In this document: one piece after another, positions 1 through 64,000 of the stretch
Layout of the letters: each line of letters opens with the position of its first letter
How positions within the stretch are numbered: the stretch's first letter is position 1
DNA from: an uncultured virus (IMG/VR IMGVR_UViG_3300020137_000030)
Lineage: Duplodnaviria; Heunggongvirae; Uroviricota; Caudoviricetes
IMG/VR virus record: IMGVR_UViG_3300020137_000030
Reading direction: 5' to 3' (one strand)
Length of the DNA: 64,000 bases
Translations under genes and position numbers: made by a program
Notes under the pieces: model-generated
Seen by the model: only the letters and a program-made list of their open reading frames with translations
The model's database searches: none
Told to the model about the DNA's origin: nothing

Positions 1-2643
1 ATCCCGCGGCAGGCCGCGCTCGACTGGGGCATCTGGTCCTCGTCCACCCCCGACGGCCTCGACGGCACCGACATCGACTCCGAGCACAACAAGGGCCTCA
101 CCGGGCTCGTGTTCCCGCTCAACCGGGCGCTCGGCGGCGGCCGGTACGCGGTCACCTACCAGATGCGCATCGACGACCACCTGGTCGACGAGGAGTCCGG
201 CCAGCGCAAGTACGCGCAGGCGTCCGGCGTCGGAGCCGTCATCAACGTCCCGGCCATGATGGTCGAGCGGGTCGGCAACGTCCGCAAGTTCCTCGTCGTG
301 GAGGGCACCAAGCAGACCATCGCGGCGTCGCTGTACGCCCCCGACGACGTGCTCGTCATCGGCATCCAGGGTGCCCGCAACTGGTCCAAGGACGGCATCG
401 CGCTGCCCGTGCTCAACGAGCTCGTCCCCATGGGCGACGACGTCGAGGTGTTCCTCGGCTTCGACGCCGACTGGCAGACCAACCCCGACGTGTGGGCCGC
501 CGCCCAGTACCTGTCCGGCCACTTCAAGACCGGCCGCGGCGCCAACGTCAAGCTGCTCGTCGTGCCCGGCGGCAAGAAGGTCGGCCTCGACGACTTCCTC
601 GGCACCGACCCCGACCCGGTCGCCCGCCCCCGCATGCTCGCCAACCTCATGGCCGACGCCGTCACCAAGCTCGGCCGCAAGCCCGCCGCCCGCAAGCAGT
701 CCGCGGCCGTCAAGGTCGCCGAGGACCTCAAGGTCGACCTCGAGGCCGGACGCATCATCAAGCTCGTCAAGGCCGACAACGGGTTCGGCGAGCCGCAGGT
801 ACGCCAGGAGGTCGCCCTGTACGCCGCCGCCCAGATCGTCGCGTCCGAGGCGCACGTCGACGAGGAGACCGGCGAGACCGCCGACCAGATGCTCACCCTC
901 GAGGTGCACGTCCCGATCGCAGGACAGGCGACTCCTTCCAAGTACCTCGTGAAGGTGAAGTCCTCCAAGCTCGCCGACATCGGCGACTGGCTCGACCGGC
1001 TCCCGCGCGGCATCGGCGTGCCCATCCCGCGCAAGTCCAAGCCGGACGACGACGTCGCCAACGCGATCCGTGCGTGCTCCGACGCGATCGAGTCCGTCAC
1101 CGTCGTGCCGCACACCGGCTGGACCTTCGACCAGGACACCGACACGTGGCGCTGGTGCGACGGCGCCGGGGCGATCGGCCCCGAGGGCAAGGTCGACTAC
1201 CTGCGCGGCGAGCCCGCGTCCAACGACTTCCGGGCGATCAACCTGCCGGTGCCGCCCGACCGCGACGCCGTCGTCAAGCACGTCAGGCAGCTGATCGGGG
1301 CCCGCGACTTCTTCAGCGACGGCAAGAAGTTCTCCTGGGACGTCGCCGTCGCCGCCTGGGGGCTGTCGTTCGTCGGGATCGTGCCCAACGCGGCCCTGTG
1401 CTACTTCGGCCCGCCCGCCTCCGGCAAGACGACCGTCGCGATGCTGCTCACGAGCTCGCTGCACCGCGGCTGGGCGCCGTCCGGCTCGGCCATGGCGACC
1501 TTCAACGCCCGCCCGGCCGGCATGGACCTGCTGCCCGACGGGCTGCAGGACTGCTTCCTGCACGTCGACGACCTCAAGCCCGAGTCCGACCGCCAGCAGA
1601 TGGCTGCGGCGCTCAAGGCGTTCGACGCCCTGCTGCGTCGTGCGCACGGCTCCGGCGGTGCGGTGCGCGGCACCGTCGACCGGGCAGCCGACCGGCTCGG
1701 TGTGCGCAAGGTCGACTCGGCCAGCCCCATGATGATCATCACCGGCGAGGAGATCCCGACCGGCGAGGGCTTCGCCGAGTCCGGCCTGGACCGGGCGCTG
1801 TTCATCCAGGTCCTGCCGAACACCCAGCTGCGCAGCGAGGAGGCGCTCTCCCAGCTGACCGCCCTGGCGTCCTCCGGTGACCTGCGCTTCGCGACGACGG
1901 CGTACCTGCAGTGGCTGGCGGGGCGCATCAACGCCACCACGAGCGCCGACGGTGAGGAGCTCGCACCGAGGAAGCGGTTCGAGGCGTGGCGCACCGCGAT
2001 GGAGTCCAGCCGCCAGATGCTGAACTCCAACGAGACGAGCGCCGACGAGGACGGCGACGGGCTGCTGTCGCTCAAGCACCGCCTGCCCAAGGAGTTCAAC
2101 GTCTCCAACCGGGCGCGCATGCTCGTGGCGTCGCTGTGCCTGGGGTACCTGCAGGTTCTCGACTTCGCCACGGAGGTCGGCGCGATCGACGACGACGACG
2201 CCGAGGGGCTGTGGGACCACTTCGTCGAGGGCATCGTCGAGGCGATCAAGGTCCACACCCGCGAGGTCATGGGCGGCAACGCGACGCCGGGCGAGCAGGC
2301 GCTGGCGGCGCTGCGTAACGCGGTTTCCTCGCGGAAGGTGACCCTGGACGAACGCGACCAGTCGAACAAGCCGCTGATCGGCGAGATCCGCGGCAAGGGG
2401 CACCCGCAGGCGCTGGAGGACATCAACGGCACCGCGATCATCATCAACCACGCCGCCGCGGCCGAGGCCCTGCGCTGGCCGGGCGGCGCCCGCGCCCTGC
2501 AGCGCGCCCTGGCGGCGGAGTGCGTGCTCCTGGACGGCAAGGCGACCCGGACCCTGACCCTCAACGGTGCCCGCGTGCAGGTGTGCGTGTTCACCGAGGA
2601 GGTCTGGGGTGAGGTCAAGGCGCCCGAGGCCGAGAGCTTCTGA
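1..2643 (+). CDS. Primase-helicase (TOPRIM/DUF3854-like + P-loop helicase), 5' end outside window
   Basis: Frame open from base 1; TOPRIM-like VVEGTKQ, FDADWQTNPDV, GLDDFL; Walker A GPPASGKTT; Walker B LHVDD. Confidence 0.75.
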   Translation: MPRQAALDWGIWSSSTPDGLDGTDIDSEHNKGLTGLVFPLNRALGGGRYAVTYQMRIDDHLVDEESGQRKYAQASGVGAVINVPAMMVERVGNVRKFLVVEGTKQTIAASLYAPDDVLVIGIQGARNWSKDGIALPVLNELVPMGDDVEVFLGFDADWQTNPDVWAAAQYLSGHFKTGRGANVKLLVVPGGKKVGLDDFLGTDPDPVARPRMLANLMADAVTKLGRKPAARKQSAAVKVAEDLKVDLEAGRIIKLVKADNGFGEPQVRQEVALYAAAQIVASEAHVDEETGETADQMLTLEVHVPIAGQATPSKYLVKVKSSKLADIGDWLDRLPRGIGVPIPRKSKPDDDVANAIRACSDAIESVTVVPHTGWTFDQDTDTWRWCDGAGAIGPEGKVDYLRGEPASNDFRAINLPVPPDRDAVVKHVRQLIGARDFFSDGKKFSWDVAVAAWGLSFVGIVPNAALCYFGPPASGKTTVAMLLTSSLHRGWAPSGSAMATFNARPAGMDLLPDGLQDCFLHVDDLKPESDRQQMAAALKAFDALLRRAHGSGGAVRGTVDRAADRLGVRKVDSASPMMIITGEEIPTGEGFAESGLDRALFIQVLPNTQLRSEEALSQLTALASSGDLRFATTAYLQWLAGRINATTSADGEELAPRKRFEAWRTAMESSRQMLNSNETSADEDGDGLLSLKHRLPKEFNVSNRARMLVASLCLGYLQVLDFATEVGAIDDDDAEGLWDHFVEGIVEAIKVHTREVMGGNATPGEQALAALRNAVSSRKVTLDERDQSNKPLIGEIRGKGHPQALEDINGTAIIINHAAAAEALRWPGGARALQRALAAECVLLDGKATRTLTLNGARVQVCVFTEEVWGEVKAPEAESF

Positions 2644-2690
2644 GCGTTGCCGCACATTCGTCGTCCGACACCGCACCGCAAGGAGGGCAC

Positions 2691-3581
2691 GTGAGCCGCA
2701 ACGGCAGCTTCGCGGCTAACCGCGCGCTCACACGCCACGGCCCGCAGCCGAGGCGGTCGGTGCCCGCCGCAACCGCCTGCGACGAGCACGCACGGCAGGT
2801 GCTCGCTCCCGCGGTGGACGACCCGCCCGCACCGGCCCGCCCGGTGGCAGGGCGGGTCGTCCCGCGGGTCGACATGCGCACGCTGGACCAGGTGCGCACC
2901 GACGACGAGGCGCACGCCGCCGCGGTGCTCGACGAGTTCCCCGACGACATCCCGGAGCCTGCGCCGCCCACCGGTGAGGCTCCGGCGTCGGGCGACGACG
3001 GTGACGAGCTCGCGGGGTTCGTCGTGCTCGATCTGACCACCGTGGCTCCGCTGCCCCCGCACGTGCTGCACGTCGGCGACAGTGCGCTGCCGTCGTGGTG
3101 CGGCGCCCGGACCGGTGGGGTGCGGTGGGCGTGCGGGTGGTGGACCGACGACGGGCCCGTGCCTGCCAAGACGCCGAAGGCGTCCGCCCCGCCACCCGGC
3201 ACCCCGGTGGCGCGCTACGCGCTGCCCAGCCAGGCCGCCGGTCACTGGTCGGTCCTGCACGGTCAGCAGGTCGCGGGACGTGCCTGGGTGCTCGCGCTCG
3301 ACGCGGGCGGTGACGTGGTGGGCGTGTTCCACCGCATGCCCGGTCAGGTGGCGTCGCTGCTGGCGCTGCTGGGGGTGCCGAACCCTGATGAGCCGGACGA
3401 CGAGCCGTGGACCCTGACGCGGACCGACCTGGACCACCTCGACGGGCCGCCCCTGGCCCACCAGCAGGTCGACGAGCGGGCGTGGCCGGACGAGGGCGAG
3501 GAGCCCCCGGACGACGACGGGTCGTGGTGGCCCGCCACGGACTGGCAGGCACCCGCAGGCGACCAGGCCGACGAGTGGTGA
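2691..3581 (+). CDS. Hypothetical protein
   Basis: AGGAGG before GTG 2691; fills the gap between neighbours; CCGCACAT upstream at 2650. Confidence 0.55.
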   Translation: MSRNGSFAANRALTRHGPQPRRSVPAATACDEHARQVLAPAVDDPPAPARPVAGRVVPRVDMRTLDQVRTDDEAHAAAVLDEFPDDIPEPAPPTGEAPASGDDGDELAGFVVLDLTTVAPLPPHVLHVGDSALPSWCGARTGGVRWACGWWTDDGPVPAKTPKASAPPPGTPVARYALPSQAAGHWSVLHGQQVAGRAWVLALDAGGDVVGVFHRMPGQVASLLALLGVPNPDEPDDEPWTLTRTDLDHLDGPPLAHQQVDERAWPDEGEEPPDDDGSWWPATDWQAPAGDQADEW

Positions 3582-3604
3582 GCGCTGCCGCACATATACC
3601 CAGG

Positions 3605-5119
3605 GTGAGCGAGAACGACGGGCACCTGTACCTCGGCGACCGCGTCGCCTGGGACGGTCGACGCCTGGTCGTCACCGACCCTGACCTGCTGCGACGCATC
3701 GACAAGCCGTACCTGTCGGCGTCCACCGCAAAGGCGCTGCACTCGTGCCCGGCGCAGTACGTCGCCAGCCGTGCGCTGCCGCGCGTCGAGGACATCTTCG
3801 GTGCGGCCGAGAAGGGCACCGCGGCCCACCTGGTGCTCGAGCGGCTGTACGGCCTGGAGCCCGGGCGGCGCGACCCGCAGCACGCCGCCAAGATCCTCAC
3901 CGACCTGGTGCTGCAGGACCCCGAGCCTGACCAGGTCGACTACGGCCGTGCGATCGGCACCGACCCGGTGCGGTACACGCAGTGGATCGCGGCGGTCTCG
4001 GCCGCGTACTCGGGCATCTTCACGATCACCGACCCCCGCGAGGCAGTCGTGTACGCCCGTGAGCTGCGGCTGGACGGGTGCGAGGTCGGCGGCGTGCCCT
4101 TCAAGGGCTTCGTCGACCTGATCGAGGGCACCCTCGAGGATGGCCTCAAGATACGAGACTTCAAGACGGGGAAGGACAAGTCGCGTCCGAACCCGCGGTT
4201 CGACGACGACCACGGCGACCAGATCCGGCTCTACCACCTGGCGCTGCGTCACAAGCTCGGCGTCGACTCCGTCGAGGGGGCGCTGTTCTACATCGAGCAC
4301 GGCACCAAGCGGGTCGTCGACCTGTCGCCCAAGGCGCTGGACCGTACCCGCAAGGGGTTCGAGAAGTCGTGGGACGAGCTGCACGGTTGCGTCCAGAGCG
4401 CAGCGTTCGAGGCGAAGCCGTCGGGCCTGTGCGGATGGTGCCCGCTGGTCAACGCGTGCCCGGTGGCGCGTGAGGCCCGCAACCCCAGCGACCCGCGCGC
4501 CACCAAGCCGTCCGAGGTGGACCTGGGCATCCCGACCCTGCGTCCGGTCGGTTCGCAGGCCGTTGCCGCACATATGCAGACCGAGGCTCCGCACGGGGTC
4601 CAGGAGCGAGAGGACGAGACGATGACCGCACGTACGCGAGGCGCCCGCGAAGAGGCCAAGCCCTGGGAGCCCACCGTCAACGGCGAGCTGAACCTCGCCT
4701 CGTACGCGGCGGTCGCCACGATCGGCCTGGCCGGGCTGTCTGCCGAGCTGCTGGCCGAGCGTCGTCAGGACCTGGCTGCCATCGGCCAGAAGGTCGGCCC
4801 CGCGCAGCTGCGTGCCCTGACCGGCGTCCTGTCGCGCGTCGTGCTGTCCGTGCAGGGGGAGATCGCCGGCGGCTCCAACGACTGGTCGGAGGGCGTCAAC
4901 ACGCGCGTGCGCGGCGCGCTGCGGTCCGTGATCGTGGCGATGCCGCTGCCGATCGGGTCCGACGCGGACGCCTGGGCGCAGTGGGAGCGTCGCGCGGCGA
5001 CGTTCGCCAAGGCGATCGTGCTGACCGGCATGGCGCTGTTCGACGGCGACCTGGACGCCGACACCCGGGCCCTGCTTCCCGTCGAGGTGGCCGAGAAGGC
5101 CGACCCCAAGGCTGCCTGA
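3605..5119 (+). CDS. PD-(D/E)xK RecB/AddB-like nuclease with probable Fe-S cysteines
   Basis: LSAS..CP, GFVDLIE, IRDFKTG, QIRLY, CGWCPLVNAC; GTG start 9 nt after CCGCACAT. Confidence 0.8.
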   Translation: MSENDGHLYLGDRVAWDGRRLVVTDPDLLRRIDKPYLSASTAKALHSCPAQYVASRALPRVEDIFGAAEKGTAAHLVLERLYGLEPGRRDPQHAAKILTDLVLQDPEPDQVDYGRAIGTDPVRYTQWIAAVSAAYSGIFTITDPREAVVYARELRLDGCEVGGVPFKGFVDLIEGTLEDGLKIRDFKTGKDKSRPNPRFDDDHGDQIRLYHLALRHKLGVDSVEGALFYIEHGTKRVVDLSPKALDRTRKGFEKSWDELHGCVQSAAFEAKPSGLCGWCPLVNACPVAREARNPSDPRATKPSEVDLGIPTLRPVGSQAVAAHMQTEAPHGVQEREDETMTARTRGAREEAKPWEPTVNGELNLASYAAVATIGLAGLSAELLAERRQDLAAIGQKVGPAQLRALTGVLSRVVLSVQGEIAGGSNDWSEGVNTRVRGALRSVIVAMPLPIGSDADAWAQWERRAATFAKAIVLTGMALFDGDLDADTRALLPVEVAEKADPKAA

Positions 5120-5185
5120 GCCGTCCGGCTCGGGTTGCAACACCCGCACGGAACGAACCGAACTACACGAAACGGAAGAGACCTC

Positions 5186-5650
5186 ATGGCCACCAACGTC
5201 CCGACGACTGACATCATCCTCGCCGCTGTCGGCGCCGCCGGTCCCGTCCCCGAGAAGGACGGCAAGCTCGCCAAGGGCGAGTGGACCGTCCGGGTGCGCG
5301 AGATCGCCGGGGAGCTGGCGATCATGCTCGACGAGCACTCGAGCATGAGCAAGCACGTCGACCGGTTCAAGAGCGTCGAGAAGCCGTTCGTCGCCGTGAT
5401 CCTGGGCGGCGGCACCGAGAAGACGTCGGGCCGCGCCCTCGTGCGGTTCCGCGCCGAGAAGGGCGAGGAGGACGAGGAGATCCGCACCCACCACCTCAAC
5501 ACGCCCCAGGGCAAGAGCGTGTGGGAACAGGTCAAGTCCCTCAAGGACCACCGTGTGCTGATCTACAAGTACATGGAGCCCGGCGCGAACGGCAAGGAGT
5601 ACCGGATCCTCCAGCACATCGTCGACCTCGGTCTGCCGAGCGAGGGCTGA
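5186..5650 (+). CDS. Hypothetical protein
   Basis: GGAAGAG before ATG; strongly GC3-biased codons. Confidence 0.7.
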   Translation: MATNVPTTDIILAAVGAAGPVPEKDGKLAKGEWTVRVREIAGELAIMLDEHSSMSKHVDRFKSVEKPFVAVILGGGTEKTSGRALVRFRAEKGEEDEEIRTHHLNTPQGKSVWEQVKSLKDHRVLIYKYMEPGANGKEYRILQHIVDLGLPSEG

Positions 5651-5665
5651 CGCCTCGCGCCGACC

Positions 5666-5700
5666 CGGACCGCCGATGCCCCCTGCGCACCGGCGGTCCG
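5666..5700 (+). terminator. GC-rich hairpin, probable terminator
   Basis: CGGACCGCCG...CGGCGGTCCG just after stop 5650. Confidence 0.45.
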
Positions 5701-5703
5701 GGT

Positions 5704-5717
5704 TCCGGCGCATGTTG
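5704..5717 (+). promoter_or_regulatory. TCCGGCGCATGTTG motif, copy 1 (transfer operon)
   Basis: Identical 14-mer also at 24285 and 38467, each upstream of transfer/surface genes. Confidence 0.55.
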
Positions 5718-5798
5718 ACCAGTGACAGGCCACACGGTCAACCGACGACCTCCCCGCCGCCTGGCGGGGGCAGCTTCGACCCGTAGCGAGGAAACCGC

Positions 5799-6440
5799 AT
5801 GAGCGTCCCGACGTCCGACTTCCCGTTCCTGTCCGACGCCGCCCCGGTGGCTGACGACGACACCCTCCTCGACGCCGGCACCGACGTCGAGACCGACCTC
5901 GACGACGACGGCGAGGTCGACCTGTCCCTGGACGACGACGGCGACGAGGACGAGGGGGACGGCGCGGCGGCGACGCAGACCGCCAAGCCCGAAGCCGGTG
6001 CGGCGTCCACGAAGGCGCGTTCCGGCCCGAACAAGGCGCACGTGCGCCGCGTCGCCGCGAAGGTCGTCCAGCTGCAGGACGCCGACGGCTCCGACCTGCA
6101 GGTGCTGGCCTCGCTGTACGGCGTCGAGGCTGACGCGGTCGAGGTGACGGTCGCGATCATGACGTCCGACCGCAGCGCCCTGACGGCGGTGCGTGACCTG
6201 TCCGACATCGCGTCGGCGTCCGACCCGTTCGAGGCGATGGTCACCGCCCAGGAGCGTGGCCGGGCGCGCATGCGCGCCGTGCACGACCTGCTCGGTGCCC
6301 TGGGGCAGGCCAGCGACAAGTCGCTGACCGCGAACGACGCGAAGGCCGCGATGTCGGTCGCCCGCGACGCCTCCAAGCTCAGCGAGCAGGCCACCCAGGT
6401 CCTCGGGCGGGTCCTCGAGCTCGCACGCCGCACCGCCTGA
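5799..6440 (+). CDS. Hypothetical protein with acidic N-terminus; first gene of transfer operon
   Basis: GAGGA RBS; codon bias. Confidence 0.7.
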   Translation: MSVPTSDFPFLSDAAPVADDDTLLDAGTDVETDLDDDGEVDLSLDDDGDEDEGDGAAATQTAKPEAGAASTKARSGPNKAHVRRVAAKVVQLQDADGSDLQVLASLYGVEADAVEVTVAIMTSDRSALTAVRDLSDIASASDPFEAMVTAQERGRARMRAVHDLLGALGQASDKSLTANDAKAAMSVARDASKLSEQATQVLGRVLELARRTA

Positions 6441-6529
6441 GCGCACCCGTCCGGCCCGCTGTGACACGAGCGGGCCGGACGGGTCCGGGCAGCACAGCGC
6501 ACCAGCACGCCTGACACGAGGGACAGCAC

Positions 6530-7621
6530 ATGGCACGGGGCTCCAAGGCCGACAAGAACTCCCACCGCGACGACCTCGCGTGGGACACCGCCGTCGAGGT
6601 GCCGCGCTCCGGCCTGCCCGACGCCGAGCTCACCCACCGCCGCTACCGTCGCTTCCGCCGGTACGCGAACCTCAGCATGGTCCTGCTGCCGATCCTGCTG
6701 GTGATCACCCTGCTGGCGGTGATGCGCACCATCTCGGCACCGGACGTCGAGCCCGTGGCGCCCCCGACCGCACCGGCCACCCAGCCGGTCGCGATGGCCG
6801 CCGTGCGCACCTGGCTCGCCCAGGACCCCTCGCCGCTGCCGGGCGCGAGCCTGCTGACCTGGCAGGACTACACGACGCTGCCGAAGGTGCCGCCTCGTGA
6901 CGGCAGCGAGCCGGAGCACGTCACCCGCCAGTCGCACGACCTGCTCGTGCAGGCTGCTACGGGTTCGCTGCTGCAGGTCCAGGTGCTGGTCGTGGTCGCC
7001 GACGACGGCAGCGCCACGGCGCTGGGCGAGCCGTCCCTGGTCGCCATGCCCGGTGCGAACCCCGACCTGGTCGGCACGACCGCCTGGTCCGGCCTCGAGG
7101 GCGACTCCCCGTCGCCTGACGCGACCAAGGCCGTCGAGACCTGGGCTGCCGCGTACACCGGGGGCGACCCGCTCGCTCTGCGTCAGGTCGTCGGCGACCC
7201 GAACACGGGGCACGCCTACCTGCCACTGTCCGGCCTGGACGGCCCGAAGGTGAGCGCCGGTGCCGCCGGGTGGCTCGTGAAGGCCGACGGGGACACGGTC
7301 GAGCGCACCGGCGACATGGTCGTGTCCGTCACCCTCACGCTGCCGTGGACGTCCCTGCGAGCCAAGGAGCGGGAGAACCCGCCGACGGCGCAGTTCGACC
7401 TGCTCGTCGCGGGCGCCGACACCGGTGCGCCTCGCGTCGTCGCCTGGGGCGGACCCGGCACCGGCCCCACCCTGGTCGCCTACCAGAACGCCGTGACGGG
7501 CACGGTCACCGAGACCGGGGAGGCTGTCGCGACCGACGCACCCACCGCCGAGGTCGACGCCCCGCAGCAGGCGCCGCAGCAGCCCGCAGACGACGACGAC
7601 ACGACCGGGCAGGAGGGCTGA
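6530..7621 (+). CDS. Bitopic conjugation protein (VirB8/TcpC-like)
   Basis: Single N-terminal TM helix; stop overlaps VirB4 start; family inferred from context. Confidence 0.55.
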   Translation: MARGSKADKNSHRDDLAWDTAVEVPRSGLPDAELTHRRYRRFRRYANLSMVLLPILLVITLLAVMRTISAPDVEPVAPPTAPATQPVAMAAVRTWLAQDPSPLPGASLLTWQDYTTLPKVPPRDGSEPEHVTRQSHDLLVQAATGSLLQVQVLVVVADDGSATALGEPSLVAMPGANPDLVGTTAWSGLEGDSPSPDATKAVETWAAAYTGGDPLALRQVVGDPNTGHAYLPLSGLDGPKVSAGAAGWLVKADGDTVERTGDMVVSVTLTLPWTSLRAKERENPPTAQFDLLVAGADTGAPRVVAWGGPGTGPTLVAYQNAVTGTVTETGEAVATDAPTAEVDAPQQAPQQPADDDDTTGQEG

Positions 7622-10600
7622 TGGCCAAGCAGCAGGCCTGGGACGAGGAGATGTCGACCGAGCCGCGCTGGCCCACGTTCGTGCGCGGGCGCCTGGCGGG
7701 AGACTGGCGCGACGGTGTCGTTCTCGGCGCCGGCAAGTCCGTCAAGGACCGGTCCGTGTGGCTGTACCGCGCGGTGCCGCTGGCGCCGGTCGCCGACGCA
7801 CGCTCCGAGGTCGAGATGGAACGTGCCAGCGAGCCGCTGCTGACCGCCTACGAGGAGCTCGCCGCCCTCGGCTCCTCCACGGGGCGCCTGCGCGCCATGA
7901 ACCGCTCGTCCTACCGCGAGACCCACCTGATGGTGGTGAACATCCCGCAGTGGTGGAAGCCGCCGCGGGACTTGCCGCTGGCGGACTACCTGGCGCGCAG
8001 CTTCCCGAACACCCGCGAGACCCGCGCCAGGCTCGTCCTGCTCGGGGTGCGGCTGACCGACTCCGTCGGCGGCTCCGGCGGGTGGAAGGCCGCTGCGGCG
8101 TCCGCGGCCGAGACGGTCCTGCACGGCGGCGTCCCGATCAGCGACTACGCCCCCGACGCCCGGCGCGTGTCCCTGGCGATGGCCCGCGCCGGGCTGCGGG
8201 TGCCCACCCACCACGACTTCCGCATCGCTGAGTCCTGGTGGAACAACGGCGCCCACCCCGACACGTACGTCCTGCCGCAGCAGGACTGCCTGCACGTGTT
8301 CGCCACGGCCGCCCAGGCAGCAGCGGCCAAGCGGCTCATCGACGAGGGTGCGGACTCCTGGGGGGAGAACCGCTCCACCACGACCATCACGATGGCGTCC
8401 GTCCAGGACCTCGACCTGCCGTTCGTGCCGGGGGAGAACCCTCGGGCACAGTGGATCACCCAGCTCCTGGACGCCGACGCACTGGTCGTCTCCGTACGCG
8501 GGCTGGTCGAGCCGGCGGCCGTCACCCGCGGCGAGCTGCGCCGCAACCGTCAGCGCAACGAGTCGGACATCAACGCCCGAGCGCAGGCGGGAAAGATGGA
8601 CCGGGCCGAGCAGGACGAGCACCTGCAGCTGCTGACGGACGTCGAGGGGGTCTACTCCTCCCGGAACGTTCCGTCCACGCTGACAGACGCTGTGATCACC
8701 GTCGGTTTCGACGGGTACGTGGCGGACATGGCGACGGAGTTCGAGGCGCTCACCGCGACGATCGGGGCGATGCCGAACCGTCAGCGTCAGGCGATGGCGG
8801 AGACCATGCTCGCTTCGCCCGTGCGGGCCAACGCTGCCCGCCACGACCTGCCGGTGCACACCGTCGCCTACTCGGGCGTGTGTGGCCTGTCGCAGGTCGG
8901 TGACCAGCCGTCCAAGCGCTCCCTGCTGCTCGGCTGGACCGAGCGCGACAAGCAGGCGTCCTGGTTGGACCCCATGGCGGCGGCCGACGAGGACAGTTTG
9001 CCCATCGGCGTGGTGCCCGGAATGTCCGGTTCAGGCAAGGCAATAGCGCTGTATGCGCCCGTCCCGGTCCCGACATCCACGTCGCCTTCGGGCTGGACGA
9101 CCATGGGTGACCTGCAGGTTGGCGACACCGTGTTCGGCGGCGACGGCAAGCCGTGCACGGTCACCTTCGTGACACCGACGATGGTGGATCGCCCGATGTA
9201 CCGCGTCTCGTTCGACGACGGCACTCACGTGGATGCGGACTTCGAGCACCAGTGGCTCGCCACCGACGCGCGCACCCGCAACGGGCGCGGCGGCAAGATC
9301 GGACAAGCATCGCTCGAGCGTCGACGTGCCCGAGAGGCTGACGCGGACCGGCTCGCACAGTGGGCCTCCCGCTTCCACGACAGCCACACCTCGGACCTCG
9401 GAGCGCTGCTGACCATCGTGCGTGACGAGGCGGGTGTGGACCAGTGGTCGAGCCCCGAAGGCGTGCGCAACGCCCTGAAGTACGTGGAGTGCAGCCCCGC
9501 CTCGACGACGCTGAACGGCCGACACGTGTGGTCAACGTCGGCTGCACTCAAGGCACTCTCGCACCGCTACTGGATCTCCCTGAACAACGCCCCGCTCAAG
9601 GAGCGCGGCGAGATGCGGTACACGACCGCCGAGATGATCGCCGCCGGCGTCACCAAGAACGGCGCCTCCAACTTCGCGATCCGCCTGCAGCCAGTCCTGG
9701 GGGAGACGGCCGACCTGCCTGTCGACCCCTACGTCTTCGGGCTGTGGCTCGGTGACGGAGGAGCGCGGGACGGCTGGATCGCCAGTGCAGTCACAGTGAC
9801 CGACGAGTCCGGGCTCAGTGACCAGGCCTTCGTGATCGACGAGCTCGCCAGGCGCGGATACGAGGCGACACCTCAGTCGTACCGACCCGACTACGTGATC
9901 AACGTGCCGCGACTGCGGGGCGAGCTGCGCGCGGCAGGGCTGCTCGGGAACAAGCACATCCCCGTGCAGTTCATGCGTGCCTCCTACGACCAGCGGCTCG
10001 AGCTGCTCCAGGGCCTGATGGACTCCGACGGGTACGTCATTCCCAAGGGCTACTGCGTGTTCACGCAGAAGGACGACCGGCTGTTCGAGCAGGTCCGCAG
10101 CCTGGTCCGGTCGCTCGGCATCAAGGTCATGCCGGGCAGCAAGGTGCCCGTGTCCTACCCGGACGAGAACGGCGTGCGCAAGGACAACGGCGCCACGAAC
10201 TCACTGCAGTTCGTCACGGACGCCAAGGTCGCCCGGCTTCCGCGCAAGGCCGGTCGTCTCGTCGCCTCGATCGGCAAGCGCGGCAGGTGGAAGTACGTCA
10301 CGTCGATCGAGCCCATCGACACGGTCCCGTGCCGGTGCATCACGGTCGACTCGCCCGACCACACCTACCTCGTCGACGAGTACACGGTGACCTCGAACAC
10401 CCAGCTCCTGCTGTGGATGGCTCGACAGGCCGCAGAGTCGGGCGTTCCCGTCATCTTGGTCGACCCAAAGACGGGCTCAGACCACAGCACCGTCGTGAAG
10501 TCCAGCGGCAACGGGCAGGTCTACTCGCTCGACGAGCTGGTCGCAGCCGACGGCGTGTTCGACCCGCTGCGGTTCTCCACCAGCACGTCCGCCGGGGTCG

Positions 10601-11589
10601 AGCTCGCCGCCTCGATGGTCATGTCCGTCAACCCGTGGGGCAGCCACCTCGCGAACTACGAGGTGCCGCTGCTGCACGCCCTGCAGTACGGGGTGTCCAA
10701 GGGGGCGACCTGCACCGGCCAGGCACTGCAGACAGCGCTGGCAGACGGACAGGCGACCACCGAGATGGTCACCCCCGTGTTCCAGCTCATGGCGACGCTG
10801 CCGACCTTCCGCGCCATGGTCGGCATGAACCCGCAGGGCGAGGCGCTCAAGGCGCACGACGGCGTCACCCTCATCAAGGTCGGCTCGGCCAGCCTCAACC
10901 TGCCCGACGCGGCGCAGACCAACCCGTCGCTGCCGCAGCGAGTCGCGCTGGCGCTCGTGCGGATGATGGTGTTCGGGTCGGCGATGGCGCTCACGGGGCG
11001 CAACGGCATGATCCTGCTCGACGAGGCCTGGGTGTTCCTGGGTGCCGGTCGTGAGGAGATGGAACGGCTCGGTCGCCTGGCCCGCTCCCAGCGGGTGTTC
11101 CCGATGCTGTTCACCCAGCGCGTCACCGACGCCGTGAACGCGGGCCTGTCGGGGTACATCTCGCGCGGCGTCATCCTGCCGATCGAGGACCCCGCAGAGG
11201 CGCGCGCGGCGCTCGACCTGTTCAAGATCGAGCCCACCGAGCAGCGGCTGCGCCGCATCACCGCAGGTGCACGCAAGGGCGACGCGTGGGACTTCGACTC
11301 GATGCGGGCGCTGCGCGACCCGATCACCGGGCAGGTGCACCGCGGTGCGGTCGGCCTGTACTGCGACCTGTCCAAGCGGGCCGTGCCGGTCGAGATCGTG
11401 CTGCCCGACGACTTCCTGCGCGACTCGTCCACCACGGAGCGCGACATCCTCGCCCGCAAGGAGCGCGAGGCCGCGAACCGGGCCCGGCTCGCGGTGGCTG
11501 CACCCCCCGTCGCGAACCCGATCGCGGACGAGCCGCCCCCGGACGTGCGCCGCACCCCACCGAGCCAGCAGCCGCCGGTGCTGTGGTAG
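7621..11589 (+). CDS. virB4: VirB4-like conjugative ATPase containing an intein
   Basis: Walker A GMSGSGK^T split by intein; VILVDPK; Walker B ILLDEAW; RLARSQ..FTQ. Confidence 0.85.
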   Translation: MAKQQAWDEEMSTEPRWPTFVRGRLAGDWRDGVVLGAGKSVKDRSVWLYRAVPLAPVADARSEVEMERASEPLLTAYEELAALGSSTGRLRAMNRSSYRETHLMVVNIPQWWKPPRDLPLADYLARSFPNTRETRARLVLLGVRLTDSVGGSGGWKAAAASAAETVLHGGVPISDYAPDARRVSLAMARAGLRVPTHHDFRIAESWWNNGAHPDTYVLPQQDCLHVFATAAQAAAAKRLIDEGADSWGENRSTTTITMASVQDLDLPFVPGENPRAQWITQLLDADALVVSVRGLVEPAAVTRGELRRNRQRNESDINARAQAGKMDRAEQDEHLQLLTDVEGVYSSRNVPSTLTDAVITVGFDGYVADMATEFEALTATIGAMPNRQRQAMAETMLASPVRANAARHDLPVHTVAYSGVCGLSQVGDQPSKRSLLLGWTERDKQASWLDPMAAADEDSLPIGVVPGMSGSGKAIALYAPVPVPTSTSPSGWTTMGDLQVGDTVFGGDGKPCTVTFVTPTMVDRPMYRVSFDDGTHVDADFEHQWLATDARTRNGRGGKIGQASLERRRAREADADRLAQWASRFHDSHTSDLGALLTIVRDEAGVDQWSSPEGVRNALKYVECSPASTTLNGRHVWSTSAALKALSHRYWISLNNAPLKERGEMRYTTAEMIAAGVTKNGASNFAIRLQPVLGETADLPVDPYVFGLWLGDGGARDGWIASAVTVTDESGLSDQAFVIDELARRGYEATPQSYRPDYVINVPRLRGELRAAGLLGNKHIPVQFMRASYDQRLELLQGLMDSDGYVIPKGYCVFTQKDDRLFEQVRSLVRSLGIKVMPGSKVPVSYPDENGVRKDNGATNSLQFVTDAKVARLPRKAGRLVASIGKRGRWKYVTSIEPIDTVPCRCITVDSPDHTYLVDEYTVTSNTQLLLWMARQAAESGVPVILVDPKTGSDHSTVVKSSGNGQVYSLDELVAADGVFDPLRFSTSTSAGVELAASMVMSVNPWGSHLANYEVPLLHALQYGVSKGATCTGQALQTALADGQATTEMVTPVFQLMATLPTFRAMVGMNPQGEALKAHDGVTLIKVGSASLNLPDAAQTNPSLPQRVALALVRMMVFGSAMALTGRNGMILLDEAWVFLGAGREEMERLGRLARSQRVFPMLFTQRVTDAVNAGLSGYISRGVILPIEDPAEARAALDLFKIEPTEQRLRRITAGARKGDAWDFDSMRALRDPITGQVHRGAVGLYCDLSKRAVPVEIVLPDDFLRDSSTTERDILARKEREAANRARLAVAAPPVANPIADEPPPDVRRTPPSQQPPVLW
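9040..10398 (+). mobile_element. Class 3 intein with LAGLIDADG homing endonuclease (453 aa)
   Basis: Starts Ala (AIALYAPVP); block B HQW; block F PCRCITV; ends VTSN/T; LAGLIDADG-like motifs FGLWLGDG and LQGLMDSDG. Confidence 0.88.
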
Positions 11590-12719
11590 AGACACCGTCA
11601 CGCACGGCCAGCCTCACGGACGAGGAAGCACGCACCATCGCCCGGGACGCGCTCGAGGGGCGCGTCACCCACCGCGACGCTCGTCGCGTGCTGGCCGTCG
11701 CAGTGTCGGCCAGCCAGGCCCTGGTGGACGTGGCCCGCAAGTTCGGCCGCGACGAGCAGGAGCGTGAGGACCTGGCCGACTCGCTGCGTTCCAGCCTGGT
11801 CGCCCTGGTGCTGGACGAGCAGCGCGGGTTCTTCGACCTGCACGTCGCGGCCGAGTCGTCCCTGACGGGCTGGGTGCGGCAGACCGCGGTCGGGTTCGCC
11901 AGGCGAAGCCGGGTGCTGCACCCCACCGAGCCCAGCCCGGTGCCGGTCGACCCGCACGACGCGCCGCAGTGGGACGACCCGCGGCGCGCGGCGCCGTCGG
12001 CCGAGGACTCGGCACTGAACGCCGACGTGGAGGTGCTGCTGGCGGCATCCACGGCCGCGCTCGACATGGGGGAGCGTCGCCAACGGGTCGCCAACCGTCC
12101 GTGGCTCGCAGCGACGGCGATGCGGCAGGTGCTGCGGCTGCCGCGGCTGTGCGTGCCGCGCGACCCGGACGACCGCCGCTGGGTGCAGGAGGCCCTGACC
12201 GCCGACGAGCACCTGGCAGCCAGGTCGCTGCGGACCGTGCTCGACCTGGCGGCCGGGTTCGACGACGGGTTCGACCACGACGAACGGCTGCTGTCCCTGT
12301 GGGACGACCACACCAACGGGCAGATGGCCCGGCTGCTGGACTTCCCCGACAGCACCGCGCACGTGATCGCCCTCGGCCAGGTCGTGCTCGCGCCCAAGCC
12401 GTCACGGGTCGCGATGCGCACGATGCGCAAGGCGCTGCGCGACACTGTCGGTCCCGCCCAGGAGTGGGCCACGCTTACGGCCACCCTCCTGGGAAGCTTC
12501 GTGGCCCGCGTCGCGGAGTCCGTGTCCGCCTTCGACGGCCGGGCCAACGAGCTCACCCGGCTCGCCGTCGAGGCCGAGGCGGCCACCCTGGCGGCCATGT
12601 GGCCGGACCTGCTCGAGCGGGTCGTCTCGTGGCCGGGCGCGCCGCTGGGGGCCGACGAGGCCGACGTGGAGCAGCACCTGTGGGCGGTGTTCCTGGACGC
12701 CACCTCCGGCGCCCCGTAG
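11583..12719 (+). CDS. Hypothetical protein with sigma-70 region-2-like N-terminal half
   Basis: ARKFGRDEQEREDLADSLR...FFD...SLTGWVRQTA resembles sigma region 2; GTG overlaps virB4 stop. Confidence 0.5.
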   Translation: MVETPSRTASLTDEEARTIARDALEGRVTHRDARRVLAVAVSASQALVDVARKFGRDEQEREDLADSLRSSLVALVLDEQRGFFDLHVAAESSLTGWVRQTAVGFARRSRVLHPTEPSPVPVDPHDAPQWDDPRRAAPSAEDSALNADVEVLLAASTAALDMGERRQRVANRPWLAATAMRQVLRLPRLCVPRDPDDRRWVQEALTADEHLAARSLRTVLDLAAGFDDGFDHDERLLSLWDDHTNGQMARLLDFPDSTAHVIALGQVVLAPKPSRVAMRTMRKALRDTVGPAQEWATLTATLLGSFVARVAESVSAFDGRANELTRLAVEAEAATLAAMWPDLLERVVSWPGAPLGADEADVEQHLWAVFLDATSGAP

Positions 12720-12740
12720 CCCCCGCACATCTACAGGTAC

Positions 12741-14174
12741 GTGCCACGCCCTGCCACCATCGACATCGACGACGTCCGCCTGACGTGGTCCGGGCAGGAC
12801 CGTGACGTCACCTGGTCCGACGGGCGGCTGCGGTGGGGCACCAGCCCTGCCGTCACCCTCACGCAGACCGCCAGCCACGGCGACGGCAGCACGGGCCGCC
12901 TGGTGCACGGGGCCGCGCACCAGGTGATGGCGGCGCTCGCCGCAGCCGAGCCCGGCACGGCACGGCTGGTCTACATGGACCCGCCGTACAACACCGGCCG
13001 GGTGTTCGACGCCTACCGGGACCGTGAGCCGCGAGCTCTGTGGCTGACGATGATGCACCACCTGCTGACGGCGACCGCCACGCTGCTGCGCCGCGACGGG
13101 TCGGTGTGGATCCACCTGGACGACCGGGAGGTCGGCCGCGTGCGCGTCCTGGCGGACCAGGTGTTCGGCGAGGACAACTTCGTCGCCGACGTCGTCTGGG
13201 AGCGCAAGCGCAAGCCGTCGTTCACGCACGCACAGATCGCGCAGGTGACCGACCACATCTTGGTCTACGCCGCCGACCGCACCGCCCTGGCACCGTTGCG
13301 CACCGGGCAGGACGTCGCAGCCCGCCGGGTGCCGCTGCACAACGCCGGCAACACCGTCGGCGTCCTGCGGTTCCCCGCCGGGTCGGTCCAGTTCGCCACG
13401 GACGGCACGATCGCGGCGGGCGACATGTCCTCCGGTGCGATCGACACCCAGCTGCTCGACGACATCGAGGTGACGTCTGGGACGAACACCGCCCCGTTCC
13501 GCATGCGGGGGGCCTTCCGGTGGGGTCAGGACCGTCTCGACCGTGAGGTGGCCTGCGGCACCGTCCTGCGCTGTGCCCGCACCCCGCTGCGACCCAACGC
13601 CATCACCGGGTCGGGGTCGCGCACCTGGACGACCCTGTTCACCCGCGCCACCGGCATGGCGACCAACGAGGACGCCCGGGAGCACTCGCGTGCCCTGTTC
13701 GGCGGCGACGGGTTCGACACCCCCAAGCCCGAGGAGCTCCTCGAGCGGATCGTCTCGTGCGCCAGCGAGCCCGGCGACCTCGTGATCGACCCGTTCGCCG
13801 GGTCCGGCACCACGGCCGCCGTCGCGCACAAGCTCGGCCGCCGCTGGGTGAGCGTCGAGGCAAGCGCCCACGTGCTCGAGACGTTCACCACGCCCCGGCT
13901 GCAGGCCGTCGTCGACGGCCGCGACCCGGGCGGGGCGTCGCTGGAGGTCACAGAGCAGGCAGCCGACAGCCTCCCGCCGGGGATGAGCGTGCGCCAGTCA
14001 CGGCTGGCGGCCCAGTGGGTCGCCCAGCTTGCAGCGTCCGGGTCGTTCGACGGCGCGGACGCCGCCTCGGTGGCTGCGGTCGTGGAGCACCTGCGCGCAC
14101 TGTCCAGCACCACCCGCACCCGCCTGCGGTTCCACGGCGGGGGCGGCTTCACCACCTGGGAGGCAGCAGCATGA
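12741..14174 (+). CDS. Orphan N6-adenine/N4-cytosine DNA methyltransferase (type III Mod-like)
   Basis: YMDPPYNTG, TPKPEELL, DPFAGSGTT. Confidence 0.88.
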   Translation: MPRPATIDIDDVRLTWSGQDRDVTWSDGRLRWGTSPAVTLTQTASHGDGSTGRLVHGAAHQVMAALAAAEPGTARLVYMDPPYNTGRVFDAYRDREPRALWLTMMHHLLTATATLLRRDGSVWIHLDDREVGRVRVLADQVFGEDNFVADVVWERKRKPSFTHAQIAQVTDHILVYAADRTALAPLRTGQDVAARRVPLHNAGNTVGVLRFPAGSVQFATDGTIAAGDMSSGAIDTQLLDDIEVTSGTNTAPFRMRGAFRWGQDRLDREVACGTVLRCARTPLRPNAITGSGSRTWTTLFTRATGMATNEDAREHSRALFGGDGFDTPKPEELLERIVSCASEPGDLVIDPFAGSGTTAAVAHKLGRRWVSVEASAHVLETFTTPRLQAVVDGRDPGGASLEVTEQAADSLPPGMSVRQSRLAAQWVAQLAASGSFDGADAASVAAVVEHLRALSSTTRTRLRFHGGGGFTTWEAAA

Positions 14175-14437
14175 CCGAGGGTCGCGAGATCGGGCCAGTC
14201 GTCGTCGAGCTCGACGGGCGACGGGCGACCTGGGACGCGGCCGCAGGGTTCGACGGTGACCCGTCCCTGGTCGGCAAGGCCCGGTTCGCCGCGCTCGTCG
14301 GCCTGGAGGTCCCGCTCGGGGACACCACCGTGATCGCCGGGGACGCCTCCACGACAGCGGCCGCCGCCGCACTGGTCGTCGAGGACCCGCAGCGGGTGCG
14401 GATCCTGGTCGGACCGGCCGACCTCGTCTCGCGCTAA
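14171..14437 (+). CDS. Small hypothetical protein
   Basis: ATGA overlap with methylase stop. Confidence 0.55.
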   Translation: MTEGREIGPVVVELDGRRATWDAAAGFDGDPSLVGKARFAALVGLEVPLGDTTVIAGDASTTAAAAALVVEDPQRVRILVGPADLVSR

Positions 14438-14442
14438 CCGCG

Positions 14443-16803
14443 TCAGGCCGCCTGCGCGGCCCGCCCCCGCAGGAACGCCACGGCGTCCTGCAGGTGCATG
14501 GTCTTGATCCCGAAGTGCGACACCGCCCGCATGTAGATGCGTCGGGTGGCCTCCGCGTACGACAGCGGCGACCCCTTCAGCATGCGCGGGTCGAGCACGG
14601 CGACCAGCCCACGGTCGCTGGTCGAACGCACCAGCCGACCCACCGCCTGCTCCAGCAGCAGCGCGGCGTCCACCGCGTAGACGGCGTTACGACCCGAGTA
14701 GGTGTCCATCTGCGCCCGCTCGACCAGGTCCTCCACCCGCGCGTCATCCACCGGGTTCGGTGCGGCACGCGGCACCCGGTCCACGATCACGAGGGTGTTC
14801 GTGTGCCCGGGGGCGTCCACGCCCGTCATGAGGGAACGGGTCCCGACCAGGACGCTGGACGGGTCGTCCTTCCACGCCGCCACGATGCTGCGCGGCGGGG
14901 GACCGTCCCACTGGGAGTGCACCGCCCACCCGCGGGAAGCCTGCGCGAGGACCTGCGCGTAGTGCCTGCCGGCCGCTGACGTCGCCGCCAGGATCAGCGC
15001 CGCGCCGCCGTTCGCCGCGACGAGCTCGACCATCTTCGCCGCCGCCCAGTCCCGGTGCAGGCCCATGTCCATGACGGGGCGCCGGGTGCCGTTCGGCTTG
15101 CACAGCGCCGAGATGTCGGCGGGCGACGCGCCCGTCGGGACGTACAGCATCGACTCGGCGTACGCGGCCTCGAACGGCGACTCGTACGACTCCTGAGCGG
15201 TGGACAGGCCCGCCTGCCGGGCGAACCCGGCGGGCAGCGTCGCGGAGACCGCCACGACCGACAGCGCCCTGCGCGGGGCCTGCTGCGGCAGCGGGTCCTC
15301 GACCTCGAGGTCGATGTCGGCGACGTCGTCAGGTGCCGGCGGGACCGACCCCGGCCTGCCGTCGGAGGAAGCCACCTGCTCGGGCGCATCCTCGTCCGGG
15401 GTGGTCCACAGGTTCTGGTGCAGTGCCCCGGCCACGTCGACCGGGGACGACGCCGCCGACAGGTACGTGTGCTCACCGACCGCGTGCTCCTGCACCCAGC
15501 GGGCCACCCCGACACGGTGCTCGGACACCTGCTCCAGGTCCGCCTTCAACGCGTCCAGCCGCGACTTGATCCGCCGCACCCGCACCGCGTCACGGTTGCC
15601 CGCCTCCCGCACGGACCGGTTCAGCATCGTCTGCAGCGCCCCGACCCACTCGGCGACCATCTCCTGCGTGCCGCGCAGCGGGTTCACGTCCTGCGGCAGG
15701 CGCAGCACGTCACCCGGCGTACGGTGCGCCGCCCGCAGGTCGGACAGCTCGGACTGGACCTCCTGGGCCAGGTGCTCGCCCGCCGTCAGCAGCGAGCCGA
15801 CCGCCCGGTCCTCGTCGTGCAGGATCGCGCGGGCAGCCTTCACCAACGACAGGATGCGGCGACCGGAGACCTCCCCGGCGCCCTGGTCGCGAACCTTGCC
15901 GGGAAGCCCGTGAGCCTCGTCCACGATCACCGCGTCGAAGCGGCCCAGGGACCGCGACCCCACCACGACCGCGACACGCTTGGCGGCCTGCACCGCCAGC
16001 AGGGAGTGGTTCGTGACGACCACGTCCGCACGCGAGGCCCGGTCCTTGGCGGCCGCGGGCTTGCACAGCGACGCCAGCGGGCAGGACTTCACACCTGAGC
16101 ACTCGGCGGGGGAGACGGACACCTGCGCCCAGGCGGCGTCCGTCGCGGCGCCGGGGTAGGCGTGCCGGTCCCCGGGGCCGGTCTCGTCGGTGTGCTGCCG
16201 CAGCGCCCACCGGGTCAAGGCCGCCAGGTCGCGCCGCGGCACCTTCGCGCCGCCGTCCAGGGGCACGTCACGCTCGTCGCCGAGCGCGTCCTGCATCTGG
16301 TCGGCCAGGTCGTGCAGCTCGCTCGGCGACGGCACCCACGACCCGGTGTCCACCTGCTGGCCGAGCAGGTGGTGCGCCGTCCCGAGCGTCGAGCGCAGGC
16401 ATGCCCAGTTCGACCACCCCTTGAGCACCTGCACGTCGACCTCGACCCCGGTGGCCGCCTTGACGGCCTCGACGACACGTGGCGCGTCCTTGTCGATGAT
16501 CTGCGCCTGCAGCGCCAGCGACTCCGTCGACACCACGGACCGCTTGCCGGTCGTGGCTGCCAGGAGCGCAGCGGGCACCAGGTACGACAGCGACTTGCCG
16601 CTGCCGGTGGGTGCCTGCGCGAGCGCCTGCCCGCCGGGGGTCGTCAGCGCCGTCCACACCTGTTCGGTCAGCGGGACCTGACCGCCGCGCGGCTGCGCGT
16701 CGGGGATGCCGGTGGCGCGGCGCACGGCGTCGGTCAGGACGGCGAGCGCGTCGACGTCGCCCGGCCCGACGTCCGGGCGCGGGCGCTGGGGTGCCTCGCT
16801 CAT
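14443..16803 (-). CDS. dinG: DinG/YoaA-family ATP-dependent helicase
   Basis: QAPTGSGKS, LKGWSNWAC, Fe-S cysteines, VVTNH, DEAH, TGVD, QAVGRLVRS. Confidence 0.88.
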   Translation of the reverse strand: MSEAPQRPRPDVGPGDVDALAVLTDAVRRATGIPDAQPRGGQVPLTEQVWTALTTPGGQALAQAPTGSGKSLSYLVPAALLAATTGKRSVVSTESLALQAQIIDKDAPRVVEAVKAATGVEVDVQVLKGWSNWACLRSTLGTAHHLLGQQVDTGSWVPSPSELHDLADQMQDALGDERDVPLDGGAKVPRRDLAALTRWALRQHTDETGPGDRHAYPGAATDAAWAQVSVSPAECSGVKSCPLASLCKPAAAKDRASRADVVVTNHSLLAVQAAKRVAVVVGSRSLGRFDAVIVDEAHGLPGKVRDQGAGEVSGRRILSLVKAARAILHDEDRAVGSLLTAGEHLAQEVQSELSDLRAAHRTPGDVLRLPQDVNPLRGTQEMVAEWVGALQTMLNRSVREAGNRDAVRVRRIKSRLDALKADLEQVSEHRVGVARWVQEHAVGEHTYLSAASSPVDVAGALHQNLWTTPDEDAPEQVASSDGRPGSVPPAPDDVADIDLEVEDPLPQQAPRRALSVVAVSATLPAGFARQAGLSTAQESYESPFEAAYAESMLYVPTGASPADISALCKPNGTRRPVMDMGLHRDWAAAKMVELVAANGGAALILAATSAAGRHYAQVLAQASRGWAVHSQWDGPPPRSIVAAWKDDPSSVLVGTRSLMTGVDAPGHTNTLVIVDRVPRAAPNPVDDARVEDLVERAQMDTYSGRNAVYAVDAALLLEQAVGRLVRSTSDRGLVAVLDPRMLKGSPLSYAEATRRIYMRAVSHFGIKTMHLQDAVAFLRGRAAQAA

Positions 16804-17135
16804 GAGCGCGGCAGGGTGTCGTCGAGCTCGTCGTCGAAGCCGGAGTACAGCGGCTTGGCGACGATCCGGTGCGCCTGGGCGTACTCGCGACGCTCACGCA
16901 CCGACATCCCGCCCCACACACCGTCCGGCTGGCCCGTGCGCACCGCCCAGTCCAGACACTCCTGGCGCACCGGGCACGCCATGCACACCGACTTCGCCTC
17001 GCGTGTCGAACCGCCCTTGCCGGGGAAGAAGATCTCGGGGTCGACCTGCGCGCACAGCGCCTGCTTGCGCCAGTCCTCCTCACCCTCGTCCAGTCCGAGG
17101 AGCTCGAGCAGCAGGTCGTCGATGGGCAGCGTCAT
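16800..17135 (-). CDS. whiB: WhiB-family Fe-S transcriptional regulator (WhiB2-like)
   Basis: WRKQALCAQVDPEIFFP..AKSVCMACPVRQECL..GVWGG. Confidence 0.93.
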   Translation of the reverse strand: MTLPIDDLLLELLGLDEGEEDWRKQALCAQVDPEIFFPGKGGSTREAKSVCMACPVRQECLDWAVRTGQPDGVWGGMSVRERREYAQAHRIVAKPLYSGFDDELDDTLPRS

Positions 17136-17137
17136 GG

Positions 17138-17533
17138 TCAGTGCCCCTTCCGGGCGGTAGCGGCCAGCGGGAGCAGGCGGGGTCGGGGCAGGCGCCAGCG
17201 CCGCGGCGTGGCGAACCACGCCAGGTGCAGCGCCCAGGCGTCGGCGACCAGCAGGAAGATCGTCAGCGCCCACGGGTCGACGACCTGCGCGAGCAGGAAG
17301 ATCGCCGCCCACCGGTACCAGGTGCGCCCCTGGCGCAGCAGGACCAGGGTCACCACGCCCGGCAGCAGCACGGCCGCCTGCACGGCCAGCGGCCCCGCGC
17401 CGGCCTGGTACAGCGTGACGGGCACGGACACGCTCACCAGCGCGCCCAGCGCGCTCAGCGCCCACTGTCGGGCGGCCTCACGCACGGACCTGGCCTTGCT
17501 GGCGGGGGACCCCGCAGGCTTGCTGTTGCTCAC
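17138..17533 (-). CDS. Membrane protein
   Basis: Hydrophobic helices; GTG 9 nt after minus-strand CCGCACAT. Confidence 0.6.
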   Translation of the reverse strand: MSNSKPAGSPASKARSVREAARQWALSALGALVSVSVPVTLYQAGAGPLAVQAAVLLPGVVTLVLLRQGRTWYRWAAIFLLAQVVDPWALTIFLLVADAWALHLAWFATPRRWRLPRPRLLPLAATARKGH

Positions 17534-17585
17534 GACCGGTGTATGTGCGGCACCGCCGCGTGCACGTGCCGCACATACACCCGGC

Positions 17586-18044
17586 GTGAGCCCCAAGACG
17601 TTCCACCTCGAGGTGCGACCGGCACTGGACCCCGCGACGGCCGCCAGCCCGGCCGGTCGGCTGCTGACGGCCGCGTCGGTCGCGTCCCGGCTGCTGCAGC
17701 TGGCCAAGGTGTCCACCTGGCACGAGCTCGGCCGGGACCTGTCGGCAGCCCCGGGGCACGTGCTGCTCACGCCGGAGCAGGCGGCCGCGGTCGCGCAGTT
17801 CGACGAGCACCTGCACCTGCTGTTCCAGCCGACCGCGGACGACGCCCGCCCGGCGATCTACCTGCAGGTGTGCCTCGCGTGCGGAGGCTGGTCGCTGGTG
17901 TCGAACCCGAAGGGCAAGACCGCGACGTCCAAGCGCTGCACGCTGCGCAGCGGCTGCCCGGGACCGATGACGAAGGCGGCGGCCGCCACCGCCCGCAAGC
18001 CGTACGCGGTGACGGCACCGCCAGCGGCGGGGGACGCCGCGTGA
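17586..18044 (+). CDS. Hypothetical protein with C-terminal Cys cluster (possible Zn ribbon)
   Basis: CLACG...C....C; GTG 9 nt after CCGCACAT. Confidence 0.6.
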   Translation: MSPKTFHLEVRPALDPATAASPAGRLLTAASVASRLLQLAKVSTWHELGRDLSAAPGHVLLTPEQAAAVAQFDEHLHLLFQPTADDARPAIYLQVCLACGGWSLVSNPKGKTATSKRCTLRSGCPGPMTKAAAATARKPYAVTAPPAAGDAA

Positions 18045-18066
18045 GCCTGCCGCACATCCACCGGGC

Positions 18067-18276
18067 ATGAGCCTGCCCAAGAGGATCCTCGTCGCCGCGC
18101 TGTTCGTCGCGCTGATGGTCGCCGTGCTGAACGCGACCGGGAAGATGCCGGTCGTCAGGGACGCGATCCGCGACGGGCTGTCGAACGTCAAGGGCCAGCC
18201 GGCCGCACCCACGGTCGTCGTCGACACCTGTACCCGGCCTGCGACGTCGCCGACGACGACGACGGTGTGCCCGTGA
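18067..18276 (+). CDS. Small secreted/membrane protein
   Basis: Signal-like N-terminus; ATG 9 nt after CCGCACAT. Confidence 0.55.
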   Translation: MSLPKRILVAALFVALMVAVLNATGKMPVVRDAIRDGLSNVKGQPAAPTVVVDTCTRPATSPTTTTVCP

Positions 18277-18692
18277 GCCCGCAGCAGCGCGAGCCGATGG
18301 TCGGTGCCGCGATCGCAGCCGTGCGCGCCGTCCTGGACGGCGCCCGCCCGGGTGACGTCGTCGCCGGGATGGACCCGGTCGCGCTGGAGGCCGCAGCGCT
18401 GGCTGCCAGCATGCTGGCCGCGACGCGACTGTCCGGCAGCGCACCGTGCACCGACCCCACCGGCACGAGGTGGGCCCTCGAGCGCGACGTCCTGACGTTC
18501 CAGGTCGGCGACCGGGCGGACGACCTGACGACGACCGCAGGACGCCTGGTCGCCACCGCCCACGAAGGCTGCTTCGCGCACGTCGGGTACGACACCTGGC
18601 ACGACCTGTGGTCCACTCTCGACGAGGCGGACAGGCCTGCCGCGGCAGCCGCGGTCCTCGCCCTGATGACCGGCCGGAAGGCCCGCTCGTGA
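18273..18692 (+). CDS. Hypothetical protein
   Basis: GTGA overlap with upstream stop. Confidence 0.5.
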   Translation: MSPQQREPMVGAAIAAVRAVLDGARPGDVVAGMDPVALEAAALAASMLAATRLSGSAPCTDPTGTRWALERDVLTFQVGDRADDLTTTAGRLVATAHEGCFAHVGYDTWHDLWSTLDEADRPAAAAAVLALMTGRKARS

Positions 18693-18724
18693 CCCGCCGC
18701 GACGTGCCCGCACATCTACCCGGC

Positions 18725-19807
18725 ATGACACGAGACGCCAACGGCCGCAACCACGCCCAGGCCGGGATCCGCACCGGCGGCCAGTACATCACGCAGGCGC
18801 GCGCCGAGGCCGACGTCGCCCTGGTCGACCCCGCCGACGCGCCCCACCGCGACAGCGAGCTCGTCGGCCCGGGCGAGATCACCGACCTGGAAGCCGACCG
18901 CCTCGCAGTGCAGGCCCTCATGGCTGCGCGCCACCACGCGCACATCAAGGGCCTGCGGTTCTCCGACCCGCGCGACATCGCACAGTCCACGGTCGTCACG
19001 ATCCTCGAGGCACGCCGCAACTCGCCCCAGAACGTCGTCACGCCCTCCTACGTGCACCGCATCGCCTCCGGGCACGTCGCGATCGCGATCCGCGGCAACC
19101 TGCGCGTGGAGGACCGCAAGGCCAAGGCGATCTACGACGTGAAGGTCCGCGAGGAGGAGGACCGTCTCGGACGGCGCACCTCCGGCACCGAGCGGCGCGC
19201 CATCGCCGAGACGATCCGTGAGCAGTGGCCCGACCAGCGTCACAAGCCGTCCAAGCGGTTCGTCGAGCTCGCCGAGATCCGTGTCCGGTCGCTGGACGCC
19301 CCCGAGGGCGGGCACGACAGCACCACGACCCTCGGCGACATGGTCGCCTCCCAGGTGGCCTCCACGGACCACGACGCGATCGACCCGGGCTCGCGCGCCG
19401 GGCAGGTGCTCGCGCTGGCCGAGGGCGAGCAGTACGTCGAGGACAGCGACGGCGCACACATCGAGAAGACCGGACGCAGGCGGGCCGCGGCGCGCGACAT
19501 GCTCTGGTCGGCGTTCGAGGAGATGTCCGGGGTGCCGCCGGTGAAGGCGGGCACGGTCACCGGCAACGGCGACAGTGTCCGGGCCGAGCTGGCCGCTGCC
19601 GGTGGCGTCGCCCAGGCGTGCGCCGACTGGAACCGGGGCCTGGACACCCCGGCCACCGACGCGCTGTTCACGCCGTTCGGTCCGCTCAGCGCGGACCAGC
19701 GCGACGACGTCGTGGACCTGCTGTCCGGGCAGCGTGCGTACGCCGAGGACATGTGGGACTCGGCTGTTCGGGCCGCCGTCAAGGCGTCCAGCAAGAAGGG
19801 CCGCTGA
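18725..19807 (+). CDS. Divergent sigma-70-like factor (regions 2-3)
   Basis: DIAQSTVVTILE (region 2-like); EDRLGRRTS..E..AIA (region 3); SLDAPEGGHDSTTTLGDMVA (region 3.2 signature); N-terminal GGQY peptide. Confidence 0.55.
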   Translation: MTRDANGRNHAQAGIRTGGQYITQARAEADVALVDPADAPHRDSELVGPGEITDLEADRLAVQALMAARHHAHIKGLRFSDPRDIAQSTVVTILEARRNSPQNVVTPSYVHRIASGHVAIAIRGNLRVEDRKAKAIYDVKVREEEDRLGRRTSGTERRAIAETIREQWPDQRHKPSKRFVELAEIRVRSLDAPEGGHDSTTTLGDMVASQVASTDHDAIDPGSRAGQVLALAEGEQYVEDSDGAHIEKTGRRRAAARDMLWSAFEEMSGVPPVKAGTVTGNGDSVRAELAAAGGVAQACADWNRGLDTPATDALFTPFGPLSADQRDDVVDLLSGQRAYAEDMWDSAVRAAVKASSKKGR

Positions 19808-19891
19808 GCGCCCCGCACATCTACTGGAACATGAACGACCCGAGGGCGGTCGTTCCCGACAAGGGCAACCCGCCCGGAGGTAGGAGAGGCA

Positions 19892-20191
19892 GTGACCAAC
19901 GTCAACCTGTCGGCCGCCTGGACGACGTTCTGGAGCGCCATCAACCGGGGGCAGATCTCCACGCTCCTGACCATCGTCACGGTCATCGGCCTGATCGTGA
20001 TGGTGTCCGCGCTGCTGGGCTTCGTCTTCAAGAAGCGCCGCGGCGGCGGCGGCGACACCAAGGGCCTGTGGTGGGCCATCGCGATCGGCGCGCTGTGCTC
20101 GGCGCCGAACGTGCTGATCCCCGTCATCCTCAAGCTCATCGACCTGATCGTGAACATCGTCCTGGGGGCGGTGAACGCGCTCGTCCCGTGA
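19892..20191 (+). CDS. Small two-TM protein (VirB2/pilin-like)
   Basis: 99 aa; two hydrophobic segments; upstream of VirB6-like gene. Confidence 0.55.
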   Translation: MTNVNLSAAWTTFWSAINRGQISTLLTIVTVIGLIVMVSALLGFVFKKRRGGGGDTKGLWWAIAIGALCSAPNVLIPVILKLIDLIVNIVLGAVNALVP

Positions 20192-20278
20192 CGTAGGCGG
20201 CGCCCGTGGCTCACGCTGCGGGCGCTGCCCGCCTGGCGCGTCTCAGGACCCACAGGACCGACAGGAGCCCCCACCAGC

Positions 20279-20686
20279 ATGATGTCCGTCTACTCGCTCA
20301 CGCACATGACCGGTCGGCCCGCCCAGGCCAACCGGATCTCTGTCGTTCAGGGGTTCGAGGCCAAGCGCCGCACCTGGTTCTCGCTGCTCGCCGCCGGGGT
20401 CGTCCTGGTCGTCGTGTCCGCGATGGCGTGGCCGCTGCTGAACGTCTCCGGCCTGCTGGTCGGTGCGGCCGCCGGTGCGGGCGTGATGGGCGCGCTGAAC
20501 GTGCGCTCGAAGGCGGAGCCGGAGAGGCTGTGGGTCTCCGCCCGGCGCGACCGGGTGCGTTCCGACGCCGGTCGGTTCTTCGTCTGCGGGCGCGAGGTGG
20601 ACCCGACAGCGACGTCCGTGTACCTGCTCATGACGGGCACCGTGCGCAACCCGAACCTGCCCGCCGAACCGCAGGAGACACTGTGA
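20279..20686 (+). CDS. Small membrane conjugation protein (VirB3/PrgI-like by position)
   Basis: Two TM segments; AGGAG RBS; context. Confidence 0.5.
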   Translation: MMSVYSLTHMTGRPAQANRISVVQGFEAKRRTWFSLLAAGVVLVVVSAMAWPLLNVSGLLVGAAAGAGVMGALNVRSKAEPERLWVSARRDRVRSDAGRFFVCGREVDPTATSVYLLMTGTVRNPNLPAEPQETL

Positions 20687-23571
20687 CCTGGCCCCGCCGC
20701 CTGCTGCTGGCGCTGGTCGCCGCGACCGCCGCGCTGCTGCTGACCGCCGGCGGTGCCAGCGCCGCCGGACCCTGCGACGACCCGAGCCTGCCGTACGACG
20801 CGCAGCTCGCCGCAGGGTGCATCGACCCGCCCACAGGCCTGGACCTCTACCTGCCGTCCGAGCGGTGGGCGGGGGAGGCCACCACCGTGCACTCCCGCAA
20901 GGTCGGTGGCTTCAGCGGCATCCTGCCCGACCTGTCCACCACCATGCAGCGGGACATGACGTTCCCCGTGTTCATGAGCGTGGGCAACTCCCTGTGGTCG
21001 TGGACCACCTCGATGCTGTCCGGCGCGATGCGCATGGACTTCCTGGACTCGATGGGTGCCGCGATCGACGGCCTGGTCGCCGCGTTCGGCAACGCGGTGT
21101 TCGGGTCGCCGCTGATCGCCGCCATCGTGACGCTCGGTGTGATCGTCGTGCTGTGGCGCGGTTTCCGCGGTCGCGGCAACCCGACCGGGTACCTGGTGAA
21201 GGCCGGCGGCACCGTCGTGCTGCTCGCCGCCATGGTGATCGGTGCCGGGAACTCCACGACCACCGGCGGCACCTACGTCGCAGGGACCATGTCGCCCGGC
21301 TGGCTCGCGCAGACCACCAACGGGGTCATCTCCTCGCTGGTGTCCGCACCGGCCGCCGCACTGAGCGCCTCGACGTCGTCGGTCCCCAGCGCGGCGGACT
21401 CGACCGTCACCGGCCCGCTGTCGTGCCAGGAGTACGTCGCCGAGCTCAACCGCAAGTACATCGCGTCCGCAGGCGGGACCTCCGGTCTGGCGGCCAACAT
21501 GCAGTCCTCCACCCCGATGCTGCTGTCACGCATGTGGGAGCAGACCGGCCTGCAGGCGTGGAAGGTCGGCCAGTTCGGCGCCGAGAACGACTACGGCGAG
21601 TTCATGTACTGCCGCCTGCTCGACCAGCGCGCGGGCATCTCCGCCAGCCAGCAGTGGCGCATCACGAAGGCGTCCGGCACGAGCATCCCCGACGCCAACC
21701 TCAACGCCGCACCGTGGGGCACCACGGACAACGACCACGAGGACCGCAACCTCATCGCCTGGGCCGCGTGCCGCGTCGACAGCAGCGGCAGCTGGTACGT
21801 GGAGGAGGAGTGGGCCTCCGTCTCCAAGAAGGTCATCAACGCCGACGACTGCAGCAAGTGGTGGGGCGAGGACTACTTCGTCGCCGACAGCGACAAGCCC
21901 GAGGGGATCATCTCCGAGGGCGGGACGAACTTCGACTGGGGCGGCAAGGCCTCCGACACCACCAACAAGACCAACGGCCAGCCGAACGTGCGCGAGTTCC
22001 TGCTCACCCTGCACGGGTCCGGTGCGTCCGTCGGCGGCAACCTCGCACTCGTCGTGACCTACCTGCTGTCGTCGCTCGTCATCTTCATCGTGTTCGGGGC
22101 CGTGTCCCTGGGGGTGCTGTTCGCCAAGCTCACGATGATGGCGCTGACGCTCGCGATCGTGTTCGCGCTCCTGCGCGACCTGCTGCCGACCAGCGCATCG
22201 TCAGCGGCGGGCAAGACGGCCAAGGCGTACGTCGGCTCGGCGTTCGTCGTGTTCGGCATCGGCCTGGTCATCGCGTTGCTGACCACCTTCACGTCCGCGA
22301 TCATCACCTTCGCGCAGACGACGTTCGGTGCCGGGTCGATCGCCACCATGATGTGGTCCAGCGCCGCACCGCTGATCTCCCTGCTCGTGCTGCACTGGAT
22401 CTTCACCAAGGTGCTGAAGGTGCCTTCGCCGCTGTCCGTCTCGGGCGCGACCGCCTGGGGCAAGGCGGCCGCCGGTGGCGCTGTCGGCGGTGCGCTCGGT
22501 GCAGGTACCGCCGAGATGCTGCAGCGTCGCGGGTCGTCCGCGGCACGTGTTGGGGCACGCGCGGCTGGTGCCGGTGCGCGACGTGCGGGAGGTGCGCTCG
22601 CCACACGCTTCGGAGGCACCCGGACCGCCAGCACCGGTGCCGGGCGTACGCCCCGGGCGGGTCGCGGCATCGCGAACGAGTTCGCGGCGGCAGGCGCCGG
22701 GGCGGGTGCCGGTGCCGCGGCGGTCGCCGCGGGCGGTCGGGCGAACTCGCGCCGCGGTGTCAGCCCAGCCACAGCCACACCTGCGACCTCCCTGCCGTCG
22801 GACCGTTCGACGATGCTCGAGCGGTCCACGCAGCGGGCAGACCGTCAGGTTGCACGCCGCGAAGCGCGCGAGGCCCGTCAGGTGGAGCGCGAGGAGACCG
22901 GCGTGTCCTACCTCGACCAGCAGATCGACCGCGCCAAGGCGTGGAAGGCCGAACGGGAGGTTCGTGCCGCGGCCCACCGGCAGCAGGTCGGCGACGAGCG
23001 GGTCGCACGCCGCGGGTTCGACGGCGGGCTGCTCGGCGACGCACGTGAGGCGCTGTCCGAGCGTATGACGCAGGTGCGTCGCGAGTACGCCCAGCGTCCG
23101 GTCCGCAAGACGCTGGGCACCGCGGCGAAGGTCGCCGGGGTCGGTGCGGCCACCGTCCTGACGGCCGGTGCCGCACTGCCGGTCGCCCTGGCGTACTCGG
23201 GCGTCAAGCAGGCGCGGGCCGCCGGGCACGACCGTCGCGCCGCCGCAGTCGCGCACACCACCAGGCTTGCGAGGCAGGCCCGTGAGCGGCAGGAGCTTGA
23301 CACCCTCGAGGCCCGCCGCAAGCAGCAGCAGGAGCGGGCGCAGCGTGAGCCCGTCGCCGGGCACCCCGCACTGGAGCGCATCAAGCCGGAGCACCTGGAG
23401 CCGGCGACCGTCCCGAGCGTCCCGCACGCCTCCCGCCCCGCCACCCGGCGGGTGCGGATGTCCGCCACGCGCAAGCCCGTGCGGGTGGCGGGCCCGCGGG
23501 CGACGACCGCCGCCCCGGCACGCAGTGCGCTGCCGGGCGGACCCAGCGCCGGCACGAGCATGAAGTGGTGA
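20683..23571 (+). CDS. Polytopic VirB6/TrbL-like conjugation protein
   Basis: Signal peptide; multiple TMs; Ala/Gly/Arg-rich tail; GTGA coupling. Confidence 0.65.
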   Translation: MTWPRRLLLALVAATAALLLTAGGASAAGPCDDPSLPYDAQLAAGCIDPPTGLDLYLPSERWAGEATTVHSRKVGGFSGILPDLSTTMQRDMTFPVFMSVGNSLWSWTTSMLSGAMRMDFLDSMGAAIDGLVAAFGNAVFGSPLIAAIVTLGVIVVLWRGFRGRGNPTGYLVKAGGTVVLLAAMVIGAGNSTTTGGTYVAGTMSPGWLAQTTNGVISSLVSAPAAALSASTSSVPSAADSTVTGPLSCQEYVAELNRKYIASAGGTSGLAANMQSSTPMLLSRMWEQTGLQAWKVGQFGAENDYGEFMYCRLLDQRAGISASQQWRITKASGTSIPDANLNAAPWGTTDNDHEDRNLIAWAACRVDSSGSWYVEEEWASVSKKVINADDCSKWWGEDYFVADSDKPEGIISEGGTNFDWGGKASDTTNKTNGQPNVREFLLTLHGSGASVGGNLALVVTYLLSSLVIFIVFGAVSLGVLFAKLTMMALTLAIVFALLRDLLPTSASSAAGKTAKAYVGSAFVVFGIGLVIALLTTFTSAIITFAQTTFGAGSIATMMWSSAAPLISLLVLHWIFTKVLKVPSPLSVSGATAWGKAAAGGAVGGALGAGTAEMLQRRGSSAARVGARAAGAGARRAGGALATRFGGTRTASTGAGRTPRAGRGIANEFAAAGAGAGAGAAAVAAGGRANSRRGVSPATATPATSLPSDRSTMLERSTQRADRQVARREAREARQVEREETGVSYLDQQIDRAKAWKAEREVRAAAHRQQVGDERVARRGFDGGLLGDAREALSERMTQVRREYAQRPVRKTLGTAAKVAGVGAATVLTAGAALPVALAYSGVKQARAAGHDRRAAAVAHTTRLARQARERQELDTLEARRKQQQERAQREPVAGHPALERIKPEHLEPATVPSVPHASRPATRRVRMSATRKPVRVAGPRATTAAPARSALPGGPSAGTSMKW

Positions 23572-23587
23572 AGGAGAGGACGACACG

Positions 23588-24283
23588 ATGACGACCCCGA
23601 CCTACATGCCGCCACCGCCCCGCGGGGAGCAGCCCCGTCGCGGCAACGGCCAGTTCGACGTCACGCCCCGGCGTGAGGCACCCGTGGCGCTGTCCGTCAG
23701 CGACCGCGAGTACAACGCCGACGGGACCTTCGCCTACCCGCCGATCGCCCGCTCGTACGAGCAGATCGTCGACTTCTGGATGCGGGTGCCGGTGCCCGAC
23801 CAGGTGCTCTACCAGCTGCGGTCGGTCTACAGCCACGCGCAGAACGACGCACGCTCCCAGGCTCTTGACGGGTGGCGTGCCCGGCACCGTGAGCCGGTCC
23901 GCTACGACAAGCACGGGCAGCGTGCCGAGTGGGACGAGTGGTTCGCGGCGCTCAACCGTGAGGACATGCGCCTCAAGGACGCCACCCCGCCGCTGATCAC
24001 CCCGGTCCTGGCTCGCCCCCTCGCACGCGCCGCAGGCCTGATGATCCAGGCCCGCACGCTCGAGGAGCAGCAGCCGGGCATCGTCGAGCGGGTGCGGCAG
24101 ACCCCGATCGACCTGGCGGTGCTCGGCAGCCCGAGCGTCGGCAGCCTGCTCGACCTGTACCCCGTGGAGGAGCTCCCCGAGGAGACCTGGCTCGACCAGA
24201 GCAGCGACTACGGGGCCATCGCGGCCGACCGGCTGGAAGACATCGTCGCCATCATGTCGGGCACGGAGAACGAGGGCGCCTGA
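23588..24283 (+). CDS. Hypothetical protein with N-terminal GNGQF peptide
   Basis: AGGAGAGGA RBS; codon bias. Confidence 0.65.
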   Translation: MTTPTYMPPPPRGEQPRRGNGQFDVTPRREAPVALSVSDREYNADGTFAYPPIARSYEQIVDFWMRVPVPDQVLYQLRSVYSHAQNDARSQALDGWRARHREPVRYDKHGQRAEWDEWFAALNREDMRLKDATPPLITPVLARPLARAAGLMIQARTLEEQQPGIVERVRQTPIDLAVLGSPSVGSLLDLYPVEELPEETWLDQSSDYGAIAADRLEDIVAIMSGTENEGA

Positions 24284-24284
24284 T

Positions 24285-24298
24285 TCCGGCGCATGTTG
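24285..24298 (+). promoter_or_regulatory. TCCGGCGCATGTTG motif, copy 2
   Basis: Identical to 5704 and 38467. Confidence 0.55.
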
Positions 24299-24333
24299 TA
24301 GTGAGAGAGCGTTCTCGACAAGGGGAGTGTGAC

Positions 24334-27303
24334 GTGGACTGGTCCTTCAAGCGGCGGATGGGCGGCGTGCGCCGTCGCCTCGACGCGGGCGTCACGCTGG
24401 TCGAGATGCTGGTCGGGGGTGCGATCTTCGCGATCGTCGCCGTCCTGATCGCCGGGGTGCTCATGACGATGGGCACCGCGCACGTGAAGTCCACCGCGGA
24501 GACGATCACGCTCTCGCAGCTCGAGGACGCGAGCGGCCAGCTGCTGCGCGACGTGAACGACGGGCGGCGCATCCTGGTCGCGTCGCCGAGCGCGGTCACG
24601 GTGCAGGTGCTGCGCGACAGCGTGTGCACGGAGCGGGCGTGGTCGATCGAGGACGACGCCCTCGTCGTCGACACCCGCACCTTCACGACCGAGTCGTGCA
24701 CGGGCGGCAGCACCGACACGCATGCCAAGGTCGTGCAGAAGCGCTTCACCTCACCCGAGCCGTTCAAGTTCTACTCGGTGCTGTCTCAGCGCAACCCGAT
24801 GAAGCTCCCTGTCATCCCCGCCGAGGTGCGCCGGGTCACCTGGGACCTGTCTGCCCTGCCGGCGTACGACGACGCCAAGGATGTCCGCGTCAGCTCTGGG
24901 GCTGCGTTCACGGGCACCGGCAGCCGCAGCGACGGGACCGGCGTGCAGGCGGATGATGCGCTGCGGCCGCTGCTGGACGTGACGACCGAGCGTCCCGGCG
25001 TCGACAAGCCGCAGCTGACCTGGCAGGACAAGTCCCCGTCCGTGACGGCCGGGTGGACGGTCTACAGGATCGACTATGCGGAGGGCACCAACCCGCCGAC
25101 GTCGTGGTCGGCGATCATGCAGCTGCCCGCCTCGATGACGACGTGGACCGACGTGTCGCTTCCCGCCGGGCACACGGGACAGTACGTGGTCGTGGCGACG
25201 CTCACTGACGGCCAGCAGGGCCCGTCCTCGAACCAGGTCAGCACTGGTCTGCGACCCGCAGCGCCCACCATCACGGCGACCGGGGCGACGACCTCGATCG
25301 CGGTGAGCTGGAACTCGGTGACGGGGGCCGACTCGTACGACGTGTACCGCGACGGCAGCCTCGTCAAGGTGGGGCTCACGGCCACCACGTGGACCGACAA
25401 GAGCGGCGAGCACGCCTGGACGGGCTCGGGTTACGGCCACGCACACACGTACAACGTCGTCGCCGTGAACAGGTGGGAGCGCGCTGCGACGAACCCGACG
25501 CAGAAGCAGGACCAGCGCCTCGCGCTCGGCCAGGACGCGGGCGCGACACTCGGACTCCCGAGCGCGAAGCGGACCCTGTCGAACGCCGCCAGCGCGTGGA
25601 CGGCACCTGCCGCAGTGACCGGCCTCGCCGGGGCGAACCGGCTCCCGGCAGACCAGGCCGACCTCGCGTCGGTGTGGGACCCGAAGGTCGACATCGACTG
25701 GGCCGCCAGCGCCTGGGTCGGCGACTACGCCACGGCCGCGAAGTCGGCCACCCGGTACGCGGTCAGCCGCGGCAGCACCACCCTCACCGCCGCGACAGCG
25801 GCCGTCACGCTCGACGACTCCAGCGCGCCCCGCGGGACGAGCTCCACGTGGACCGTCGTCCCGACTGCGGGCGGGCTGACTGGGCCGTCGGCGTCGGCCG
25901 GGCTACTGACGTGGCCTTCGGCTGCGACCTGTACCGCCACGCTCGGTGGCGGCGGTTTCGGGACCACCCGGGCGGCGACGGTCGACGTGACCGAGCCGGC
26001 CGGGCAGACGGTGACCGGCGTCCGGCACGCGCGCACCTCCGACGGGACCTACCACACGACGAACCCGTTCGCGTGGACGTCCCTCGCCGACGGCACGACC
26101 ACGAGCTGGAAGGCGCAGGCGAAGAACGGCGCAGGGTACGGGCCGTTCGGCGCGGCATGCTCCGCAAAGACGGACCTGCTCGGGGCAAGCCTGGGCTACG
26201 ACGCGTCCGAGACCACCACCCGTGCGGTGCGCGTCGACGTCTCCGTGCTCGTCGGCGGGACCGCCGTGAGCAACCTGGACGCCCGCGGGCTCGACCTCGA
26301 GACCACCATCAGCGCGAACGCCGGCGACTCGGGTGCCGACACCGTGTGGGCGGGCGTCGGGTCCAAGGGGTGGGGCTCCCTCGTCCACAACACGTCCCGT
26401 ACGGTCACCTCGAGGGTCACCGACGGGTATAACACCGCGACCGCGACGAAGGACGTACGGACCCTGAAGCTCGAGGCGACCCTGAGTGCCACCGGAAGCG
26501 ACACATGGTGGATCGGGACGTCCACGAACGTCGAGGTCGGAGGCGCAGTTCAGACCACCTCCCAGCTGGAGGCGGCAGGCATCACCGTCTCCACGACGAT
26601 CACGCGCAAGGCGGGGGGGTCGGTCGAGCCTGACACCTCGTTCGAGGGCAAGGGTGGACATACCTGGCAGCCGCTCGTGGCGTCGAGGAGCCACTCCGAC
26701 TACGAGTGGTACGTGTTCAGCGCAAGGGCGTCCGACGGCTTCAACCGCCCGCCTGCGACGACGATGGAGGCGCGCACGGGCATCCTGTCGGTGGCGGCCG
26801 CCACCTGCGTGGCAACCCTGACCGACGCGCTGGCCCCCGGCGCGTTGACGATCAGCGGAGGTGGACAGGTCCGGCTCGGGTCGGCAGGAACGATCTACGG
26901 CGGCCCCCAGGGGTACTCCGGTCTCGGTGCCGGCACATACGTCGGGTACGCGCGCAACGTGTCTGACGACGACCACGGGAACGTCTACTACTCGGGGTGG
27001 GACGCCTGCCCGGCACGGACCATCGAGGTCCCCTTCACACCGACCGACTGGGGCAAGTCCGCCCCCGGCTGCTATGCGTTGGGGGTCTACGTGACGCCGA
27101 CGTCTCCGGCGACGTGGCAGATCAGGCGCTCCGCGGTGAGCACGTGCCTGGTCCGCTGGGTGCTGACCTACGCCGGCGCCAACGGAATCGACACGTTTGA
27201 GGGCGACGTCGTGGCCGGCGGCACGTACACCATCGGCTCGGGGGCTTCCGCGTACACGCGCACGTCGGGGAGCGGCTCGTACCCGATGGGCCCGCTGGTC
27301 TGA
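24334..27303 (+). CDS. Large type IV prepilin-like adhesin with fibronectin type III-like domains
   Basis: Class III signal DAG/VTLVEMLV; FN3-like W..YDVYRDG..Y.V.A.N segments; Thr/Ser-rich. Confidence 0.75.
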   Translation: MDWSFKRRMGGVRRRLDAGVTLVEMLVGGAIFAIVAVLIAGVLMTMGTAHVKSTAETITLSQLEDASGQLLRDVNDGRRILVASPSAVTVQVLRDSVCTERAWSIEDDALVVDTRTFTTESCTGGSTDTHAKVVQKRFTSPEPFKFYSVLSQRNPMKLPVIPAEVRRVTWDLSALPAYDDAKDVRVSSGAAFTGTGSRSDGTGVQADDALRPLLDVTTERPGVDKPQLTWQDKSPSVTAGWTVYRIDYAEGTNPPTSWSAIMQLPASMTTWTDVSLPAGHTGQYVVVATLTDGQQGPSSNQVSTGLRPAAPTITATGATTSIAVSWNSVTGADSYDVYRDGSLVKVGLTATTWTDKSGEHAWTGSGYGHAHTYNVVAVNRWERAATNPTQKQDQRLALGQDAGATLGLPSAKRTLSNAASAWTAPAAVTGLAGANRLPADQADLASVWDPKVDIDWAASAWVGDYATAAKSATRYAVSRGSTTLTAATAAVTLDDSSAPRGTSSTWTVVPTAGGLTGPSASAGLLTWPSAATCTATLGGGGFGTTRAATVDVTEPAGQTVTGVRHARTSDGTYHTTNPFAWTSLADGTTTSWKAQAKNGAGYGPFGAACSAKTDLLGASLGYDASETTTRAVRVDVSVLVGGTAVSNLDARGLDLETTISANAGDSGADTVWAGVGSKGWGSLVHNTSRTVTSRVTDGYNTATATKDVRTLKLEATLSATGSDTWWIGTSTNVEVGGAVQTTSQLEAAGITVSTTITRKAGGSVEPDTSFEGKGGHTWQPLVASRSHSDYEWYVFSARASDGFNRPPATTMEARTGILSVAAATCVATLTDALAPGALTISGGGQVRLGSAGTIYGGPQGYSGLGAGTYVGYARNVSDDDHGNVYYSGWDACPARTIEVPFTPTDWGKSAPGCYALGVYVTPTSPATWQIRRSAVSTCLVRWVLTYAGANGIDTFEGDVVAGGTYTIGSGASAYTRTSGSGSYPMGPLV

Positions 27304-27422
27304 GGGTCGGCGCGGTCGCCGACGTGCACCTGAACGGGTGAATCTCGGCGGCCGGGCCGTCGATGCCACCCTGTGCCGCACATATAGGCGCCGCAAGCAA
27401 GGAACTAGCCTAGGAGCACACC

Positions 27423-27995
27423 ATGAACGCCAAGCGGATCGCAGCCACCATCGCCATCGCGCTCGTCGGCGCTGCGGCGCTGGCGGGATGCTCGAACGGC
27501 GCCACCGTCCCGGAGCCCACGGACACCGCGACGTCCGCGATGCAGGTACCTGACGACCCGACCACCGCCCCGGTCGCGGGTGGCCCCACGACGGCGCCTC
27601 CGACGAACCCGACCACGCCGCCGCCCCCGCCTGCCGACGAGAACTCACAGGTGATCGACGGCGTTCTCTACCAGGGGACGCCGATCGCGCCGGTCCGCAT
27701 CGGCGACGACACCCCCGGCGAGGCGCCGCAGGCGGAGCAGGGGTTCACCTCGACGAAGTGGCAGGAGTACGCGCAGAATGCCAACAAGTACGTGGTTTCG
27801 GTTTTCCAGACCCGCGACGGCGGTTGGATCTGGAAGGTGTTCGGGCTTTCGCGCCACGGTTCGTTCCGCGAGCTCGGCAACTCGGGCTACCAGGCGGGCC
27901 ACTTCCTGTCGAGCCGTGAGGAGGCCGCTGCCGGCCCCTTCATCGTCGACGGTCGTGAGCTCGACCGGGCCGAGTACATCCTGCACGTGAACTGA
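27423..27995 (+). CDS. Lipoprotein
   Basis: Lipobox LAGC; Pro/Thr linker; AGGAG RBS. Confidence 0.75.
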   Translation: MNAKRIAATIAIALVGAAALAGCSNGATVPEPTDTATSAMQVPDDPTTAPVAGGPTTAPPTNPTTPPPPPADENSQVIDGVLYQGTPIAPVRIGDDTPGEAPQAEQGFTSTKWQEYAQNANKYVVSVFQTRDGGWIWKVFGLSRHGSFRELGNSGYQAGHFLSSREEAAAGPFIVDGRELDRAEYILHVN

Positions 27996-28182
27996 CCGCA
28001 GCGGGGGCGGCCCACACCGGGTCGTCCCGGCTTGCTGACTGTGCTCCTGGCGGCCGCTGTCGTCGTCACCCCTGCCATATGTGCGGCAAGGGCGACGACG
28101 ACAGCGGCCGTCTCACGATGTGGTGGCCGCCACGTGCGCCGGGTGCGCTGCGGGTGTCGTCGGAGCCCGGTACGGTCTGGCC

Positions 28183-28554
28183 ATGCCGGGCAGCACAGCA
28201 CAGAACGGGGACGTGTACCGCGTCCACAGGGACGCCACCGTGGACCGGGACGACACACGCGACGCGCACCCGATGGTGTGCGTGTCGTTCTCGCCGCACG
28301 ACCCGGTAGCCTGGAAGGGCCTCCCGCGCACCACCACGGGAGCAGTCGCGGGGGACCTCCCCAGTCCCCAGCATCCCAGCCTGCCGTTCACCAAGGACGG
28401 CCACTGGACGTTGCGGTTCGTGCGGTCAGTCCGCAAGGACCTCACCGGACACCACGAGCTCTGCCCGTTCATGGCGACCCTCCCCGAACCGGAGCGCACA
28501 GCGGTCCTCGAGCTCTACCGTGGCCGCAGCAACCGAAAGACCCGCCGCACATAG
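28183..28554 (+). CDS. Hypothetical protein, weak PemK/MazF-like pattern
   Basis: GDVYRV...HPMVCV...LPRTT. Confidence 0.4.
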   Translation: MPGSTAQNGDVYRVHRDATVDRDDTRDAHPMVCVSFSPHDPVAWKGLPRTTTGAVAGDLPSPQHPSLPFTKDGHWTLRFVRSVRKDLTGHHELCPFMATLPEPERTAVLELYRGRSNRKTRRT

Positions 28555-28561
28555 ACAAGAC

Positions 28562-29440
28562 ATGAGCACCCTCCCACTCCAGACCGCACCACCCGGGGTC
28601 GACGCCGACACCTGGGTCAACGGTGCGCCCGCACAGCCCGCCGTCGGCGACCTGTGGTTGCTGTCCTGGGACGGGCAGGGCCTCGGCCTGGGTGTGATCG
28701 CCTCCCGCCACGACTCCTTCGTGCTGGTGTGGCCCGTCAGCCTGCCCGGCGAACCGGTCGCACCCCCAGCCGTCCAGGTCGACGACACACCGCTGGGCAG
28801 GCCGCTGTTCGCCTGGCCGTCGCGAGAGACCGGCGTCAGCGACGCCCTCCTGCACCGCCGGCTCGGAGCGTTGCTCGACCCGGCCGTCATGGACGCGACC
28901 GCCGACGCCTTCGACGACGGCACAACACCGCCCCTGCCCTTCGCGCCCGCACCGCAGCCCCAGGACGCCGACGCCGCCGACGCCTACTCACGGCAGCTGG
29001 TCGACACCTGGGAGCGCATCTGCCTCACCCAGTGGCCGACGGTCGTCGACGCCGACACCCTGGACGCCGACGCGCTGCGGGCGTCCGGGCTCGCGCCCTC
29101 ACGGGTCGCCAACCTGCTCGGACTGCCCATCGAGCAAGCGGCGGCGATCTTCCTCGGCGAGACCGCCGTCACGCCCGACCAGGCCCGCACCCTCGAGCAC
29201 GCGGCCCAGGTCAGCCCCGGCTCGTTGCTGGCGCAGGCCACGATCCCCGACGCCGTGGTCCGCAGGCTCATCGACCCGCGGCGCAAGGACCAGGTCCTCG
29301 CGGTCAGTGAGCAGCATGCCATGCCCGAGAGCCAGGCGCGCGACCTCGTCGCGTCCCGGTTCGCCCTGGCGGCACGGTCGAGCGCGGACGACGACGCCCG
29401 GCTCGACGCGGTCTTCACCCGTCTCCTGGCCGACCAGTAG
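28562..29440 (+). CDS. Hypothetical protein (possible HTH partner of the downstream ImmA/IrrE protease)
   Basis: ATG 9 nt after CCGCACAT; operonic with IrrE-like gene. Confidence 0.6.
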   Translation: MSTLPLQTAPPGVDADTWVNGAPAQPAVGDLWLLSWDGQGLGLGVIASRHDSFVLVWPVSLPGEPVAPPAVQVDDTPLGRPLFAWPSRETGVSDALLHRRLGALLDPAVMDATADAFDDGTTPPLPFAPAPQPQDADAADAYSRQLVDTWERICLTQWPTVVDADTLDADALRASGLAPSRVANLLGLPIEQAAAIFLGETAVTPDQARTLEHAAQVSPGSLLAQATIPDAVVRRLIDPRRKDQVLAVSEQHAMPESQARDLVASRFALAARSSADDDARLDAVFTRLLADQ

Positions 29441-29884
29441 GACGTTGGACGCGCCGGACAGCCCCGACCTTGCCGACCTGGCACGCCGTGGCGAGCACCG
29501 GCGGATCGCGGACATCCTCGTAGACGCGGAACGTGCACGCGGGGTGCACGACCTGGACGCCCTGCGCACCGAACCCGTCGACGAGATCAGGCGCGCCGCC
29601 GAGCTGCAGGTGGTGGTCGAGCCCCTGCCGGACGACGACTGCCCCGTCGCCGGCTACTACGACCACACCAGCGCGACGATCATCCTGCACCCGTCGCTGA
29701 CGCTCGCCCGCGACCGGTTCACGGTCCTGCACGAGCTCGGGCACCACGTCCAACGCCGGGTGAGCCAGTGGGTCGACCTAGCGAGCAGCGCGAGCGGTGA
29801 CGCGGCGTGCTCCCGGCTTCAGCCGGGAGGCTCAGAGCGCCCTGCCTACATGACAACGACTAGACTGTGAGATAGAGTCTAACC

Positions 29885-30340
29885 ATGGGTTCGCGCCGGG
29901 CACTGCTGAGGACGCCGCACGTGGTGCACGTGTGCGTCTATCACGTGGTCTGGGCCACGAAGTACCGGCGCCAGGTGCTGGACCTGCGGAACACGCCGGA
30001 CGGGCCGAGAGTCTGCGACCGGCTCAAGGAGATCGCCGCCGGGATCGCAGCCGAGAACGACTGGACGATCCGGGCCCTGGAGACCATGCCCGACCACGTC
30101 CACCTGTTCATCCAGGCGGACAACGTGACCAGCCCCCGCGACCTCGCGAACGCGTTCAAGGGCCGCACCAGCCACGTGCTGCGCGAGGAGTTCCCCGAGC
30201 TGAAGCGTCGCCTCCCGTCGCTGTGGACCCGCTCGTACTTCGTGGCCACCGCCGGGGACGTCTCAGCCGCCACGATCCAGCAGTACGTGCAGAACCAGCG
30301 CACCAGGCCGACCGACCCGAAGGGGGTGGGGCGGGCATGA
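29885..30340 (+). CDS. tnpA: IS200-type Y1 HUH transposase
   Basis: YHVVWATKYRR, MPDHVHL, LWTRSYFVAT, YVQNQ. Confidence 0.95.
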   Translation: MGSRRALLRTPHVVHVCVYHVVWATKYRRQVLDLRNTPDGPRVCDRLKEIAAGIAAENDWTIRALETMPDHVHLFIQADNVTSPRDLANAFKGRTSHVLREEFPELKRRLPSLWTRSYFVATAGDVSAATIQQYVQNQRTRPTDPKGVGRA

Positions 30341-31695
30341 GGAAGCGGTACAACTACCGGGCCTACCCGACCCCGGTGCAGCGTCGTGCCCTGGCCCGGC
30401 TGTTCGGGTGCGTGCGGGTGGTCTACAACGACACGATCGCCGACCGGCAGATGGTCTACGAGACCGGGCTGCACCTGGTCGAGGAGCCGGCCCCACCACG
30501 GCCGGACGGCAAGCCACGGACCCGGCGGTCGTTCACCGCCAACCGTCAGACCGCGCTGATCACGTTCGCCAAGGACCACCACCGGCCGTGGCTGACACAG
30601 GTCGCCTCCGGCCCCCTGATCCAGGCGATCGCCGACGCCGACCGGGCCTACCGCAACTTCTTCGACTCCGCGGCCGGCAAGCGCAAGGGCGCCAAGGTCG
30701 GGTTCCCCCGCTTCAAGACCCGGCACGGCGGCAAGCACAGCGCAGGGTTCATGTTCTCCCGCGACGCGCTGCGCCTGACCGTGGGCGAGAACGACAACGC
30801 GACCCTGCGCGTCCCGAAGGTCGGCGACCTGCGCCTGGCATGGTCACGCGACCTGCCAGCACCACCCTCGTCGGTCACGATCACCGCCAACCCCGACGGC
30901 ACCTACGAGGTCTCGTTCGTCGTCGACGCCCCTGCCGGGGACGTCGAACCGGACGCTGGCGCACCGGTCATGGCCGGGGTCGACCTCGGGCTGGCCGACT
31001 ACGCGATCATCGCCCGCTCGGACGGCACCCGCGAGAAGGTGCCCAACCCCCGCCACCTGCGCCACGCCCAACGGCGCCTGGCCCGCGAGCAGAAGGCACT
31101 GTCCCGCAAGCAGGGCCCCGACCGGCGCACCGGGCAGCGCCCCTCGCACGGCTGGCGGCGGCAGGCCCAGGTCGTGGCCCGCCAGCATGCCAAGGTCACC
31201 GCCGCCCGTACCGACTTCCAGCGCAAGCTGGCCCTCCGCCTCGCCCGCGAGACCCAAACGGTCGCGGTGGAGAAGCTCAACGTCCACGGCCTTGCCCGCT
31301 CCGGCGGCAGCAAGGCTCAGGGGCGTGGCCTGCGCAGGTCCGTCCACGACGCCGCCTGGTCGGCGTTCGTGGTCCGGCTGCGCGAGAAGATGGGCGACCG
31401 GCTCATCGAGGTCCCCGCCGCCCTCACCTCCCAGGTGTGCGGCGTCTGCGGGACGCTCGACGGACCCAAGCCCCTGCACGTCCGCACGTGGACGTGCCAC
31501 GACTGCGGAGCCCTGCTGGACCGGGACTTCAACGCCGCAGTGAACATCGGTACCGCCGGGCTGGCGGAATCCGGTCAGCACCTCGCTGACGAAAGGGTGT
31601 GGAGACACCAGGCTCTGGTCGGGGCACAGGCCCCGACGAAACCGGCGTCCGTGAAGCACCAACCCACTGGCGACCGGTGCGAGGTGACCGCGTGA
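30337..31695 (+). CDS. tnpB: RNA-guided endonuclease TnpB
   Basis: N-terminal YRAYPT..FGCVR; RuvC GVDLG / VEKL / DRDFNAA all intact; CxxC..CxxC Zn finger. Confidence 0.95.
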   Translation: MRKRYNYRAYPTPVQRRALARLFGCVRVVYNDTIADRQMVYETGLHLVEEPAPPRPDGKPRTRRSFTANRQTALITFAKDHHRPWLTQVASGPLIQAIADADRAYRNFFDSAAGKRKGAKVGFPRFKTRHGGKHSAGFMFSRDALRLTVGENDNATLRVPKVGDLRLAWSRDLPAPPSSVTITANPDGTYEVSFVVDAPAGDVEPDAGAPVMAGVDLGLADYAIIARSDGTREKVPNPRHLRHAQRRLAREQKALSRKQGPDRRTGQRPSHGWRRQAQVVARQHAKVTAARTDFQRKLALRLARETQTVAVEKLNVHGLARSGGSKAQGRGLRRSVHDAAWSAFVVRLREKMGDRLIEVPAALTSQVCGVCGTLDGPKPLHVRTWTCHDCGALLDRDFNAAVNIGTAGLAESGQHLADERVWRHQALVGAQAPTKPASVKHQPTGDRCEVTA

Positions 31696-32489
31696 GCGGC
31701 CAGCAGTCCCCGCACCACGACACCAGGAATCTCCCGGCTTCAGCCGGGAGAGGAAGTCAAGTGTGGTGCATGCTGCCCTCGCGCGAGGGGCGCGCCGTCA
31801 ACGAAGCCGCCGCCGACGCGTTCGCCGCCCGGATCCTGATACCGCCGACCCTGGTCGACCTGTCCGCCACCGACGTGACCGCCCGCCAGCTCGTCGCCGC
31901 GCACGAGAAGGCGCCCACTGCCTCGCGTTCTGCCCTCGCCTACCAAGGGTTGCAGGGGGCAGGCCCGACCGACGACGTCGTCGTGGTGGTGTGCGACCTG
32001 GACGGCGAGGTCGTGTTCGCGCGCGCCCACGGCCAGCTGTTCGCACCTGCTCGCGGCCTCGTGCAGCCCGGCCTGTCGGCTCTGCTCGCACGGGCGCTCG
32101 ACGGCACCGGCAGCGCGACCGGCGACCTGACCCCAGGCCTGCTGGCGAAGTCCGGTGCGGTCCGAGACGGGTTGCGCGCAGACGTCGCCCTCGACGCCAG
32201 CGGCCAGTACGCGTTCGCCGTGATCCGGCCCCAGCAGCGCCGCGCGCCAGCGTCCTGGGCCGACCGCACCCTCGAGTGCGCCAGTGCAGCCTGCGGTGCG
32301 GTGTTCACGCCCGAGCACGGGCAGGTGCCCTGCCGTACCTGTGGCGAGCACCGGTGCCCGCAGTGCGGGTCGTGCGCCTGCGCGAACGACACCCCGGCCA
32401 CCTGTCCGACCTGCAACCTGGCGTACACGACCGCGGAGCGGGCACAGCCTTCGCTGCACGAGTGCTGGTGAGGGTGCGGACTCCCGGGA

Positions 32490-34988
32490 CTACTGGGCGT
32501 ACGCCTTGAGGCTCTCCCACGAGCCCTGCGCATCGTCGACGTCGTCCTCCGACAGCAGCAGGTAGCCCCACGTCGCCCCGACGGCTGGCGAGACGTTCAC
32601 GACCGACGCCCACTTGCGGGCGGCCTTGCGCTTGTCGCGCACCTCCTGGGAGGTGATCTCGCGGTTCATCTTGGTCTCGACGAGCCACCCGTGCAGCGTC
32701 CCGTCGACTTCCTCCATCACGACGAAGTCCGGGTTGTACTGGCGGCCTGCGGCTGTCCAGGTGATCGGGATGTCACCCAGGTGCAGGCGGGCCCACACCG
32801 CCACGGTCGGTCCGGCGTCGATGGCGCCCGCGGCCTTGAACTCTGTGGACGTGTCGAACCAGGCGTGCGAGTAAAGGTTGCGCTGCCACCCGTTGAACGC
32901 GACCGTCTTGGAGAAGGAGCCGTCAGCATGCCCGGCGACCTTCTGCCGGGTGGACTCGCGGACCTTGCCCAGGGTGACGGTGCGCACGACGTCGTCGTAC
33001 TCGACTGAGCCCTTGGTGACCTCGCCCAGCGCGCGAGCGACCTCGTCCGCCAGCCGGCGGCTGCACGTCTCGGGGAAGGCTGAGAGGTACGTGGCGGCCT
33101 CGTCGCCCATCGCAGCGATCAGACGGTCGACGATCCGCTCGGCGGCGCCGACCTCGACGGGCCGCGCCTGCACACCCTTGACGCCGGTGACGATGCGTCG
33201 CACGAGCATCCTTCGCGACTCGGCCAGGGGCACGTCGAGCGCCAGGCCTGCGCGGACCACGTCGCTGGCGGCCTCGGTCTCGGCGCGGACCTGGCCGCCG
33301 TGCTCGCGCGCGACGATCTTCGTGCGGCGCAGCTGGTCGGAGTGGTCGGCCGTCAGTGCGACCCCGAGCCGGTCGAAACGTGCGTACTCGTCGGCGTCGA
33401 TGTCGTGCAGTGACACGGCGGCGGGACGTGCTGTCGCGACCACGAGCGGGATCGTGATGTCCGGCATGCCGGGCTGCGGGTAGAACGCATGCTTCGTCTG
33501 CGTCGCAGACTGTGCGATGGTCGCCGCCGCGAGGGTCCGGGTCTCGACGTCCACGACGCCCGCCGGGCGGTCGGGTGCTGCCGCCCGCTGCTCGCCCAGG
33601 GGTGCAGCGGGCGCCGCGGCGGGCGCGATCACGTCGCCGTCGCTGACCGCGGTCTGCTGCCGGACCACGGCGCTGCCGTCAGCCCGGCGTCGCAGCTCGG
33701 CGTACGTCCCGTAGTCGATGAACTTCTCGTTCAGCACGTCGCGCCTGGCGAGCAGCTCGCTGTACCGCTCGTGCGCGAGCACCTCGACCGTGTCGAGCAT
33801 CTCGATGCCGGTGTACGAACCGAACGGCAGGCGCATCCCGCGCCCGAGGGTCTGTTCGGTCAGGACGGCAGACGCGGAGGCGCGCATCGAGGCGATGACG
33901 TACACGTTCTTGACGTCCCATCCCTCCTTCAGCTGGGCGACGTTCAAGATGATGCGGACCCGCGAGCCGGGTTGCTCGACCTCCTCGAGGTCCGCCAGAG
34001 CCTGCTCCTTCTCGTCGCCCTTGAGGTCGGAGTGCACCAGGAGCGTCTTGCCGACCCACGCGCCGCCGTCGAAGCCGTCGGAGTCGAGGATGTCGCGGTA
34101 GCGCTGCGCCTCTGCGATGTCCTTGGCGACGACCAGCATCACCGGGTTCACCGGGGGAAGGTCGTTGTCCTGGCAGTACGAGTGCGCCAGGCGTTCCTTG
34201 TACCGCAGGAGGGTGACACCGTCGAGCAGCTTCGTCTCGTCGTCCTTGCGGTCGTCCTTGCGGCCGACGACGACGGGCGTCTTGACGAGCTGGTCGTGGA
34301 TCGCCTGCGCGAGGGGGTAACGGTAGACGACCAGCCCCTCGTCGGCCTTGACCGGGGTAGCGGTCAGGCCGACGACGAGCTCGGGTGCGAGGCTGCTGAT
34401 CGTGCGCGAGAACGCGGGCCCCCGGTAGCAGTGGTGCTCGTCGGCGAGGATCACCAGGTCGTCAAGACCTGCCAGGAAGTCGAAGAACGACCCGCCGAGG
34501 TCCTCCTGGTACTCGTGCGTCGCGCGCCCGTCACCGGTCGCAGACGTGAGCGCCTGGACGGTGAACACGTACAGCTTCGTCACCGACGGGTCGCTCATCG
34601 CCTTGAACGTCGCGGGCGTGGCGAAGTTCTCCGAGGTGACCAGGTACGGGCGTGAACGCATCGCTGCGGTCAGCGACTTGCCGTGCCCCGGTGTGAAGTT
34701 CTGGATCGACTTGTCGCGGATGGTGCGGCCGGGGGCGAGCAGCAGGAAGTTGCGTGCAGGGCGCTGCGCCCCGGCGAGGTACTCGACGAGACCGGCCATC
34801 ACGTATGTCTTGCCGACGCCGGTGGCCGAGTCGACGATGCACTCGAACGGTCCGGGCATCTGGTCGACGTCGTAGTGCTGGGAGGTCCGCAGCGCGACGG
34901 ACTCGATCGCGCTGCGGTTGGGAGCCCGCAGGTCGAGCCTGTGGGCGATCTCGTCGAGCAGGTCCGGCTCGTATCGCAGCTCGCCCAT
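32490..34988 (-). CDS. res: Type III restriction enzyme Res subunit (SF2 helicase + PD-(D/E)xK)
   Basis: ATGVGKT, DEHH, TATP, LKEGWDV, EQTLGRGMR, YNPDF..VETK. Confidence 0.88.
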   Translation of the reverse strand: MGELRYEPDLLDEIAHRLDLRAPNRSAIESVALRTSQHYDVDQMPGPFECIVDSATGVGKTYVMAGLVEYLAGAQRPARNFLLLAPGRTIRDKSIQNFTPGHGKSLTAAMRSRPYLVTSENFATPATFKAMSDPSVTKLYVFTVQALTSATGDGRATHEYQEDLGGSFFDFLAGLDDLVILADEHHCYRGPAFSRTISSLAPELVVGLTATPVKADEGLVVYRYPLAQAIHDQLVKTPVVVGRKDDRKDDETKLLDGVTLLRYKERLAHSYCQDNDLPPVNPVMLVVAKDIAEAQRYRDILDSDGFDGGAWVGKTLLVHSDLKGDEKEQALADLEEVEQPGSRVRIILNVAQLKEGWDVKNVYVIASMRASASAVLTEQTLGRGMRLPFGSYTGIEMLDTVEVLAHERYSELLARRDVLNEKFIDYGTYAELRRRADGSAVVRQQTAVSDGDVIAPAAAPAAPLGEQRAAAPDRPAGVVDVETRTLAAATIAQSATQTKHAFYPQPGMPDITIPLVVATARPAAVSLHDIDADEYARFDRLGVALTADHSDQLRRTKIVAREHGGQVRAETEAASDVVRAGLALDVPLAESRRMLVRRIVTGVKGVQARPVEVGAAERIVDRLIAAMGDEAATYLSAFPETCSRRLADEVARALGEVTKGSVEYDDVVRTVTLGKVRESTRQKVAGHADGSFSKTVAFNGWQRNLYSHAWFDTSTEFKAAGAIDAGPTVAVWARLHLGDIPITWTAAGRQYNPDFVVMEEVDGTLHGWLVETKMNREITSQEVRDKRKAARKWASVVNVSPAVGATWGYLLLSEDDVDDAQGSWESLKAYAQ

Positions 34989-37030
34989 CAGGCGTCCACC
35001 TCCTGCCTGGCCGTGGCCGTCGCGTCGTGGGTCTGCACTGGCGGGTCGCCGAACGGGCTGGCCGGTGATGCCTTGCGGCGGTAGGAGTCCAGCACCGACG
35101 TCGGGACGACCTCGAGCCTGGAACCCGGCCGTGCGGCGCGCAGGACCGCGGCAGCGTCCGGGTCGACCTGGGTCGCCCAGATCTCGACGACCTGCCCCTG
35201 CGGGAGTCGGTCGAGGACCGCTTCGACCGTGGCTCGCCCGGCCAGGCCGTCGATGATCACGTACCGGGTGCGGCCCTTGGCCCCGGCGAATGCACCGTCA
35301 GGCTCGTAGCGCACACCGAGCTGGGCGCACATGGCCCTGGCCAGGTCTCCCCGGGTGGCCCAGTCTGCGAGCAGGATCATGCCGGCGTGCTCGACGAACA
35401 TCGAGGCCATGACCTCCAGGTGGCGGAACCCGCCGCCCCCGTGCCACGTGGTGGTCGTGACGTCCCGCGTCTTCGTCGCAGCCCTCAGCGCCTTCACTAC
35501 GCCCGCGGTGGCGGGTGAGTCGTCGAGCGCCCTGACAGCCTTGCTGAGCAGCCGGTTGAACTCTTGCGCCTGCGCGGCGGTCATGGCGTCGGGGAGCGCC
35601 TCGACGTCGGCGACGCGCTCGGTGACGGTGGTGACGCCACCAGGGTCCTGGCCGCGCACGACCCGAGCGAGCCGCGGCTTGGTGAACGTCTCGACCGTCT
35701 CGGCGAGCAGCTCGCTGGTGACCCAGCGTCGCCCCATCTTGTGCGCGACGGCGGCAGTGGTCCCAGAGCCGGCGAAGCAGTCGAGCACGATGTCGCCGGG
35801 GTCTGTGGCGATGTGGATGATGCGGTGCAGCAGCTCTTCCGGCTTGGGGGTCGCGAAGGCGTGCGTGTCGGGGAACAGGTCACGGACCTGGTTCTTGCCG
35901 CGCAACGAGCCGCCGACCTCCGACGCGACCCACCACGTCTCCGGCACGCGCCCGTCGTCGACGAGGTACTTCTTGCGCTGCACCCGTTCCTTCTCGATGT
36001 CGAGGAACACCAGGTCGGGCCAGTGCCCGGCGGCGTGGCGGGCGCGCGCAGACCTGGCGGCGTCCTCGAGCGGCTGCGCGAGCATGATCGCGGGGACGCC
36101 GGCCTTCACGTCCTGCACGGTGGTGCCGCAGATCAGGGCGCGCCGGGCGGCGTCGCCGATGTCGCGCAGCTCGTACCGGGCGTACTCGTTGAGCTGGTCC
36201 AGGAACCACGACTGAGCCTTGCCCCACGTGCGGCCCGGTGTCGGGTACATGAGCCCACCGGTGACCGGGTGCTGGATGGCGTAGACCATCGGGTGGTTGG
36301 TCGCGGCCTTGCCTGCGGTCGCGTCGCCGTCACGCCACGGGACCGGGTCGCCGTCACGGGACCTGTACCGGGACGTGTTCGACGAGGCCAGGCGCGGCAT
36401 CCGGTTCGGCACCCACCGCTGCGACCTGCGGTACACGAGCAGCACGTCGTGGGAGACGGAGATGCCGGTGGTGTCGTTGCGCGGGGAGGTCACCTTCTGC
36501 CAGGCGATCTCCGCGACGAAGTTCTCCGCACCGAACTCCTCGTCGAGGACGAGGCGGCAGCGGTGCACCTCAACGTCGTCGAGGTGGACCCACACGGAGC
36601 CGTCGTCGCTCAGCAGCGGCTTGATCTGGCGCAGCCGGTCGCGAAGCATGGTGAGCCAGATCGAGTGCGTGATGTTGTCCTCGTAGCTCGTGCACGCCTG
36701 GCCGGTGTTGAACGGAGGGTCGATGTAGACGAGCTTGACCTTGCCGAGGTACTGCTGCGCGTACTCGGGGAGGCCAGCCAGGGCGTCGAGGACGTGCATG
36801 GCGTCACCGGTGATGAGCAGGTTGTCGCCGGTCGGTGCTGGCAGGTCGGCAGGTCGTCCGGCGGGCGTCGGCGCAATGACCTCGTCCACCTCGCGCAGCA
36901 GGCGGACCTCGGAGACCCGGTAGTCGGACGGGTCGACGAACGTGTAGTCGTAGCGTCCGTCCCCGGTGGACAGCAGCGCCTTGTCCTTGTCGGTCCAGGT
37001 GAGCTCGAGCCGCCCCTGGTGCTGCGCCAT
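34988..37030 (-). CDS. mod: Type III R-M Mod subunit (N6-adenine methyltransferase)
   Basis: YIDPPFNTG, FATPKPE, DCFAGSGTT; coupled to res. Confidence 0.9.
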   Translation of the reverse strand: MAQHQGRLELTWTDKDKALLSTGDGRYDYTFVDPSDYRVSEVRLLREVDEVIAPTPAGRPADLPAPTGDNLLITGDAMHVLDALAGLPEYAQQYLGKVKLVYIDPPFNTGQACTSYEDNITHSIWLTMLRDRLRQIKPLLSDDGSVWVHLDDVEVHRCRLVLDEEFGAENFVAEIAWQKVTSPRNDTTGISVSHDVLLVYRRSQRWVPNRMPRLASSNTSRYRSRDGDPVPWRDGDATAGKAATNHPMVYAIQHPVTGGLMYPTPGRTWGKAQSWFLDQLNEYARYELRDIGDAARRALICGTTVQDVKAGVPAIMLAQPLEDAARSARARHAAGHWPDLVFLDIEKERVQRKKYLVDDGRVPETWWVASEVGGSLRGKNQVRDLFPDTHAFATPKPEELLHRIIHIATDPGDIVLDCFAGSGTTAAVAHKMGRRWVTSELLAETVETFTKPRLARVVRGQDPGGVTTVTERVADVEALPDAMTAAQAQEFNRLLSKAVRALDDSPATAGVVKALRAATKTRDVTTTTWHGGGGFRHLEVMASMFVEHAGMILLADWATRGDLARAMCAQLGVRYEPDGAFAGAKGRTRYVIIDGLAGRATVEAVLDRLPQGQVVEIWATQVDPDAAAVLRAARPGSRLEVVPTSVLDSYRRKASPASPFGDPPVQTHDATATARQEVDA

Positions 37031-37258
37031 TGCCCGGTACCTGCCCATCTGCGCCCACGGCGCACGCCTCGACTGTGCGGGACCGCGCGGCGGACCCTGT
37101 CTCACCCTATGCGTGGACGGTGCCCGTCAGCGGCAGGCAGCGGCGGCACGAGCCCTGTGGACCCGTCCGGGTGAACTTGCCGTAGACGGGTCGGCGGCGG
37201 GGCGTTGCCGCACATGTAGGGGCGACACCAGCACCGACGACCACCCCAGGAGCACCCC

Positions 37259-37639
37259 ATGGGTACCACCAGCGGCCTGCGCGGCATCCCCACCGACCCA
37301 CCCCGCGAACAGATCCCCACCGCCCTCACCGACGCGGCCCACCCCGCCCCACCCACGGTCGGTGCGGTGCACGTCCTCACCTTCGACGGCGTCGACCTCG
37401 CGTGCGCGCGCATCGAGAACGTCACCCCCGACTTCGTGACCGTCCGCCCCTGCTGGGCCACCGGCGCGGGCGACGACGGTCGGGTCGGGCTCGCGGTCCT
37501 CGACGCCACGGTCGCGGTCCTGACCGACGTGATCGGCGGGCGCGTCGACGAGTCCGCGTACGTCGTGGAGCAGGTCGCCACCACCCTGCGCGCACCGCTG
37601 TGGAGCGTGTGGAGCGGGCTGAACCTCCGGTTCGACTAG
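37259..37639 (+). CDS. Hypothetical protein
   Basis: AGGAG RBS; CCGCACAT upstream at 37208. Confidence 0.55.
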   Translation: MGTTSGLRGIPTDPPREQIPTALTDAAHPAPPTVGAVHVLTFDGVDLACARIENVTPDFVTVRPCWATGAGDDGRVGLAVLDATVAVLTDVIGGRVDESAYVVEQVATTLRAPLWSVWSGLNLRFD

Positions 37640-37681
37640 ACCCCGCGCCGGGAACGGGCAGGTGCCGCACATAGGTAGGCT

Positions 37682-37842
37682 GCAAGGTGACCACGGGTCA
37701 CCGACACGTAGTCCGGAATGCCGTACAGGTGCAACCGCCGCCCCGTCAGGGGCGGGAGGTGCCCTACCCGGACACCCTCAACACACGCGTGAAAGTGAAG
37801 GCGAAACGCGACCGCCGGCGGCGAAGCCGCAGGTCAGGAAGT
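37682..37842 (+). ncRNA. tracrRNA-like scaffold/leader, copy 1 (abuts array 1)
   Basis: Near-identical in 4 copies; multiple hairpins; anti-repeat segments GCCGT, CCCTC, CGCGTG, GTG, GGCG. Confidence 0.7.
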
Positions 37843-38236
37843 GTCCCGCCCACGCACGCGAGGGAACGGCACTGCCCCAACTACCCGGGCGAGTGGGATG
37901 GGGGTCCCGCCCACGCACGCGAGGGAACGGCAAGGAGGAGCTCGTCGAGCAGGCCGCAGCCAAGGTCCCGCCCACGCACGCGAGGGAACGGCGGTCTCGG
38001 TGCCCGCAGTAGCCCAGCGTGCGCTGTCCCGCCCACGCACGCGAGGGAACGGCGAGCAGAACCGCGAGAAGATTGACGCCGCCCTCGTCCCGCCCACGCA
38101 CGCGAGGGAACGGCATGGCTACGCGCATCCTGGAGCAGGCAGCTGGGGTCCCGCCCACGCACGCAAGGGAACGGCCCGGCGTCAGCGACGAGGTGAAGCT
38201 CAGCGGTGGTCCCGCCCACGCGGGCGAGGCGGAGTG
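37843..38236 (+). CRISPR. CRISPR array 1: 6 repeats plus a degenerate trailer, 6 spacers of 33 nt
   Basis: GTCCCGCCCACGCACGCGAGGGAACGGC at 37843, 37904, 37965, 38026, 38087, 38148; degenerate copy at 38209. Confidence 0.95.
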
Positions 38237-38466
38237 GAGGCATGCGCGATGAGGGACGATGGCGACCCGCCCCGCCACGCTGGCGAGGCGACGGAACACC
38301 CACGAGAACCCCGGCACAGCGCAGGCAGCGTGGGCTCGATCCGCCTCGCGCCCGAGGTGACCGCTCGCCTCGAGGCGGAGCGCCGTGAGCTCGCGGCCAT
38401 CGAGTCGCCCCTCAGGCTGCGCCGCCGGCGACGGTAGGCGCGGGGCAGGACCCCGCAGCCCGCGGA

Positions 38467-38480
38467 TCCGGCGCATGTTG
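38467..38480 (+). promoter_or_regulatory. TCCGGCGCATGTTG motif, copy 3
   Basis: Immediately upstream of GTG 38487. Confidence 0.55.
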
Positions 38481-38486
38481 GAGGGT

Positions 38487-40001
38487 GTGAGCACCCCGAC
38501 GCCCCCACCGCCACCGCCACCGCCGCAGCGACGCCGCGCCTCCGCGCCGACGCCCGACGCCGGCAAGGCCAAGAGCGACCCGGGCGAGAAGGACCCCACG
38601 GGCGCCCCCAAGCGCAGCCGCGACGCCACCGCTCGCGCTGCGGCTGGCGTCTCCACCGCTGCGGGGCTGGCCGGCAAGGCAGGGCTGGGGCGTGTCGCGA
38701 GCGCCGCCTCCACGCTCGCCGACCCGAACGCCACCGCCGGGCAGAAGGCCACCGAGGCCGCAGCGGCCGGTGCTGAGGCCGCCGTCACGGCTGTTGTCGG
38801 TGCTGCCGCCACACCGCTCGCCGGGAAGGTCGCCGGGGCGGTCGTCGGCACCGGCCTGCGCAACAAGAAGGTCCGCAACCTCCTCGTCGCGCTGCTCATG
38901 GTGCCGCTGCTCGGGATCGGGATGCTCGTGCTCGGCACGGCCCTGCTCACGCAGCAGGTCGGTGCCCTGGTCGCCGCAGCGGCCGGTGAGGAAGAGGAGC
39001 AGGGCGGGGGAGCCGGGGGCGGTGCGGTGCCCGACGGGTACTGCTACGCGCCGGGGCCCGGCAACGAGGCCGTCCTGACCCTCACGCAGGAGCAGTCCAC
39101 CAACGCCCGCGCCATCGTCGCCGCCGTCTCGGCCCGCGACCTGGGCGCCCGAGACGCCGTCATCGCGGTGATGACCGCCCTGACGGAGAGCTCACTGATC
39201 AACGTCGCCTACGGTGACGAGGTCGGCCCGGACTCGCGCGGCCTGTTCCAGCAGCGCGACAGCTGGGGCACCCTCGAGGAGCGGATGGACCCGAGCACCG
39301 CGACGGGCCTGTTCCTGGACGCGATGCTGTCGCCGAACCTGCAGGTGTTCGGGTCGGCCCGCAAGATCAACACCTCCGAGTCCTCACGCGGCACGTTCGA
39401 GCCGTGGATGGTCGCCCAGTCCGTGCAGCGTTCCGCGTTCTCCGACGGGTCGAACTACCAGGGTCACTACTCGCAGGCCGTCGGCATCGTGCGCACCCTG
39501 CTCGGCGACGCTGCGGCGTCCGTGGTGGACCCGTGGATGCCGTCCAGCGAGGACGACCCGGAGTTCTCCGCCGGGGCGTGCTCACCCGGTGAGGGTGCCG
39601 AGCTCCCTCCGTCGGAGCGTGCCGCCGCGGCGATCGCGTTCGCGAAGGCGCAGGTCGGCAAGTCGTACGTGTGGGGTGCGGCGGGCCCGAACACGTTCGA
39701 CTGCTCGGGGCTGACGATGCGCGCCTACGAGGCGGCCGGGGTGAACATCACACGCACCACCCGCACCCAGTACGCGTGGGCGGTGAAGAACGCCCGGGTC
39801 GTCGACCTGGCCGATGCCCAGCCGGGCGACCTGATCTACTACACGTCCGACCCGACCAAGACGGACATCCAGGCGATCTACCACGTGGCCATGTACCTGG
39901 GTGACGACACGATCGTCCACGCACCCAAGCCTGGTGACGTCGTCAAGATCGCCCCGATCTACAACAAGCCGGCGCTGATGCCGCTTGCCGTGCGCCCCTG
40001 A
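38487..40001 (+). CDS. NlpC/P60 peptidoglycan hydrolase with lysozyme-like domain (conjugative VirB1/CwlT-like)
   Basis: TM helix; ESSL...DSRGLFQQR..WG; YVWGA.GP..FDCSGL; HVAMY. Confidence 0.85.
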   Translation: MSTPTPPPPPPPPQRRRASAPTPDAGKAKSDPGEKDPTGAPKRSRDATARAAAGVSTAAGLAGKAGLGRVASAASTLADPNATAGQKATEAAAAGAEAAVTAVVGAAATPLAGKVAGAVVGTGLRNKKVRNLLVALLMVPLLGIGMLVLGTALLTQQVGALVAAAAGEEEEQGGGAGGGAVPDGYCYAPGPGNEAVLTLTQEQSTNARAIVAAVSARDLGARDAVIAVMTALTESSLINVAYGDEVGPDSRGLFQQRDSWGTLEERMDPSTATGLFLDAMLSPNLQVFGSARKINTSESSRGTFEPWMVAQSVQRSAFSDGSNYQGHYSQAVGIVRTLLGDAAASVVDPWMPSSEDDPEFSAGACSPGEGAELPPSERAAAAIAFAKAQVGKSYVWGAAGPNTFDCSGLTMRAYEAAGVNITRTTRTQYAWAVKNARVVDLADAQPGDLIYYTSDPTKTDIQAIYHVAMYLGDDTIVHAPKPGDVVKIAPIYNKPALMPLAVRP

Positions 40002-40016
40002 GAGGAACCCAGCCTG

Positions 40017-40670
40017 ATGCGTACCGCCCGAACCGCCTTCGCCGTCGCCGCGGTTGTGGCTGCCACCGTGATGCTGGCGGGCTGCACCCACAGCGACGAC
40101 CCGCAGACCGAACCGACGGGCTCGTCGGTCGTCGTGCCCGGCTCGCCTGTCGACCCCGACCAGCAGACCCCGCGGGCCACCACGGCGCCGTCGTCGGCTG
40201 AACCGTCCGAGACGGCGACGACGCGCCCGCCCGTCGGGTACGCCGACGACCGGTACCGGGTCTCCACCCCCGGCCAGACCATGCCCGACCCGCCCGTGTC
40301 GGCCGACGGGACGTTCCGCTACCACGGTGAGCAGTGGCCGGTCGACGGCGTCGACACCTGGCAGGCGACCACGTCCGCGTTCGTCGCCGCAGCGGCCGAC
40401 CCCGACAGCGACCTCGACGCCTGGTTGGCGGGCCTGCGCCCGTACGTGACCGACCGGCTCCTGGACCGTCTCGCCCGAGACGACGCCCGCCCCGAGATCG
40501 CCTCCTGGGGGACGCCGAAGGTCGCCGGTGTCGAGCTGCTCGATGGCGACGTCGGCGTGCAGGTCGCCCAGGTCGACGCGGGGTCAAGCCGTTGGTCGCA
40601 GGTCGTGACGCTGTGGTTCTTCGACGACGGGACGTGGCGTGTCGACACGTGCGGGCTGTCCTGGAACTAG
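40017..40670 (+). CDS. Lipoprotein
   Basis: Lipobox LAGC. Confidence 0.7.
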   Translation: MRTARTAFAVAAVVAATVMLAGCTHSDDPQTEPTGSSVVVPGSPVDPDQQTPRATTAPSSAEPSETATTRPPVGYADDRYRVSTPGQTMPDPPVSADGTFRYHGEQWPVDGVDTWQATTSAFVAAAADPDSDLDAWLAGLRPYVTDRLLDRLARDDARPEIASWGTPKVAGVELLDGDVGVQVAQVDAGSSRWSQVVTLWFFDDGTWRVDTCGLSWN

Positions 40671-40698
40671 AAACCGGGCACTGCCGCACATACACCTT

Positions 40699-40857
40699 GC
40701 AGGTGACCACGGGTCACCGACATGTAGTCCGGAATGCCGTACAGGTGCAACCGCCGCCCTCCGGGGGCGGGAGGTGCCCTACCCGGACACCCTCAACACA
40801 CGCGTGAAAGTGAAGGCGAAACGCGACCGCCGGTGGCGAAGCCGCAGGTCAGGAAGT
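40699..40857 (+). ncRNA. tracrRNA-like scaffold/leader, copy 2
   Basis: Same sequence as copy 1 with a few changes, mostly in hairpin tips; CCGCACAT at 40684. Confidence 0.7.
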
Positions 40858-41501
40858 GTCTCGCCCACGCACACGAGGGGACGGCCCACCCCCTCTCTCA
40901 CTCGATCTGGACGAGAGTGTCTCGCCCACGCACACGAGGGGACGGCCGACGTCCTGTGGGTGCGCCGCGACGTCGACCGGTCTCGCCCACGCACACGAGG
41001 GGACGGCCAGCCCCGCGACGATGACGCCGATGACGCCGGCGTCTCGCCCACGCACACGAGGGGACGGCGTCGTCGCCACCCCGAAGGGTGTCCCGCCGTG
41101 CGTCTCGCCCACGCACACGAGGGGACGGCGTCAACGGGCGCGGGCGCACGCGCCGCCTCAACGTCTCGCCCACGCACACGAGGGGACGGCGTTGTAGGGC
41201 TCCGCCGCCGAACGCCCCGCACCGTCTCGCCCACGCACACGAGGGGACGGCGGCCGTCTACGCCGAGGTCGGCCGCCGCAAGGCGTCTCGCTCACGCACG
41301 CGAGGGAACGGCTGGGTGCTCGCGCGCGAGCTCGGGCACCTCCTGGTCCCGCCCACGCACGCGAGGGAACGGCCAACAGCTGGCCGTAGCGGCGAACGCG
41401 CCCGCCGTCCCGCCCACGCACACGCACACGAGGGGACGGCGTCCCCTGACGGCATCGACGCCACCACCGCGGAGTCTCGCCCACGCACACGAGGGGGCGT
41501 C
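40858..41501 (+). CRISPR. CRISPR array 2: 11 repeats, 10 spacers
   Basis: GTCTCGCCCACGCACACGAGGGGACGGC with 61-nt period; repeats 8-9 approach the array-1 type; repeat 10 has a 6-nt duplication. Confidence 0.95.
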
Positions 41502-41613
41502 CAGTCCGGCGGCGCAATCGTCCAGGCCCCAAGCAGCCTTGCACCACAGGCGCGGGGCTCGTCGGGCCGTGCCGCACATACACACGACGACAGCACCGAC
41601 AACGGGAGGCGAC

Positions 41614-44085
41614 GTGCACGAGCTGCGCGACTACCAGGCCGAGATCGTCCGCGACACCGTCAAGCACCTGCGCCGCAACACGCGCGCCCAGGTTCGGATG
41701 GCATGTGGGTCCGGCAAGACGCTCGTCGGCATGCGCATCCTCGAGACCCTCGTGCGCGGACGCGACCGCAGCGTCATCGTCCTGGGCTTCCCCAACCTCG
41801 CACTGCTCTCACAGACGCTGCACTACTGGCGCGAGCAGAGCACCTGGCGCACGGCTCTCGGCCGGCGGGCGTACGCGGACATCGTCGTGGGTTCCGACGT
41901 CGCCACCGGCGAGCCCGACGAGGCGGGAGACGTCGACGTCGACAGCCCGCACGACTCCCTCGCCGAGCTGGGCCTCGTCGGGCACGACATCACCATCACC
42001 ACGAGCCCGCACGCACTGGCAGACCTGATCTCCACCACACCCGGCCGGGTGGTGATCTTCTCCACCTACCAGTCCATGTCGGCTGTGGCTGCCGCAGCGC
42101 GGATGCTGCGAGAGCGCGGCGACGGCACGTTCCGCTACGACGCCGTCCTGGCAGACGAGGCGCATCGCACGGCCGGTGACGCCACGACCGACGCTTTCGC
42201 GGACGTCGTCCTCCCGCGCGCGATGCCGGTGGCCAAGCGACTGTTCATGACGGCGACCCCGCGCCACGTCGTCAGTCGACGCCGTGCGCCCGGGGTGCGG
42301 AGCATGGACAACGAGGGCCAGTACGGCAAGGTCACCGGCGACTTCCCGATGCGACGCGGAATCGACGTGGGGGTCCTGTCCGACTACCAGGTGAACGTCC
42401 TCGGCGTGAACCTCGAGGAGCTCGAGGCGGTCACCGGCGTGACCGTCCAGGTGCCCGACGGCACCGCCGGGGCGCGCTGGCTGCGTGAGAGCGCCACGGG
42501 GCGCCGGGCACACCTGGACACCGTCGCGGTCGCGGTCGCCAAGCTGGCGGCGTTCCACGGTCGCAGCCGGATCATGGTGTTCCACTCGCGCATCGACCGC
42601 TCGCGCGAGTTCATCGAGCGGCTTCAGCAGGTCGTCGCACGGATGCCGGCGCTCGCCTCGCGGCCCGTGCTGCCGGTGCACGTCGATGGCAACACCTCCG
42701 CCGACGACCGCCGCGACGTCCTGCAGCGGATGAACAACCTCGACCTCGACAAGGGGGAGTGGGCCGTCGTCTCCAACGTCGGCGTGTTCGTCGAGGGCGT
42801 CGACGTGCCGCTTCTCGACGCCGTCGTGCTGGCTGAGCCGCGTCGCTCGCCGGTCGACGTCACGCAGATCGTGGGGCGGGCACTGCGCCTGCCGCACCAC
42901 TCCCAGCGCAGCTACCACCGACCTGCAGCGATCATGGTTCCGGTGCTCGTCCTGCCCGGCCAGCACGTGGCCAGCGCGCTGCACACCGGGTCCTTCGCCA
43001 TCACCGCCGAGCTGATCCGCGTGCTGCGCATCGACGACAGCACGATCACGGACAAGTTCGTCCCCGCGATCGCACCCCGCCAGCGTCATCGAGCAAAGGC
43101 TCGCCGCAGCGAGGACGGCACGGTCTCGTTCGTGCTGGACGGCGGTCTGGTCGAGTACATCCCTGTCCCGAGCGCACAGGTGGACGCGCTCGCTCCCACC
43201 GAGTCGCAGGAGCAGGCAGTGCCTGCTGAGCGCCGCCACCCTTCGACGGGCTCGACGGCCGGCCCCATGGGGCAGGAGGACGCGGGTCGATCGCACGACG
43301 ACCCGGCTTCTGCCCCCACCACCGATCCGCCACAGACGCCCGACGTGCCCTCCCAGCCGCAGCACCCCGTCATCCTCATCGAGGAGGCGGGCGCACGCGG
43401 CGTCCTGAACGACCCGCCGCAGCCTCGCCCGCGCCAGCGTCCGAAGGTGAACCGCGTCTACTACCGGACCAGCGAGCTGGACTCCGACGGGCTCGGCTGG
43501 GTCCTGGCACTGGAGGACACGCCCACGGACCAGCGTGTTCTCGTCGACAGCGACGACCTGCGCCTGGACTCGCTGCTGCGCTCGGTGACGGTCACGGCAG
43601 CCGAGATCGCGGTGGAGCCGGACGCCCTGGTCGCGACGCGCATCGCGGAGTTCTTGAGCGTCCGGCTGCGCTGGCCCCAGGCGAAGGCTGACGACCCCGC
43701 CGAGGCGCAGTGGGGGCGTCGCCTGCGCTCGTGGCAGAAGGCTGCTGCCGACGGGGACGCGTACGGCCTGCCCGACGGCGGGACCGCCCTTCTGGACCGG
43801 ATCATCCCGGGGTGGCGTGACCTGGCGGGCACGCAGGCGCGCGAGCACCTGTTCCATCAGTCGGTCCTGACGGCCCGCGACTTCATCGCCGCGAACGGGC
43901 GCGACCCGGACCCCCGTTCGAGCGACACGGTCGAGCGCAACAGCGCGCGGTTCCTCATCCAGCAGCGCGAGTACGCGGCCAGGCCGGCAGCGCGTCGGGC
44001 TGTGCTGCTTCCGCCGGAGCGGGTCGCCATGCTGGACGAGGCGATCCCCGGGTGGAACGACAGGAAGCGCCGCAAGGCGCACTGA
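41614..44085 (+). CDS. SF2 DEAD/DEAH helicase with C-terminal helicase-associated (HA)-like repeats
   Basis: LRDYQ, ACGSGKT, DEAHR, MTATP, EGVDVP, QIVGRALR; two repeats ending LD..IPGW; GGGAGG RBS. Confidence 0.88.
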   Translation: MHELRDYQAEIVRDTVKHLRRNTRAQVRMACGSGKTLVGMRILETLVRGRDRSVIVLGFPNLALLSQTLHYWREQSTWRTALGRRAYADIVVGSDVATGEPDEAGDVDVDSPHDSLAELGLVGHDITITTSPHALADLISTTPGRVVIFSTYQSMSAVAAAARMLRERGDGTFRYDAVLADEAHRTAGDATTDAFADVVLPRAMPVAKRLFMTATPRHVVSRRRAPGVRSMDNEGQYGKVTGDFPMRRGIDVGVLSDYQVNVLGVNLEELEAVTGVTVQVPDGTAGARWLRESATGRRAHLDTVAVAVAKLAAFHGRSRIMVFHSRIDRSREFIERLQQVVARMPALASRPVLPVHVDGNTSADDRRDVLQRMNNLDLDKGEWAVVSNVGVFVEGVDVPLLDAVVLAEPRRSPVDVTQIVGRALRLPHHSQRSYHRPAAIMVPVLVLPGQHVASALHTGSFAITAELIRVLRIDDSTITDKFVPAIAPRQRHRAKARRSEDGTVSFVLDGGLVEYIPVPSAQVDALAPTESQEQAVPAERRHPSTGSTAGPMGQEDAGRSHDDPASAPTTDPPQTPDVPSQPQHPVILIEEAGARGVLNDPPQPRPRQRPKVNRVYYRTSELDSDGLGWVLALEDTPTDQRVLVDSDDLRLDSLLRSVTVTAAEIAVEPDALVATRIAEFLSVRLRWPQAKADDPAEAQWGRRLRSWQKAAADGDAYGLPDGGTALLDRIIPGWRDLAGTQAREHLFHQSVLTARDFIAANGRDPDPRSSDTVERNSARFLIQQREYAARPAARRAVLLPPERVAMLDEAIPGWNDRKRRKAH

Positions 44086-44113
44086 GTACGCCACTGCCGC
44101 ACATAGGTAGGCT

Positions 44114-44274
44114 GCAAGGTGACCACGGGTCACCGACACGTAGTCCGGAATGCCGTACAGGTGCAACCGCCGCCCCGCCAGGGGCGGGAGGTGCCCTACC
44201 CGGACACCCTCAACACACGCGTGAAAGTGAAGGCGAAACGCGACCGCCGGTGGTGAATCCGCAGGTCAGGAAGT
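44114..44274 (+). ncRNA. tracrRNA-like scaffold/leader, copy 3
   Basis: 161 nt, near-identical to copy 1; CCGCACAT at 44097. Confidence 0.7.
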
Positions 44275-44607
44275 GTTCCGCCCACGCACGCGAGGGAACG
44301 GCGGAGCCCGTCGCTGGCGCAGAACACCTGCGAGCGTTCCGCCCACGCACGCGAGGGAACGGCGGAGGCCACGATGATCCGCAACGCCCTCCACTCGTCC
44401 CGCCCACGCACGCGAGGGAACGGCGCAGGCGACGGGGGTTTTTCTCGGTGCGCTCGCGTCCCGCCCACGCACGCGAGGGAACGGCGCTCAGCGCGGTCGG
44501 GACGGTGGGGCCGCGGACGTCCCGCCCACGCACGCGAGGGAACGGCTAGGTCCTGCACGGTCGCGCCCATGCCGCCGTGGTCTCTCCCACGCACTCGAGG
44601 GAACGTC
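44275..44607 (+). CRISPR. CRISPR array 3: 6 repeats, 5 spacers (possible remnant repeat at ~44648-44680)
   Basis: Repeats at 44275, 44336, 44397, 44458, 44519, 44580. Confidence 0.95.
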
Positions 44608-44737
44608 CCCATCTGCCGCGGCACCGCCGGCACGGGCAAGCGCTGACGTCTCGCCGACCGCACATACGAGGGGGTCGGCCGACAGGTCGCGCAGGTGCTG
44701 CGGCGAGAAACCAGCGCCTGCCGCACATACCACCTGC

Positions 44738-47700
44738 ATGGACAAGACCGCCCTCGAGCCCACCCGCACCTACCACGCGACCGTCGACCTGGGCGAGAAC
44801 ACCGAAGCGTTCCTCGCGCACCACGTCGCCACCAACAACGCTGCTGGCGAGCTCGCCGGCGCGCTCAAGCACATGATCGCCACGCTCGTCCCCGCGCAGT
44901 GGGTCGAGCTCTGGGAGAACCACGCGGGCACCCCCGCCGGTGTGCGCATCGCCTCGTGGATCGCAGGATCGTGGGTCGGCACGGAGCGGTCAGACAGCGC
45001 CCCGCCGCGCACGGTCACCCACGCGCAGGCCATCGACGCCGTCCGCCGCCGCGCGGTGGAGCTGCGCCCCGGCATCGACGCCGAGCAGTTCCTCAAGGAC
45101 GCTGCCATCCTGCACGGCACCGTCCGCGACGACGCCGTGTGGGTCGACTACCTCGACGGCGACCCCGTACCCGCGATCGGGTGGGAGGGGCTCGACGTGC
45201 GGCTGCTCGGCAGCGCGAGCGAGCCGGTCAAGAGCAACGACGAGATCACCAAGCCCGGCAAGGGCGACATGGTCCAGAGCTGCTCGCGCCTGTGGGGCCG
45301 TGCAGTCGGCACCGGGCGCAAGGCGGACGGGCTCCTTCTCGTCGAGCGCAGCGCGGCGCTTCGGGACGCCGCTGCCGACCCCACGAACCGCACGGTCGCA
45401 GACGTCGCCCAGGCACTCACCGGGCAGCCGCTCGACGGCGCAGGCCTGGCCGCCTGGGCCAACCACACCAACCCGAAGTCACCCACGAAGGTCACGGCAG
45501 CCCTCGTCGGGAACGACGCCTCCGCTGACCTGTCGACCGAAGTCGCAGGCAAGACTCTCCGCGACCGGATCGTCACCGGCGCCAGCGAGGTCCACGCCAA
45601 CTGGGTCGCGCGCACCGGCGAGGCACGTCGCGCCGCCGACGGTGAGATCCTGGCTGGCACCTGGCTGCACGGCATCCTGCTGCGCCACATGGCCGCCAAC
45701 CTGACCGGCGGGGCGCGCACCAATGTCCTGTCCGCGGCGGCGAGCACCGTGGCGACCCACCGCGACCGCCTCCACAAGCAGGCCGTCGAGCTCGCCGCGC
45801 TGCAGCAGTCGCTCGCCAACGCGCTCGAGCAGGTCGACCCCGACGACCTGGCAGACCTGGACGCATGGGCACGGGCGCACCTGTACGAGAACGAGGACTC
45901 GCCCGGGTACCTCCTGCCGCGCATCCCGCGCCGCGAGGGCACCGCGAAGCTCGCGACCGTCACCAACAAGTGGCGCAACAAGCCCAAGATGGGCGTCGAG
46001 GAGCGCGTCGCCGCCGCCAAGGGGGCCGGGGCGGGCTGGACCGTCTGGTGGGACTACCTGGCCCGCAACGAGCACCTGTGGAACCCGAACACCGACCGGC
46101 TCCTGCGAGTCGTCGGCGGCGGCGACGGGTTCGCTGGTGTCCAGCCGCTGCGACGCAAGATTGCGGGAGTCCAGATGCCGACGTTCGCGCGGCCGCACCC
46201 GCAGGCCGCACCCGCCCCTTCCTACTACGGCGGTGGACGCCTGACCGGTCGGCTCGGCGCCGACGGCACGCTGGTGCTGCAGGTCGCCACCCCCGACGGA
46301 CTGGCGCGCATCAGCGCCCGGTGGATGTCGACCCGTCTGCGTGAGGCGCTCAAGGTCGGTGCGCAGGTGGTCGACGGTCAGCCGACGATCACGCGCGACG
46401 ACCCCACGTCGCGGCTGGCGGCCGGGGTCGACCAGGACACGCCGGTGAACGTCGCCGCAGACCCGACCAGCAGCACCTTCACCGTCGGGTACGACCGCGA
46501 GAACCAGCGCTGGCTCCTGGCCGTCGCGATCAAGCACCACACCCCTCGCCGCTACCTGCCTGGCGACCCCCTGCGGCTCATGGGCGTGCAGATCGGCATG
46601 AACCGGCACGACGTGACGTACGCCGTGTGGGAGACGGTCGACGGCGTCAGCGCACCCCAGGACGTCGAGGTCGCGGACGTCCACGCCGTCAACGCCCGTG
46701 GCCAGGCCACCGTACGCCGTGCCCGCCGCGTGGCCGCCACGGGGAACCTGTTCGAGTTCGCGCGGCCCGTGCGCGAGGGCAGCATCGACCTGCCCGCGGG
46801 CGACCGCGAGTCTCAGGTCGGCGAGTCGGCGCAGATCGCGGAGCTGCTGGACGACCTGCCAGTCCACGACGCCTACATCCAGGGAGAGCTCCGGCGTGTC
46901 GCACGCGACGCTGCCGTGGACCTGGGGGCGGGAACGCCGCGCTCGCAGCTGCTCCAGGCGGCGATGCGTGTGCTGAACAGGGCGTTGGACGCCCAGGGCT
47001 GCCTGGCCCGCCTGGCCGGCCAGGCACGCGGACTGGGCGAGGCAGGGCCCGACGACCTTGAGGAGCTGGAGAGCATCTGGCCCGCCACGGGCGGGGACCT
47101 GGGCGCGCTGTGGTCGCAGCGTGCCGCCACTATCGCCCGGTACGCGCGCATCGTCCGCGACGACCTCCTGACCCGCGCCCACAGCCGCCGGGTCAGCGTC
47201 GAGCGCGTCGTCGAGCTGGACGAGTTCGCACGCCTGCTCCGGCGCCTGGAGACCTGCCCGACGCCGTCACGCCCGTTCGAGCACCGCACCCTGCCGTTCG
47301 GCTTCGCCCCCACGATCCGCACCATGCGCAACCGCGCGCGGGAGGCCTGGACGGACAAGATCGCCTCGGACACCGTCAAGACGGCCCTGCGGCTCGGGGT
47401 GAGCGTCATCGCGGTGTACAAGGACGAGGACTCCACCCCCTCGCAGGTGCGTCCCGCCCACATCAACCGGCGTCTGGCCACCGAGGCGCGCCGTGCGATC
47501 GCCGACCAGATCGCCCTGGTGGCGCCGCTGCACGGCATCGAGGTCAAGGTCGTCAGCAAGGGCGTCGGCCACCGGGCGCGAGTCGTCGACGGGCGTGAGA
47601 TGTTCGCGGTCACGCCCATCACCCTGGGGGAGTTCGCCGACCTGGCCCGACGCGACACGAAGGGCGCCAAGGGGGCCATCGCGAGCTGGGACAACCGGGT

Positions 47701-48109
47701 CGTCGCCGCCGCGAACCTGCTCGCTGGCAAGGAGAAGAAGCGCAAGGGCAGGGACGGCAGGGTCTACGAGGAGAGCGCACAGCGGAAGGCCGCAAACCTC
47801 GCGGTCGCAGCCCTGACTGTCCAGGCCGGGCAGTTCCTGGACCGTGAGCTCGAGCCGGTCCTGGGCCTGAACGACCGAGCCTTCCGCACCTGGAGGTCGA
47901 GCGCAGCCGCCAGCCAGACGCTCCACCTGCCGGGCCTGTTCCCCGACGGGCAGGTGCTCGTGCCCGCCGACGCGCAGTACGAGCCGGGGACTCTCCGGTT
48001 CCGTTCCGTCAGCAGTCGCGACATCGCCATCGCCCACGCCGTCGCCCACCGAGGGTGCACCTGGGTGCTCAACCCCAAGAAGCAGAAGAAGGACGACGAG
48101 TCCGAGTAG
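44738..48109 (+). CDS. Cas12b(C2c1)-like type V effector, predicted nuclease-inactive (1123 aa)
   Basis: Flanked by arrays; size and motif order like Cas12b: PTFARPHP, RWMSTRL; RuvC-I LRLMGVQIG (D>Q618); RuvC-II VIAVY (E>Y894); INRRL..LHGIEVKVV; RuvC-III SRDIAIA (D1095). Confidence 0.72.
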   Translation: MDKTALEPTRTYHATVDLGENTEAFLAHHVATNNAAGELAGALKHMIATLVPAQWVELWENHAGTPAGVRIASWIAGSWVGTERSDSAPPRTVTHAQAIDAVRRRAVELRPGIDAEQFLKDAAILHGTVRDDAVWVDYLDGDPVPAIGWEGLDVRLLGSASEPVKSNDEITKPGKGDMVQSCSRLWGRAVGTGRKADGLLLVERSAALRDAAADPTNRTVADVAQALTGQPLDGAGLAAWANHTNPKSPTKVTAALVGNDASADLSTEVAGKTLRDRIVTGASEVHANWVARTGEARRAADGEILAGTWLHGILLRHMAANLTGGARTNVLSAAASTVATHRDRLHKQAVELAALQQSLANALEQVDPDDLADLDAWARAHLYENEDSPGYLLPRIPRREGTAKLATVTNKWRNKPKMGVEERVAAAKGAGAGWTVWWDYLARNEHLWNPNTDRLLRVVGGGDGFAGVQPLRRKIAGVQMPTFARPHPQAAPAPSYYGGGRLTGRLGADGTLVLQVATPDGLARISARWMSTRLREALKVGAQVVDGQPTITRDDPTSRLAAGVDQDTPVNVAADPTSSTFTVGYDRENQRWLLAVAIKHHTPRRYLPGDPLRLMGVQIGMNRHDVTYAVWETVDGVSAPQDVEVADVHAVNARGQATVRRARRVAATGNLFEFARPVREGSIDLPAGDRESQVGESAQIAELLDDLPVHDAYIQGELRRVARDAAVDLGAGTPRSQLLQAAMRVLNRALDAQGCLARLAGQARGLGEAGPDDLEELESIWPATGGDLGALWSQRAATIARYARIVRDDLLTRAHSRRVSVERVVELDEFARLLRRLETCPTPSRPFEHRTLPFGFAPTIRTMRNRAREAWTDKIASDTVKTALRLGVSVIAVYKDEDSTPSQVRPAHINRRLATEARRAIADQIALVAPLHGIEVKVVSKGVGHRARVVDGREMFAVTPITLGEFADLARRDTKGAKGAIASWDNRVVAAANLLAGKEKKRKGRDGRVYEESAQRKAANLAVAALTVQAGQFLDRELEPVLGLNDRAFRTWRSSAAASQTLHLPGLFPDGQVLVPADAQYEPGTLRFRSVSSRDIAIAHAVAHRGCTWVLNPKKQKKDDESE

Positions 48110-48164
48110 GCCCTCGTGCGGCACGCGGCCACGAGAACGGCCGCGTGCCGCACATAGGTAGGCT

Positions 48165-48325
48165 GCAAGGTGACCACGGGTCACCGACACGTAGTCCGGA
48201 ATGCCGTACAGGTGCAACCGCCGCCCCGCCAGGGGCGGGAGGTGCCCTACCCGGACACCCTCAACACACGCGTGAAAGTGAAGGCGAAACGCGACCGCCA
48301 GCGGCAAAACCGCAGGTCAGGAAGT
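48165..48325 (+). ncRNA. tracrRNA-like scaffold/leader, copy 4
   Basis: 161 nt, near-identical; CCGCACAT at 48148. Confidence 0.7.
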
Positions 48326-48881
48326 GTTCCGCCCACGCACGCGAGGGAACGGCGTCACATCGAAGTCCGGCACAGCCCCGCATCAGGTTCCGCCCACGCA
48401 CGCGAGGGAACGGCTCTGGGCCTGGCCCTCGTGGCCGTCGTGGCCGAGTTCCGCCCACGCACGCGAGGGAACGGCGAAGAGCGGCGTCTTGAAGATTCGA
48501 GGCCTGCGGTCCCGCCCACGCACGCGAGGGAACGGCGCGAACCGGGTGCGGATGACCCGCACCCGTGACGTCCCGCCCACGCACGCGAGGGAACGGCTCG
48601 GGGCAGTCTGGGAGGCGCGACGACGCGTGGAAGTCTCTCCCACGCACGCGAGGGAACGGCCACCTGTACGCGTGGGCGGAGGAGGCTGTCACCGTCTCTC
48701 CCACGCACGCGAGGGAACGGCGAGGTCGTCATGGAGTCCTTCGCGTCCGTCGTCGTCCCGCCCACGCACGCGAGGGAACGGCACGGTGGCCACGGGGACC
48801 TGGGTCCCGCCCACGCACACGAGGGAACGGCTCCAGTGGGCGCCGTGCCCTCGGTGCCACACGGGCCTCGCCCACGCGTCC
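48326..48881 (+). CRISPR. CRISPR array 4: 9 repeats plus a truncated trailer, 9 spacers (one 35 nt, one 21 nt)
   Basis: Repeats at 48326, 48387, 48448, 48509, 48570, 48633, 48694, 48755, 48804; partial at 48865. Confidence 0.95.
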
Positions 48882-49813
48882 TAGGGGACATCCATCCCTA
48901 GCCAGGCGGCGGACGCCGCGCGGAACGTGTCGTACTCCAACTGTTCACCGTCGAACTCCTGGTGCCCGGCGCTCAGCTCGACCAGCAGGCGCGGCCCGGC
49001 CAGCGCCTCGAAGATCGCGAACTGCCCGACGGGCGGCACGGCAGGGTCGACCCGCGCCGCCCCCACCAGGACCGGCGCCCGGACGCGGGCTGCCGCGGTG
49101 GCGGCGTCGAACCAGGCGAGCACGCCCGCGACCGACGGGTCACGCTGCGCGAGCAGGCGCACAGCCTCGCCGCTGCCGGTGCAAGGCGTGCGCAGCCGAG
49201 CCGGGTGGTTGCCGAATGTCGGGACCTTCAGCACCGCGGCGGTCACCCGCCGCTCCTGGGCAAGGGCGAGGGCTGCGAGCCCGCCGCCGAAGCTGACGCC
49301 GTGGATGTCGATGCGGCGCAGGTCAGGGTACAGGGCGTGGGCGGCTGAGACCGCGGCCCACACGCCTTGGACGCACCCGCCGATGATGTACGTCTCGCGC
49401 GAGGCGATGCCGTGCAGGACGTGCTCGGCCACGACGTCGGGCACGTCCGGCTGGACGCTCAGCGGTGCCATGCCGCGCGGGACGAGGGTCAGCTCGGCGG
49501 TGCCGGGGGAGCGCCACGGGTCGAACGGTCCGTCGACCTGGCCGTAGCCGGGAAGGTCGACGACGACACGGTCGACACCGTCGGGCGGCTCGTGCACGTA
49601 GGCGCCAACCTCGACGCCGCCCGCGCTGGTCAGCCGCAGCTCGCTCAAGGTCCACCCGCCGCCGTCGCCGGTGCGCCGCACCCTGCGGGGTGCGGGGTCC
49701 ACGTCCAGCGCCTGGGCGTACCTGCCGGCCCAGAACGCGTCGAAGTCGTCGGGCCCGGTCAGCACCTGGTCGGTGAGCTCGCCGCGCACGCTGGCGATGG
49801 CTGTCGCGTCCAT
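48881..49813 (-). CDS. Acetylxylan esterase (AXE1/CE7-like alpha/beta hydrolase)
   Basis: PDDFDAFW; nucleophile elbow GVSFGGG; DPAVPP..QFA; GH. Confidence 0.8.
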   Translation of the reverse strand: MDATAIASVRGELTDQVLTGPDDFDAFWAGRYAQALDVDPAPRRVRRTGDGGGWTLSELRLTSAGGVEVGAYVHEPPDGVDRVVVDLPGYGQVDGPFDPWRSPGTAELTLVPRGMAPLSVQPDVPDVVAEHVLHGIASRETYIIGGCVQGVWAAVSAAHALYPDLRRIDIHGVSFGGGLAALALAQERRVTAAVLKVPTFGNHPARLRTPCTGSGEAVRLLAQRDPSVAGVLAWFDAATAAARVRAPVLVGAARVDPAVPPVGQFAIFEALAGPRLLVELSAGHQEFDGEQLEYDTFRAASAAWLGMDVP

Positions 49814-49843
49814 GGCGGCATTGTGCCCGCACATCTACCCGGC

Positions 49844-50257
49844 ATGACCATCGCACCTCACCGCCAGCCCTCCGGCATCCCGACCGGGGGACAGTTCGCT
49901 GCCGTCGTGCACGGCGAGCCGGACGTGCAGCTCGACGACGGCACCGTCAACGGGCTGATCGCGCAGACCAACGCCCTGGGGCGCTGGATGCTTGTCGACG
50001 TGGTCACCAAGCGGCCCGTGCGACGCGGCGCGCACACCGAGCACGGCTCGTACGCCACGCAGGACGAGGCGCTGGAGTGGGCACGTGACACCTACCCGCT
50101 GGTGTCGCGCATCGCAGGCAGGATGGCTGCCCGCAACCCCGCACCGTCGATCGCGCCGCTGTGCGGCACGTGCGAGGTGCCGATGGTGCAGACGGTCGAC
50201 GACAGCCGTGACAGCCTGCGCCCGATCTGGGTGTGCCCCCTGTGCGACACGCCGTGA
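49844..50257 (+). CDS. Hypothetical protein with N-terminal TGGQF peptide and C-terminal Zn ribbon
   Basis: HRQPSGIPTGGQF; CGTC..CPLC; ATG 9 nt after CCGCACAT. Confidence 0.65.
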   Translation: MTIAPHRQPSGIPTGGQFAAVVHGEPDVQLDDGTVNGLIAQTNALGRWMLVDVVTKRPVRRGAHTEHGSYATQDEALEWARDTYPLVSRIAGRMAARNPAPSIAPLCGTCEVPMVQTVDDSRDSLRPIWVCPLCDTP

Positions 50258-50601
50258 CGGGAAACCTCTGGCGCCACGACGCTTGCGTGACATACAGTAT
50301 GCGGTGACCGAGCAAGGGAAGGAGGGGCACACCGTGGACATGACGACCACCACGTTGGACGGACGCAGCAGCTACCAGGCTGTGGCAGCCTCGCGCGCCC
50401 TGACCCCCTTCGACTCCATCCGCAAGCCGTGGCTCCACAACGAGCAGGCGGCGGCCATGACGTAGGACGAGACACCCGGATCGTCCACGAGAGGCCGCCC
50501 CTGCCAACGCAGAAGGGCGGCCTCTCGGCGTATCGGGGCACTGCCGCACATACACCTGACGGGACCCGCACAGGCCCCACCACCAGCACCACAGCACGCG
50601 A

Positions 50602-50674
50602 GCGGATGTAGCTCAACTGGAAGAGCGCCGGTCTCCAAAACCGGTCGTTGGAGGTTCGAGTCCTCCCGTCCGTG
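50602..50674 (+). tRNA. tRNA-Trp(CCA)
   Basis: Cloverleaf; loop CT-CCA-AA. Confidence 0.9.
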
Positions 50675-50749
50675 CTTCGACCCTCGGTCACTGTGGCAGC
50701 CACGGCTGTCATACACCGCGGAGTCAACGTCCACCTTCAGGTGGTTTGA

Positions 50750-50770
50750 GAACAGCACAGAGACGAGAAG
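50750..50770. repeat. Left arm of a 21-bp inverted repeat bracketing the tRNA array (partner 56521-56541), overlapping a boxA-like sequence
   Basis: GAACAGCACAGAGACGAGAAG is the exact reverse complement of 56521-56541. Confidence 0.85.
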
Positions 50771-50990
50771 TGCCGACCGGTCGCCATACCGGTCGGCCGG
50801 TGCCGCGCGACCAGCGCCCAGGCGCACCACCGGTGAGGAACCCGCAAGGTCGGGGGAGCCGGTACGTGCCGGGGACGTCGGACGCGGGGCACCTTCCCAG
50901 CAGCGGCGACACCTTGCGCGCCCGGGCTCCGCGCACAGCGTCCCGGTCGTCCCGCAAGGGCAAGGTGGGTGTCGCCCGCTGCTGGGCCAC

Positions 50991-51072
50991 GGGTGTGTCG
51001 CGTAGCGGCTATCGCAACTGGCTGTAAACCAGTCGTCTTCGGACACCGCAGGTTCGAGTCCTGCCGCACCCA
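50991..51072 (+). tRNA. tRNA-Tyr(GTA)
   Basis: Cloverleaf with long variable arm. Confidence 0.88.
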
Positions 51073-51155
51073 CGTTCTCGCCGCCCGTCGCCCTGGGGAA
51101 GTGGCGGCGCCGGCCAGCGTCCTGCGGTTCGACTCCGCGGGCGGCGAGCACCGAC

Positions 51156-51227
51156 GCCTCGCTAGCTCAGTGGCAGAGCTGCCGCCTCTTAAGCGGAGGG
51201 TCCAAGGTTCGAGTCCTTGGCGGGGCA
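51156..51227 (+). tRNA. tRNA-Lys(CTT)
   Basis: Cloverleaf. Confidence 0.88.
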
Positions 51228-51256
51228 CCGGGGCCGCCGCACGCGGCGGACCGTCC

Positions 51257-51329
51257 AGCGGTGTAGCTCAGGTGGCAGAGCGCCCGGCTCATAACCGGTA
51301 GGTCGCGGGTTCGACCCCCGCCACCGCGA
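51257..51329 (+). tRNA. tRNA-Met/Ile2(CAT)
   Basis: Cloverleaf; CAT anticodon; identity class uncertain. Confidence 0.8.
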
Positions 51330-51356
51330 CGAGGTCGCGTCCGAGGCGACCACCCT

Positions 51357-51429
51357 GGTCCTGTAGCTCAATCGGGAGAGCGCCACCCCGTCAAGGTGGA
51401 GGTAGCCGGATCGAAACCGGTCAGGATCG
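51357..51429 (+). tRNA. tRNA-Asp(GTC)
   Basis: Cloverleaf; C at position 33. Confidence 0.8.
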
Positions 51430-51440
51430 CGCAGCACCGA

Positions 51441-51514
51441 CGGCTCGAGGCCCATCCGGTATGGGCACCTCGCTGATACCGAGGAGGCAGCAGGTTCAAC
51501 TCCTGCCGAGCCGA
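51441..51514 (+). tRNA. tRNA-Ile(GAT)
   Basis: Cloverleaf. Confidence 0.8.
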
Positions 51515-51546
51515 CGCACGACTGTCACCTCTGGTGGCAGTCCCGC

Positions 51547-51618
51547 GCACGTCTAGCTCAGCGGCAGAGCAGTCGGTCCACACCCGACCACGCGGGGGTT
51601 CGAGTCCCTCGACGTGCA
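51547..51618 (+). tRNA. tRNA-Val(CAC)
   Basis: Cloverleaf; C33. Confidence 0.8.
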
Positions 51619-51685
51619 CGACCAGCCCTGGTCGCCCAGGTTGCGCTTCCGTGGGCACAACCTGTTCTGGCCGGGGCTGGCACAC

Positions 51686-51756
51686 GCCCCACTGGTGTAG
51701 TGGCAGCACGCCTGGTTCTCAGCCAGGCAGCGGGAGTTCGATCCTCCCGTGGGGTG
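51686..51756 (+). tRNA. tRNA-Glu(CTC)
   Basis: Cloverleaf. Confidence 0.85.
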
Positions 51757-52043
51757 CTCGGAGCGGGCGACGGCTCCAACCGAACGGCTCAGCCGGGACG
51801 GCAGACGGTCGTACGGGACGAGGCCGCCAGCCTCGCTCTATGGGACCGGTACAGCCCGTGCATCCCGGTCACCAGCAGCAGCCCGGCCACTGGCGGTGGC
51901 CGCTGAGGTACGCCCGGGCATGCGCCCCGAAGGACGGCTCGGCCGGGTCTGACCCGGCGGGTCGGCCGACCGCACTGGGACAGGCGGGAACCCGCCCGTG
52001 CGGGACCGGCAGGCAGGGCTCGCCACCGGTCGACACGGGACGA

Positions 52044-52120
52044 TGCGGAGTGGGGGAGAGGCGTCCCCGCCGGGCTCATAACCCGTGAGATCGCCAGTTC
52101 GAGTCTGGCCTCCGCAACCA
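52044..52120 (+). tRNA. tRNA-fMet-like (CAT)
   Basis: GGG/CCC anticodon stem; encoded CCA. Confidence 0.8.
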
Positions 52121-52121
52121 C

Positions 52122-52218
52122 GCCCTCGTAGCGCAGCCGTAGGACAGGAAGCCTCTTCCCCGCGCGAGCGGGGGTCGTTCTCGGGAGGTTGCAGGTTCGA
52201 GTCCTGCCGGGGGCACCA
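52122..52218 (+). ncRNA. tRNA-like RNA with non-canonical anticodon region
   Basis: Acceptor stem, T-arm and CCA intact; no 7-nt anticodon loop. Confidence 0.55.
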
Positions 52219-52243
52219 GCACCACCGAGGAAGGAGGGTCGCC

Positions 52244-52570
52244 ATGTCGGCCACAACATCGGCAGCGGTCCTGCTGCCGTCCCAGCTCGAGACCCGCGGC
52301 ACCGCCGCCGTGCTCGTGCGCCACGCAGTACCCGCAGGCACCACCGACGTCGCGATCGGCGCCGTCGAGGCCGCATCAGTGTCCGCCGGGGCCGCCGACG
52401 AGATCGTCAAGCGGCTCCTGGACGCCTCCGTGCAGCGGGTCGTCCTGGTCAACCCGCAGGCCGGGGTCGAACGGTCGCTGCGTCTGGCTCTGGCCCGTCG
52501 CAGCACCCGCGACCGCACGTTCCTGCTGTCGGTCCAGCACCGCAGCGACGACGTCCTGTACCCGGCCTGA
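52244..52570 (+). CDS. Small hypothetical protein inside the tRNA array
   Basis: AAGGAGG RBS; 108 aa; codon bias. Confidence 0.6.
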   Translation: MSATTSAAVLLPSQLETRGTAAVLVRHAVPAGTTDVAIGAVEAASVSAGAADEIVKRLLDASVQRVVLVNPQAGVERSLRLALARRSTRDRTFLLSVQHRSDDVLYPA

Positions 52571-52603
52571 CCGGGTTCGCACGCCGCTTCCGGGCGGCAC
52601 CAC

Positions 52604-52690
52604 GCCCCTGTGGTGGAAGTAGGTAGACACGCCGGTCTCAGGAACCGGTGCCCGGCGACGGGCGTGCGGGTTCGACTCCCGCTCGGGGCA
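52604..52690 (+). tRNA. tRNA-Leu(CAG)
   Basis: Class II cloverleaf. Confidence 0.88.
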
Positions 52691-52844
52691 CGGGTCCACC
52701 GTGGTGGACGACGATCTTGGAAGCCGACGCGACCTCACCGTCGCCGACAGCGCCCTCCCGGGCGGGTCAGGACCCGGGGACCGAGCCGGACGGCGAGCAC
52801 CGGTAACCCGCGGCGTGCCCGGTGAGGGGTGCGGGCGCGGGCCT

Positions 52845-52921
52845 GCCCGCCTAGCTCATCTTGGTAGAGCGGCGACCTCGTAAGTCGCAGGTGCCCGGTT
52901 CGAGACCGAGGGTGGGCTCCA
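52845..52921 (+). tRNA. tRNA-Thr(CGT)
   Basis: Cloverleaf; CCA. Confidence 0.88.
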
Positions 52922-52965
52922 CGGGGTGGCCGTCGGACCGCCCCCGACCGGTTGCGGCCGGTCAT

Positions 52966-53040
52966 GCCCGGCTGGCTCAGTGGCAGAGCGCACCCTTGGT
53001 AAGGGTGAGGTCGCGGGTTCGATCCCCGCGCTGGGCTCCA
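52966..53040 (+). tRNA. tRNA-Thr(GGT)
   Basis: Cloverleaf; CCA. Confidence 0.9.
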
Positions 53041-53068
53041 CGCGTGTCGCCGGCGTCACGGGCGACGA

Positions 53069-53141
53069 GGGGCTGTAGCTCAGTCGGGAGAGCGCCGATC
53101 TGAAGAGTCGGATGTCGCTGGTTCGATCCCAGCCGGTCCCA
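53069..53141 (+). tRNA. tRNA-Phe(GAA)
   Basis: Cloverleaf. Confidence 0.88.
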
Positions 53142-53145
53142 CCTT

Positions 53146-53232
53146 GCCCTCGTGGCGGAAGCAGGTAGACGCGCTGCCTTGAGGAGGCAGTGCTCCGCGA
53201 GGAGCGTCCCGGTTCGATCCCGGGCGAGGGCA
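53146..53232 (+). tRNA. tRNA-Leu(GAG)
   Basis: Class II cloverleaf. Confidence 0.88.
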
Positions 53233-53355
53233 CGAGGCACGGTCAACGTCACCGCCGACGGTTCCCTGTTCGCCGTCGTCGGAGCGAAGGTGAGACAGCC
53301 CTGCGTGGCACCGCTGCCCGACTCCGGGGCGGTGGGTCTGGCCTGCCGTGCCCTT

Positions 53356-53428
53356 GCCCCTCTGGCCCAACAGGTAGAGGCGTCCGGCTCAAATCCGGAA
53401 TCTCCCGGTTCGACTCCGGGGAGGGGTA
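53356..53428 (+). tRNA. tRNA-Leu(CAA), short variable loop
   Basis: Loop CT-CAA-AT; lacks the long variable arm. Confidence 0.75.
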
Positions 53429-53527
53429 CGACGCGGTCAACGTCACCGACCGGGCACGATGCCCGCGCCGGAGCGAAGGGCGGCCAGACGGACCCTCCCA
53501 TGGTCCGTGCCGTACCTGCCGCGCCAT

Positions 53528-53617
53528 GGAGGGCCCAGCCGACTGGCGGCGGCACCTGCCTCGAATGCAGACTGCGGGCTTCGCGTCCGCGTGCGGGTTC
53601 GACTCCCGCGCCCTCCG
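53528..53617 (+). tRNA. tRNA-Ser(CGA)
   Basis: Class II cloverleaf; G73. Confidence 0.82.
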
Positions 53618-53772
53618 CACATCTGCGGCCACGTGCCGCACATAGGTACTTCGAGCGAGAGACCCCGCCACAGTGGTAGCGGGGCGAGCCGGGCACATGA
53701 ACCCGGCCACGACGCGGACCCGTGTCGCTCGAGTCGGTCCGAAGTCGGTGGGACTGCAGCCCGCCGGCACAT

Positions 53773-53844
53773 GGGGAGGCAGCACGATGGTGGTGCAGCT
53801 GCTTTGCAAGCAGTCGGTTGCGGGTTCGAGTCCCGTCCTCTCCA
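53773..53844 (+). tRNA. tRNA-Ala(TGC)
   Basis: Cloverleaf; G3:U70. Confidence 0.85.
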
Positions 53845-53876
53845 CGAGGCACCTCGGTGCCTGAGCAGTACCCAAC

Positions 53877-54229
<353 letters not shown>

Positions 54230-54376
54230 GTGAACCTCGAGCACGACACGCCGACCGCCCTTGCCGAGCGCGGTCAACCAGGCGGCTCGACAGACCCAAG
54301 GGCGCCCGCGGGTCTGGCATCTGGCCCGGATGCGGTCGAGGGGACCCCGATACCAGGCGATCGGGAGGGCACACCA

Positions 54377-54450
54377 CTGGACGTAGCGCAGATGGCTAGC
54401 GCGTCCGCTTTGGGAGCGGAAGGTCGCGGGTTCGAGTCCCGCCGTCCGGA
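54377..54450 (+). tRNA. tRNA-Pro(TGG)
   Basis: Cloverleaf. Confidence 0.88.
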
Positions 54451-54639
54451 CGTAGCCGCCGTGTGCGGCACCTGCCCGCGGACCACCCTGCCGGTCCGGC
54501 CGCGGGCCGAGTGGACCGGCGATGGGTGCTCACGCGAGTCGACCCGAACTCGACCCAGGAGCGGACGCGAAGCGCCTGCGAATGGGTGGAGGTACAACTC
54601 GACTCGCCCCGCCGCTGCACGAGCGATCGTGCAGCGTGC

Positions 54640-54712
54640 GCCTCCTTAGCTCATCAGGTAGAGCGGCTCCCTTGTAAGGGGCAGGCGGCCGGTTCGACCC
54701 CGGCAGGAGGCT
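54640..54712 (+). tRNA. tRNA-Thr(TGT)
   Basis: Cloverleaf. Confidence 0.88.
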
Positions 54713-54758
54713 CGCAGCCGCACGACGCGGCGTCGCAGCGCGAACCCTTGCGGCACAC

Positions 54759-54829
54759 GCCCCCGTCGGCCATGGGTAGGCCCGGAGCCTTTCAAGCTCC
54801 TGAACAGGGTTCGAGTCCTTGCGGGGGAA
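54759..54829 (+). tRNA. tRNA-Glu(TTC)
   Basis: Cloverleaf; 1:72 mismatch. Confidence 0.75.
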
Positions 54830-54861
54830 CCTGCAGCCCGCGCGAGCTGCGATCGCGCCAT

Positions 54862-54933
54862 TCCCTGGTAGCTCAATGGCAGAGCGCCCGCCTGTTAAGC
54901 GGACGGTTCCTGGTTCGAGTCCAGGTCGGGGAG
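54862..54933 (+). tRNA. tRNA-Asn(GTT)
   Basis: Cloverleaf. Confidence 0.88.
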
Positions 54934-54937
54934 CCCA

Positions 54938-55023
54938 GGTGGGTTGGCAGAGTGGCGAATGCAGCCGTCTTGAACACGGTAGGCCGGGCGACCGGTCCGG
55001 GGGTTCGAGTCCCTCACCCACCG
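54938..55023 (+). tRNA. tRNA-Ser(TGA)
   Basis: Class II cloverleaf. Confidence 0.88.
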
Positions 55024-55027
55024 CCGA

Positions 55028-55112
55028 GGAGGATGAACCGGGCGAGGCCCGGCGCCGGTTGCTAGCCGGTCGGGCGGCGCGAGCCGCTGGGTGGCGGGAA
55101 CTCCGTCCTCCG
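55028..55112 (+). tRNA. tRNA-Ser(GCT), atypical T-loop
   Basis: Acceptor, anticodon and variable arms present; TTC absent. Confidence 0.65.
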
Positions 55113-55116
55113 CCGA

Positions 55117-55201
55117 GGAAGAAGAACCGCCTGGGAGGCGGCGCCGGTTGGAAGCCGGTCGGGCGGCGCGAGCCGCTGGGGATCGTGCCCTCCTTCTTCC
55201 G
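55117..55201 (+). tRNA. tRNA-Ser(GGA), atypical T-loop
   Basis: Paralog of the preceding gene; T-loop ATCGTGC. Confidence 0.7.
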
Positions 55202-55306
55202 CGGGGCCGCCGACGCCCGGTCCGTCCATCGCCTTCGCACAGCGGTGTCCGGCCGAACAAGGCAGAGCCACCGTCACGTGCCGAGGCGTCGTGTCGGTGG
55301 TCTCTT

Positions 55307-55379
55307 GCGGACGTAGCGCAGCTGGCAGCGCGCCACCTTGCCAAGGTGGAGGTCGCGGGTTCGATCCCCGTCGTCCGCT
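55307..55379 (+). tRNA. tRNA-Gly(GCC)
   Basis: Cloverleaf; U73. Confidence 0.9.
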
Positions 55380-55384
55380 CTCGG

Positions 55385-55456
55385 TCCCCGCTGGTGCAAC
55401 GGCAGCACGCAGGCCTTTGGAGCCTCGAGGTCCGGGTTCGAGCCCTGGGCGGGGAG
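55385..55456 (+). tRNA. tRNA-Gln(TTG)
   Basis: Cloverleaf; U1:A72. Confidence 0.85.
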
Positions 55457-55635
55457 CACGCTACGGTCGCACCGTGCCCGTGACCGTGACCGCCCGACGA
55501 CCACGGTCCAGCACCGGACCGTCAGGTGCGCACGGAGGCGGCCAGCGGTGACACCTACGAGCAGGCACGCGACGACCTGTTCGCCAAGATCCCCGACGGC
55601 TGGCGTGTCATGCACCTGAACGTCAGCCGGGACAC

Positions 55636-55708
55636 GCCCCTGTAGCTCAGCGGAAAGAGCGCCCGCCTACGGAGCGGGAGGCCGCTGGTTCGATCCCAGT
55701 CGGGGGCA
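55636..55708 (+). tRNA. tRNA-Arg(ACG)
   Basis: Cloverleaf. Confidence 0.9.
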
Positions 55709-55731
55709 CCCCTCGCGGCTGTCGGCCGCAC

Positions 55732-55803
55732 GCACGGCTAGCTCAGCGGTAGAGCGCCTCGCCGACGCCGAGGTGGTCCGAGGTTCGAGTCCTCGGCCGT
55801 GCA
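55732..55803 (+). tRNA. tRNA-Val(GAC)
   Basis: Cloverleaf; C33. Confidence 0.8.
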
Positions 55804-55805
55804 CT

Positions 55806-55878
55806 GTGCCTGTAGCGCAACTGGCAGCGCGCCTGGATGTGGCCCAGGAGGTTGCGGGTTCAAGTCCCGTCAGGCACC
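55806..55878 (+). tRNA. tRNA-His(GTG)
   Basis: Cloverleaf; C73. Confidence 0.85.
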
Positions 55879-55907
55879 CCACGTCCGGGCGGTGACGCTC
55901 GGCACCT

Positions 55908-55981
55908 CGTGCTGTGGCCGAGAGGCGAGGCGGCCGCCTGCAAAGCGGTGCACGCGGGTTCGATCCCCGCCAGCACGTCCA
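55908..55981 (+). tRNA. tRNA-Cys(GCA)
   Basis: Cloverleaf; U73; CCA. Confidence 0.88.
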
Positions 55982-56006
55982 TGCCGCACATAGGCGAGGT
56001 GCGCAC

Positions 56007-56082
56007 GCCCCCGTAGCTCAGAGGACAGAGCGGCCGGTTCCTAGCCGGCGGGTCGCCGGTTCGACTCCGGCCGGGGGCGCCA
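56007..56082 (+). tRNA. tRNA-Arg(CCT)
   Basis: Cloverleaf; CCA. Confidence 0.9.
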
Positions 56083-56083
56083 C

Positions 56084-56159
56084 GCCCGTATAGCTCAGAG
56101 GACAGAGCGCCCGGCTTCTACCCGGGGCGGCCCGGGTTCGAGTCCTGGTGCGGGCACCA
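56084..56159 (+). tRNA. tRNA-Arg(TCT)
   Basis: Cloverleaf; CCA. Confidence 0.9.
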
Positions 56160-56160
56160 T

Positions 56161-56236
56161 GCGGACGAGGCGCCACTGGCGGCGCACCAGGCTTCCAACC
56201 TGGCCGTAGCGAGTTCGAGTCTCGTCGTCCGCTCCA
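56161..56236 (+). tRNA. tRNA-Gly(TCC)
   Basis: Cloverleaf; CCA. Confidence 0.85.
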
Positions 56237-56318
56237 CAGGGTTTCGCGGGGCCTGCAAGGGCCGACCCTCCGGTCGCTGGGCCGGTGACGGCGTGGCCGT
56301 CGATCAAACCGCGAGCGA

Positions 56319-56391
56319 TCGGGATCGGTGTGCTGGCCCGCCAACGAAGCTCTGACCTTCGCCTACCCAGGTTCGATTCCTGGATCCCGAG
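56319..56391 (+). tRNA. tRNA-Gln(CTG)
   Basis: Cloverleaf; weak D-arm. Confidence 0.75.
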
Positions 56392-56435
56392 CCCGACGGC
56401 CCCTGGCCGACCAGACCGGCGCCGTCGCACGCCCA

Positions 56436-56509
56436 CGGGCTGTGGCGAAGCTTGGTATCGCGCCCCGTTCGGGACGGGGAGGACGCCGGTTCGAGTCCGG
56501 CCAGCCCGA
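56436..56509 (+). tRNA. tRNA-Pro(CGG)
   Basis: Cloverleaf. Confidence 0.88.
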
Positions 56510-56520
56510 CCGCCACCCCG

Positions 56521-56541
56521 CTTCTCGTCTCTGTGCTGTTC
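56521..56541. repeat. Right arm of the 21-bp inverted repeat bracketing the tRNA array
   Basis: CTTCTCGTCTCTGTGCTGTTC. Confidence 0.85.
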
Positions 56542-56597
56542 CGCACATTGCAGCGTCATGCCCGGCAACCAGCCGGACCGAGCGAAGGAGACGGCAG

Positions 56598-57044
56598 GTG
56601 CCCCAGCCAGGAGTCCTCGTCCTCAACGCGGGCATGGAACCGCTGCACCGCGTATCGCTGCGGCACGCGGTCGGGATGCTGCTGCGCGAGGTCGCCGTCG
56701 TGCACGAGCGGGTCGAGGGGCAGACCTTCGGACCGTTCCCCCGCCCCCTCGTCGTGCGGCTCGTCCGCTACGTGAAGATGGGGTGGGCGTACGCCCGCGG
56801 GGGCCTGGGCCCGGTCGTCTCGAAGTCCGGCGTCAAGCGCCGCGACGGTGTCTGCGCGTACTGCGGCGGCGCACCCGAGACCGTCGACCACGTCCAGCCC
56901 CGCTCCCGCGGCGGTGCGTCGACGTGGCAGAACCTCGTCGCCGCGTGCATCCCGTGCAACCACCGCAAGGCTGACCGAACCCCGACGGAGGCTGACATGC
57001 CGCTGCTGTACGCGACCCCGTTCGTCCCGCAGGGTGCCTGGTGA
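56598..57044 (+). CDS. HNH endonuclease
   Basis: VLVLNA..EPL; RDGVCAYCG; TVDHVQPRSRGG; NLVAACIPCNHRK; AAGGAG RBS. Confidence 0.9.
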   Translation: MPQPGVLVLNAGMEPLHRVSLRHAVGMLLREVAVVHERVEGQTFGPFPRPLVVRLVRYVKMGWAYARGGLGPVVSKSGVKRRDGVCAYCGGAPETVDHVQPRSRGGASTWQNLVAACIPCNHRKADRTPTEADMPLLYATPFVPQGAW

Positions 57045-57484
57045 GCCCCGTCGTCGACGGCCCGCCGAAGCCGCGTCCCGGCTGGGACGAGTGGGCCCTG
57101 GGCCTGGCGTCCGCCGTCGCGACCCGCGCCGACTGCACCCGCCGCCAGGTCGGGGCCGTGTGCGTCGGGCCGGACCACCGCGTGCACGGCACCGGTTACA
57201 ACGGCGCCCCGCCCGGTGCGCCCGGTTGCGCGTCCGCCGGTGCGTGCCCGCGCGGGCAGCTCACCTACGGTCAGGTGCCCGCGTCGGCGGACTACACCAG
57301 CGGGCCCGGGGCCTGCATCGCCCGGCACGCCGAGGTGAACGCGGTGGAGTTCCTGCCGGTCGAGTTCCGCGCCGGGGTCACCGTGTACGTGACCGACGAG
57401 CCGTGCCCGGACTGCCGGGCGTTCCTGACCCGGTCCGGGGTGGCGCGCGTCGTGTGGCCGGACGGCGAGCTCACCTTCGACTGA
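57041..57484 (+). CDS. dCMP deaminase family protein
   Basis: CTRRQVGA, GYNG, HAEVNA, PCPDC. Confidence 0.9.
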   Translation: MSPVVDGPPKPRPGWDEWALGLASAVATRADCTRRQVGAVCVGPDHRVHGTGYNGAPPGAPGCASAGACPRGQLTYGQVPASADYTSGPGACIARHAEVNAVEFLPVEFRAGVTVYVTDEPCPDCRAFLTRSGVARVVWPDGELTFD

Positions 57485-57637
57485 TCGCCGGGTGCCGCAC
57501 ATCTACACATCAACGCGGTAGCGCGCGGAGCCGGACGCACGAGCCCTCCAGCGGTACCGCACCACGTGGCGGACGCCCACCAGCGGCCTACGGGCAGGCG
57601 GTGGGCGTCTTGCTGTCCTGCCGCACATAGTTCAGGC

Positions 57638-58366
57638 ATGGCAACCACGGAGACCGCCCTGGCCTGGACCGACGTCGAGACGACCGGCCTGACCGCACAC
57701 ACCGACCACCTGCTCGAGGTGGCGATCGTCATGACCGACCTGGACCTGGTCGAGCTCGACCCGGTCGGCTTCCAGGCCAAGGTGCTCCACACCAAGGAGC
57801 AGGCTGACCGGATGCGCGCACAGGCGGGCCCCGTCGTGCGGGAGATGCACGACCGCACCGGCCTGTGGGACGCGATCACCGACCCCAGGCAGGCCCGACC
57901 GCTCGAGGAGGTCGCGGCGCGGGCGCTGGCGTACGTGCGCCGCTTCGCACCGGCGCCCCGCTCGGCCCGGCTGGCCGGCAGCTCGTGCCGTCTGGACCTC
58001 AACTTCGTCGACGAGCACCTGCCCGCCCTCGCCAAGCACCTGCACTACCGGATGCTGGACGTGTCGTCGTGGGTCGGCCCGGCGCAGTGGTGGGCCGGTG
58101 TGGAACCGATGGAGAAGAAGCTCGCGCACACCGCCATGGCGGACATCCGCGAGTCGATCAACGAGATGCGCTTCGTGCGTGCCGCACTGGGGCTGGGCCA
58201 GCCGCGTCCGCTGCGGACGGTCAAGGAGGTCGCCTACGAGCTCGGCGTGTCCACCCACGTGGTCAAGGCCCACATCGCCGCGGGGCGTCTGCCGTCGGTG
58301 ACGCTGCCGGACGGCAAGGTTCGCATCAGCCCGGTCGACGTGGCCAGGTTTGTCCACGGCGGGTGA
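57638..58366 (+). CDS. orn: Oligoribonuclease (DEDDh) with C-terminal excisionase-like HTH
   Basis: WTDVETTGL, MHDRTGL, LHYRMLDVSS, HTAMADIRESI; then TVKEVAYELGVS...RI. Confidence 0.88.
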   Translation: MATTETALAWTDVETTGLTAHTDHLLEVAIVMTDLDLVELDPVGFQAKVLHTKEQADRMRAQAGPVVREMHDRTGLWDAITDPRQARPLEEVAARALAYVRRFAPAPRSARLAGSSCRLDLNFVDEHLPALAKHLHYRMLDVSSWVGPAQWWAGVEPMEKKLAHTAMADIRESINEMRFVRAALGLGQPRPLRTVKEVAYELGVSTHVVKAHIAAGRLPSVTLPDGKVRISPVDVARFVHGG

Positions 58367-58467
58367 CGTCCCGGCGCGCCTCGCACCTCACCTTCCGGCG
58401 GTGACCTACCGTGGTCGTCGGCAGTAGGCGCCGCCGCCGAGGGCACCGTGCCGCACATCTGTGAGCC

Positions 58468-58815
58468 ATGGAGCCCACCGCACGCATGGTCCGCAGAACC
58501 GAGACCGTCGAGGTCACCGCTCTACTGGAGGTGGCAGGCCTCGACCCGGTCGGCGGCGTGGACCTCCACAGGGTCGACGTCGTCGCATGGCTGAGCGGCG
58601 ACCGCTCAGGCGTCCGCCTGCGACTGGTCGGCACGAACACCAACGGCGTCACCCGCGACGGCAGGTTCAGTGCTCCGCACGCCGCCGGGGCGGACCCGAC
58701 CGACCCGCACAACACGTGGCACGGCCACGTGAACGACCTGCCGCGCGAGCTCCTGGAGCTCACCGAGAAGGCCACGGGCATCCGGTTCGCCGACTACAGC
58801 CAGGAGGACGCGTGA
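58468..58815 (+). CDS. Hypothetical protein
   Basis: ATG 9 nt after CCGCACAT; coupled to the next gene. Confidence 0.6.
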   Translation: MEPTARMVRRTETVEVTALLEVAGLDPVGGVDLHRVDVVAWLSGDRSGVRLRLVGTNTNGVTRDGRFSAPHAAGADPTDPHNTWHGHVNDLPRELLELTEKATGIRFADYSQEDA

Positions 58816-59744
58816 GCGTCGACGCGATCGACCTGTTCGCCGGGTTCGGCGGCCTGACCCTCGGAGCCGAGCAGGCAGGCGCGAACGTCGTGTGGGCAGG
58901 CAACCACTGGCCGACGGCGGTCGCCACCCACGCCCGCAACCACCCACGCACCGTCCACGCCTGCCAGGACCTGCGCCAGACCGACTGGACCACCCTGCCC
59001 GCCTACCGCCTGCTGTGCGCCGCACCCGCATGCCAACCGCACAGCAGCGCCTCTCAGCCCAAGCGCCGCAAGGACGCCGAAGCCGTCCGGGCGACCGCGT
59101 TCGCCGTGATCGACTGCGCCGACGTCACCGAGCCGGAGGCGATCATCGTGGAGAACGTGCCAAACTTCGTCCGCTGGCGCCTGTACCCGTGGTGGAAGGA
59201 AGGGCTCGAGCGCCTGGGCTACCAGGTCGAGCCAAGGATCGTCACGGCTTCCCGCATGGGGGTCCCGCAGCGCCGCACACGCCTGTTCGTGGTCGCGACG
59301 CGCCCGGGCGTGACGGTCCGGCCGTTCCAGGTCCAGGACGTCGAGCCTGCGATCGGCCCGCACCTGCTGACCGACGACCAGGTCCCCGCCACCGCGTGGA
59401 GGTCCGTCGCCGAGGCCACCGCAGGAGTGCGTTCGCGCGTCTGCCGGGGGCGTGAGCGTCACGGGGTGCGGTTCCTCACCCAGCACGTCACCGGGCATCC
59501 CGGCGTGCCGCTGCACGAGCCGATCCGAACCATCACGACCGCGGCCCAGCACTGGAACCTCGTCGACGGCGACCGGTACCGGCCGCTCGCGCCGCGTGAG
59601 CTCGCGCGCGCCAGCGGCTTCCCGGACACGTTCGCGTGGGACGAGTCGCTCAGCATCGCGGACGTGACCAAAGGCATCGGCAACGCCGTGTGCCCACCGG
59701 TCGGCCGAGAGGTCGTCTCAGCGGTCCTGGACGCCATCGGATAG
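58812..59744 (+). CDS. C5-cytosine DNA methyltransferase (orphan)
   Basis: DLFAGFGG, PACQ, ENV, QRRTR, GNAV. Confidence 0.9.
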   Translation: MSVDAIDLFAGFGGLTLGAEQAGANVVWAGNHWPTAVATHARNHPRTVHACQDLRQTDWTTLPAYRLLCAAPACQPHSSASQPKRRKDAEAVRATAFAVIDCADVTEPEAIIVENVPNFVRWRLYPWWKEGLERLGYQVEPRIVTASRMGVPQRRTRLFVVATRPGVTVRPFQVQDVEPAIGPHLLTDDQVPATAWRSVAEATAGVRSRVCRGRERHGVRFLTQHVTGHPGVPLHEPIRTITTAAQHWNLVDGDRYRPLAPRELARASGFPDTFAWDESLSIADVTKGIGNAVCPPVGREVVSAVLDAIG

Positions 59745-59765
59745 CGTCGCCCCGCACGGGCGGGC

Positions 59766-60617
59766 TCAGGCGGGTCGCACGGACTCGACCGGGGCCCGCA
59801 CGAGCCTCCCACGGTCGCGCAGGTGGACCACCACACTGGTGCGCCCGACCCTGGTGACCGGCCCCGACTCGCCGTCGTACTCGTGGCCGGGCAGGTCGAT
59901 CGTGACGGTGTCGCCCACCTTGAGCGTGACCGTCGCCTTCGGTTCCGGGTGGCGGGCGACGGCGGCAGCGACCTGCGGGTCGACGACGTTGCGGGTCCAC
60001 TCGAAGCGCCGCTCGTCGGGGGCCTGGTCGCGCGGGTGGTCTCGGTGCCCGCAGTAGCCCAGCGTGCGCTTGCGCGGCGACGGCATCCGACCCTGCGTGA
60101 CGGTGTGCCCCGACGGGCAGGTCCCCACGACCGCCGCGGTCTGGACGGTGACGTCCTGGTCGAGCCGGACCGTGGCTGTCGGGTCGGCCCCGAGACGCAG
60201 CGCGGTCGCCTGCCAGCGTGACCCGTGCCCGTCGTGCGGGCCGCACAACGCGTGGGCGACCTCGTGCAGGACCGTGTCGAGCCGCTCGGCGCCGTCCACC
60301 GCGGCCATCTTCGGCCCGGACAGGACGATCAGCCGCCGGGCGTGGTGGGTGGACCCCAGCCGGGACCCGAGCTTGGACGTGTACGCGAGCGTCCAGTCGT
60401 GCAGTCCGTGCTCGTCCATCGTCTTGCGCGCCTGCACGTACAGGGCGTCGAGCAGGTCTCCGGGTGCGACGTGCGGGTCGTCGGCGTACGGGTCGACGGC
60501 GGGTGGTTGCGCCTCGAGCGTGACGGCGGGCTCGTCGCGCGCCTTCGTGACGAACTGGCCTGCCCCGGCCCCGGGGGCACGGTTGCGCGGGTGGGCGGAC
60601 TCGACGAACGTTGCCAT
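59766..60617 (-). CDS. SprT-like zinc metalloprotease with N-terminal GQF peptide
   Basis: LHEVAHAL...GHG..W; ATG 9 nt after minus-strand CCGCACAT; target of array-1 spacer 3. Confidence 0.8.
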   Translation of the reverse strand: MATFVESAHPRNRAPGAGAGQFVTKARDEPAVTLEAQPPAVDPYADDPHVAPGDLLDALYVQARKTMDEHGLHDWTLAYTSKLGSRLGSTHHARRLIVLSGPKMAAVDGAERLDTVLHEVAHALCGPHDGHGSRWQATALRLGADPTATVRLDQDVTVQTAAVVGTCPSGHTVTQGRMPSPRKRTLGYCGHRDHPRDQAPDERRFEWTRNVVDPQVAAAVARHPEPKATVTLKVGDTVTIDLPGHEYDGESGPVTRVGRTSVVVHLRDRGRLVRAPVESVRPA

Positions 60618-60659
60618 GCCCGATGGATGTGCGGGGCGGGTGCCGCACATCGAAGCAGC

Positions 60660-60986
60660 ATGGACACGACCGCCGAGCCGATGGAGCGCACCTGCATGAT
60701 CTGCGGGCGCAGCGAGCTGGATCACCCCGCGCGCGGCTGGCGCAACGCCTGCTTGGTCGCGTTCGAGGCGAGCCGCTCCACCTACGCGCAGGGGGAGCAG
60801 CGTGCATCTCTGGGCCTGTGGCCCGCCGCGGCGTGGGAGGCGTTCCAGCGGCTGCACGCCCTGACCGCGGCCACGTTCCGTGACGCGCCGGAGCCGGACG
60901 TCGCCGAGTGGGTGGACCGCCTGCAGGCCGAACGGTCCCGTCAGGGGCGCGGCAGCCTCTACCAGCTGCCCGTCCCGCTGTTCTGA
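60660..60986 (+). CDS. Hypothetical protein
   Basis: ATG 9 nt after CCGCACAT; CxxC. Confidence 0.55.
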   Translation: MDTTAEPMERTCMICGRSELDHPARGWRNACLVAFEASRSTYAQGEQRASLGLWPAAAWEAFQRLHALTAATFRDAPEPDVAEWVDRLQAERSRQGRGSLYQLPVPLF

Positions 60987-61027
60987 GCAGGCTGCGGGCA
61001 GGCGTCGACGCCGCACATCTGTCCGGC

Positions 61028-61990
61028 ATGAGCCAGGACCTCGGACAGCACCGCGGCGGCTTCCGCCGCTACGTCTCGCCCCTGCGCTACCCGGGCGGGA
61101 AGGCGCGCATGGCGCCGTTCCTGGCTGACGTGTTCGCCGAGCAGGTCGGCGAGCTCGCGGTGGAGGTCTGGTTCGAGCCGTTCGCCGGGGGTGCCGGGGC
61201 TGCGCTCACCCTGCTGGACGCCGACGCCGTCCCGGAGGTGTGGCTGGTGGAGAAGCATCCCGCCATCGCGGCGATGTGGCGCACCGTCCTGGCCGACGGC
61301 GCGCACCTGGCGGCTCGGGTCGAGGCGGCCGTCCCGGACCTGGCGCTGTACGCCTGGGCGCGCGGCGTCGTGGCGGCCTCGGGCGACGAGCATGACGACG
61401 CGGACCTGGGGTTCGCCGCCCTGGTCCTGAACCGGTGCTCCCGCTCGGGGATCGTGCACCCGTCCAGCGGCCCCATCGGCGGCAAGCACCAGACCGGTCG
61501 TTGGACGGTCGCCTCCCGCTGGAACGGGCCGTCCTTGGCCGAGCGGATCCGGCATGTTGCCCGTCTCGCACCCCGGATCAGGTTCTGGCAGGGCGATGCC
61601 GTGGCGGCACTGGAGGAGCTGGCGGGGTCGGGGATCGAGGACGAGGTGCTGGCGTTCGTCGACCCTCCGTACCTGCGGGAGGGCAACCGCCTGTACGCCA
61701 ACGGCATGTCCCAGCACGACCACCAGCGGCTCGCCGACGTCTTGAACGTCAGTCCGGCGCGCTGGCTGCTCACCTACGACGACGAGCCTGCCGTGGCCCG
61801 TGATCTGTACCCCGAGCGCCGCGTCCTGGCCTACCGGATCGCGAACACTGCGAACCGGGTGCGCATCGCGACGGAGCACGCCGTCCTGTCGCCGCACCTG
61901 GACCTGCCTGTCGGTCTGGAGATGCTTCCCGGCGCGCAGGTCTCGTGGGTGCGGGCTCGCGACCTGGGGACGTACCGCGCGGCCGGGTGA
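61028..61990 (+). CDS. Dam-like (D12 class) DNA adenine methyltransferase
   Basis: SPLRYPGGK, EPFAGG, FVDPPY. Confidence 0.9.
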   Translation: MSQDLGQHRGGFRRYVSPLRYPGGKARMAPFLADVFAEQVGELAVEVWFEPFAGGAGAALTLLDADAVPEVWLVEKHPAIAAMWRTVLADGAHLAARVEAAVPDLALYAWARGVVAASGDEHDDADLGFAALVLNRCSRSGIVHPSSGPIGGKHQTGRWTVASRWNGPSLAERIRHVARLAPRIRFWQGDAVAALEELAGSGIEDEVLAFVDPPYLREGNRLYANGMSQHDHQRLADVLNVSPARWLLTYDDEPAVARDLYPERRVLAYRIANTANRVRIATEHAVLSPHLDLPVGLEMLPGAQVSWVRARDLGTYRAAG

Positions 61991-62011
61991 ACTTCGCCCC
62001 CGAGCCTGGTG

Positions 62012-62159
62012 GTCCCGCCCATGCGGGCGAGGGGACGGCCGCACACTAGGCGGCACGAGCAGCAGCGCCCCCGTCCCGCCCACGCGGGCGAGGGGACGGC
62101 GTCAGGGCGCGGTAGGTGGCGGTGCACGCCTGGGTCCCGCCCACGCGGCACGGGACGGG
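62012..62159 (+). CRISPR. Orphan mini-array 5: 3 repeats (last degenerate), 2 spacers, no tracr-like leader
   Basis: GTCCCGCCCAYGCGGGCGAGGGGACGGC at 62012 and 62073; degenerate at 62134; 61-nt period. Confidence 0.85.
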
Positions 62160-62187
62160 ACACCGGGGCGCCGCACATAGGTGCCGC

Positions 62188-63147
62188 ATGAGTACCACCC
62201 GAGCCACACCGCTGATGGTCCCCACCAAGGCGCACACGCCACCGCAGATGGTCGTGCCCCGTGCCCGGCCGCCGCGGGCGTCACTGTCCATGCGCACCCT
62301 GTCCAAGCGGGTCGTCGCGTGGGCATGCGTGTGCGACACCGACCCCGAGCCGATGACCGGCACCGTCACGCTCACCACCACGTCCGGCGAGGACGCACCG
62401 CAGTCGGCGTTCATCGAGTGCGTCGACGAGGTGCTCGCCACGCTGGACGGATGGTTCTGCGACCTGGCCGCCCGTCACGGGTGCGACTACGTCGAGCTGG
62501 CGCTGTCGAATCCCGGCCTGCGGGCCGCGATGCTCACGCGCACCGACCTGCGGCACGTGGCGGTCCTGCCGGCGTCGTTCGTCACCGGACGCGACGAGAT
62601 CGTCACGGCCAGCGTCGCGCTCGCCGACGAGATGCACCTGCGGCTGATCGCCCCGAGCGCGGACGCGACCGTCGACGTGGCTGTCGCGGTGTCGTTGCGG
62701 GCGCGTCGGCGTGGCGCGGGCCTGGCGTGGGTGCGCCCGGACGGCCTGTACGAGACCCGGTTCGCGGACGTGTCCGACCGGTCGGCGGCGAGCGTCCTCG
62801 CGCTGGCGATGGCGCTGCGCGCCCACCGGTGGCACCCGGGGCGGCTGAACCTGGCCACCGCCGACCGTCTCGCCGCCCGGCTCGCACGCGACGCCATGGC
62901 ATCCCGCGACCTGTCGGTCGTCCCGGCTCGTGCCGCCAGCCAGCGGCACCTGCGGCAGTTCGAGCCGGCCGGTCAGGTGCGGGTGGTCGTCAGCGGCCAC
63001 GACGACGTCCTGGCGTCGGCCGCCGCCCGGCTGGCGTTGCTGTCGCGACGTGACCACGAGGTCGGCATCGAGGGTGCACAGCACCAGGAGCGTGCCACGG
63101 CGGCCGTCCGGGACGAGCTCGGGACGCCGCTGAAGCGTTCGGCTTGA
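62188..63147 (+). CDS. Hypothetical protein
   Basis: ATG 9 nt after CCGCACAT. Confidence 0.6.
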   Translation: MSTTRATPLMVPTKAHTPPQMVVPRARPPRASLSMRTLSKRVVAWACVCDTDPEPMTGTVTLTTTSGEDAPQSAFIECVDEVLATLDGWFCDLAARHGCDYVELALSNPGLRAAMLTRTDLRHVAVLPASFVTGRDEIVTASVALADEMHLRLIAPSADATVDVAVAVSLRARRRGAGLAWVRPDGLYETRFADVSDRSAASVLALAMALRAHRWHPGRLNLATADRLAARLARDAMASRDLSVVPARAASQRHLRQFEPAGQVRVVVSGHDDVLASAAARLALLSRRDHEVGIEGAQHQERATAAVRDELGTPLKRSA

Positions 63148-63223
63148 GGCGGCGGAAGGTGGGGCGCGGGCCCCCGCACATCTACCCCTTCACCTACGAG
63201 CCCGACCACCATGAAGGATCGCC

Positions 63224-63484
63224 ATGGCCAGCATCACCGTCTACAGCAAGCCCGCCTGCGTGCAGTGCAACGCCACCTACCGCGCCCTCGACAAGCTCGG
63301 CGCACCGTACACCGTCATCGACATCTCCGAGGACCCGGACGCGCGCGACTTCGCCATGTCGTTCGGCCACCTCAGCGCCCCCGTCGTGGTCGTCGACGGC
63401 ATCGACGGCGTCGACAACTGGGGCGGGTACCGTCCCGACCGGATCAAGGCCGTCGCGGAGCTGATCGCCGCCGAAGCGGCCTGA
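63224..63484 (+). CDS. nrdH: Glutaredoxin-like protein NrdH
   Basis: ITVYSKPACVQCNATYRALD...APVV...WGGYRPDRI. Confidence 0.93.
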   Translation: MASITVYSKPACVQCNATYRALDKLGAPYTVIDISEDPDARDFAMSFGHLSAPVVVVDGIDGVDNWGGYRPDRIKAVAELIAAEAA

Positions 63485-63491
63485 GCCCGCA

Positions 63492-63539
63492 CACGACGAA
63501 GGCCCCGGCGCGAGGGATGCGTCGGGGCCTTCGTCGTGC
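63492..63539. terminator. Probable bidirectional terminator hairpin
   Basis: CACGACGAAGGCCCCG...CGGGGCCTTCGTCGTG between convergent genes. Confidence 0.7.
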
Positions 63540-63545
63540 CTGGGG

Positions 63546-64000
63546 TCAGGCGGCGGGTGCGCCAGCGAGGTAGTCGCGGTACAGGTCGCGGGCGGGCTCG
63601 TACGTGGCGGACACCTGCGCCAGGACGTCACGGCCCCGCTCGAGCGCGCCCAGGGCGCGGGTCGCGAGGGCTGCGGGGTCGCCGACGAGCGCTGCGGCGA
63701 CGTCGTCGCTGGCTGCGGCGAGGGCATGCTCGAAGGGGCGCCCCGTGGTCGGGTCGTCGGCGTTGCCGACGGCGACCGACGCGTAGCCGAGCATGCGGCG
63801 CACCTCGGCGGCGAACACGATCGGCAGGTCGGCCAGGGCCCGCTCGCGCCAGTCCTCACCGAGCGCCTGCGCGACCAGCTCCTGCGTGGCCGGGTCGACG
63901 TCGACGCCGCGCAGCACGTCACAGACGGCGTCCGCGACCTTGCCGGCCTGCTCGCGCAGGTCACCGTCCGCGAGGCGTTCCAGCAGCGCGTAGGCGGCGG
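63546..64000 (-). CDS. Hypothetical protein, 5' end outside window
   Basis: Open frame ending at 63546, convergent on the terminator. Confidence 0.55.
   Translation of the reverse strand, partial: AAYALLERLADGDLREQAGKVADAVCDVLRGVDVDPATQELVAQALGEDWRERALADLPIVFAAEVRRMLGYASVAVGNADDPTTGRPFEHALAAASDDVAAALVGDPAALATRALGALERGRDVLAQVSATYEPARDLYRDYLAGAPAA

What the first reader, a model, noticed from the sequence alone, without database searches (positions are those of the whole stretch)
37682..37870. The repeated leader is a tracrRNA-like scaffold fused in cis to the first repeat (natural sgRNA-array), in four copies
Seen: copies at 37682, 40699, 44114 and 48165 end exactly at repeat 1. The repeat's reverse complement GCCGTT-CCCTC-GCGTG-C-GTG-GGCG-GGAC reappears in pieces as GCCGT (37720) and CCCTC-aacacac-GCGTG-aaa-GTG-aa-GGCG-aaac (37775-37807). 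Other elements: 5' hairpin GGTGACC/GGTCACC; a TCCGG/CCGGA stem enclosing AATGCCGTAC plus a CCGCCCC/GGGGCGG hairpin; and a GACC..GGTC hairpin linking to the repeat. Differences between copies cluster at hairpin tips. Known: the Cas12b tracrRNA uses a short loop segment pairing with the repeat 3' end plus a longer anti-repeat. Inference: each transcript self-assembles a single guide with the newest spacer, and A-rich bulges may prevent RNase III cleavage.
Basis: partly seen in the sequence, partly recalled or inferred. Interest (0 to 1): 0.88.

Follow-up and report, generated by a model that had tools for sequence, protein, structure and literature searches.

The report
tracrRNA grafted onto four CRISPR leaders
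A large mobile DNA element of a high-GC bacterium carries a CRISPR protein that has probably lost its ability to cut, plus four guide-RNA cassettes in which the helper RNA scaffold sits directly in front of the CRISPR array, so each transcript could fold into a ready-made single guide for the newest target.

Summary
The four repeated leaders are real and are tracrRNA genes. Each is a chimera. The 5' ~100 nt have the Cas12b tracrRNA layout: stem 1, then stem 2 enclosing a 5-nt anti-repeat and stem 3, then a second anti-repeat. The 3' ~55 nt are an ordinary actinobacterial type I-E leader. The partner is the 1,123-aa ORF at 44738-48109, a distant Cas12b with RuvC-I Asp and RuvC-II Glu replaced. 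One related locus (35% protein identity) keeps the same fold with different letters: 6 of 7 stem-1 pairs are changed on both sides, and both repeat changes inside the anti-repeat duplex are compensated. An element-specific promoter motif places the inferred start 1-4 nt before stem 1, and no terminator was found before repeat 1. Whether the RNA stays uncut as a natural single guide is not shown; the only RNA run behaved like DNA. Likely role: cut-free, RNA-guided blocking of competing elements. It is a new variant of type V-B, possibly the barely described Cas12b3.

The parts
37664..37672 (+). Element-specific promoter motif GCCGCACAT in front of cassette 1 (also 40683, 44096, 48147 for cassettes 2-4 and 44720 for the effector); inferred start of transcription at +10
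   Evidence: 25 sites in the window against 0.85 expected; 12 of 25 have ATG/GTG at exactly +10, P 4e-13. Promoter function is inferred.
37682..37779 (+). Cassette 1 tracrRNA core: stem 1 (37686-37702); stem 2 (37711-37716 with 37768-37773); anti-repeat AR2 GCCGT (37720-37724, pairs repeat -5..-1); stem 3 (37727-37765); anti-repeat AR1 CCCTC (37775-37779, pairs repeat -11..-7)
   Evidence: Fold, covariation with L001, topology as described for ChCas12b
37780..37842 (+). Type I-E leader segment (GAAAGT near -52, A-run near -40, CAGGTC..AGT at -13..-1), also able to pair loosely with the 5' half of repeat 1
   Evidence: 13 of 18 positions conserved among 12 Cas2-selected Streptomyces I-E leaders are matched; BLAST hits at I-E leader-repeat junctions
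37843..38236 (+). Array 1: 28-nt I-E-like repeats, 33-nt spacers, 7 repeats (last degenerate), 6 spacers; spacer 3 (37993-38025) targets the element itself
40701..40857 (+). Cassette 2 scaffold (tracr core plus I-E leader)
40858..41501 (+). Array 2: 11 repeats, 10 spacers; the first 7 repeats share a variant sequence
41614..44085 (+). Superfamily 2 helicase-like gene between cassettes 2 and 3; link to the system not shown
   Evidence: Pfam ResIII E 1.8e-15, Helicase_C E 9.6e-10
44114..44274 (+). Cassette 3 scaffold
44275..44607 (+). Array 3: 6 repeats, 5 spacers, followed by a decayed repeat near 44648
44738..48109 (+). 1,123-aa Cas12b-like effector, RuvC-I Asp to Gln618, RuvC-II Glu to Tyr894, RuvC-III Asp1095 kept; predicted nuclease-dead
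   Evidence: Foldseek best hit ChCas12b E 4.5e-24; PADLOC Cas12b E 4.5e-4; alignment
48165..48325 (+). Cassette 4 scaffold
48326..48892 (+). Array 4: 10 repeats (last degenerate), 9 spacers
60038..60070 (+). Perfect 33/33 protospacer of array 1 spacer 3, inside the element's own SprT-like gene (59766-60617, minus strand)
62012..62161 (+). Fifth array, 3 repeats, no tracr scaffold and no I-E leader end; repeats keep the last 11 nt compatible with AR1/AR2

Best explanation
Each of the four elements is a tracrRNA-leader-array cassette for the neighbouring nuclease-dead Cas12b. (1) An element-specific promoter starts one RNA 1-4 nt before stem 1 and runs through the array (inferred). (2) The 5' 100 nt fold into a Cas12b tracr core whose two short anti-repeats grip the last 11-12 nt of a repeat, preferentially repeat 1 because it is on the same molecule (structure supported by covariation; preference inferred). 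(3) The dead Cas12b binds this RNA and sits on matching DNA without cutting, blocking transcription or replication of competing phages or plasmids (loss of catalytic residues shown; blocking inferred from other dead Cas12s). (4) At DNA level the 3' 55 nt act as a type I-E leader, so an I-E Cas1-Cas2 supplied from elsewhere adds new 33-nt spacers right behind the scaffold (motifs and polarity shown; enzyme inferred). The repeats have lost the I-E hairpin, so they are probably no longer Cas6e substrates. Whether the loop between AR1 and repeat 1 is later nicked is open; I put 'stays joined' at about even odds.
For: Covariation with L001 (protein 35% identical): stem 1 has 7 bp and a 3-nt loop in both, with 6 of 7 pairs changed on both sides; 5 of 6 stem-2 pairs are changed on both sides in the model alignment. 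The repeat differs at -10 and -7 inside AR1 and both are compensated (T-A to G-C, C-G to T-A), while AR2 is identical at 5 of 5. A model built only from window copies ranks the L001 scaffold first in 64 kb of 21 loci (19.2 bits, E 0.036, next 16.4). The order of elements equals the ChCas12b sgRNA description. Effector: top Foldseek hits are Cas12b, and the relative P0006 (E 6.8e-15 to the query) passes the NCBIfam Cas12b cut-off (190.8 vs 150). The 5 homologs lacking the RuvC-I Asp form one side of a branch at 100/99. L001 has the same cassette-effector-cassette layout. Promoter. No plus-strand terminator-like site in 37400-49200. I-E leader. New repeat variants sit at the leader end of arrays 2-4, and no two of 33 spacers share a 12-mer. 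Repeat hairpin is -5.5 to -8.1 kcal/mol in arrays 1-4 against -12.8 to -15.0 in 6 I-E repeats. A perfect self-target is retained.
Against: There is no expression evidence: the one metatranscriptome that holds the region shows flat cover and 139-kb records, as DNA would. Covariation rests on two lineages only, and the model E-value is modest. The free duplex energy is not above shuffles, and the pairing gain for L001 is not significant (42 of 200). The query itself scores 11.9 bits against a Cas12b cut-off of 150, and its model is weak in the C-terminal part (mean pLDDT 64). No cas1/cas2 was found among 51 ORFs scanned, and the rest of the 248-kb contig could not be examined. The terminator scan needs a U-run and would miss actinobacterial terminators without one.
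Confidence: 0.8

Rival explanations
1. Joint precursor, conventional dual guide. The scaffold is a tracrRNA, but host nucleases cut the precursor, and free tracr then serves any repeat in trans, as in V-K. The four copies would be simple duplications of promoter plus array that carry the tracr along. This differs from the best explanation only in the last step.
For: A joint tracr-array precursor with a separate mature tracrRNA is reported for V-K (PMC12416283, passages). Arrays hold 5-10 spacers but one scaffold each. The fifth array has no scaffold yet keeps AR-compatible repeat ends. The extra cis pairing is positioned differently in L001.
Against: The long near-perfect anti-repeat of a canonical Cas12b locus (24 nt, 88%, followed by a hairpin and 183 nt to repeat 1) is absent. 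In the predicted folds the anti-repeat:repeat pairing runs in helices of about 4-5 bp (window) or 7-9 bp (L001), short for RNase III (recalled requirement). Every leader-bearing array in both loci has its own scaffold (4 of 4 here; 2 of 2 in L001, one cut by the contig end).
Confidence: 0.4
2. Ordinary duplicated I-E leader; the pairings are chance in 72% GC DNA.
For: The 3' 55 nt really are an I-E leader. Duplex energy alone is not significant. Copies are 98% identical in the core, so they give little covariation themselves.
Against: Compensatory changes in stems 1 and 2 and in AR1 against L001; match to Cas12b tracr topology; adjacent Cas12b-like gene; 12 of 12 control I-E leaders lack a significant pairing gain.
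Confidence: 0.05
3. Inhibitory or prioritising leader-repeat hairpin of the II-A / VI-B kind, or a decoy RNA that soaks up a host Cas protein.
For: Leader-repeat hairpins that block the first repeat are described (PMC13187072, passages); phage sgRNA decoys exist for Cas9 (bioRxiv 10.64898/2026.06.01.729453, passages).
Against: Those hairpins occur where guides are spacer-repeat; a Cas12 guide is repeat-spacer, so repeat 1 is needed for the newest spacer. The element encodes its own matching effector, and spacers match co-occurring foreign DNA.
Confidence: 0.07
4. The dead Cas12b is a targeting module for another enzyme (for example the adjacent helicase, or a transposase elsewhere on the contig) rather than a simple roadblock.
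For: An SF2 helicase gene lies between cassettes 2 and 3; L001 has a helicase-associated-domain gene downstream (Pfam HA E 2.2e-6, just under cut-off). Other dead Cas12s were recruited by transposons (PMC11656645, passages).
Against: The L001 gene has no helicase hit; the window helicase tail has no Pfam hit; no Tn7-like genes among 51 ORFs; the neighbourhood is known for only one other locus.
Confidence: 0.15

Closest known systems
Type V-B Cas12b with tracrRNA (AacCas12b, ChCas12b; A. dauci locus L009)
   Same: Effector fold; tracr with three stems and two repeat:anti-repeat duplexes, the short one pairing repeat -5..-1 from inside stem 2; tracr upstream of the array on the same strand.
   Different: RuvC-I and -II replaced; 28-nt I-E-like repeats with 61-nt period instead of 36-nt repeats with ~71-nt period; no long near-perfect anti-repeat; AR1 ends 63 nt before repeat 1 (canonical anti-repeat ends 183 nt before, with a hairpin between); four cassettes; no cas1-cas4/cas2 in the window.
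Variant V-B3, Cas12b3 (Makarova et al. 2025, PMC12669027)
   Same: Inactivated V-B with RuvC-I and RuvC-II substitutions on an actinobacterial conjugative plasmid; blocking of transcription suggested.
   Different: Described with a mini array and a type IV-B locus; no tracrRNA is mentioned in the passages seen. Here arrays have 5-10 spacers and no IV-B genes were found in the window. Sequences could not be compared, so identity with this clade is open.
Cas12n / V-U4 (C. glutamicum plasmid locus L008)
   Same: At sequence level: a structured anti-repeat region directly 5' of the same I-E leader end, I-E-like repeats with a weakened hairpin, and predicted cis pairing with repeat 1.
   Different: Small TnpB-like effector; tracr overlaps the end of the gene; a single cassette in the 3-kb stretch fetched.
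Type V-K (Cas12k)
   Same: Dead RuvC; tracr upstream of the array and transcribed with it as a joint precursor.
   Different: Transposon-linked, cyanobacterial, different tracr; a separate mature tracrRNA was detected.
Sigma-associated dead Cas12f/TnpB with omegaRNA arrays (PMC10691335)
   Same: Inactivated effector, tracr fused to a repeat, whole guide unit duplicated.
   Different: There the array is lost; here each unit keeps a full array and an adaptation leader, and the protein is Cas12b.
Cas12m (V-M) and type IV plasmid systems
   Same: Cut-free interference on mobile elements, inter-element competition.
   Different: Unrelated effectors; no tracrRNA (recalled).

Membership tests
Type V-B (Cas12b) | Effector homologous to Cas12b | tested here: met
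   Foldseek top four hits ChCas12b, E 4.5e-24 to 6.4e-19; linked by phmmer to P0006/P0009/P0010, which pass the NCBIfam Cas12b cut-off. The query alone is far below the cut-off (11.9 vs 150).
Type V-B (Cas12b) | Intact RuvC Asp-Glu-Asp triad | tested here: not met
   Gln618, Tyr894, Asp1095
Type V-B (Cas12b) | tracrRNA with three stems and two repeat:anti-repeat duplexes | tested here: met
   (prediction plus covariation, no probing)
Type V-B (Cas12b) | Own adaptation module (cas1-cas4, cas2) | tested here: not met
   None among 51 ORFs of the window; rest of the contig not available
Type V-B (Cas12b) | T-rich PAM 5' of the protospacer | tested here: inconclusive
   Three 5' flanks seen (AGAA, AGAG, GGGT) are not T-rich; n is 3 and one is a self-target
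V-B3 (Cas12b3) | Substitution of RuvC-I and RuvC-II catalytic residues | tested here: met
V-B3 (Cas12b3) | Sequence membership in the published Cas12b3 alignment | not testable with these tools
   No accession in the text or in 3 searchable supplementary files; figure and data files not visible
V-B3 (Cas12b3) | Mini array and type IV-B neighbour on a conjugative plasmid | tested here: inconclusive
   Arrays have 5-10 spacers; no IV-B hit in the window; an AAA_10 ATPase and an NlpC/P60 gene suggest conjugation; replicon type not settled
Type I-E array | 61-nt period and I-E leader motifs | tested here: met
Type I-E array | Stable Cas6e hairpin in the repeat | tested here: not met
   A-A mismatch; -5.5 to -8.1 vs -12.8 to -15.0 kcal/mol
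Type I-E system | Cascade and cas3 genes | tested here: not met
   None among 51 ORFs; PADLOC on 10 ORFs gave only a weak Cas3b hit on the helicase
Natural single guide (omegaRNA, vsgRNA) | Scaffold and guide remain one molecule in the effector complex | not testable with these tools
   Only assembled contigs of a DNA-like RNA run were available
Inhibitory leader-repeat hairpin (II-A, VI-B) | Spacer-repeat guide order, extraneous crRNA from repeat 1 | tested here: not met
   Cas12b-type repeat-spacer order follows from AR2 pairing the repeat's 3' end

The most novel reading that the evidence does not exclude
These are adaptive natural single guides. Each cassette makes one uncut RNA in which a Cas12b tracr core, an I-E leader loop, repeat 1 and the newest spacer stay joined, so only the most recent spacer is fully armed. 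The element multiplies cassettes to arm several targets at once. It would be a Cas12b lineage caught half way back to an omegaRNA-like guide while still taking up spacers through a borrowed type I-E integrase, and would be used for cut-free silencing of competitors and perhaps of the element's own genes.
Probability: 0.45. Interest if true: 0.86.

Novelty: new variant of a known kind. Interest (0 to 1): 0.72.

Why it matters
It gives a tracrRNA, a likely spacer-acquisition route and a testable job to a rare, nuclease-dead branch of Cas12b; the passages I saw on Cas12b3 give none of these. It shows one 160-nt sequence doing two jobs, as RNA scaffold for a type V effector and as DNA leader for a type I-E integrase. 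If the RNA stays uncut, it is a natural single guide that updates itself, and it explains why the element keeps four cassettes. It would also supply a natural dCas12b plus guide for gene silencing in high-GC bacteria.

Tried and rejected
No whole genome was held, so cas1/cas2, further cassettes and the replicon type outside the window could not be checked. Rfam: one chance hit only in 37000-50500. Solved-structure sequence search: no real match. More loci were sought and not found: viral contigs by protein and by four repeat or leader patterns; species genomes by protein and by pattern; plasmids by tblastn of P0001 and P0007. Only L001 came back. Three word-index protein searches returned only the query. 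Spacer targets: no convincing hit among the 40 of 480 phage records listed for arrays 2-4; one spacer searched exactly in viral contigs, none; array 1 was not searched against phages. RNA evidence: run X4 covers 28 of 30 bins evenly, and one piece bridges leader, repeat 1 and spacers (37789-38113, depth 8), but its records reach 139 kb, so it is treated as DNA and not used either way. The first control-leader profile was mis-anchored by 2 nt in 7 of 12 rows and was redone. The seven leaders were picked by likeness to the query and were not used as unbiased controls. G as first spacer base (16 of 33) was not taken as a PAM signal. No complex prediction was run. Earlier notes of this scan: three look-ups returned nothing. 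Ten paper searches found no description of a dead Cas12b with a tracr fused to an I-E leader; most subscription papers are outside that library, including the primary Cas12n and TranC papers, which I know only from recall and from citing passages.

Full report
Setting. The window is 71.8% GC and belongs to a contig of up to 248 kb. It carries a WhiB gene, methyltransferases, a type III restriction pair, an AAA_10 ATPase with an intein-like insert, an NlpC/P60 gene and 34 tRNA genes plus a tmRNA. This fits a very large actinobacterial plasmid-like element or jumbo phage. The 21 ORFs scanned against phage families gave no capsid hit; the terminase hits on the ATPase fall on or just before the intein-like stretch, so the replicon type is open. 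Three DNA runs labelled ant metagenome and one RNA run hold the region.

Observation. Four near-identical stretches lead straight into CRISPR arrays at 37843, 40858, 44275 and 48326. Repeats are 28 nt and spacers mostly 33 nt. A fifth array at 62012 lacks the stretch. The fold of 37682-37870 contains stems 1-3 and the leader:repeat pairing (z -3.69, 0 of 200 shuffles). Keeping the repeat and shuffling only the leader, the energy gained by joining them was matched by 3 of 200 shuffles and by 1, 3, 1 and 0 of 60 for the four copies. Twelve I-E leaders chosen by Cas2 similarity (12 of 150 records) showed no significant gain. Against this, the free duplex energy is unremarkable.

The effector. ORF 44738-48109 (1,123 aa) has no Pfam hit but weak Cas12b hits in PADLOC. 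A search of 1.84 billion representatives returned 8 relatives. Three of them pass the NCBIfam Cas12b cut-off and keep the RuvC-I Asp and RuvC-II Glu. The predicted structure (pLDDT 64) matches ChCas12b best (E 4.5e-24). The query has Gln618 and Tyr894 at RuvC-I and -II. It and four relatives lack both residues and form one side of a branch with 100/99 support in a tree of 9 rows (P0008 left out as a fragment, P0010 replaced by its longer cluster member P0017). A Cas12b3 'inactivated type V-B variant' on an Actinomyces conjugative plasmid is named in PMC12669027 (passages, section 9 in full, three supplementary files searched, one unreadable, figures not visible). It may be this clade, but I could not test that.

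The related locus. L001 encodes P0003 (35% identical) between two arrays, each preceded by a shared leader. Its leader differs in sequence but keeps the layout. Stem 1 has 7 bp and a 3-nt loop with 6 of 7 pairs changed on both sides; GCCGTAC is kept inside stem 2; stem 3 follows; the second anti-repeat starts right after stem 2. Aligned on the repeat's 3' end, the two repeats differ at -10, -7 and -6. The changes at -10 and -7 are both compensated in AR1; -6 is paired only in L001. The window AR1 binds its own repeat at -9.6 kcal/mol and the L001 repeat at -2.2; the reverse swap is milder, -13.2 against -9.4. A covariance model made from the four window cores alone ranked L001 3793-3885 first among 21 loci, with all helices aligned (19.2 bits, E 0.036). 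This order (stem 1; stem 2 enclosing a 5-bp duplex with repeat -5..-1 and stem 3; then the other duplex) is the one described for ChCas12b and AacCas12b guides (PMC12204704, passages). Two lineages are thin evidence statistically, but the agreement is at positions fixed in advance by the Cas12b model.

BLAST of the scaffold against plasmids hit mainly its last 20-55 nt, at leader-repeat junctions of actinobacterial arrays (7 of 13 records fetched). In 12 independently chosen I-E leaders, a CAGGTC-like hexamer lies at -13..-8 in 12 of 12, and the consensus shows AAgT near -50 and AAaa near -40; the window matches 13 of 18 well-conserved positions and L001 14 of 18. So the A-rich bulges and the GGTC strand are DNA signals of an I-E leader. 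The pairing to the 5' half of the repeat uses positions -45..-42 here but -29..-23 in L001, and array 2 changed a middle repeat base without compensation, so that part is weakly constrained. The repeats are I-E-like but their hairpin is broken. Leader-proximal repeat variants in arrays 2, 3 and 4, and the absence of shared spacers, show that each cassette has grown on its own at the scaffold end.

Transcription. GCCGCACAT occurs 25 times against 0.85 expected; 12 of 25 have a start codon at exactly +10, including the effector. This points to leaderless transcripts starting at +10, which gives 37682, 40701, 44114 and 48165, 1-4 nt before stem 1. No plus-strand terminator-like site was found in the region. 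One transcript from scaffold through array is therefore likely, but not shown. The RNA run was uninformative.

Targets. Spacer 3 of array 1 matches the element's own SprT-like gene 33/33, and a DNA contig at element depth shows the same match; tolerance fits a non-cutting effector or a wrong PAM. In one search, records at depth 237 to 5,113 (element 11 to 97) carry matches to array 1 spacer 2 (first 3 nt mismatched) and array 4 spacers 2 and 7, two at a time on one record. Only 24 of 192 loose ends were shown. This suggests an abundant co-occurring replicon as target; its nature is unknown.

Comparison. The canonical A. dauci Cas12b locus has a 24-nt, 88% anti-repeat, a strong hairpin and 183 nt before repeat 1; the window has none of that. 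A tracr upstream of and joined to the array is not new in itself. V-K has a joint precursor (PMC12416283, passages). A Cas12n plasmid locus shows the same tracr-in-I-E-leader layout in sequence (bioRxiv 10.64898/2026.03.27.714800, passages). Fusion of tracr and repeat with duplication of the unit is proposed for sigma-linked dead Cas12f (PMC10691335, passages), and phage sgRNAs exist for Cas9 (passages). What I did not find in ten searches is the combination: dead Cas12b, tracr core grafted onto an I-E leader, and several independently adapting cassettes. Supplements of the two preprints were closed and may bear on this.

Verdict. tracrRNA for the adjacent dead Cas12b: about 0.9. One transcript with the array: about 0.85. 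Cut-free blocking as the job: about 0.7. Uncut natural single guide favouring the newest spacer: about 0.45. New variant of type V-B; interest 0.72.

Noticed in passing
window, 25 sites from 2649 to 62170: Element-wide promoter-like motif GCCGCACAT; 12 of 25 sites have a start codon at exactly +10, implying leaderless mRNAs and probably a dedicated sigma factor not seen in the window.
   Followed up: partly
window 50602-56511: Cluster of 34 tRNA genes plus a tmRNA, all on the plus strand.
   Followed up: no
window 7621-11589: 1,322-aa AAA_10 ATPase with a LAGLIDADG/intein-like insert; possible conjugation ATPase.
   Followed up: no
window 41614-44085: SF2 helicase between cassettes 2 and 3; L001 has a helicase-associated-domain gene downstream of its second array.
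   Followed up: partly
window 29921-31695: IS200/IS605 element with TnpA and TnpB.
   Followed up: no
window 32490-37105: Type III restriction-modification pair; three further methyltransferases at 12741, 58812 and 61028.
   Followed up: no
window 62012-62161: Fifth array without scaffold or leader; its repeats resemble the degenerate last repeat of array 1 and form a strong alternative hairpin (-15.6 kcal/mol).
   Followed up: partly
window 41407-41440 and 48783-48803: One repeat with a 6-nt internal duplication and one 21-nt spacer; one 35-nt spacer at 48598.
   Followed up: no
L008 1330-1720: C. glutamicum plasmid Cas12n/V-U4 locus shares the I-E leader end, the weakened repeat core and predicted cis pairing with repeat 1, suggesting convergent borrowing of I-E adaptation by unrelated type V effectors.
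   Followed up: partly
L001 4379-4414 and 5444-5479: 36-nt inverted ends (75% complementary) flanking the helicase-associated-domain gene, resembling IS605-family ends (recalled).
   Followed up: no
L009 3413-6777: The A. dauci plasmid cas12b is annotated as two overlapping ORFs, so it may be frameshifted.
   Followed up: no
window 37800-37816 and the three matching copies, minus strand: The leader segment reads as a terminator-like hairpin plus T-run on the antisense strand in all four copies.
   Followed up: no
window 20683-27303: Two long ORFs (962 and 989 aa) with no Pfam or phage-family hit.
   Followed up: no

Follow-up and report, generated by a model that had tools for sequence, protein, structure and literature searches.

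The 64-kb window analyzed here (the whole stretch of DNA under study, 64 of the 248 kb of its contig) carries the gene of a Cas12b-like protein (44738–48109, plus strand; P0001) together with four CRISPR arrays, each with a promoter-tracrRNA-leader copy at its head. The window appears to belong to a large plasmid-like element. One of its genes has relatives only on seven Micrococcales plasmids of 375–608 kb, a VirB4-like AAA_10 gene is present, and the GC content is 72%. An attempt to place the host through the oligoribonuclease gene gave no assignment at the threshold applied (0 of 201). The open reading frames (ORFs) flanking the Cas12b-like gene encode a helicase, an esterase, an NlpC/P60 protein and a lipoprotein (Pfam/NCBIfam). 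Among the scanned ORFs of the window there was no significant match for cas1, cas2, cas3 or cas6, and neither the Cas1-Cas4 fusion and Cas2 of canonical V-B1, nor the Cascade genes and cas3 of type I-E, nor type IV-B genes were encountered; a PD-(D/E)XK gene 40 kb away scored far below the Cas4 cutoff. Because 64 of 248 kb are visible, cas1/cas2 or a partner gene may lie elsewhere on the contig.

A Cas12b homologue with replaced catalytic residues

An initial sequence-only reading had described the ORF as intact and free of frameshifts, and the translation agrees, with 1123 stop-free codons and all of the Cas12b motifs quoted in that reading. The contig spanning 44518–48174 in runs X1–X3 (possibly the source samples) has no letter differences and no gaps, and third-position GC (0.92) is similar to that of the element's other genes. 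In RNA run X4, contigs span portions of the gene and, at like depth, its neighbors; DNA carry-over is possible, and the run speaks neither way on expression.

Searched alone, the protein gave no significant match to the NCBIfam Cas12b model (E = 0.046, 11.9 bits against a cutoff of 150), no relevant match in Pfam and no match in the PDB. A profile built from P0001 and seven relatives matched ChCas12b (9kln, E = 1.4e-70) across profile positions 6–1025 of 1068, AacCas12b (1.6e-28) and 5wti (5e-26). ChCas12b was also the top structural match of the AlphaFold model (pLDDT 64, pTM 0.47) by Foldseek (E = 4.5e-24) and the top VIA match (Z = 24.2, rmsd 27.9 across 846 residues). P0001 is thus a member of the Cas12b (type V-B) family, with sequence and fold homology along the chain. 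In the ESM Atlas it fell with unnamed clusters and with C2c1 clusters at 0.93–0.95, which serve as leads only.

Two essential catalytic residues of Cas12b are replaced in this protein. In the profile alignment, the column of the RuvC-I Asp (AacCas12b D570, ChCas12b D767) holds Q618 (CAG, 46589–46591, plus strand), and the column of the RuvC-II Glu (AacCas12b E848) holds Y894 (TAC, 47417–47419, plus strand). A relative with an intact active site, P0005, links Y894 to ChCas12b E1220 and D1095 (GAC at 48020, within R1094-D1095 at 48017–48022, plus strand) to ChCas12b D1364, the residue numbers being counted by hand from the alignments. The canonical V-B1 triad of D-E-D is therefore Q618, Y894 and D1095 here, as the sequence-only reading had claimed for both substitutions and for the retained third Asp. 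The ChCas12b residues D767, E1220 and D1364 correspond to D570, E848 and D977 of AacCas12b, and D767A and E1220A each leave ChCas12b without cleavage (PMC12204704). Modeling of the active site, also proposed in that reading, was informative in part: Q618 lies within strand 613–619 and Y894 at the end of strand 890–894, whereas D1095 is assigned from sequence alignment only, because residues 939–1123 of the model have pLDDT below 50. A side idea, that the acidic KDED after Y894 replaces the lost Glu, found no support, as two of the inactivated members carry no acid there, the loop is modeled at low confidence, and no column of acidic residues sets the inactivated group apart; D625 is common to P0001 and the active P0005.

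The loss extends beyond a single protein. Both the RuvC-I Asp and the RuvC-II Glu are absent from P0001 and from four of its seven full-length relatives (23–35% identity), with Q, T, H, S and H at the first position and Y, S, S, A and P at the second; two of these members, P0004 and P0006, have lost the third Asp as well. The Arg preceding the third Asp (R1094) is invariant in all five inactivated members and is Ala in the active P0005 and in ChCas12b. These five form a single branch (support 99/99) in a tree of 574 columns, the three catalytic columns included, with P0007 (a 213-aa fragment) excluded from the alignments, and conservation among them is even along the chain (mean pairwise identity 0.26–0.34 in eight regions). 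Since five of eight full-length members are inactivated by differing substitutions and fall on one branch, the loss is judged to be lineage-wide, and the sequence comparison supports the earlier view of a selected loss of cleavage rather than decay; the predicted tracrRNA and the arrays retained at both readable loci, the window and that of a relative (L001), support it further.

In the search for further family members, word-based protein comparisons returned the query alone, close homologues at the DNA level were lacking, and no relative was found in viral contigs, in GTDB genome contigs, on PLSDB plasmids with P0001, P0006 or P0002 as the query, among 301 sampled Actinomycetes genomes (a search run without a positive control) or on two related megaplasmids. 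As a query, P0005 matched only canonical Alicyclobacillus cas12b and a transposase.

Array modules with predicted tracrRNA and type I-E-like leaders

Coordinates given in this section are on the plus strand. The Cas12b-like gene is preceded by a promoter-like motif (44721–44728) placed 9 nt before the start codon. The claim that the gene has its own promoter motif stands as to the motif, but not as to its being particular to the gene: CCGCACAT occurs in 34 copies across the element against 2.5 expected, and 16 of the 34, including that of the Cas12b-like gene, lie exactly 9 nt ahead of an ATG or GTG. From this spacing, the transcript of the gene is probably leaderless.

The sequence-only reading was silent on the tracrRNA modules, the arrays and their targets. 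Copies of the motif, each followed by a predicted tracrRNA and a leader, stand at the head of array A (module 37665–37842, tracrRNA ~37682–37779, leader I-E-like), array B (40684–40857, ~40701–40794), array C (44097–44274, ~44114–44211) and array D (48148–48325, ~48165–48262, leader of 63 nt). In module D, the predicted tracrRNA consists, in order, of stem 1, stem 2, a 3-nt linker, a 5-nt anti-repeat, stem 3 and a second anti-repeat. This topology, that of the ChCas12b tracrRNA with its two repeat:anti-repeat duplexes, was found computationally in all four modules of the window and in the single complete one at L001, where array, inactivated gene, module and array follow in a layout like that of the window. 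Under a rule written after both loci had been inspected, two sets of 3000 shuffles gave 0 and 1 occurrences of this topology, and a scan of 1420 genomic windows gave 5, each of them at one of the four modules. Stem 2 and the second repeat:anti-repeat duplex differ in sequence between the window and L001 and keep their pairing, a covariation drawn from two loci. The module matched no family in Rfam.

The arrays consist of 28-nt repeats and 33-nt spacers: array A (37843–38236) has six repeats and a degenerate last one, array B (40858–41501) 11 repeats and 10 spacers, array C (44275–44607), which ends 130 nt ahead of the gene, six repeats and five spacers, and array D (48326–48892) nine repeats and a degenerate last one. 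An orphan mini-array of two variant repeats and one spacer (62012–62100) has no tracrRNA module. No two of the 29 window spacers are alike. In leader end, leader-repeat junction, repeat and spacer length, these arrays agree with type I-E arrays of actinobacteria. A search with the leader-end motif matched two of 251 Actinomycetes genomes (reversed control, 0), so that the link rests on two genomes; both matches directly abut the first repeat of an array that has a 28-nt repeat and a 33-nt spacer length and lies downstream of ORFs identified by eye as cas1- and cas2-like. Conversely, the stable hairpin of type I-E repeats (−15.5 kcal/mol) is lacking in the window, where repeat hairpins of −7.1 to −7.8 kcal/mol are not better than shuffles, and the 3′ end of the repeat is altered to pair with the predicted tracrRNA. 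Scans with the repeat pattern gave no matches in viral contigs and 62 single matches in genomes, none of them an array by match count.

Spacer targets and their flanks

Contigs in runs X1–X4 carry spacer matches and continue into other sequence. For at least five non-self spacers, the matched elements and the window element vary in depth independently of each other; one contig holds three spacer matches and has depths of 237/710/5113 against 90/9/74 for the element. The targeted elements are abundant in the same samples. Among the matches listed, the 5′ flank was GAR in four of five non-self targets (chance 0.025 each, post hoc), three of these four coming from one element and one having three mismatches at the 5′ end of the spacer; the remaining flank was CGA, which does not fit. 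A T-rich 5′ flank was seen in none of the five among the matches listed, a small sample shaped by both acquisition and interference. These five flanks, read from 24 of 201 loose ends, point to a candidate PAM that is purine-rich, approximately 5′-GAR. Viral contigs held no exact match to two of the spacers, and BLAST gave nothing beyond partial matches at chance level, whether arrays B and D were compared with phages or array D with plasmids.

One spacer of array A (37993–38025) matches the element itself over 33 of 33 positions (60038–60070, plus strand), antisense within a SprT-like gene that runs from 60617 to 59766 on the minus strand and carries the element's promoter motif. This match was rejected as proof of a dead nuclease: its 5′ flank is GGT, and because the putative PAM is missing, it cannot show that an inactive nuclease leaves the locus unharmed. 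A bias of spacers toward the sense strand would be expected of a transcription roadblock. The impression of such a bias by eye was likewise rejected, as a codon model (leave-one-gene-out accuracy 451/547) placed 24 of 39 on the sense strand (18/28 in the window, 6/11 in L001; p = 0.10, not significant). By eye, the five flank-resolved targets looked sense-strand, but three of them lie on one element.

Proposed role and relation to known systems

Because the catalytic residues are lost while the guide-RNA scaffold and four arrays are kept, blocking by binding is the most likely activity, and RNA-guided, non-cleaving binding against rival mobile elements, with spacers supplied by a type I-E Cas1-Cas2 in trans, is the reading that this analysis considers probable. 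The element would carry a type V-B system without an adaptation module, whose effector binds DNA and does not cut. Each module would be read as a single transcript of tracrRNA, leader and array; two short duplexes would join the tracrRNA to the final 11–12 nt of every repeat, and trimming of the guide would fall to host RNases. The protein-RNA complex may then find a purine-rich PAM (~5′-GAR), form an R-loop and remain in place, so that rival phages or plasmids are hindered in transcription or replication, as happens with Cas12m. A DNA-holding role is proposed for the invariant R1094; in Cas12m, DNA capture is Arg-mediated. New spacers would be added by type I-E Cas1-Cas2 in trans at the borrowed leader-repeat junction, as in type IV-A3. 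A fuller evolutionary account is put forward tentatively, with slightly less than even confidence: an inactivated Cas12b lineage would have joined its tracrRNA to the leader and repeat of type I-E, remodeled the repeat 3′ end for tracrRNA pairing, weakened the Cas6 hairpin and moved from a T-rich to a purine-rich PAM, so that host I-E Cas1-Cas2 programs a single-protein class 2 silencer in trans through self-contained, duplicable modules, as a class 2 counterpart of type IV-A3.

Cas12m is tracrRNA-independent. Like P0001 it has a dead RuvC, but it arose separately and is a much smaller protein (~600 aa in PDB rows), and the P0001 model matches it weakly in structure (Foldseek E ~3e-4); Cas12m (V-M) represses plasmids without cleavage (PMC10691335). 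Type IV-A3 (Benz et al., bioRxiv 10.1101/2023.06.23.546257) is plasmid-borne, obtains spacers via host I-E Cas1-Cas2 and has an interference PAM that fits the I-E acquisition motif AAG; it resembles the proposed system in its plasmid carriage and in having neither nuclease nor adaptation module, and differs in using a class 1 multi-subunit complex with DinG, where the window encodes one class 2 protein that would work with a tracrRNA. Canonical V-B1 (ChCas12b 9KLN–9KLQ, PMC12204704; AacCas12b 5U30–5U34, 5WQE) shares the domain order, fold and third Asp, and a tracrRNA in which three stems combine with two repeat:anti-repeat duplexes, the second of them 5 bp long, and with linkers of 3 nt. In P0001, unlike V-B1, the first Asp and the Glu are lost, no Cas1-Cas4 fusion or Cas2 is nearby in the window, the repeat is a 28-nt I-E-like one, the PAM appears purine-rich instead of T-rich, and the chain is shorter (1123 aa, against 1496 in ChCas12b). 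The closest description is that of Cas12b3, variant V-B3 (Makarova et al. 2025, PMC12669027, Extended Data Fig. 7), an inactivated Cas12b on an actinobacterial conjugative plasmid, with RuvC-I and RuvC-II substituted, a mini-array and a location near type IV-B in Actinomyces sp., and non-cleaving interference suggested as "possibly" its role. Set beside that description, P0001 has substitutions in the same two motifs, and the window, with its Micrococcales plasmid relatives, VirB4-like gene and GC content, may likewise come from an actinobacterial conjugative plasmid. The window has one orphan mini-array and four arrays of 5–10 spacers, each of these four headed by a separate predicted tracrRNA and I-E-like leader, and its scanned ORFs include no type IV-B genes.

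Several other explanations were weighed. That the inactivated Cas12b serves a partner (the neighboring SF2 helicase, a nuclease or a transposase) as its RNA-guided targeting module, comparable to CasDinG of type IV-A or the Cas12k CAST (V-K), is unlikely but is the strongest of these. At each readable locus a neighbor carries a C-terminal region of Trp repeats, and the two regions are related (BLASTP E = 7e-8); in the window this region is fused to an SF2 (ResIII/Helicase_C) helicase between two modules (41614–44085, plus strand, between arrays B and C), regarded as a possible neighbor only, and V-B3 lies near type IV-B. Against this reading, the L001 counterpart has neither the helicase part nor an NCBIfam match, such helicases are common on actinomycete plasmids, and TnsB, TnsC and TniQ had no match among the scanned window ORFs or in the one other clear ORF of L001. 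Distinctly improbable is a TldR-like role mainly in regulating genes of the element or host with the arrays as regulatory guides, for which the self-match of 1 of 29 window spacers to a resident gene with the element's promoter motif would speak; that match has no GAR flank, the targets of at least five other spacers vary independently in depth, and the arrays are multi-spacer, non-redundant and leader-bearing. Residual cleavage through a rearranged site (K895-D896-E897-D898, D625, D1095) is very improbable: TnpB/Cas12 proteins include cases in which the RuvC-II site is rearranged and activity is probably retained (PMC10691335), D625 and D1095 are present, and P0002 and P0003 carry acids after the Glu position, but the RuvC-I Asp is replaced in all five members by four different residues, and P0004 and P0006 have neither the third Asp nor an acidic patch. 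Little credence can be given to use of the arrays by a host type I-E Cascade, with the inactivated Cas12b protecting or sequestering guides or binding RNA; the arrays resemble type I-E in repeat, spacer length and leader end, and in the purine-rich flank of their targets, whereas the weakened hairpin and the repeat end changed toward tracrRNA pairing argue against it. A decaying remnant of an active system, for which the want of adaptation genes in the visible 64 of 248 kb might speak, is the least credible given five full-length, evenly conserved ORFs, the third-position GC, the covarying tracrRNA and spacers matching co-occurring elements.

Non-cleaving binding programmed in trans remains the favored reading. 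The name V-B3 has already been given to an inactivated Cas12b from an actinobacterial plasmid, and the only account of one that was found is that extended-data figure; the V-B3 text available gives no tracrRNA, PAM or targets, and no literature report was found of the tracrRNA, the I-E graft, the targets or the PAM described here. The locus supplies an effector, a predicted and bounded tracrRNA, a repeat, a candidate PAM and natural targets for direct testing. Should the proposal hold, a natural non-cutting Cas12b with a purine-rich PAM would be at hand for gene silencing in high-GC bacteria, and a class 2 effector would have re-tuned its repeat, leader and PAM for class 1 adaptation machinery.

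A Cas12b homologue with a substituted nuclease site

The 1123-aa protein P0001, encoded by the ORF at 44738–48109 (+) with a GC3 of 0.92, is a Cas12b by homology and is not a canonical V-B1 nuclease. Searched by itself, the protein can hardly be assigned to a family (NCBIfam Cas12b, E=0.046) and had no match in the PDB. A search among 1.84 billion protein representatives recovered nine proteins, P0001 counted: seven near-full-length relatives and a 213-aa fragment, which was excluded. The profile built from the remaining eight matched ChCas12b (Ch) at E=1.4e-70, covering nearly its full length, and AacCas12b (Aac) at E=1.6e-28. ChCas12b structures were also the top matches of the predicted P0001 model, the domain packing of which is poor (pTM 0.47, rmsd above 20).

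The sequence-only reading had claimed that the RuvC-I Asp and RuvC-II Glu are substituted, and the profile alignment bears this out, placing Q618 in the column of Aac D570 and Ch D767 and Y894 in that of Aac E848. With the relative P0005 as a bridge, the counterparts of Y894 and D1095 are Ch E1220 and Ch D1364. Parts of PMC12204704 equate the two catalytic triads and report that D767A or E1220A abolishes ChCas12b cleavage, while D1364A leaves weak activity; the two residues lost from P0001 are therefore the indispensable pair. The three catalytic positions read Q/Y/D in P0001 and T/S/D, H/S/D, S/A/G and H/P/R in its relatives P0002, P0003, P0004 and P0006, with the same His in four further full-length members of the P0006 cluster, and the D and E are retained in P0005, P0008 and P0009. 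An unrooted tree computed for the C-terminal half (574 columns in 10 rows, long branches flagged) sets all five dead proteins, those with replaced residues, apart from the rest by a 99/99 branch. The nuclease site of this lineage was lost long ago. Judged by its sequence (1069 aa, D-E-D triad intact, 26% identity to P0001), P0005 is a compact and probably active sister. Elsewhere, the cas12b on an Alicyclobacillus dauci plasmid (L069 2413–5777) is annotated as two overlapping pieces.

Arrays, guide modules and spacer acquisition

Four CRISPR arrays, with 28-nt repeats and mostly 33-nt spacers, start at 37843, 40858, 44275 and 48326, each behind a near-identical module of ~175 nt. The window holds 29 distinct spacers, counting the one in an orphan mini-array (62012–62100). 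That mini-array lacks a tracrRNA module and has two variant repeats, with a degenerate third seemingly following near 62134. Each module starts with the promoter-like motif of the element (CCGCACAT core), which has 34 window sites from 2650 to 63181 (expected 2.5). Sixteen of these copies lie exactly 9 nt upstream of a start codon, a spacing that suggests leaderless transcripts and an element-specific sigma factor reading the motif.

The ChCas12b guide runs through stem 1, a linker, a 6-bp stem 2, a 3-nt linker, a 5-bp duplex with the last five repeat bases, another 3-nt linker, stem 3, the closing strand of stem 2 and a second duplex (PMC12204704, section 15). All four window modules show this order, and so does the complete module at L001 (the P0002 locus, sole confirmed stretch among 148 candidates); the rule applied was drawn up after both loci had been seen. 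Shuffled controls gave 0/3000 and 1/3000, and the topology occurred in 5/1420 genomic windows, all five at the four modules. L001 is arranged like the window, with an array, then after about 130 nt the dead gene, followed by a module and another array; its stems and second anti-repeat are unlike those of the window in sequence, yet pair with its own repeat. The dead site and its interpretation stand from the earlier reading, which lacked the complete guide system around the gene.

A query joining the final 16 leader nucleotides to the first two repeat bases matched 2/251 Actinomycetes genomes (reversed control 0). Both matches lead directly into the opening repeat of a 28/33-nt array, with cas1- and cas2-like ORFs, recognised by eye, upstream. 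Among the window ORFs scanned (overlapping sets of 7, 39 and 32; 64 of the contig's 248 kb), no cas1, cas2, cas3, cas6 or Tn7-like genes were found. Type IV-A3 systems are shown in part of bioRxiv 10.1101/2023.06.23.546257 to acquire spacers in trans via I-E Cas1-Cas2; we infer the same route here, and the acquisition logic is probably that of type IV-A3.

Spacer targets and the carrier element

Contigs from four sequencing runs, the DNA runs being labelled ant metagenome and possibly including the source sample, were compared with window 37550–49000 at 90% likeness, and some match a spacer and then run on into foreign sequence. Data from 24 of 201 loose ends gave five 5' flanks where a spacer begins or close to that point: GAG for spacers 41069, 48722 and 37932 (the last with 3 mismatches at its start), GAA for 48415 and CGA for 40947; row 37938, which begins 6 nt inside a spacer, and row 45762, which is none, were excluded. 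The GAR pattern (background 0.025) was chosen post hoc, and three cases come from one element. Spacers 48722, 48415 and 37932 are joined on one contig with a depth of 237/710/5113 in runs X1/X2/X3, against 90/9/74 for the contig carrying the P0001 gene; another contig, common to spacers 41374 and 48537, has 39/21/137. Depth is a rough figure, and because its ratio to the gene's contig changes between runs, it points to separate mobile elements; comparisons with viral contigs, phages and plasmids gave them no identity. Spacer 37993 matches 33/33, antisense, the element's own SprT-like gene with flank GGT, and this self-match may be inert for want of the putative PAM. The target of spacer 48722 spans, by eye, a ribosome-binding site and start codon; the overall sense-strand bias of spacers is not significant.

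The element, with a window GC of 72%, is likeliest a Micrococcales-type megaplasmid; one of its genes has relatives only on seven plasmids of 375–608 kb (Arthrobacter-, Pseudarthrobacter-, Paenarthrobacter- and Curtobacterium-type). This plasmid-like element carries 34 tRNAs and a tmRNA (tag AKSDFSLTA; 50602–56511), an IS200/IS605 element (29885–31695) encoding a Y1 transposase and TnpB, and several DNA methyltransferases with a type III-like restriction-modification pair (12741–14174, 32490–37105, 58812–59744, 61028–61990). The VirB4-like AAA_10 ATPase ORF (7270–11589) probably contains an intein, having a LAGLIDADG match and a weak intein-related match. A DinG/YoaA-like helicase is encoded 21 kb from the arrays (14443–16803, −), with no Csf4 among the best 5 of 8 families. 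Each of the two loci also has a neighbouring gene (window 41614–44085 and L001 4569–5465) with Trp-repeat sequence related to that of the other (BLASTP E=7e-8); the window copy is a fusion with an SF2 helicase.

Probable interference without cleavage

The most probable mechanism is that the complex attaches to PAM-flanked DNA belonging to rival elements, which it would obstruct but not cut. That dead Cas12b is a targeting module for a partner is unlikely. A role as gene regulator is less likely still. We give little credence to a rearranged active site: the suggestion that a nearby KDED stands in for the lost Glu fails as a conserved substitute because the dead group has no acidic column of its own. 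Arrays in service of a host Cascade are more doubtful again; the I-E arrays of the two Actinomycetes genomes share the leader end and 28/33-nt format, whereas the repeat hairpin is weaker here (−7.1 to −7.8 kcal/mol for three repeats, no better than shuffles, against −15.5 for the I-E repeat). Decay is the least credible, the five dead members on one branch being evenly conserved (mean pairwise identity 0.26–0.34 along the chain), in line with the selected loss of cleavage first proposed.

The nearest described system, compared by text description, is V-B3, whose mode of action is itself a proposal. Parts of PMC12669027 describe an inactivated Cas12b (Cas12b3; section 9) from a conjugative plasmid of Actinomyces that also has type IV-B and a mini-array; this Cas12b 'possibly' interferes without cleavage; the dead site itself is therefore less novel, and P0001 may or may not belong to V-B3. 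Portions of PMC10691335 give inactivated branches for Cas12a, k, f, m and V-U, with none in Cas12b among them. Within mostly non-subscription literature, we found no further paper by title on Cas12b3/V-B3 and none on a natural dead Cas12b with tracrRNA or I-E arrays. In these searches the hybrid RNA architecture is new, though the V-B3 figure and deposited data could already contain the family or repeats.

An Arg precedes the third Asp position in 5/5 dead members (Ala in P0005 and ChCas12b) and could help hold DNA, for which Cas12m is the analogue; it is a single column in a region of low confidence. The function of P0001 is probably Cas12m-like: with its guide it would settle on PAM-flanked DNA of rival elements, which would be obstructed and left uncut.
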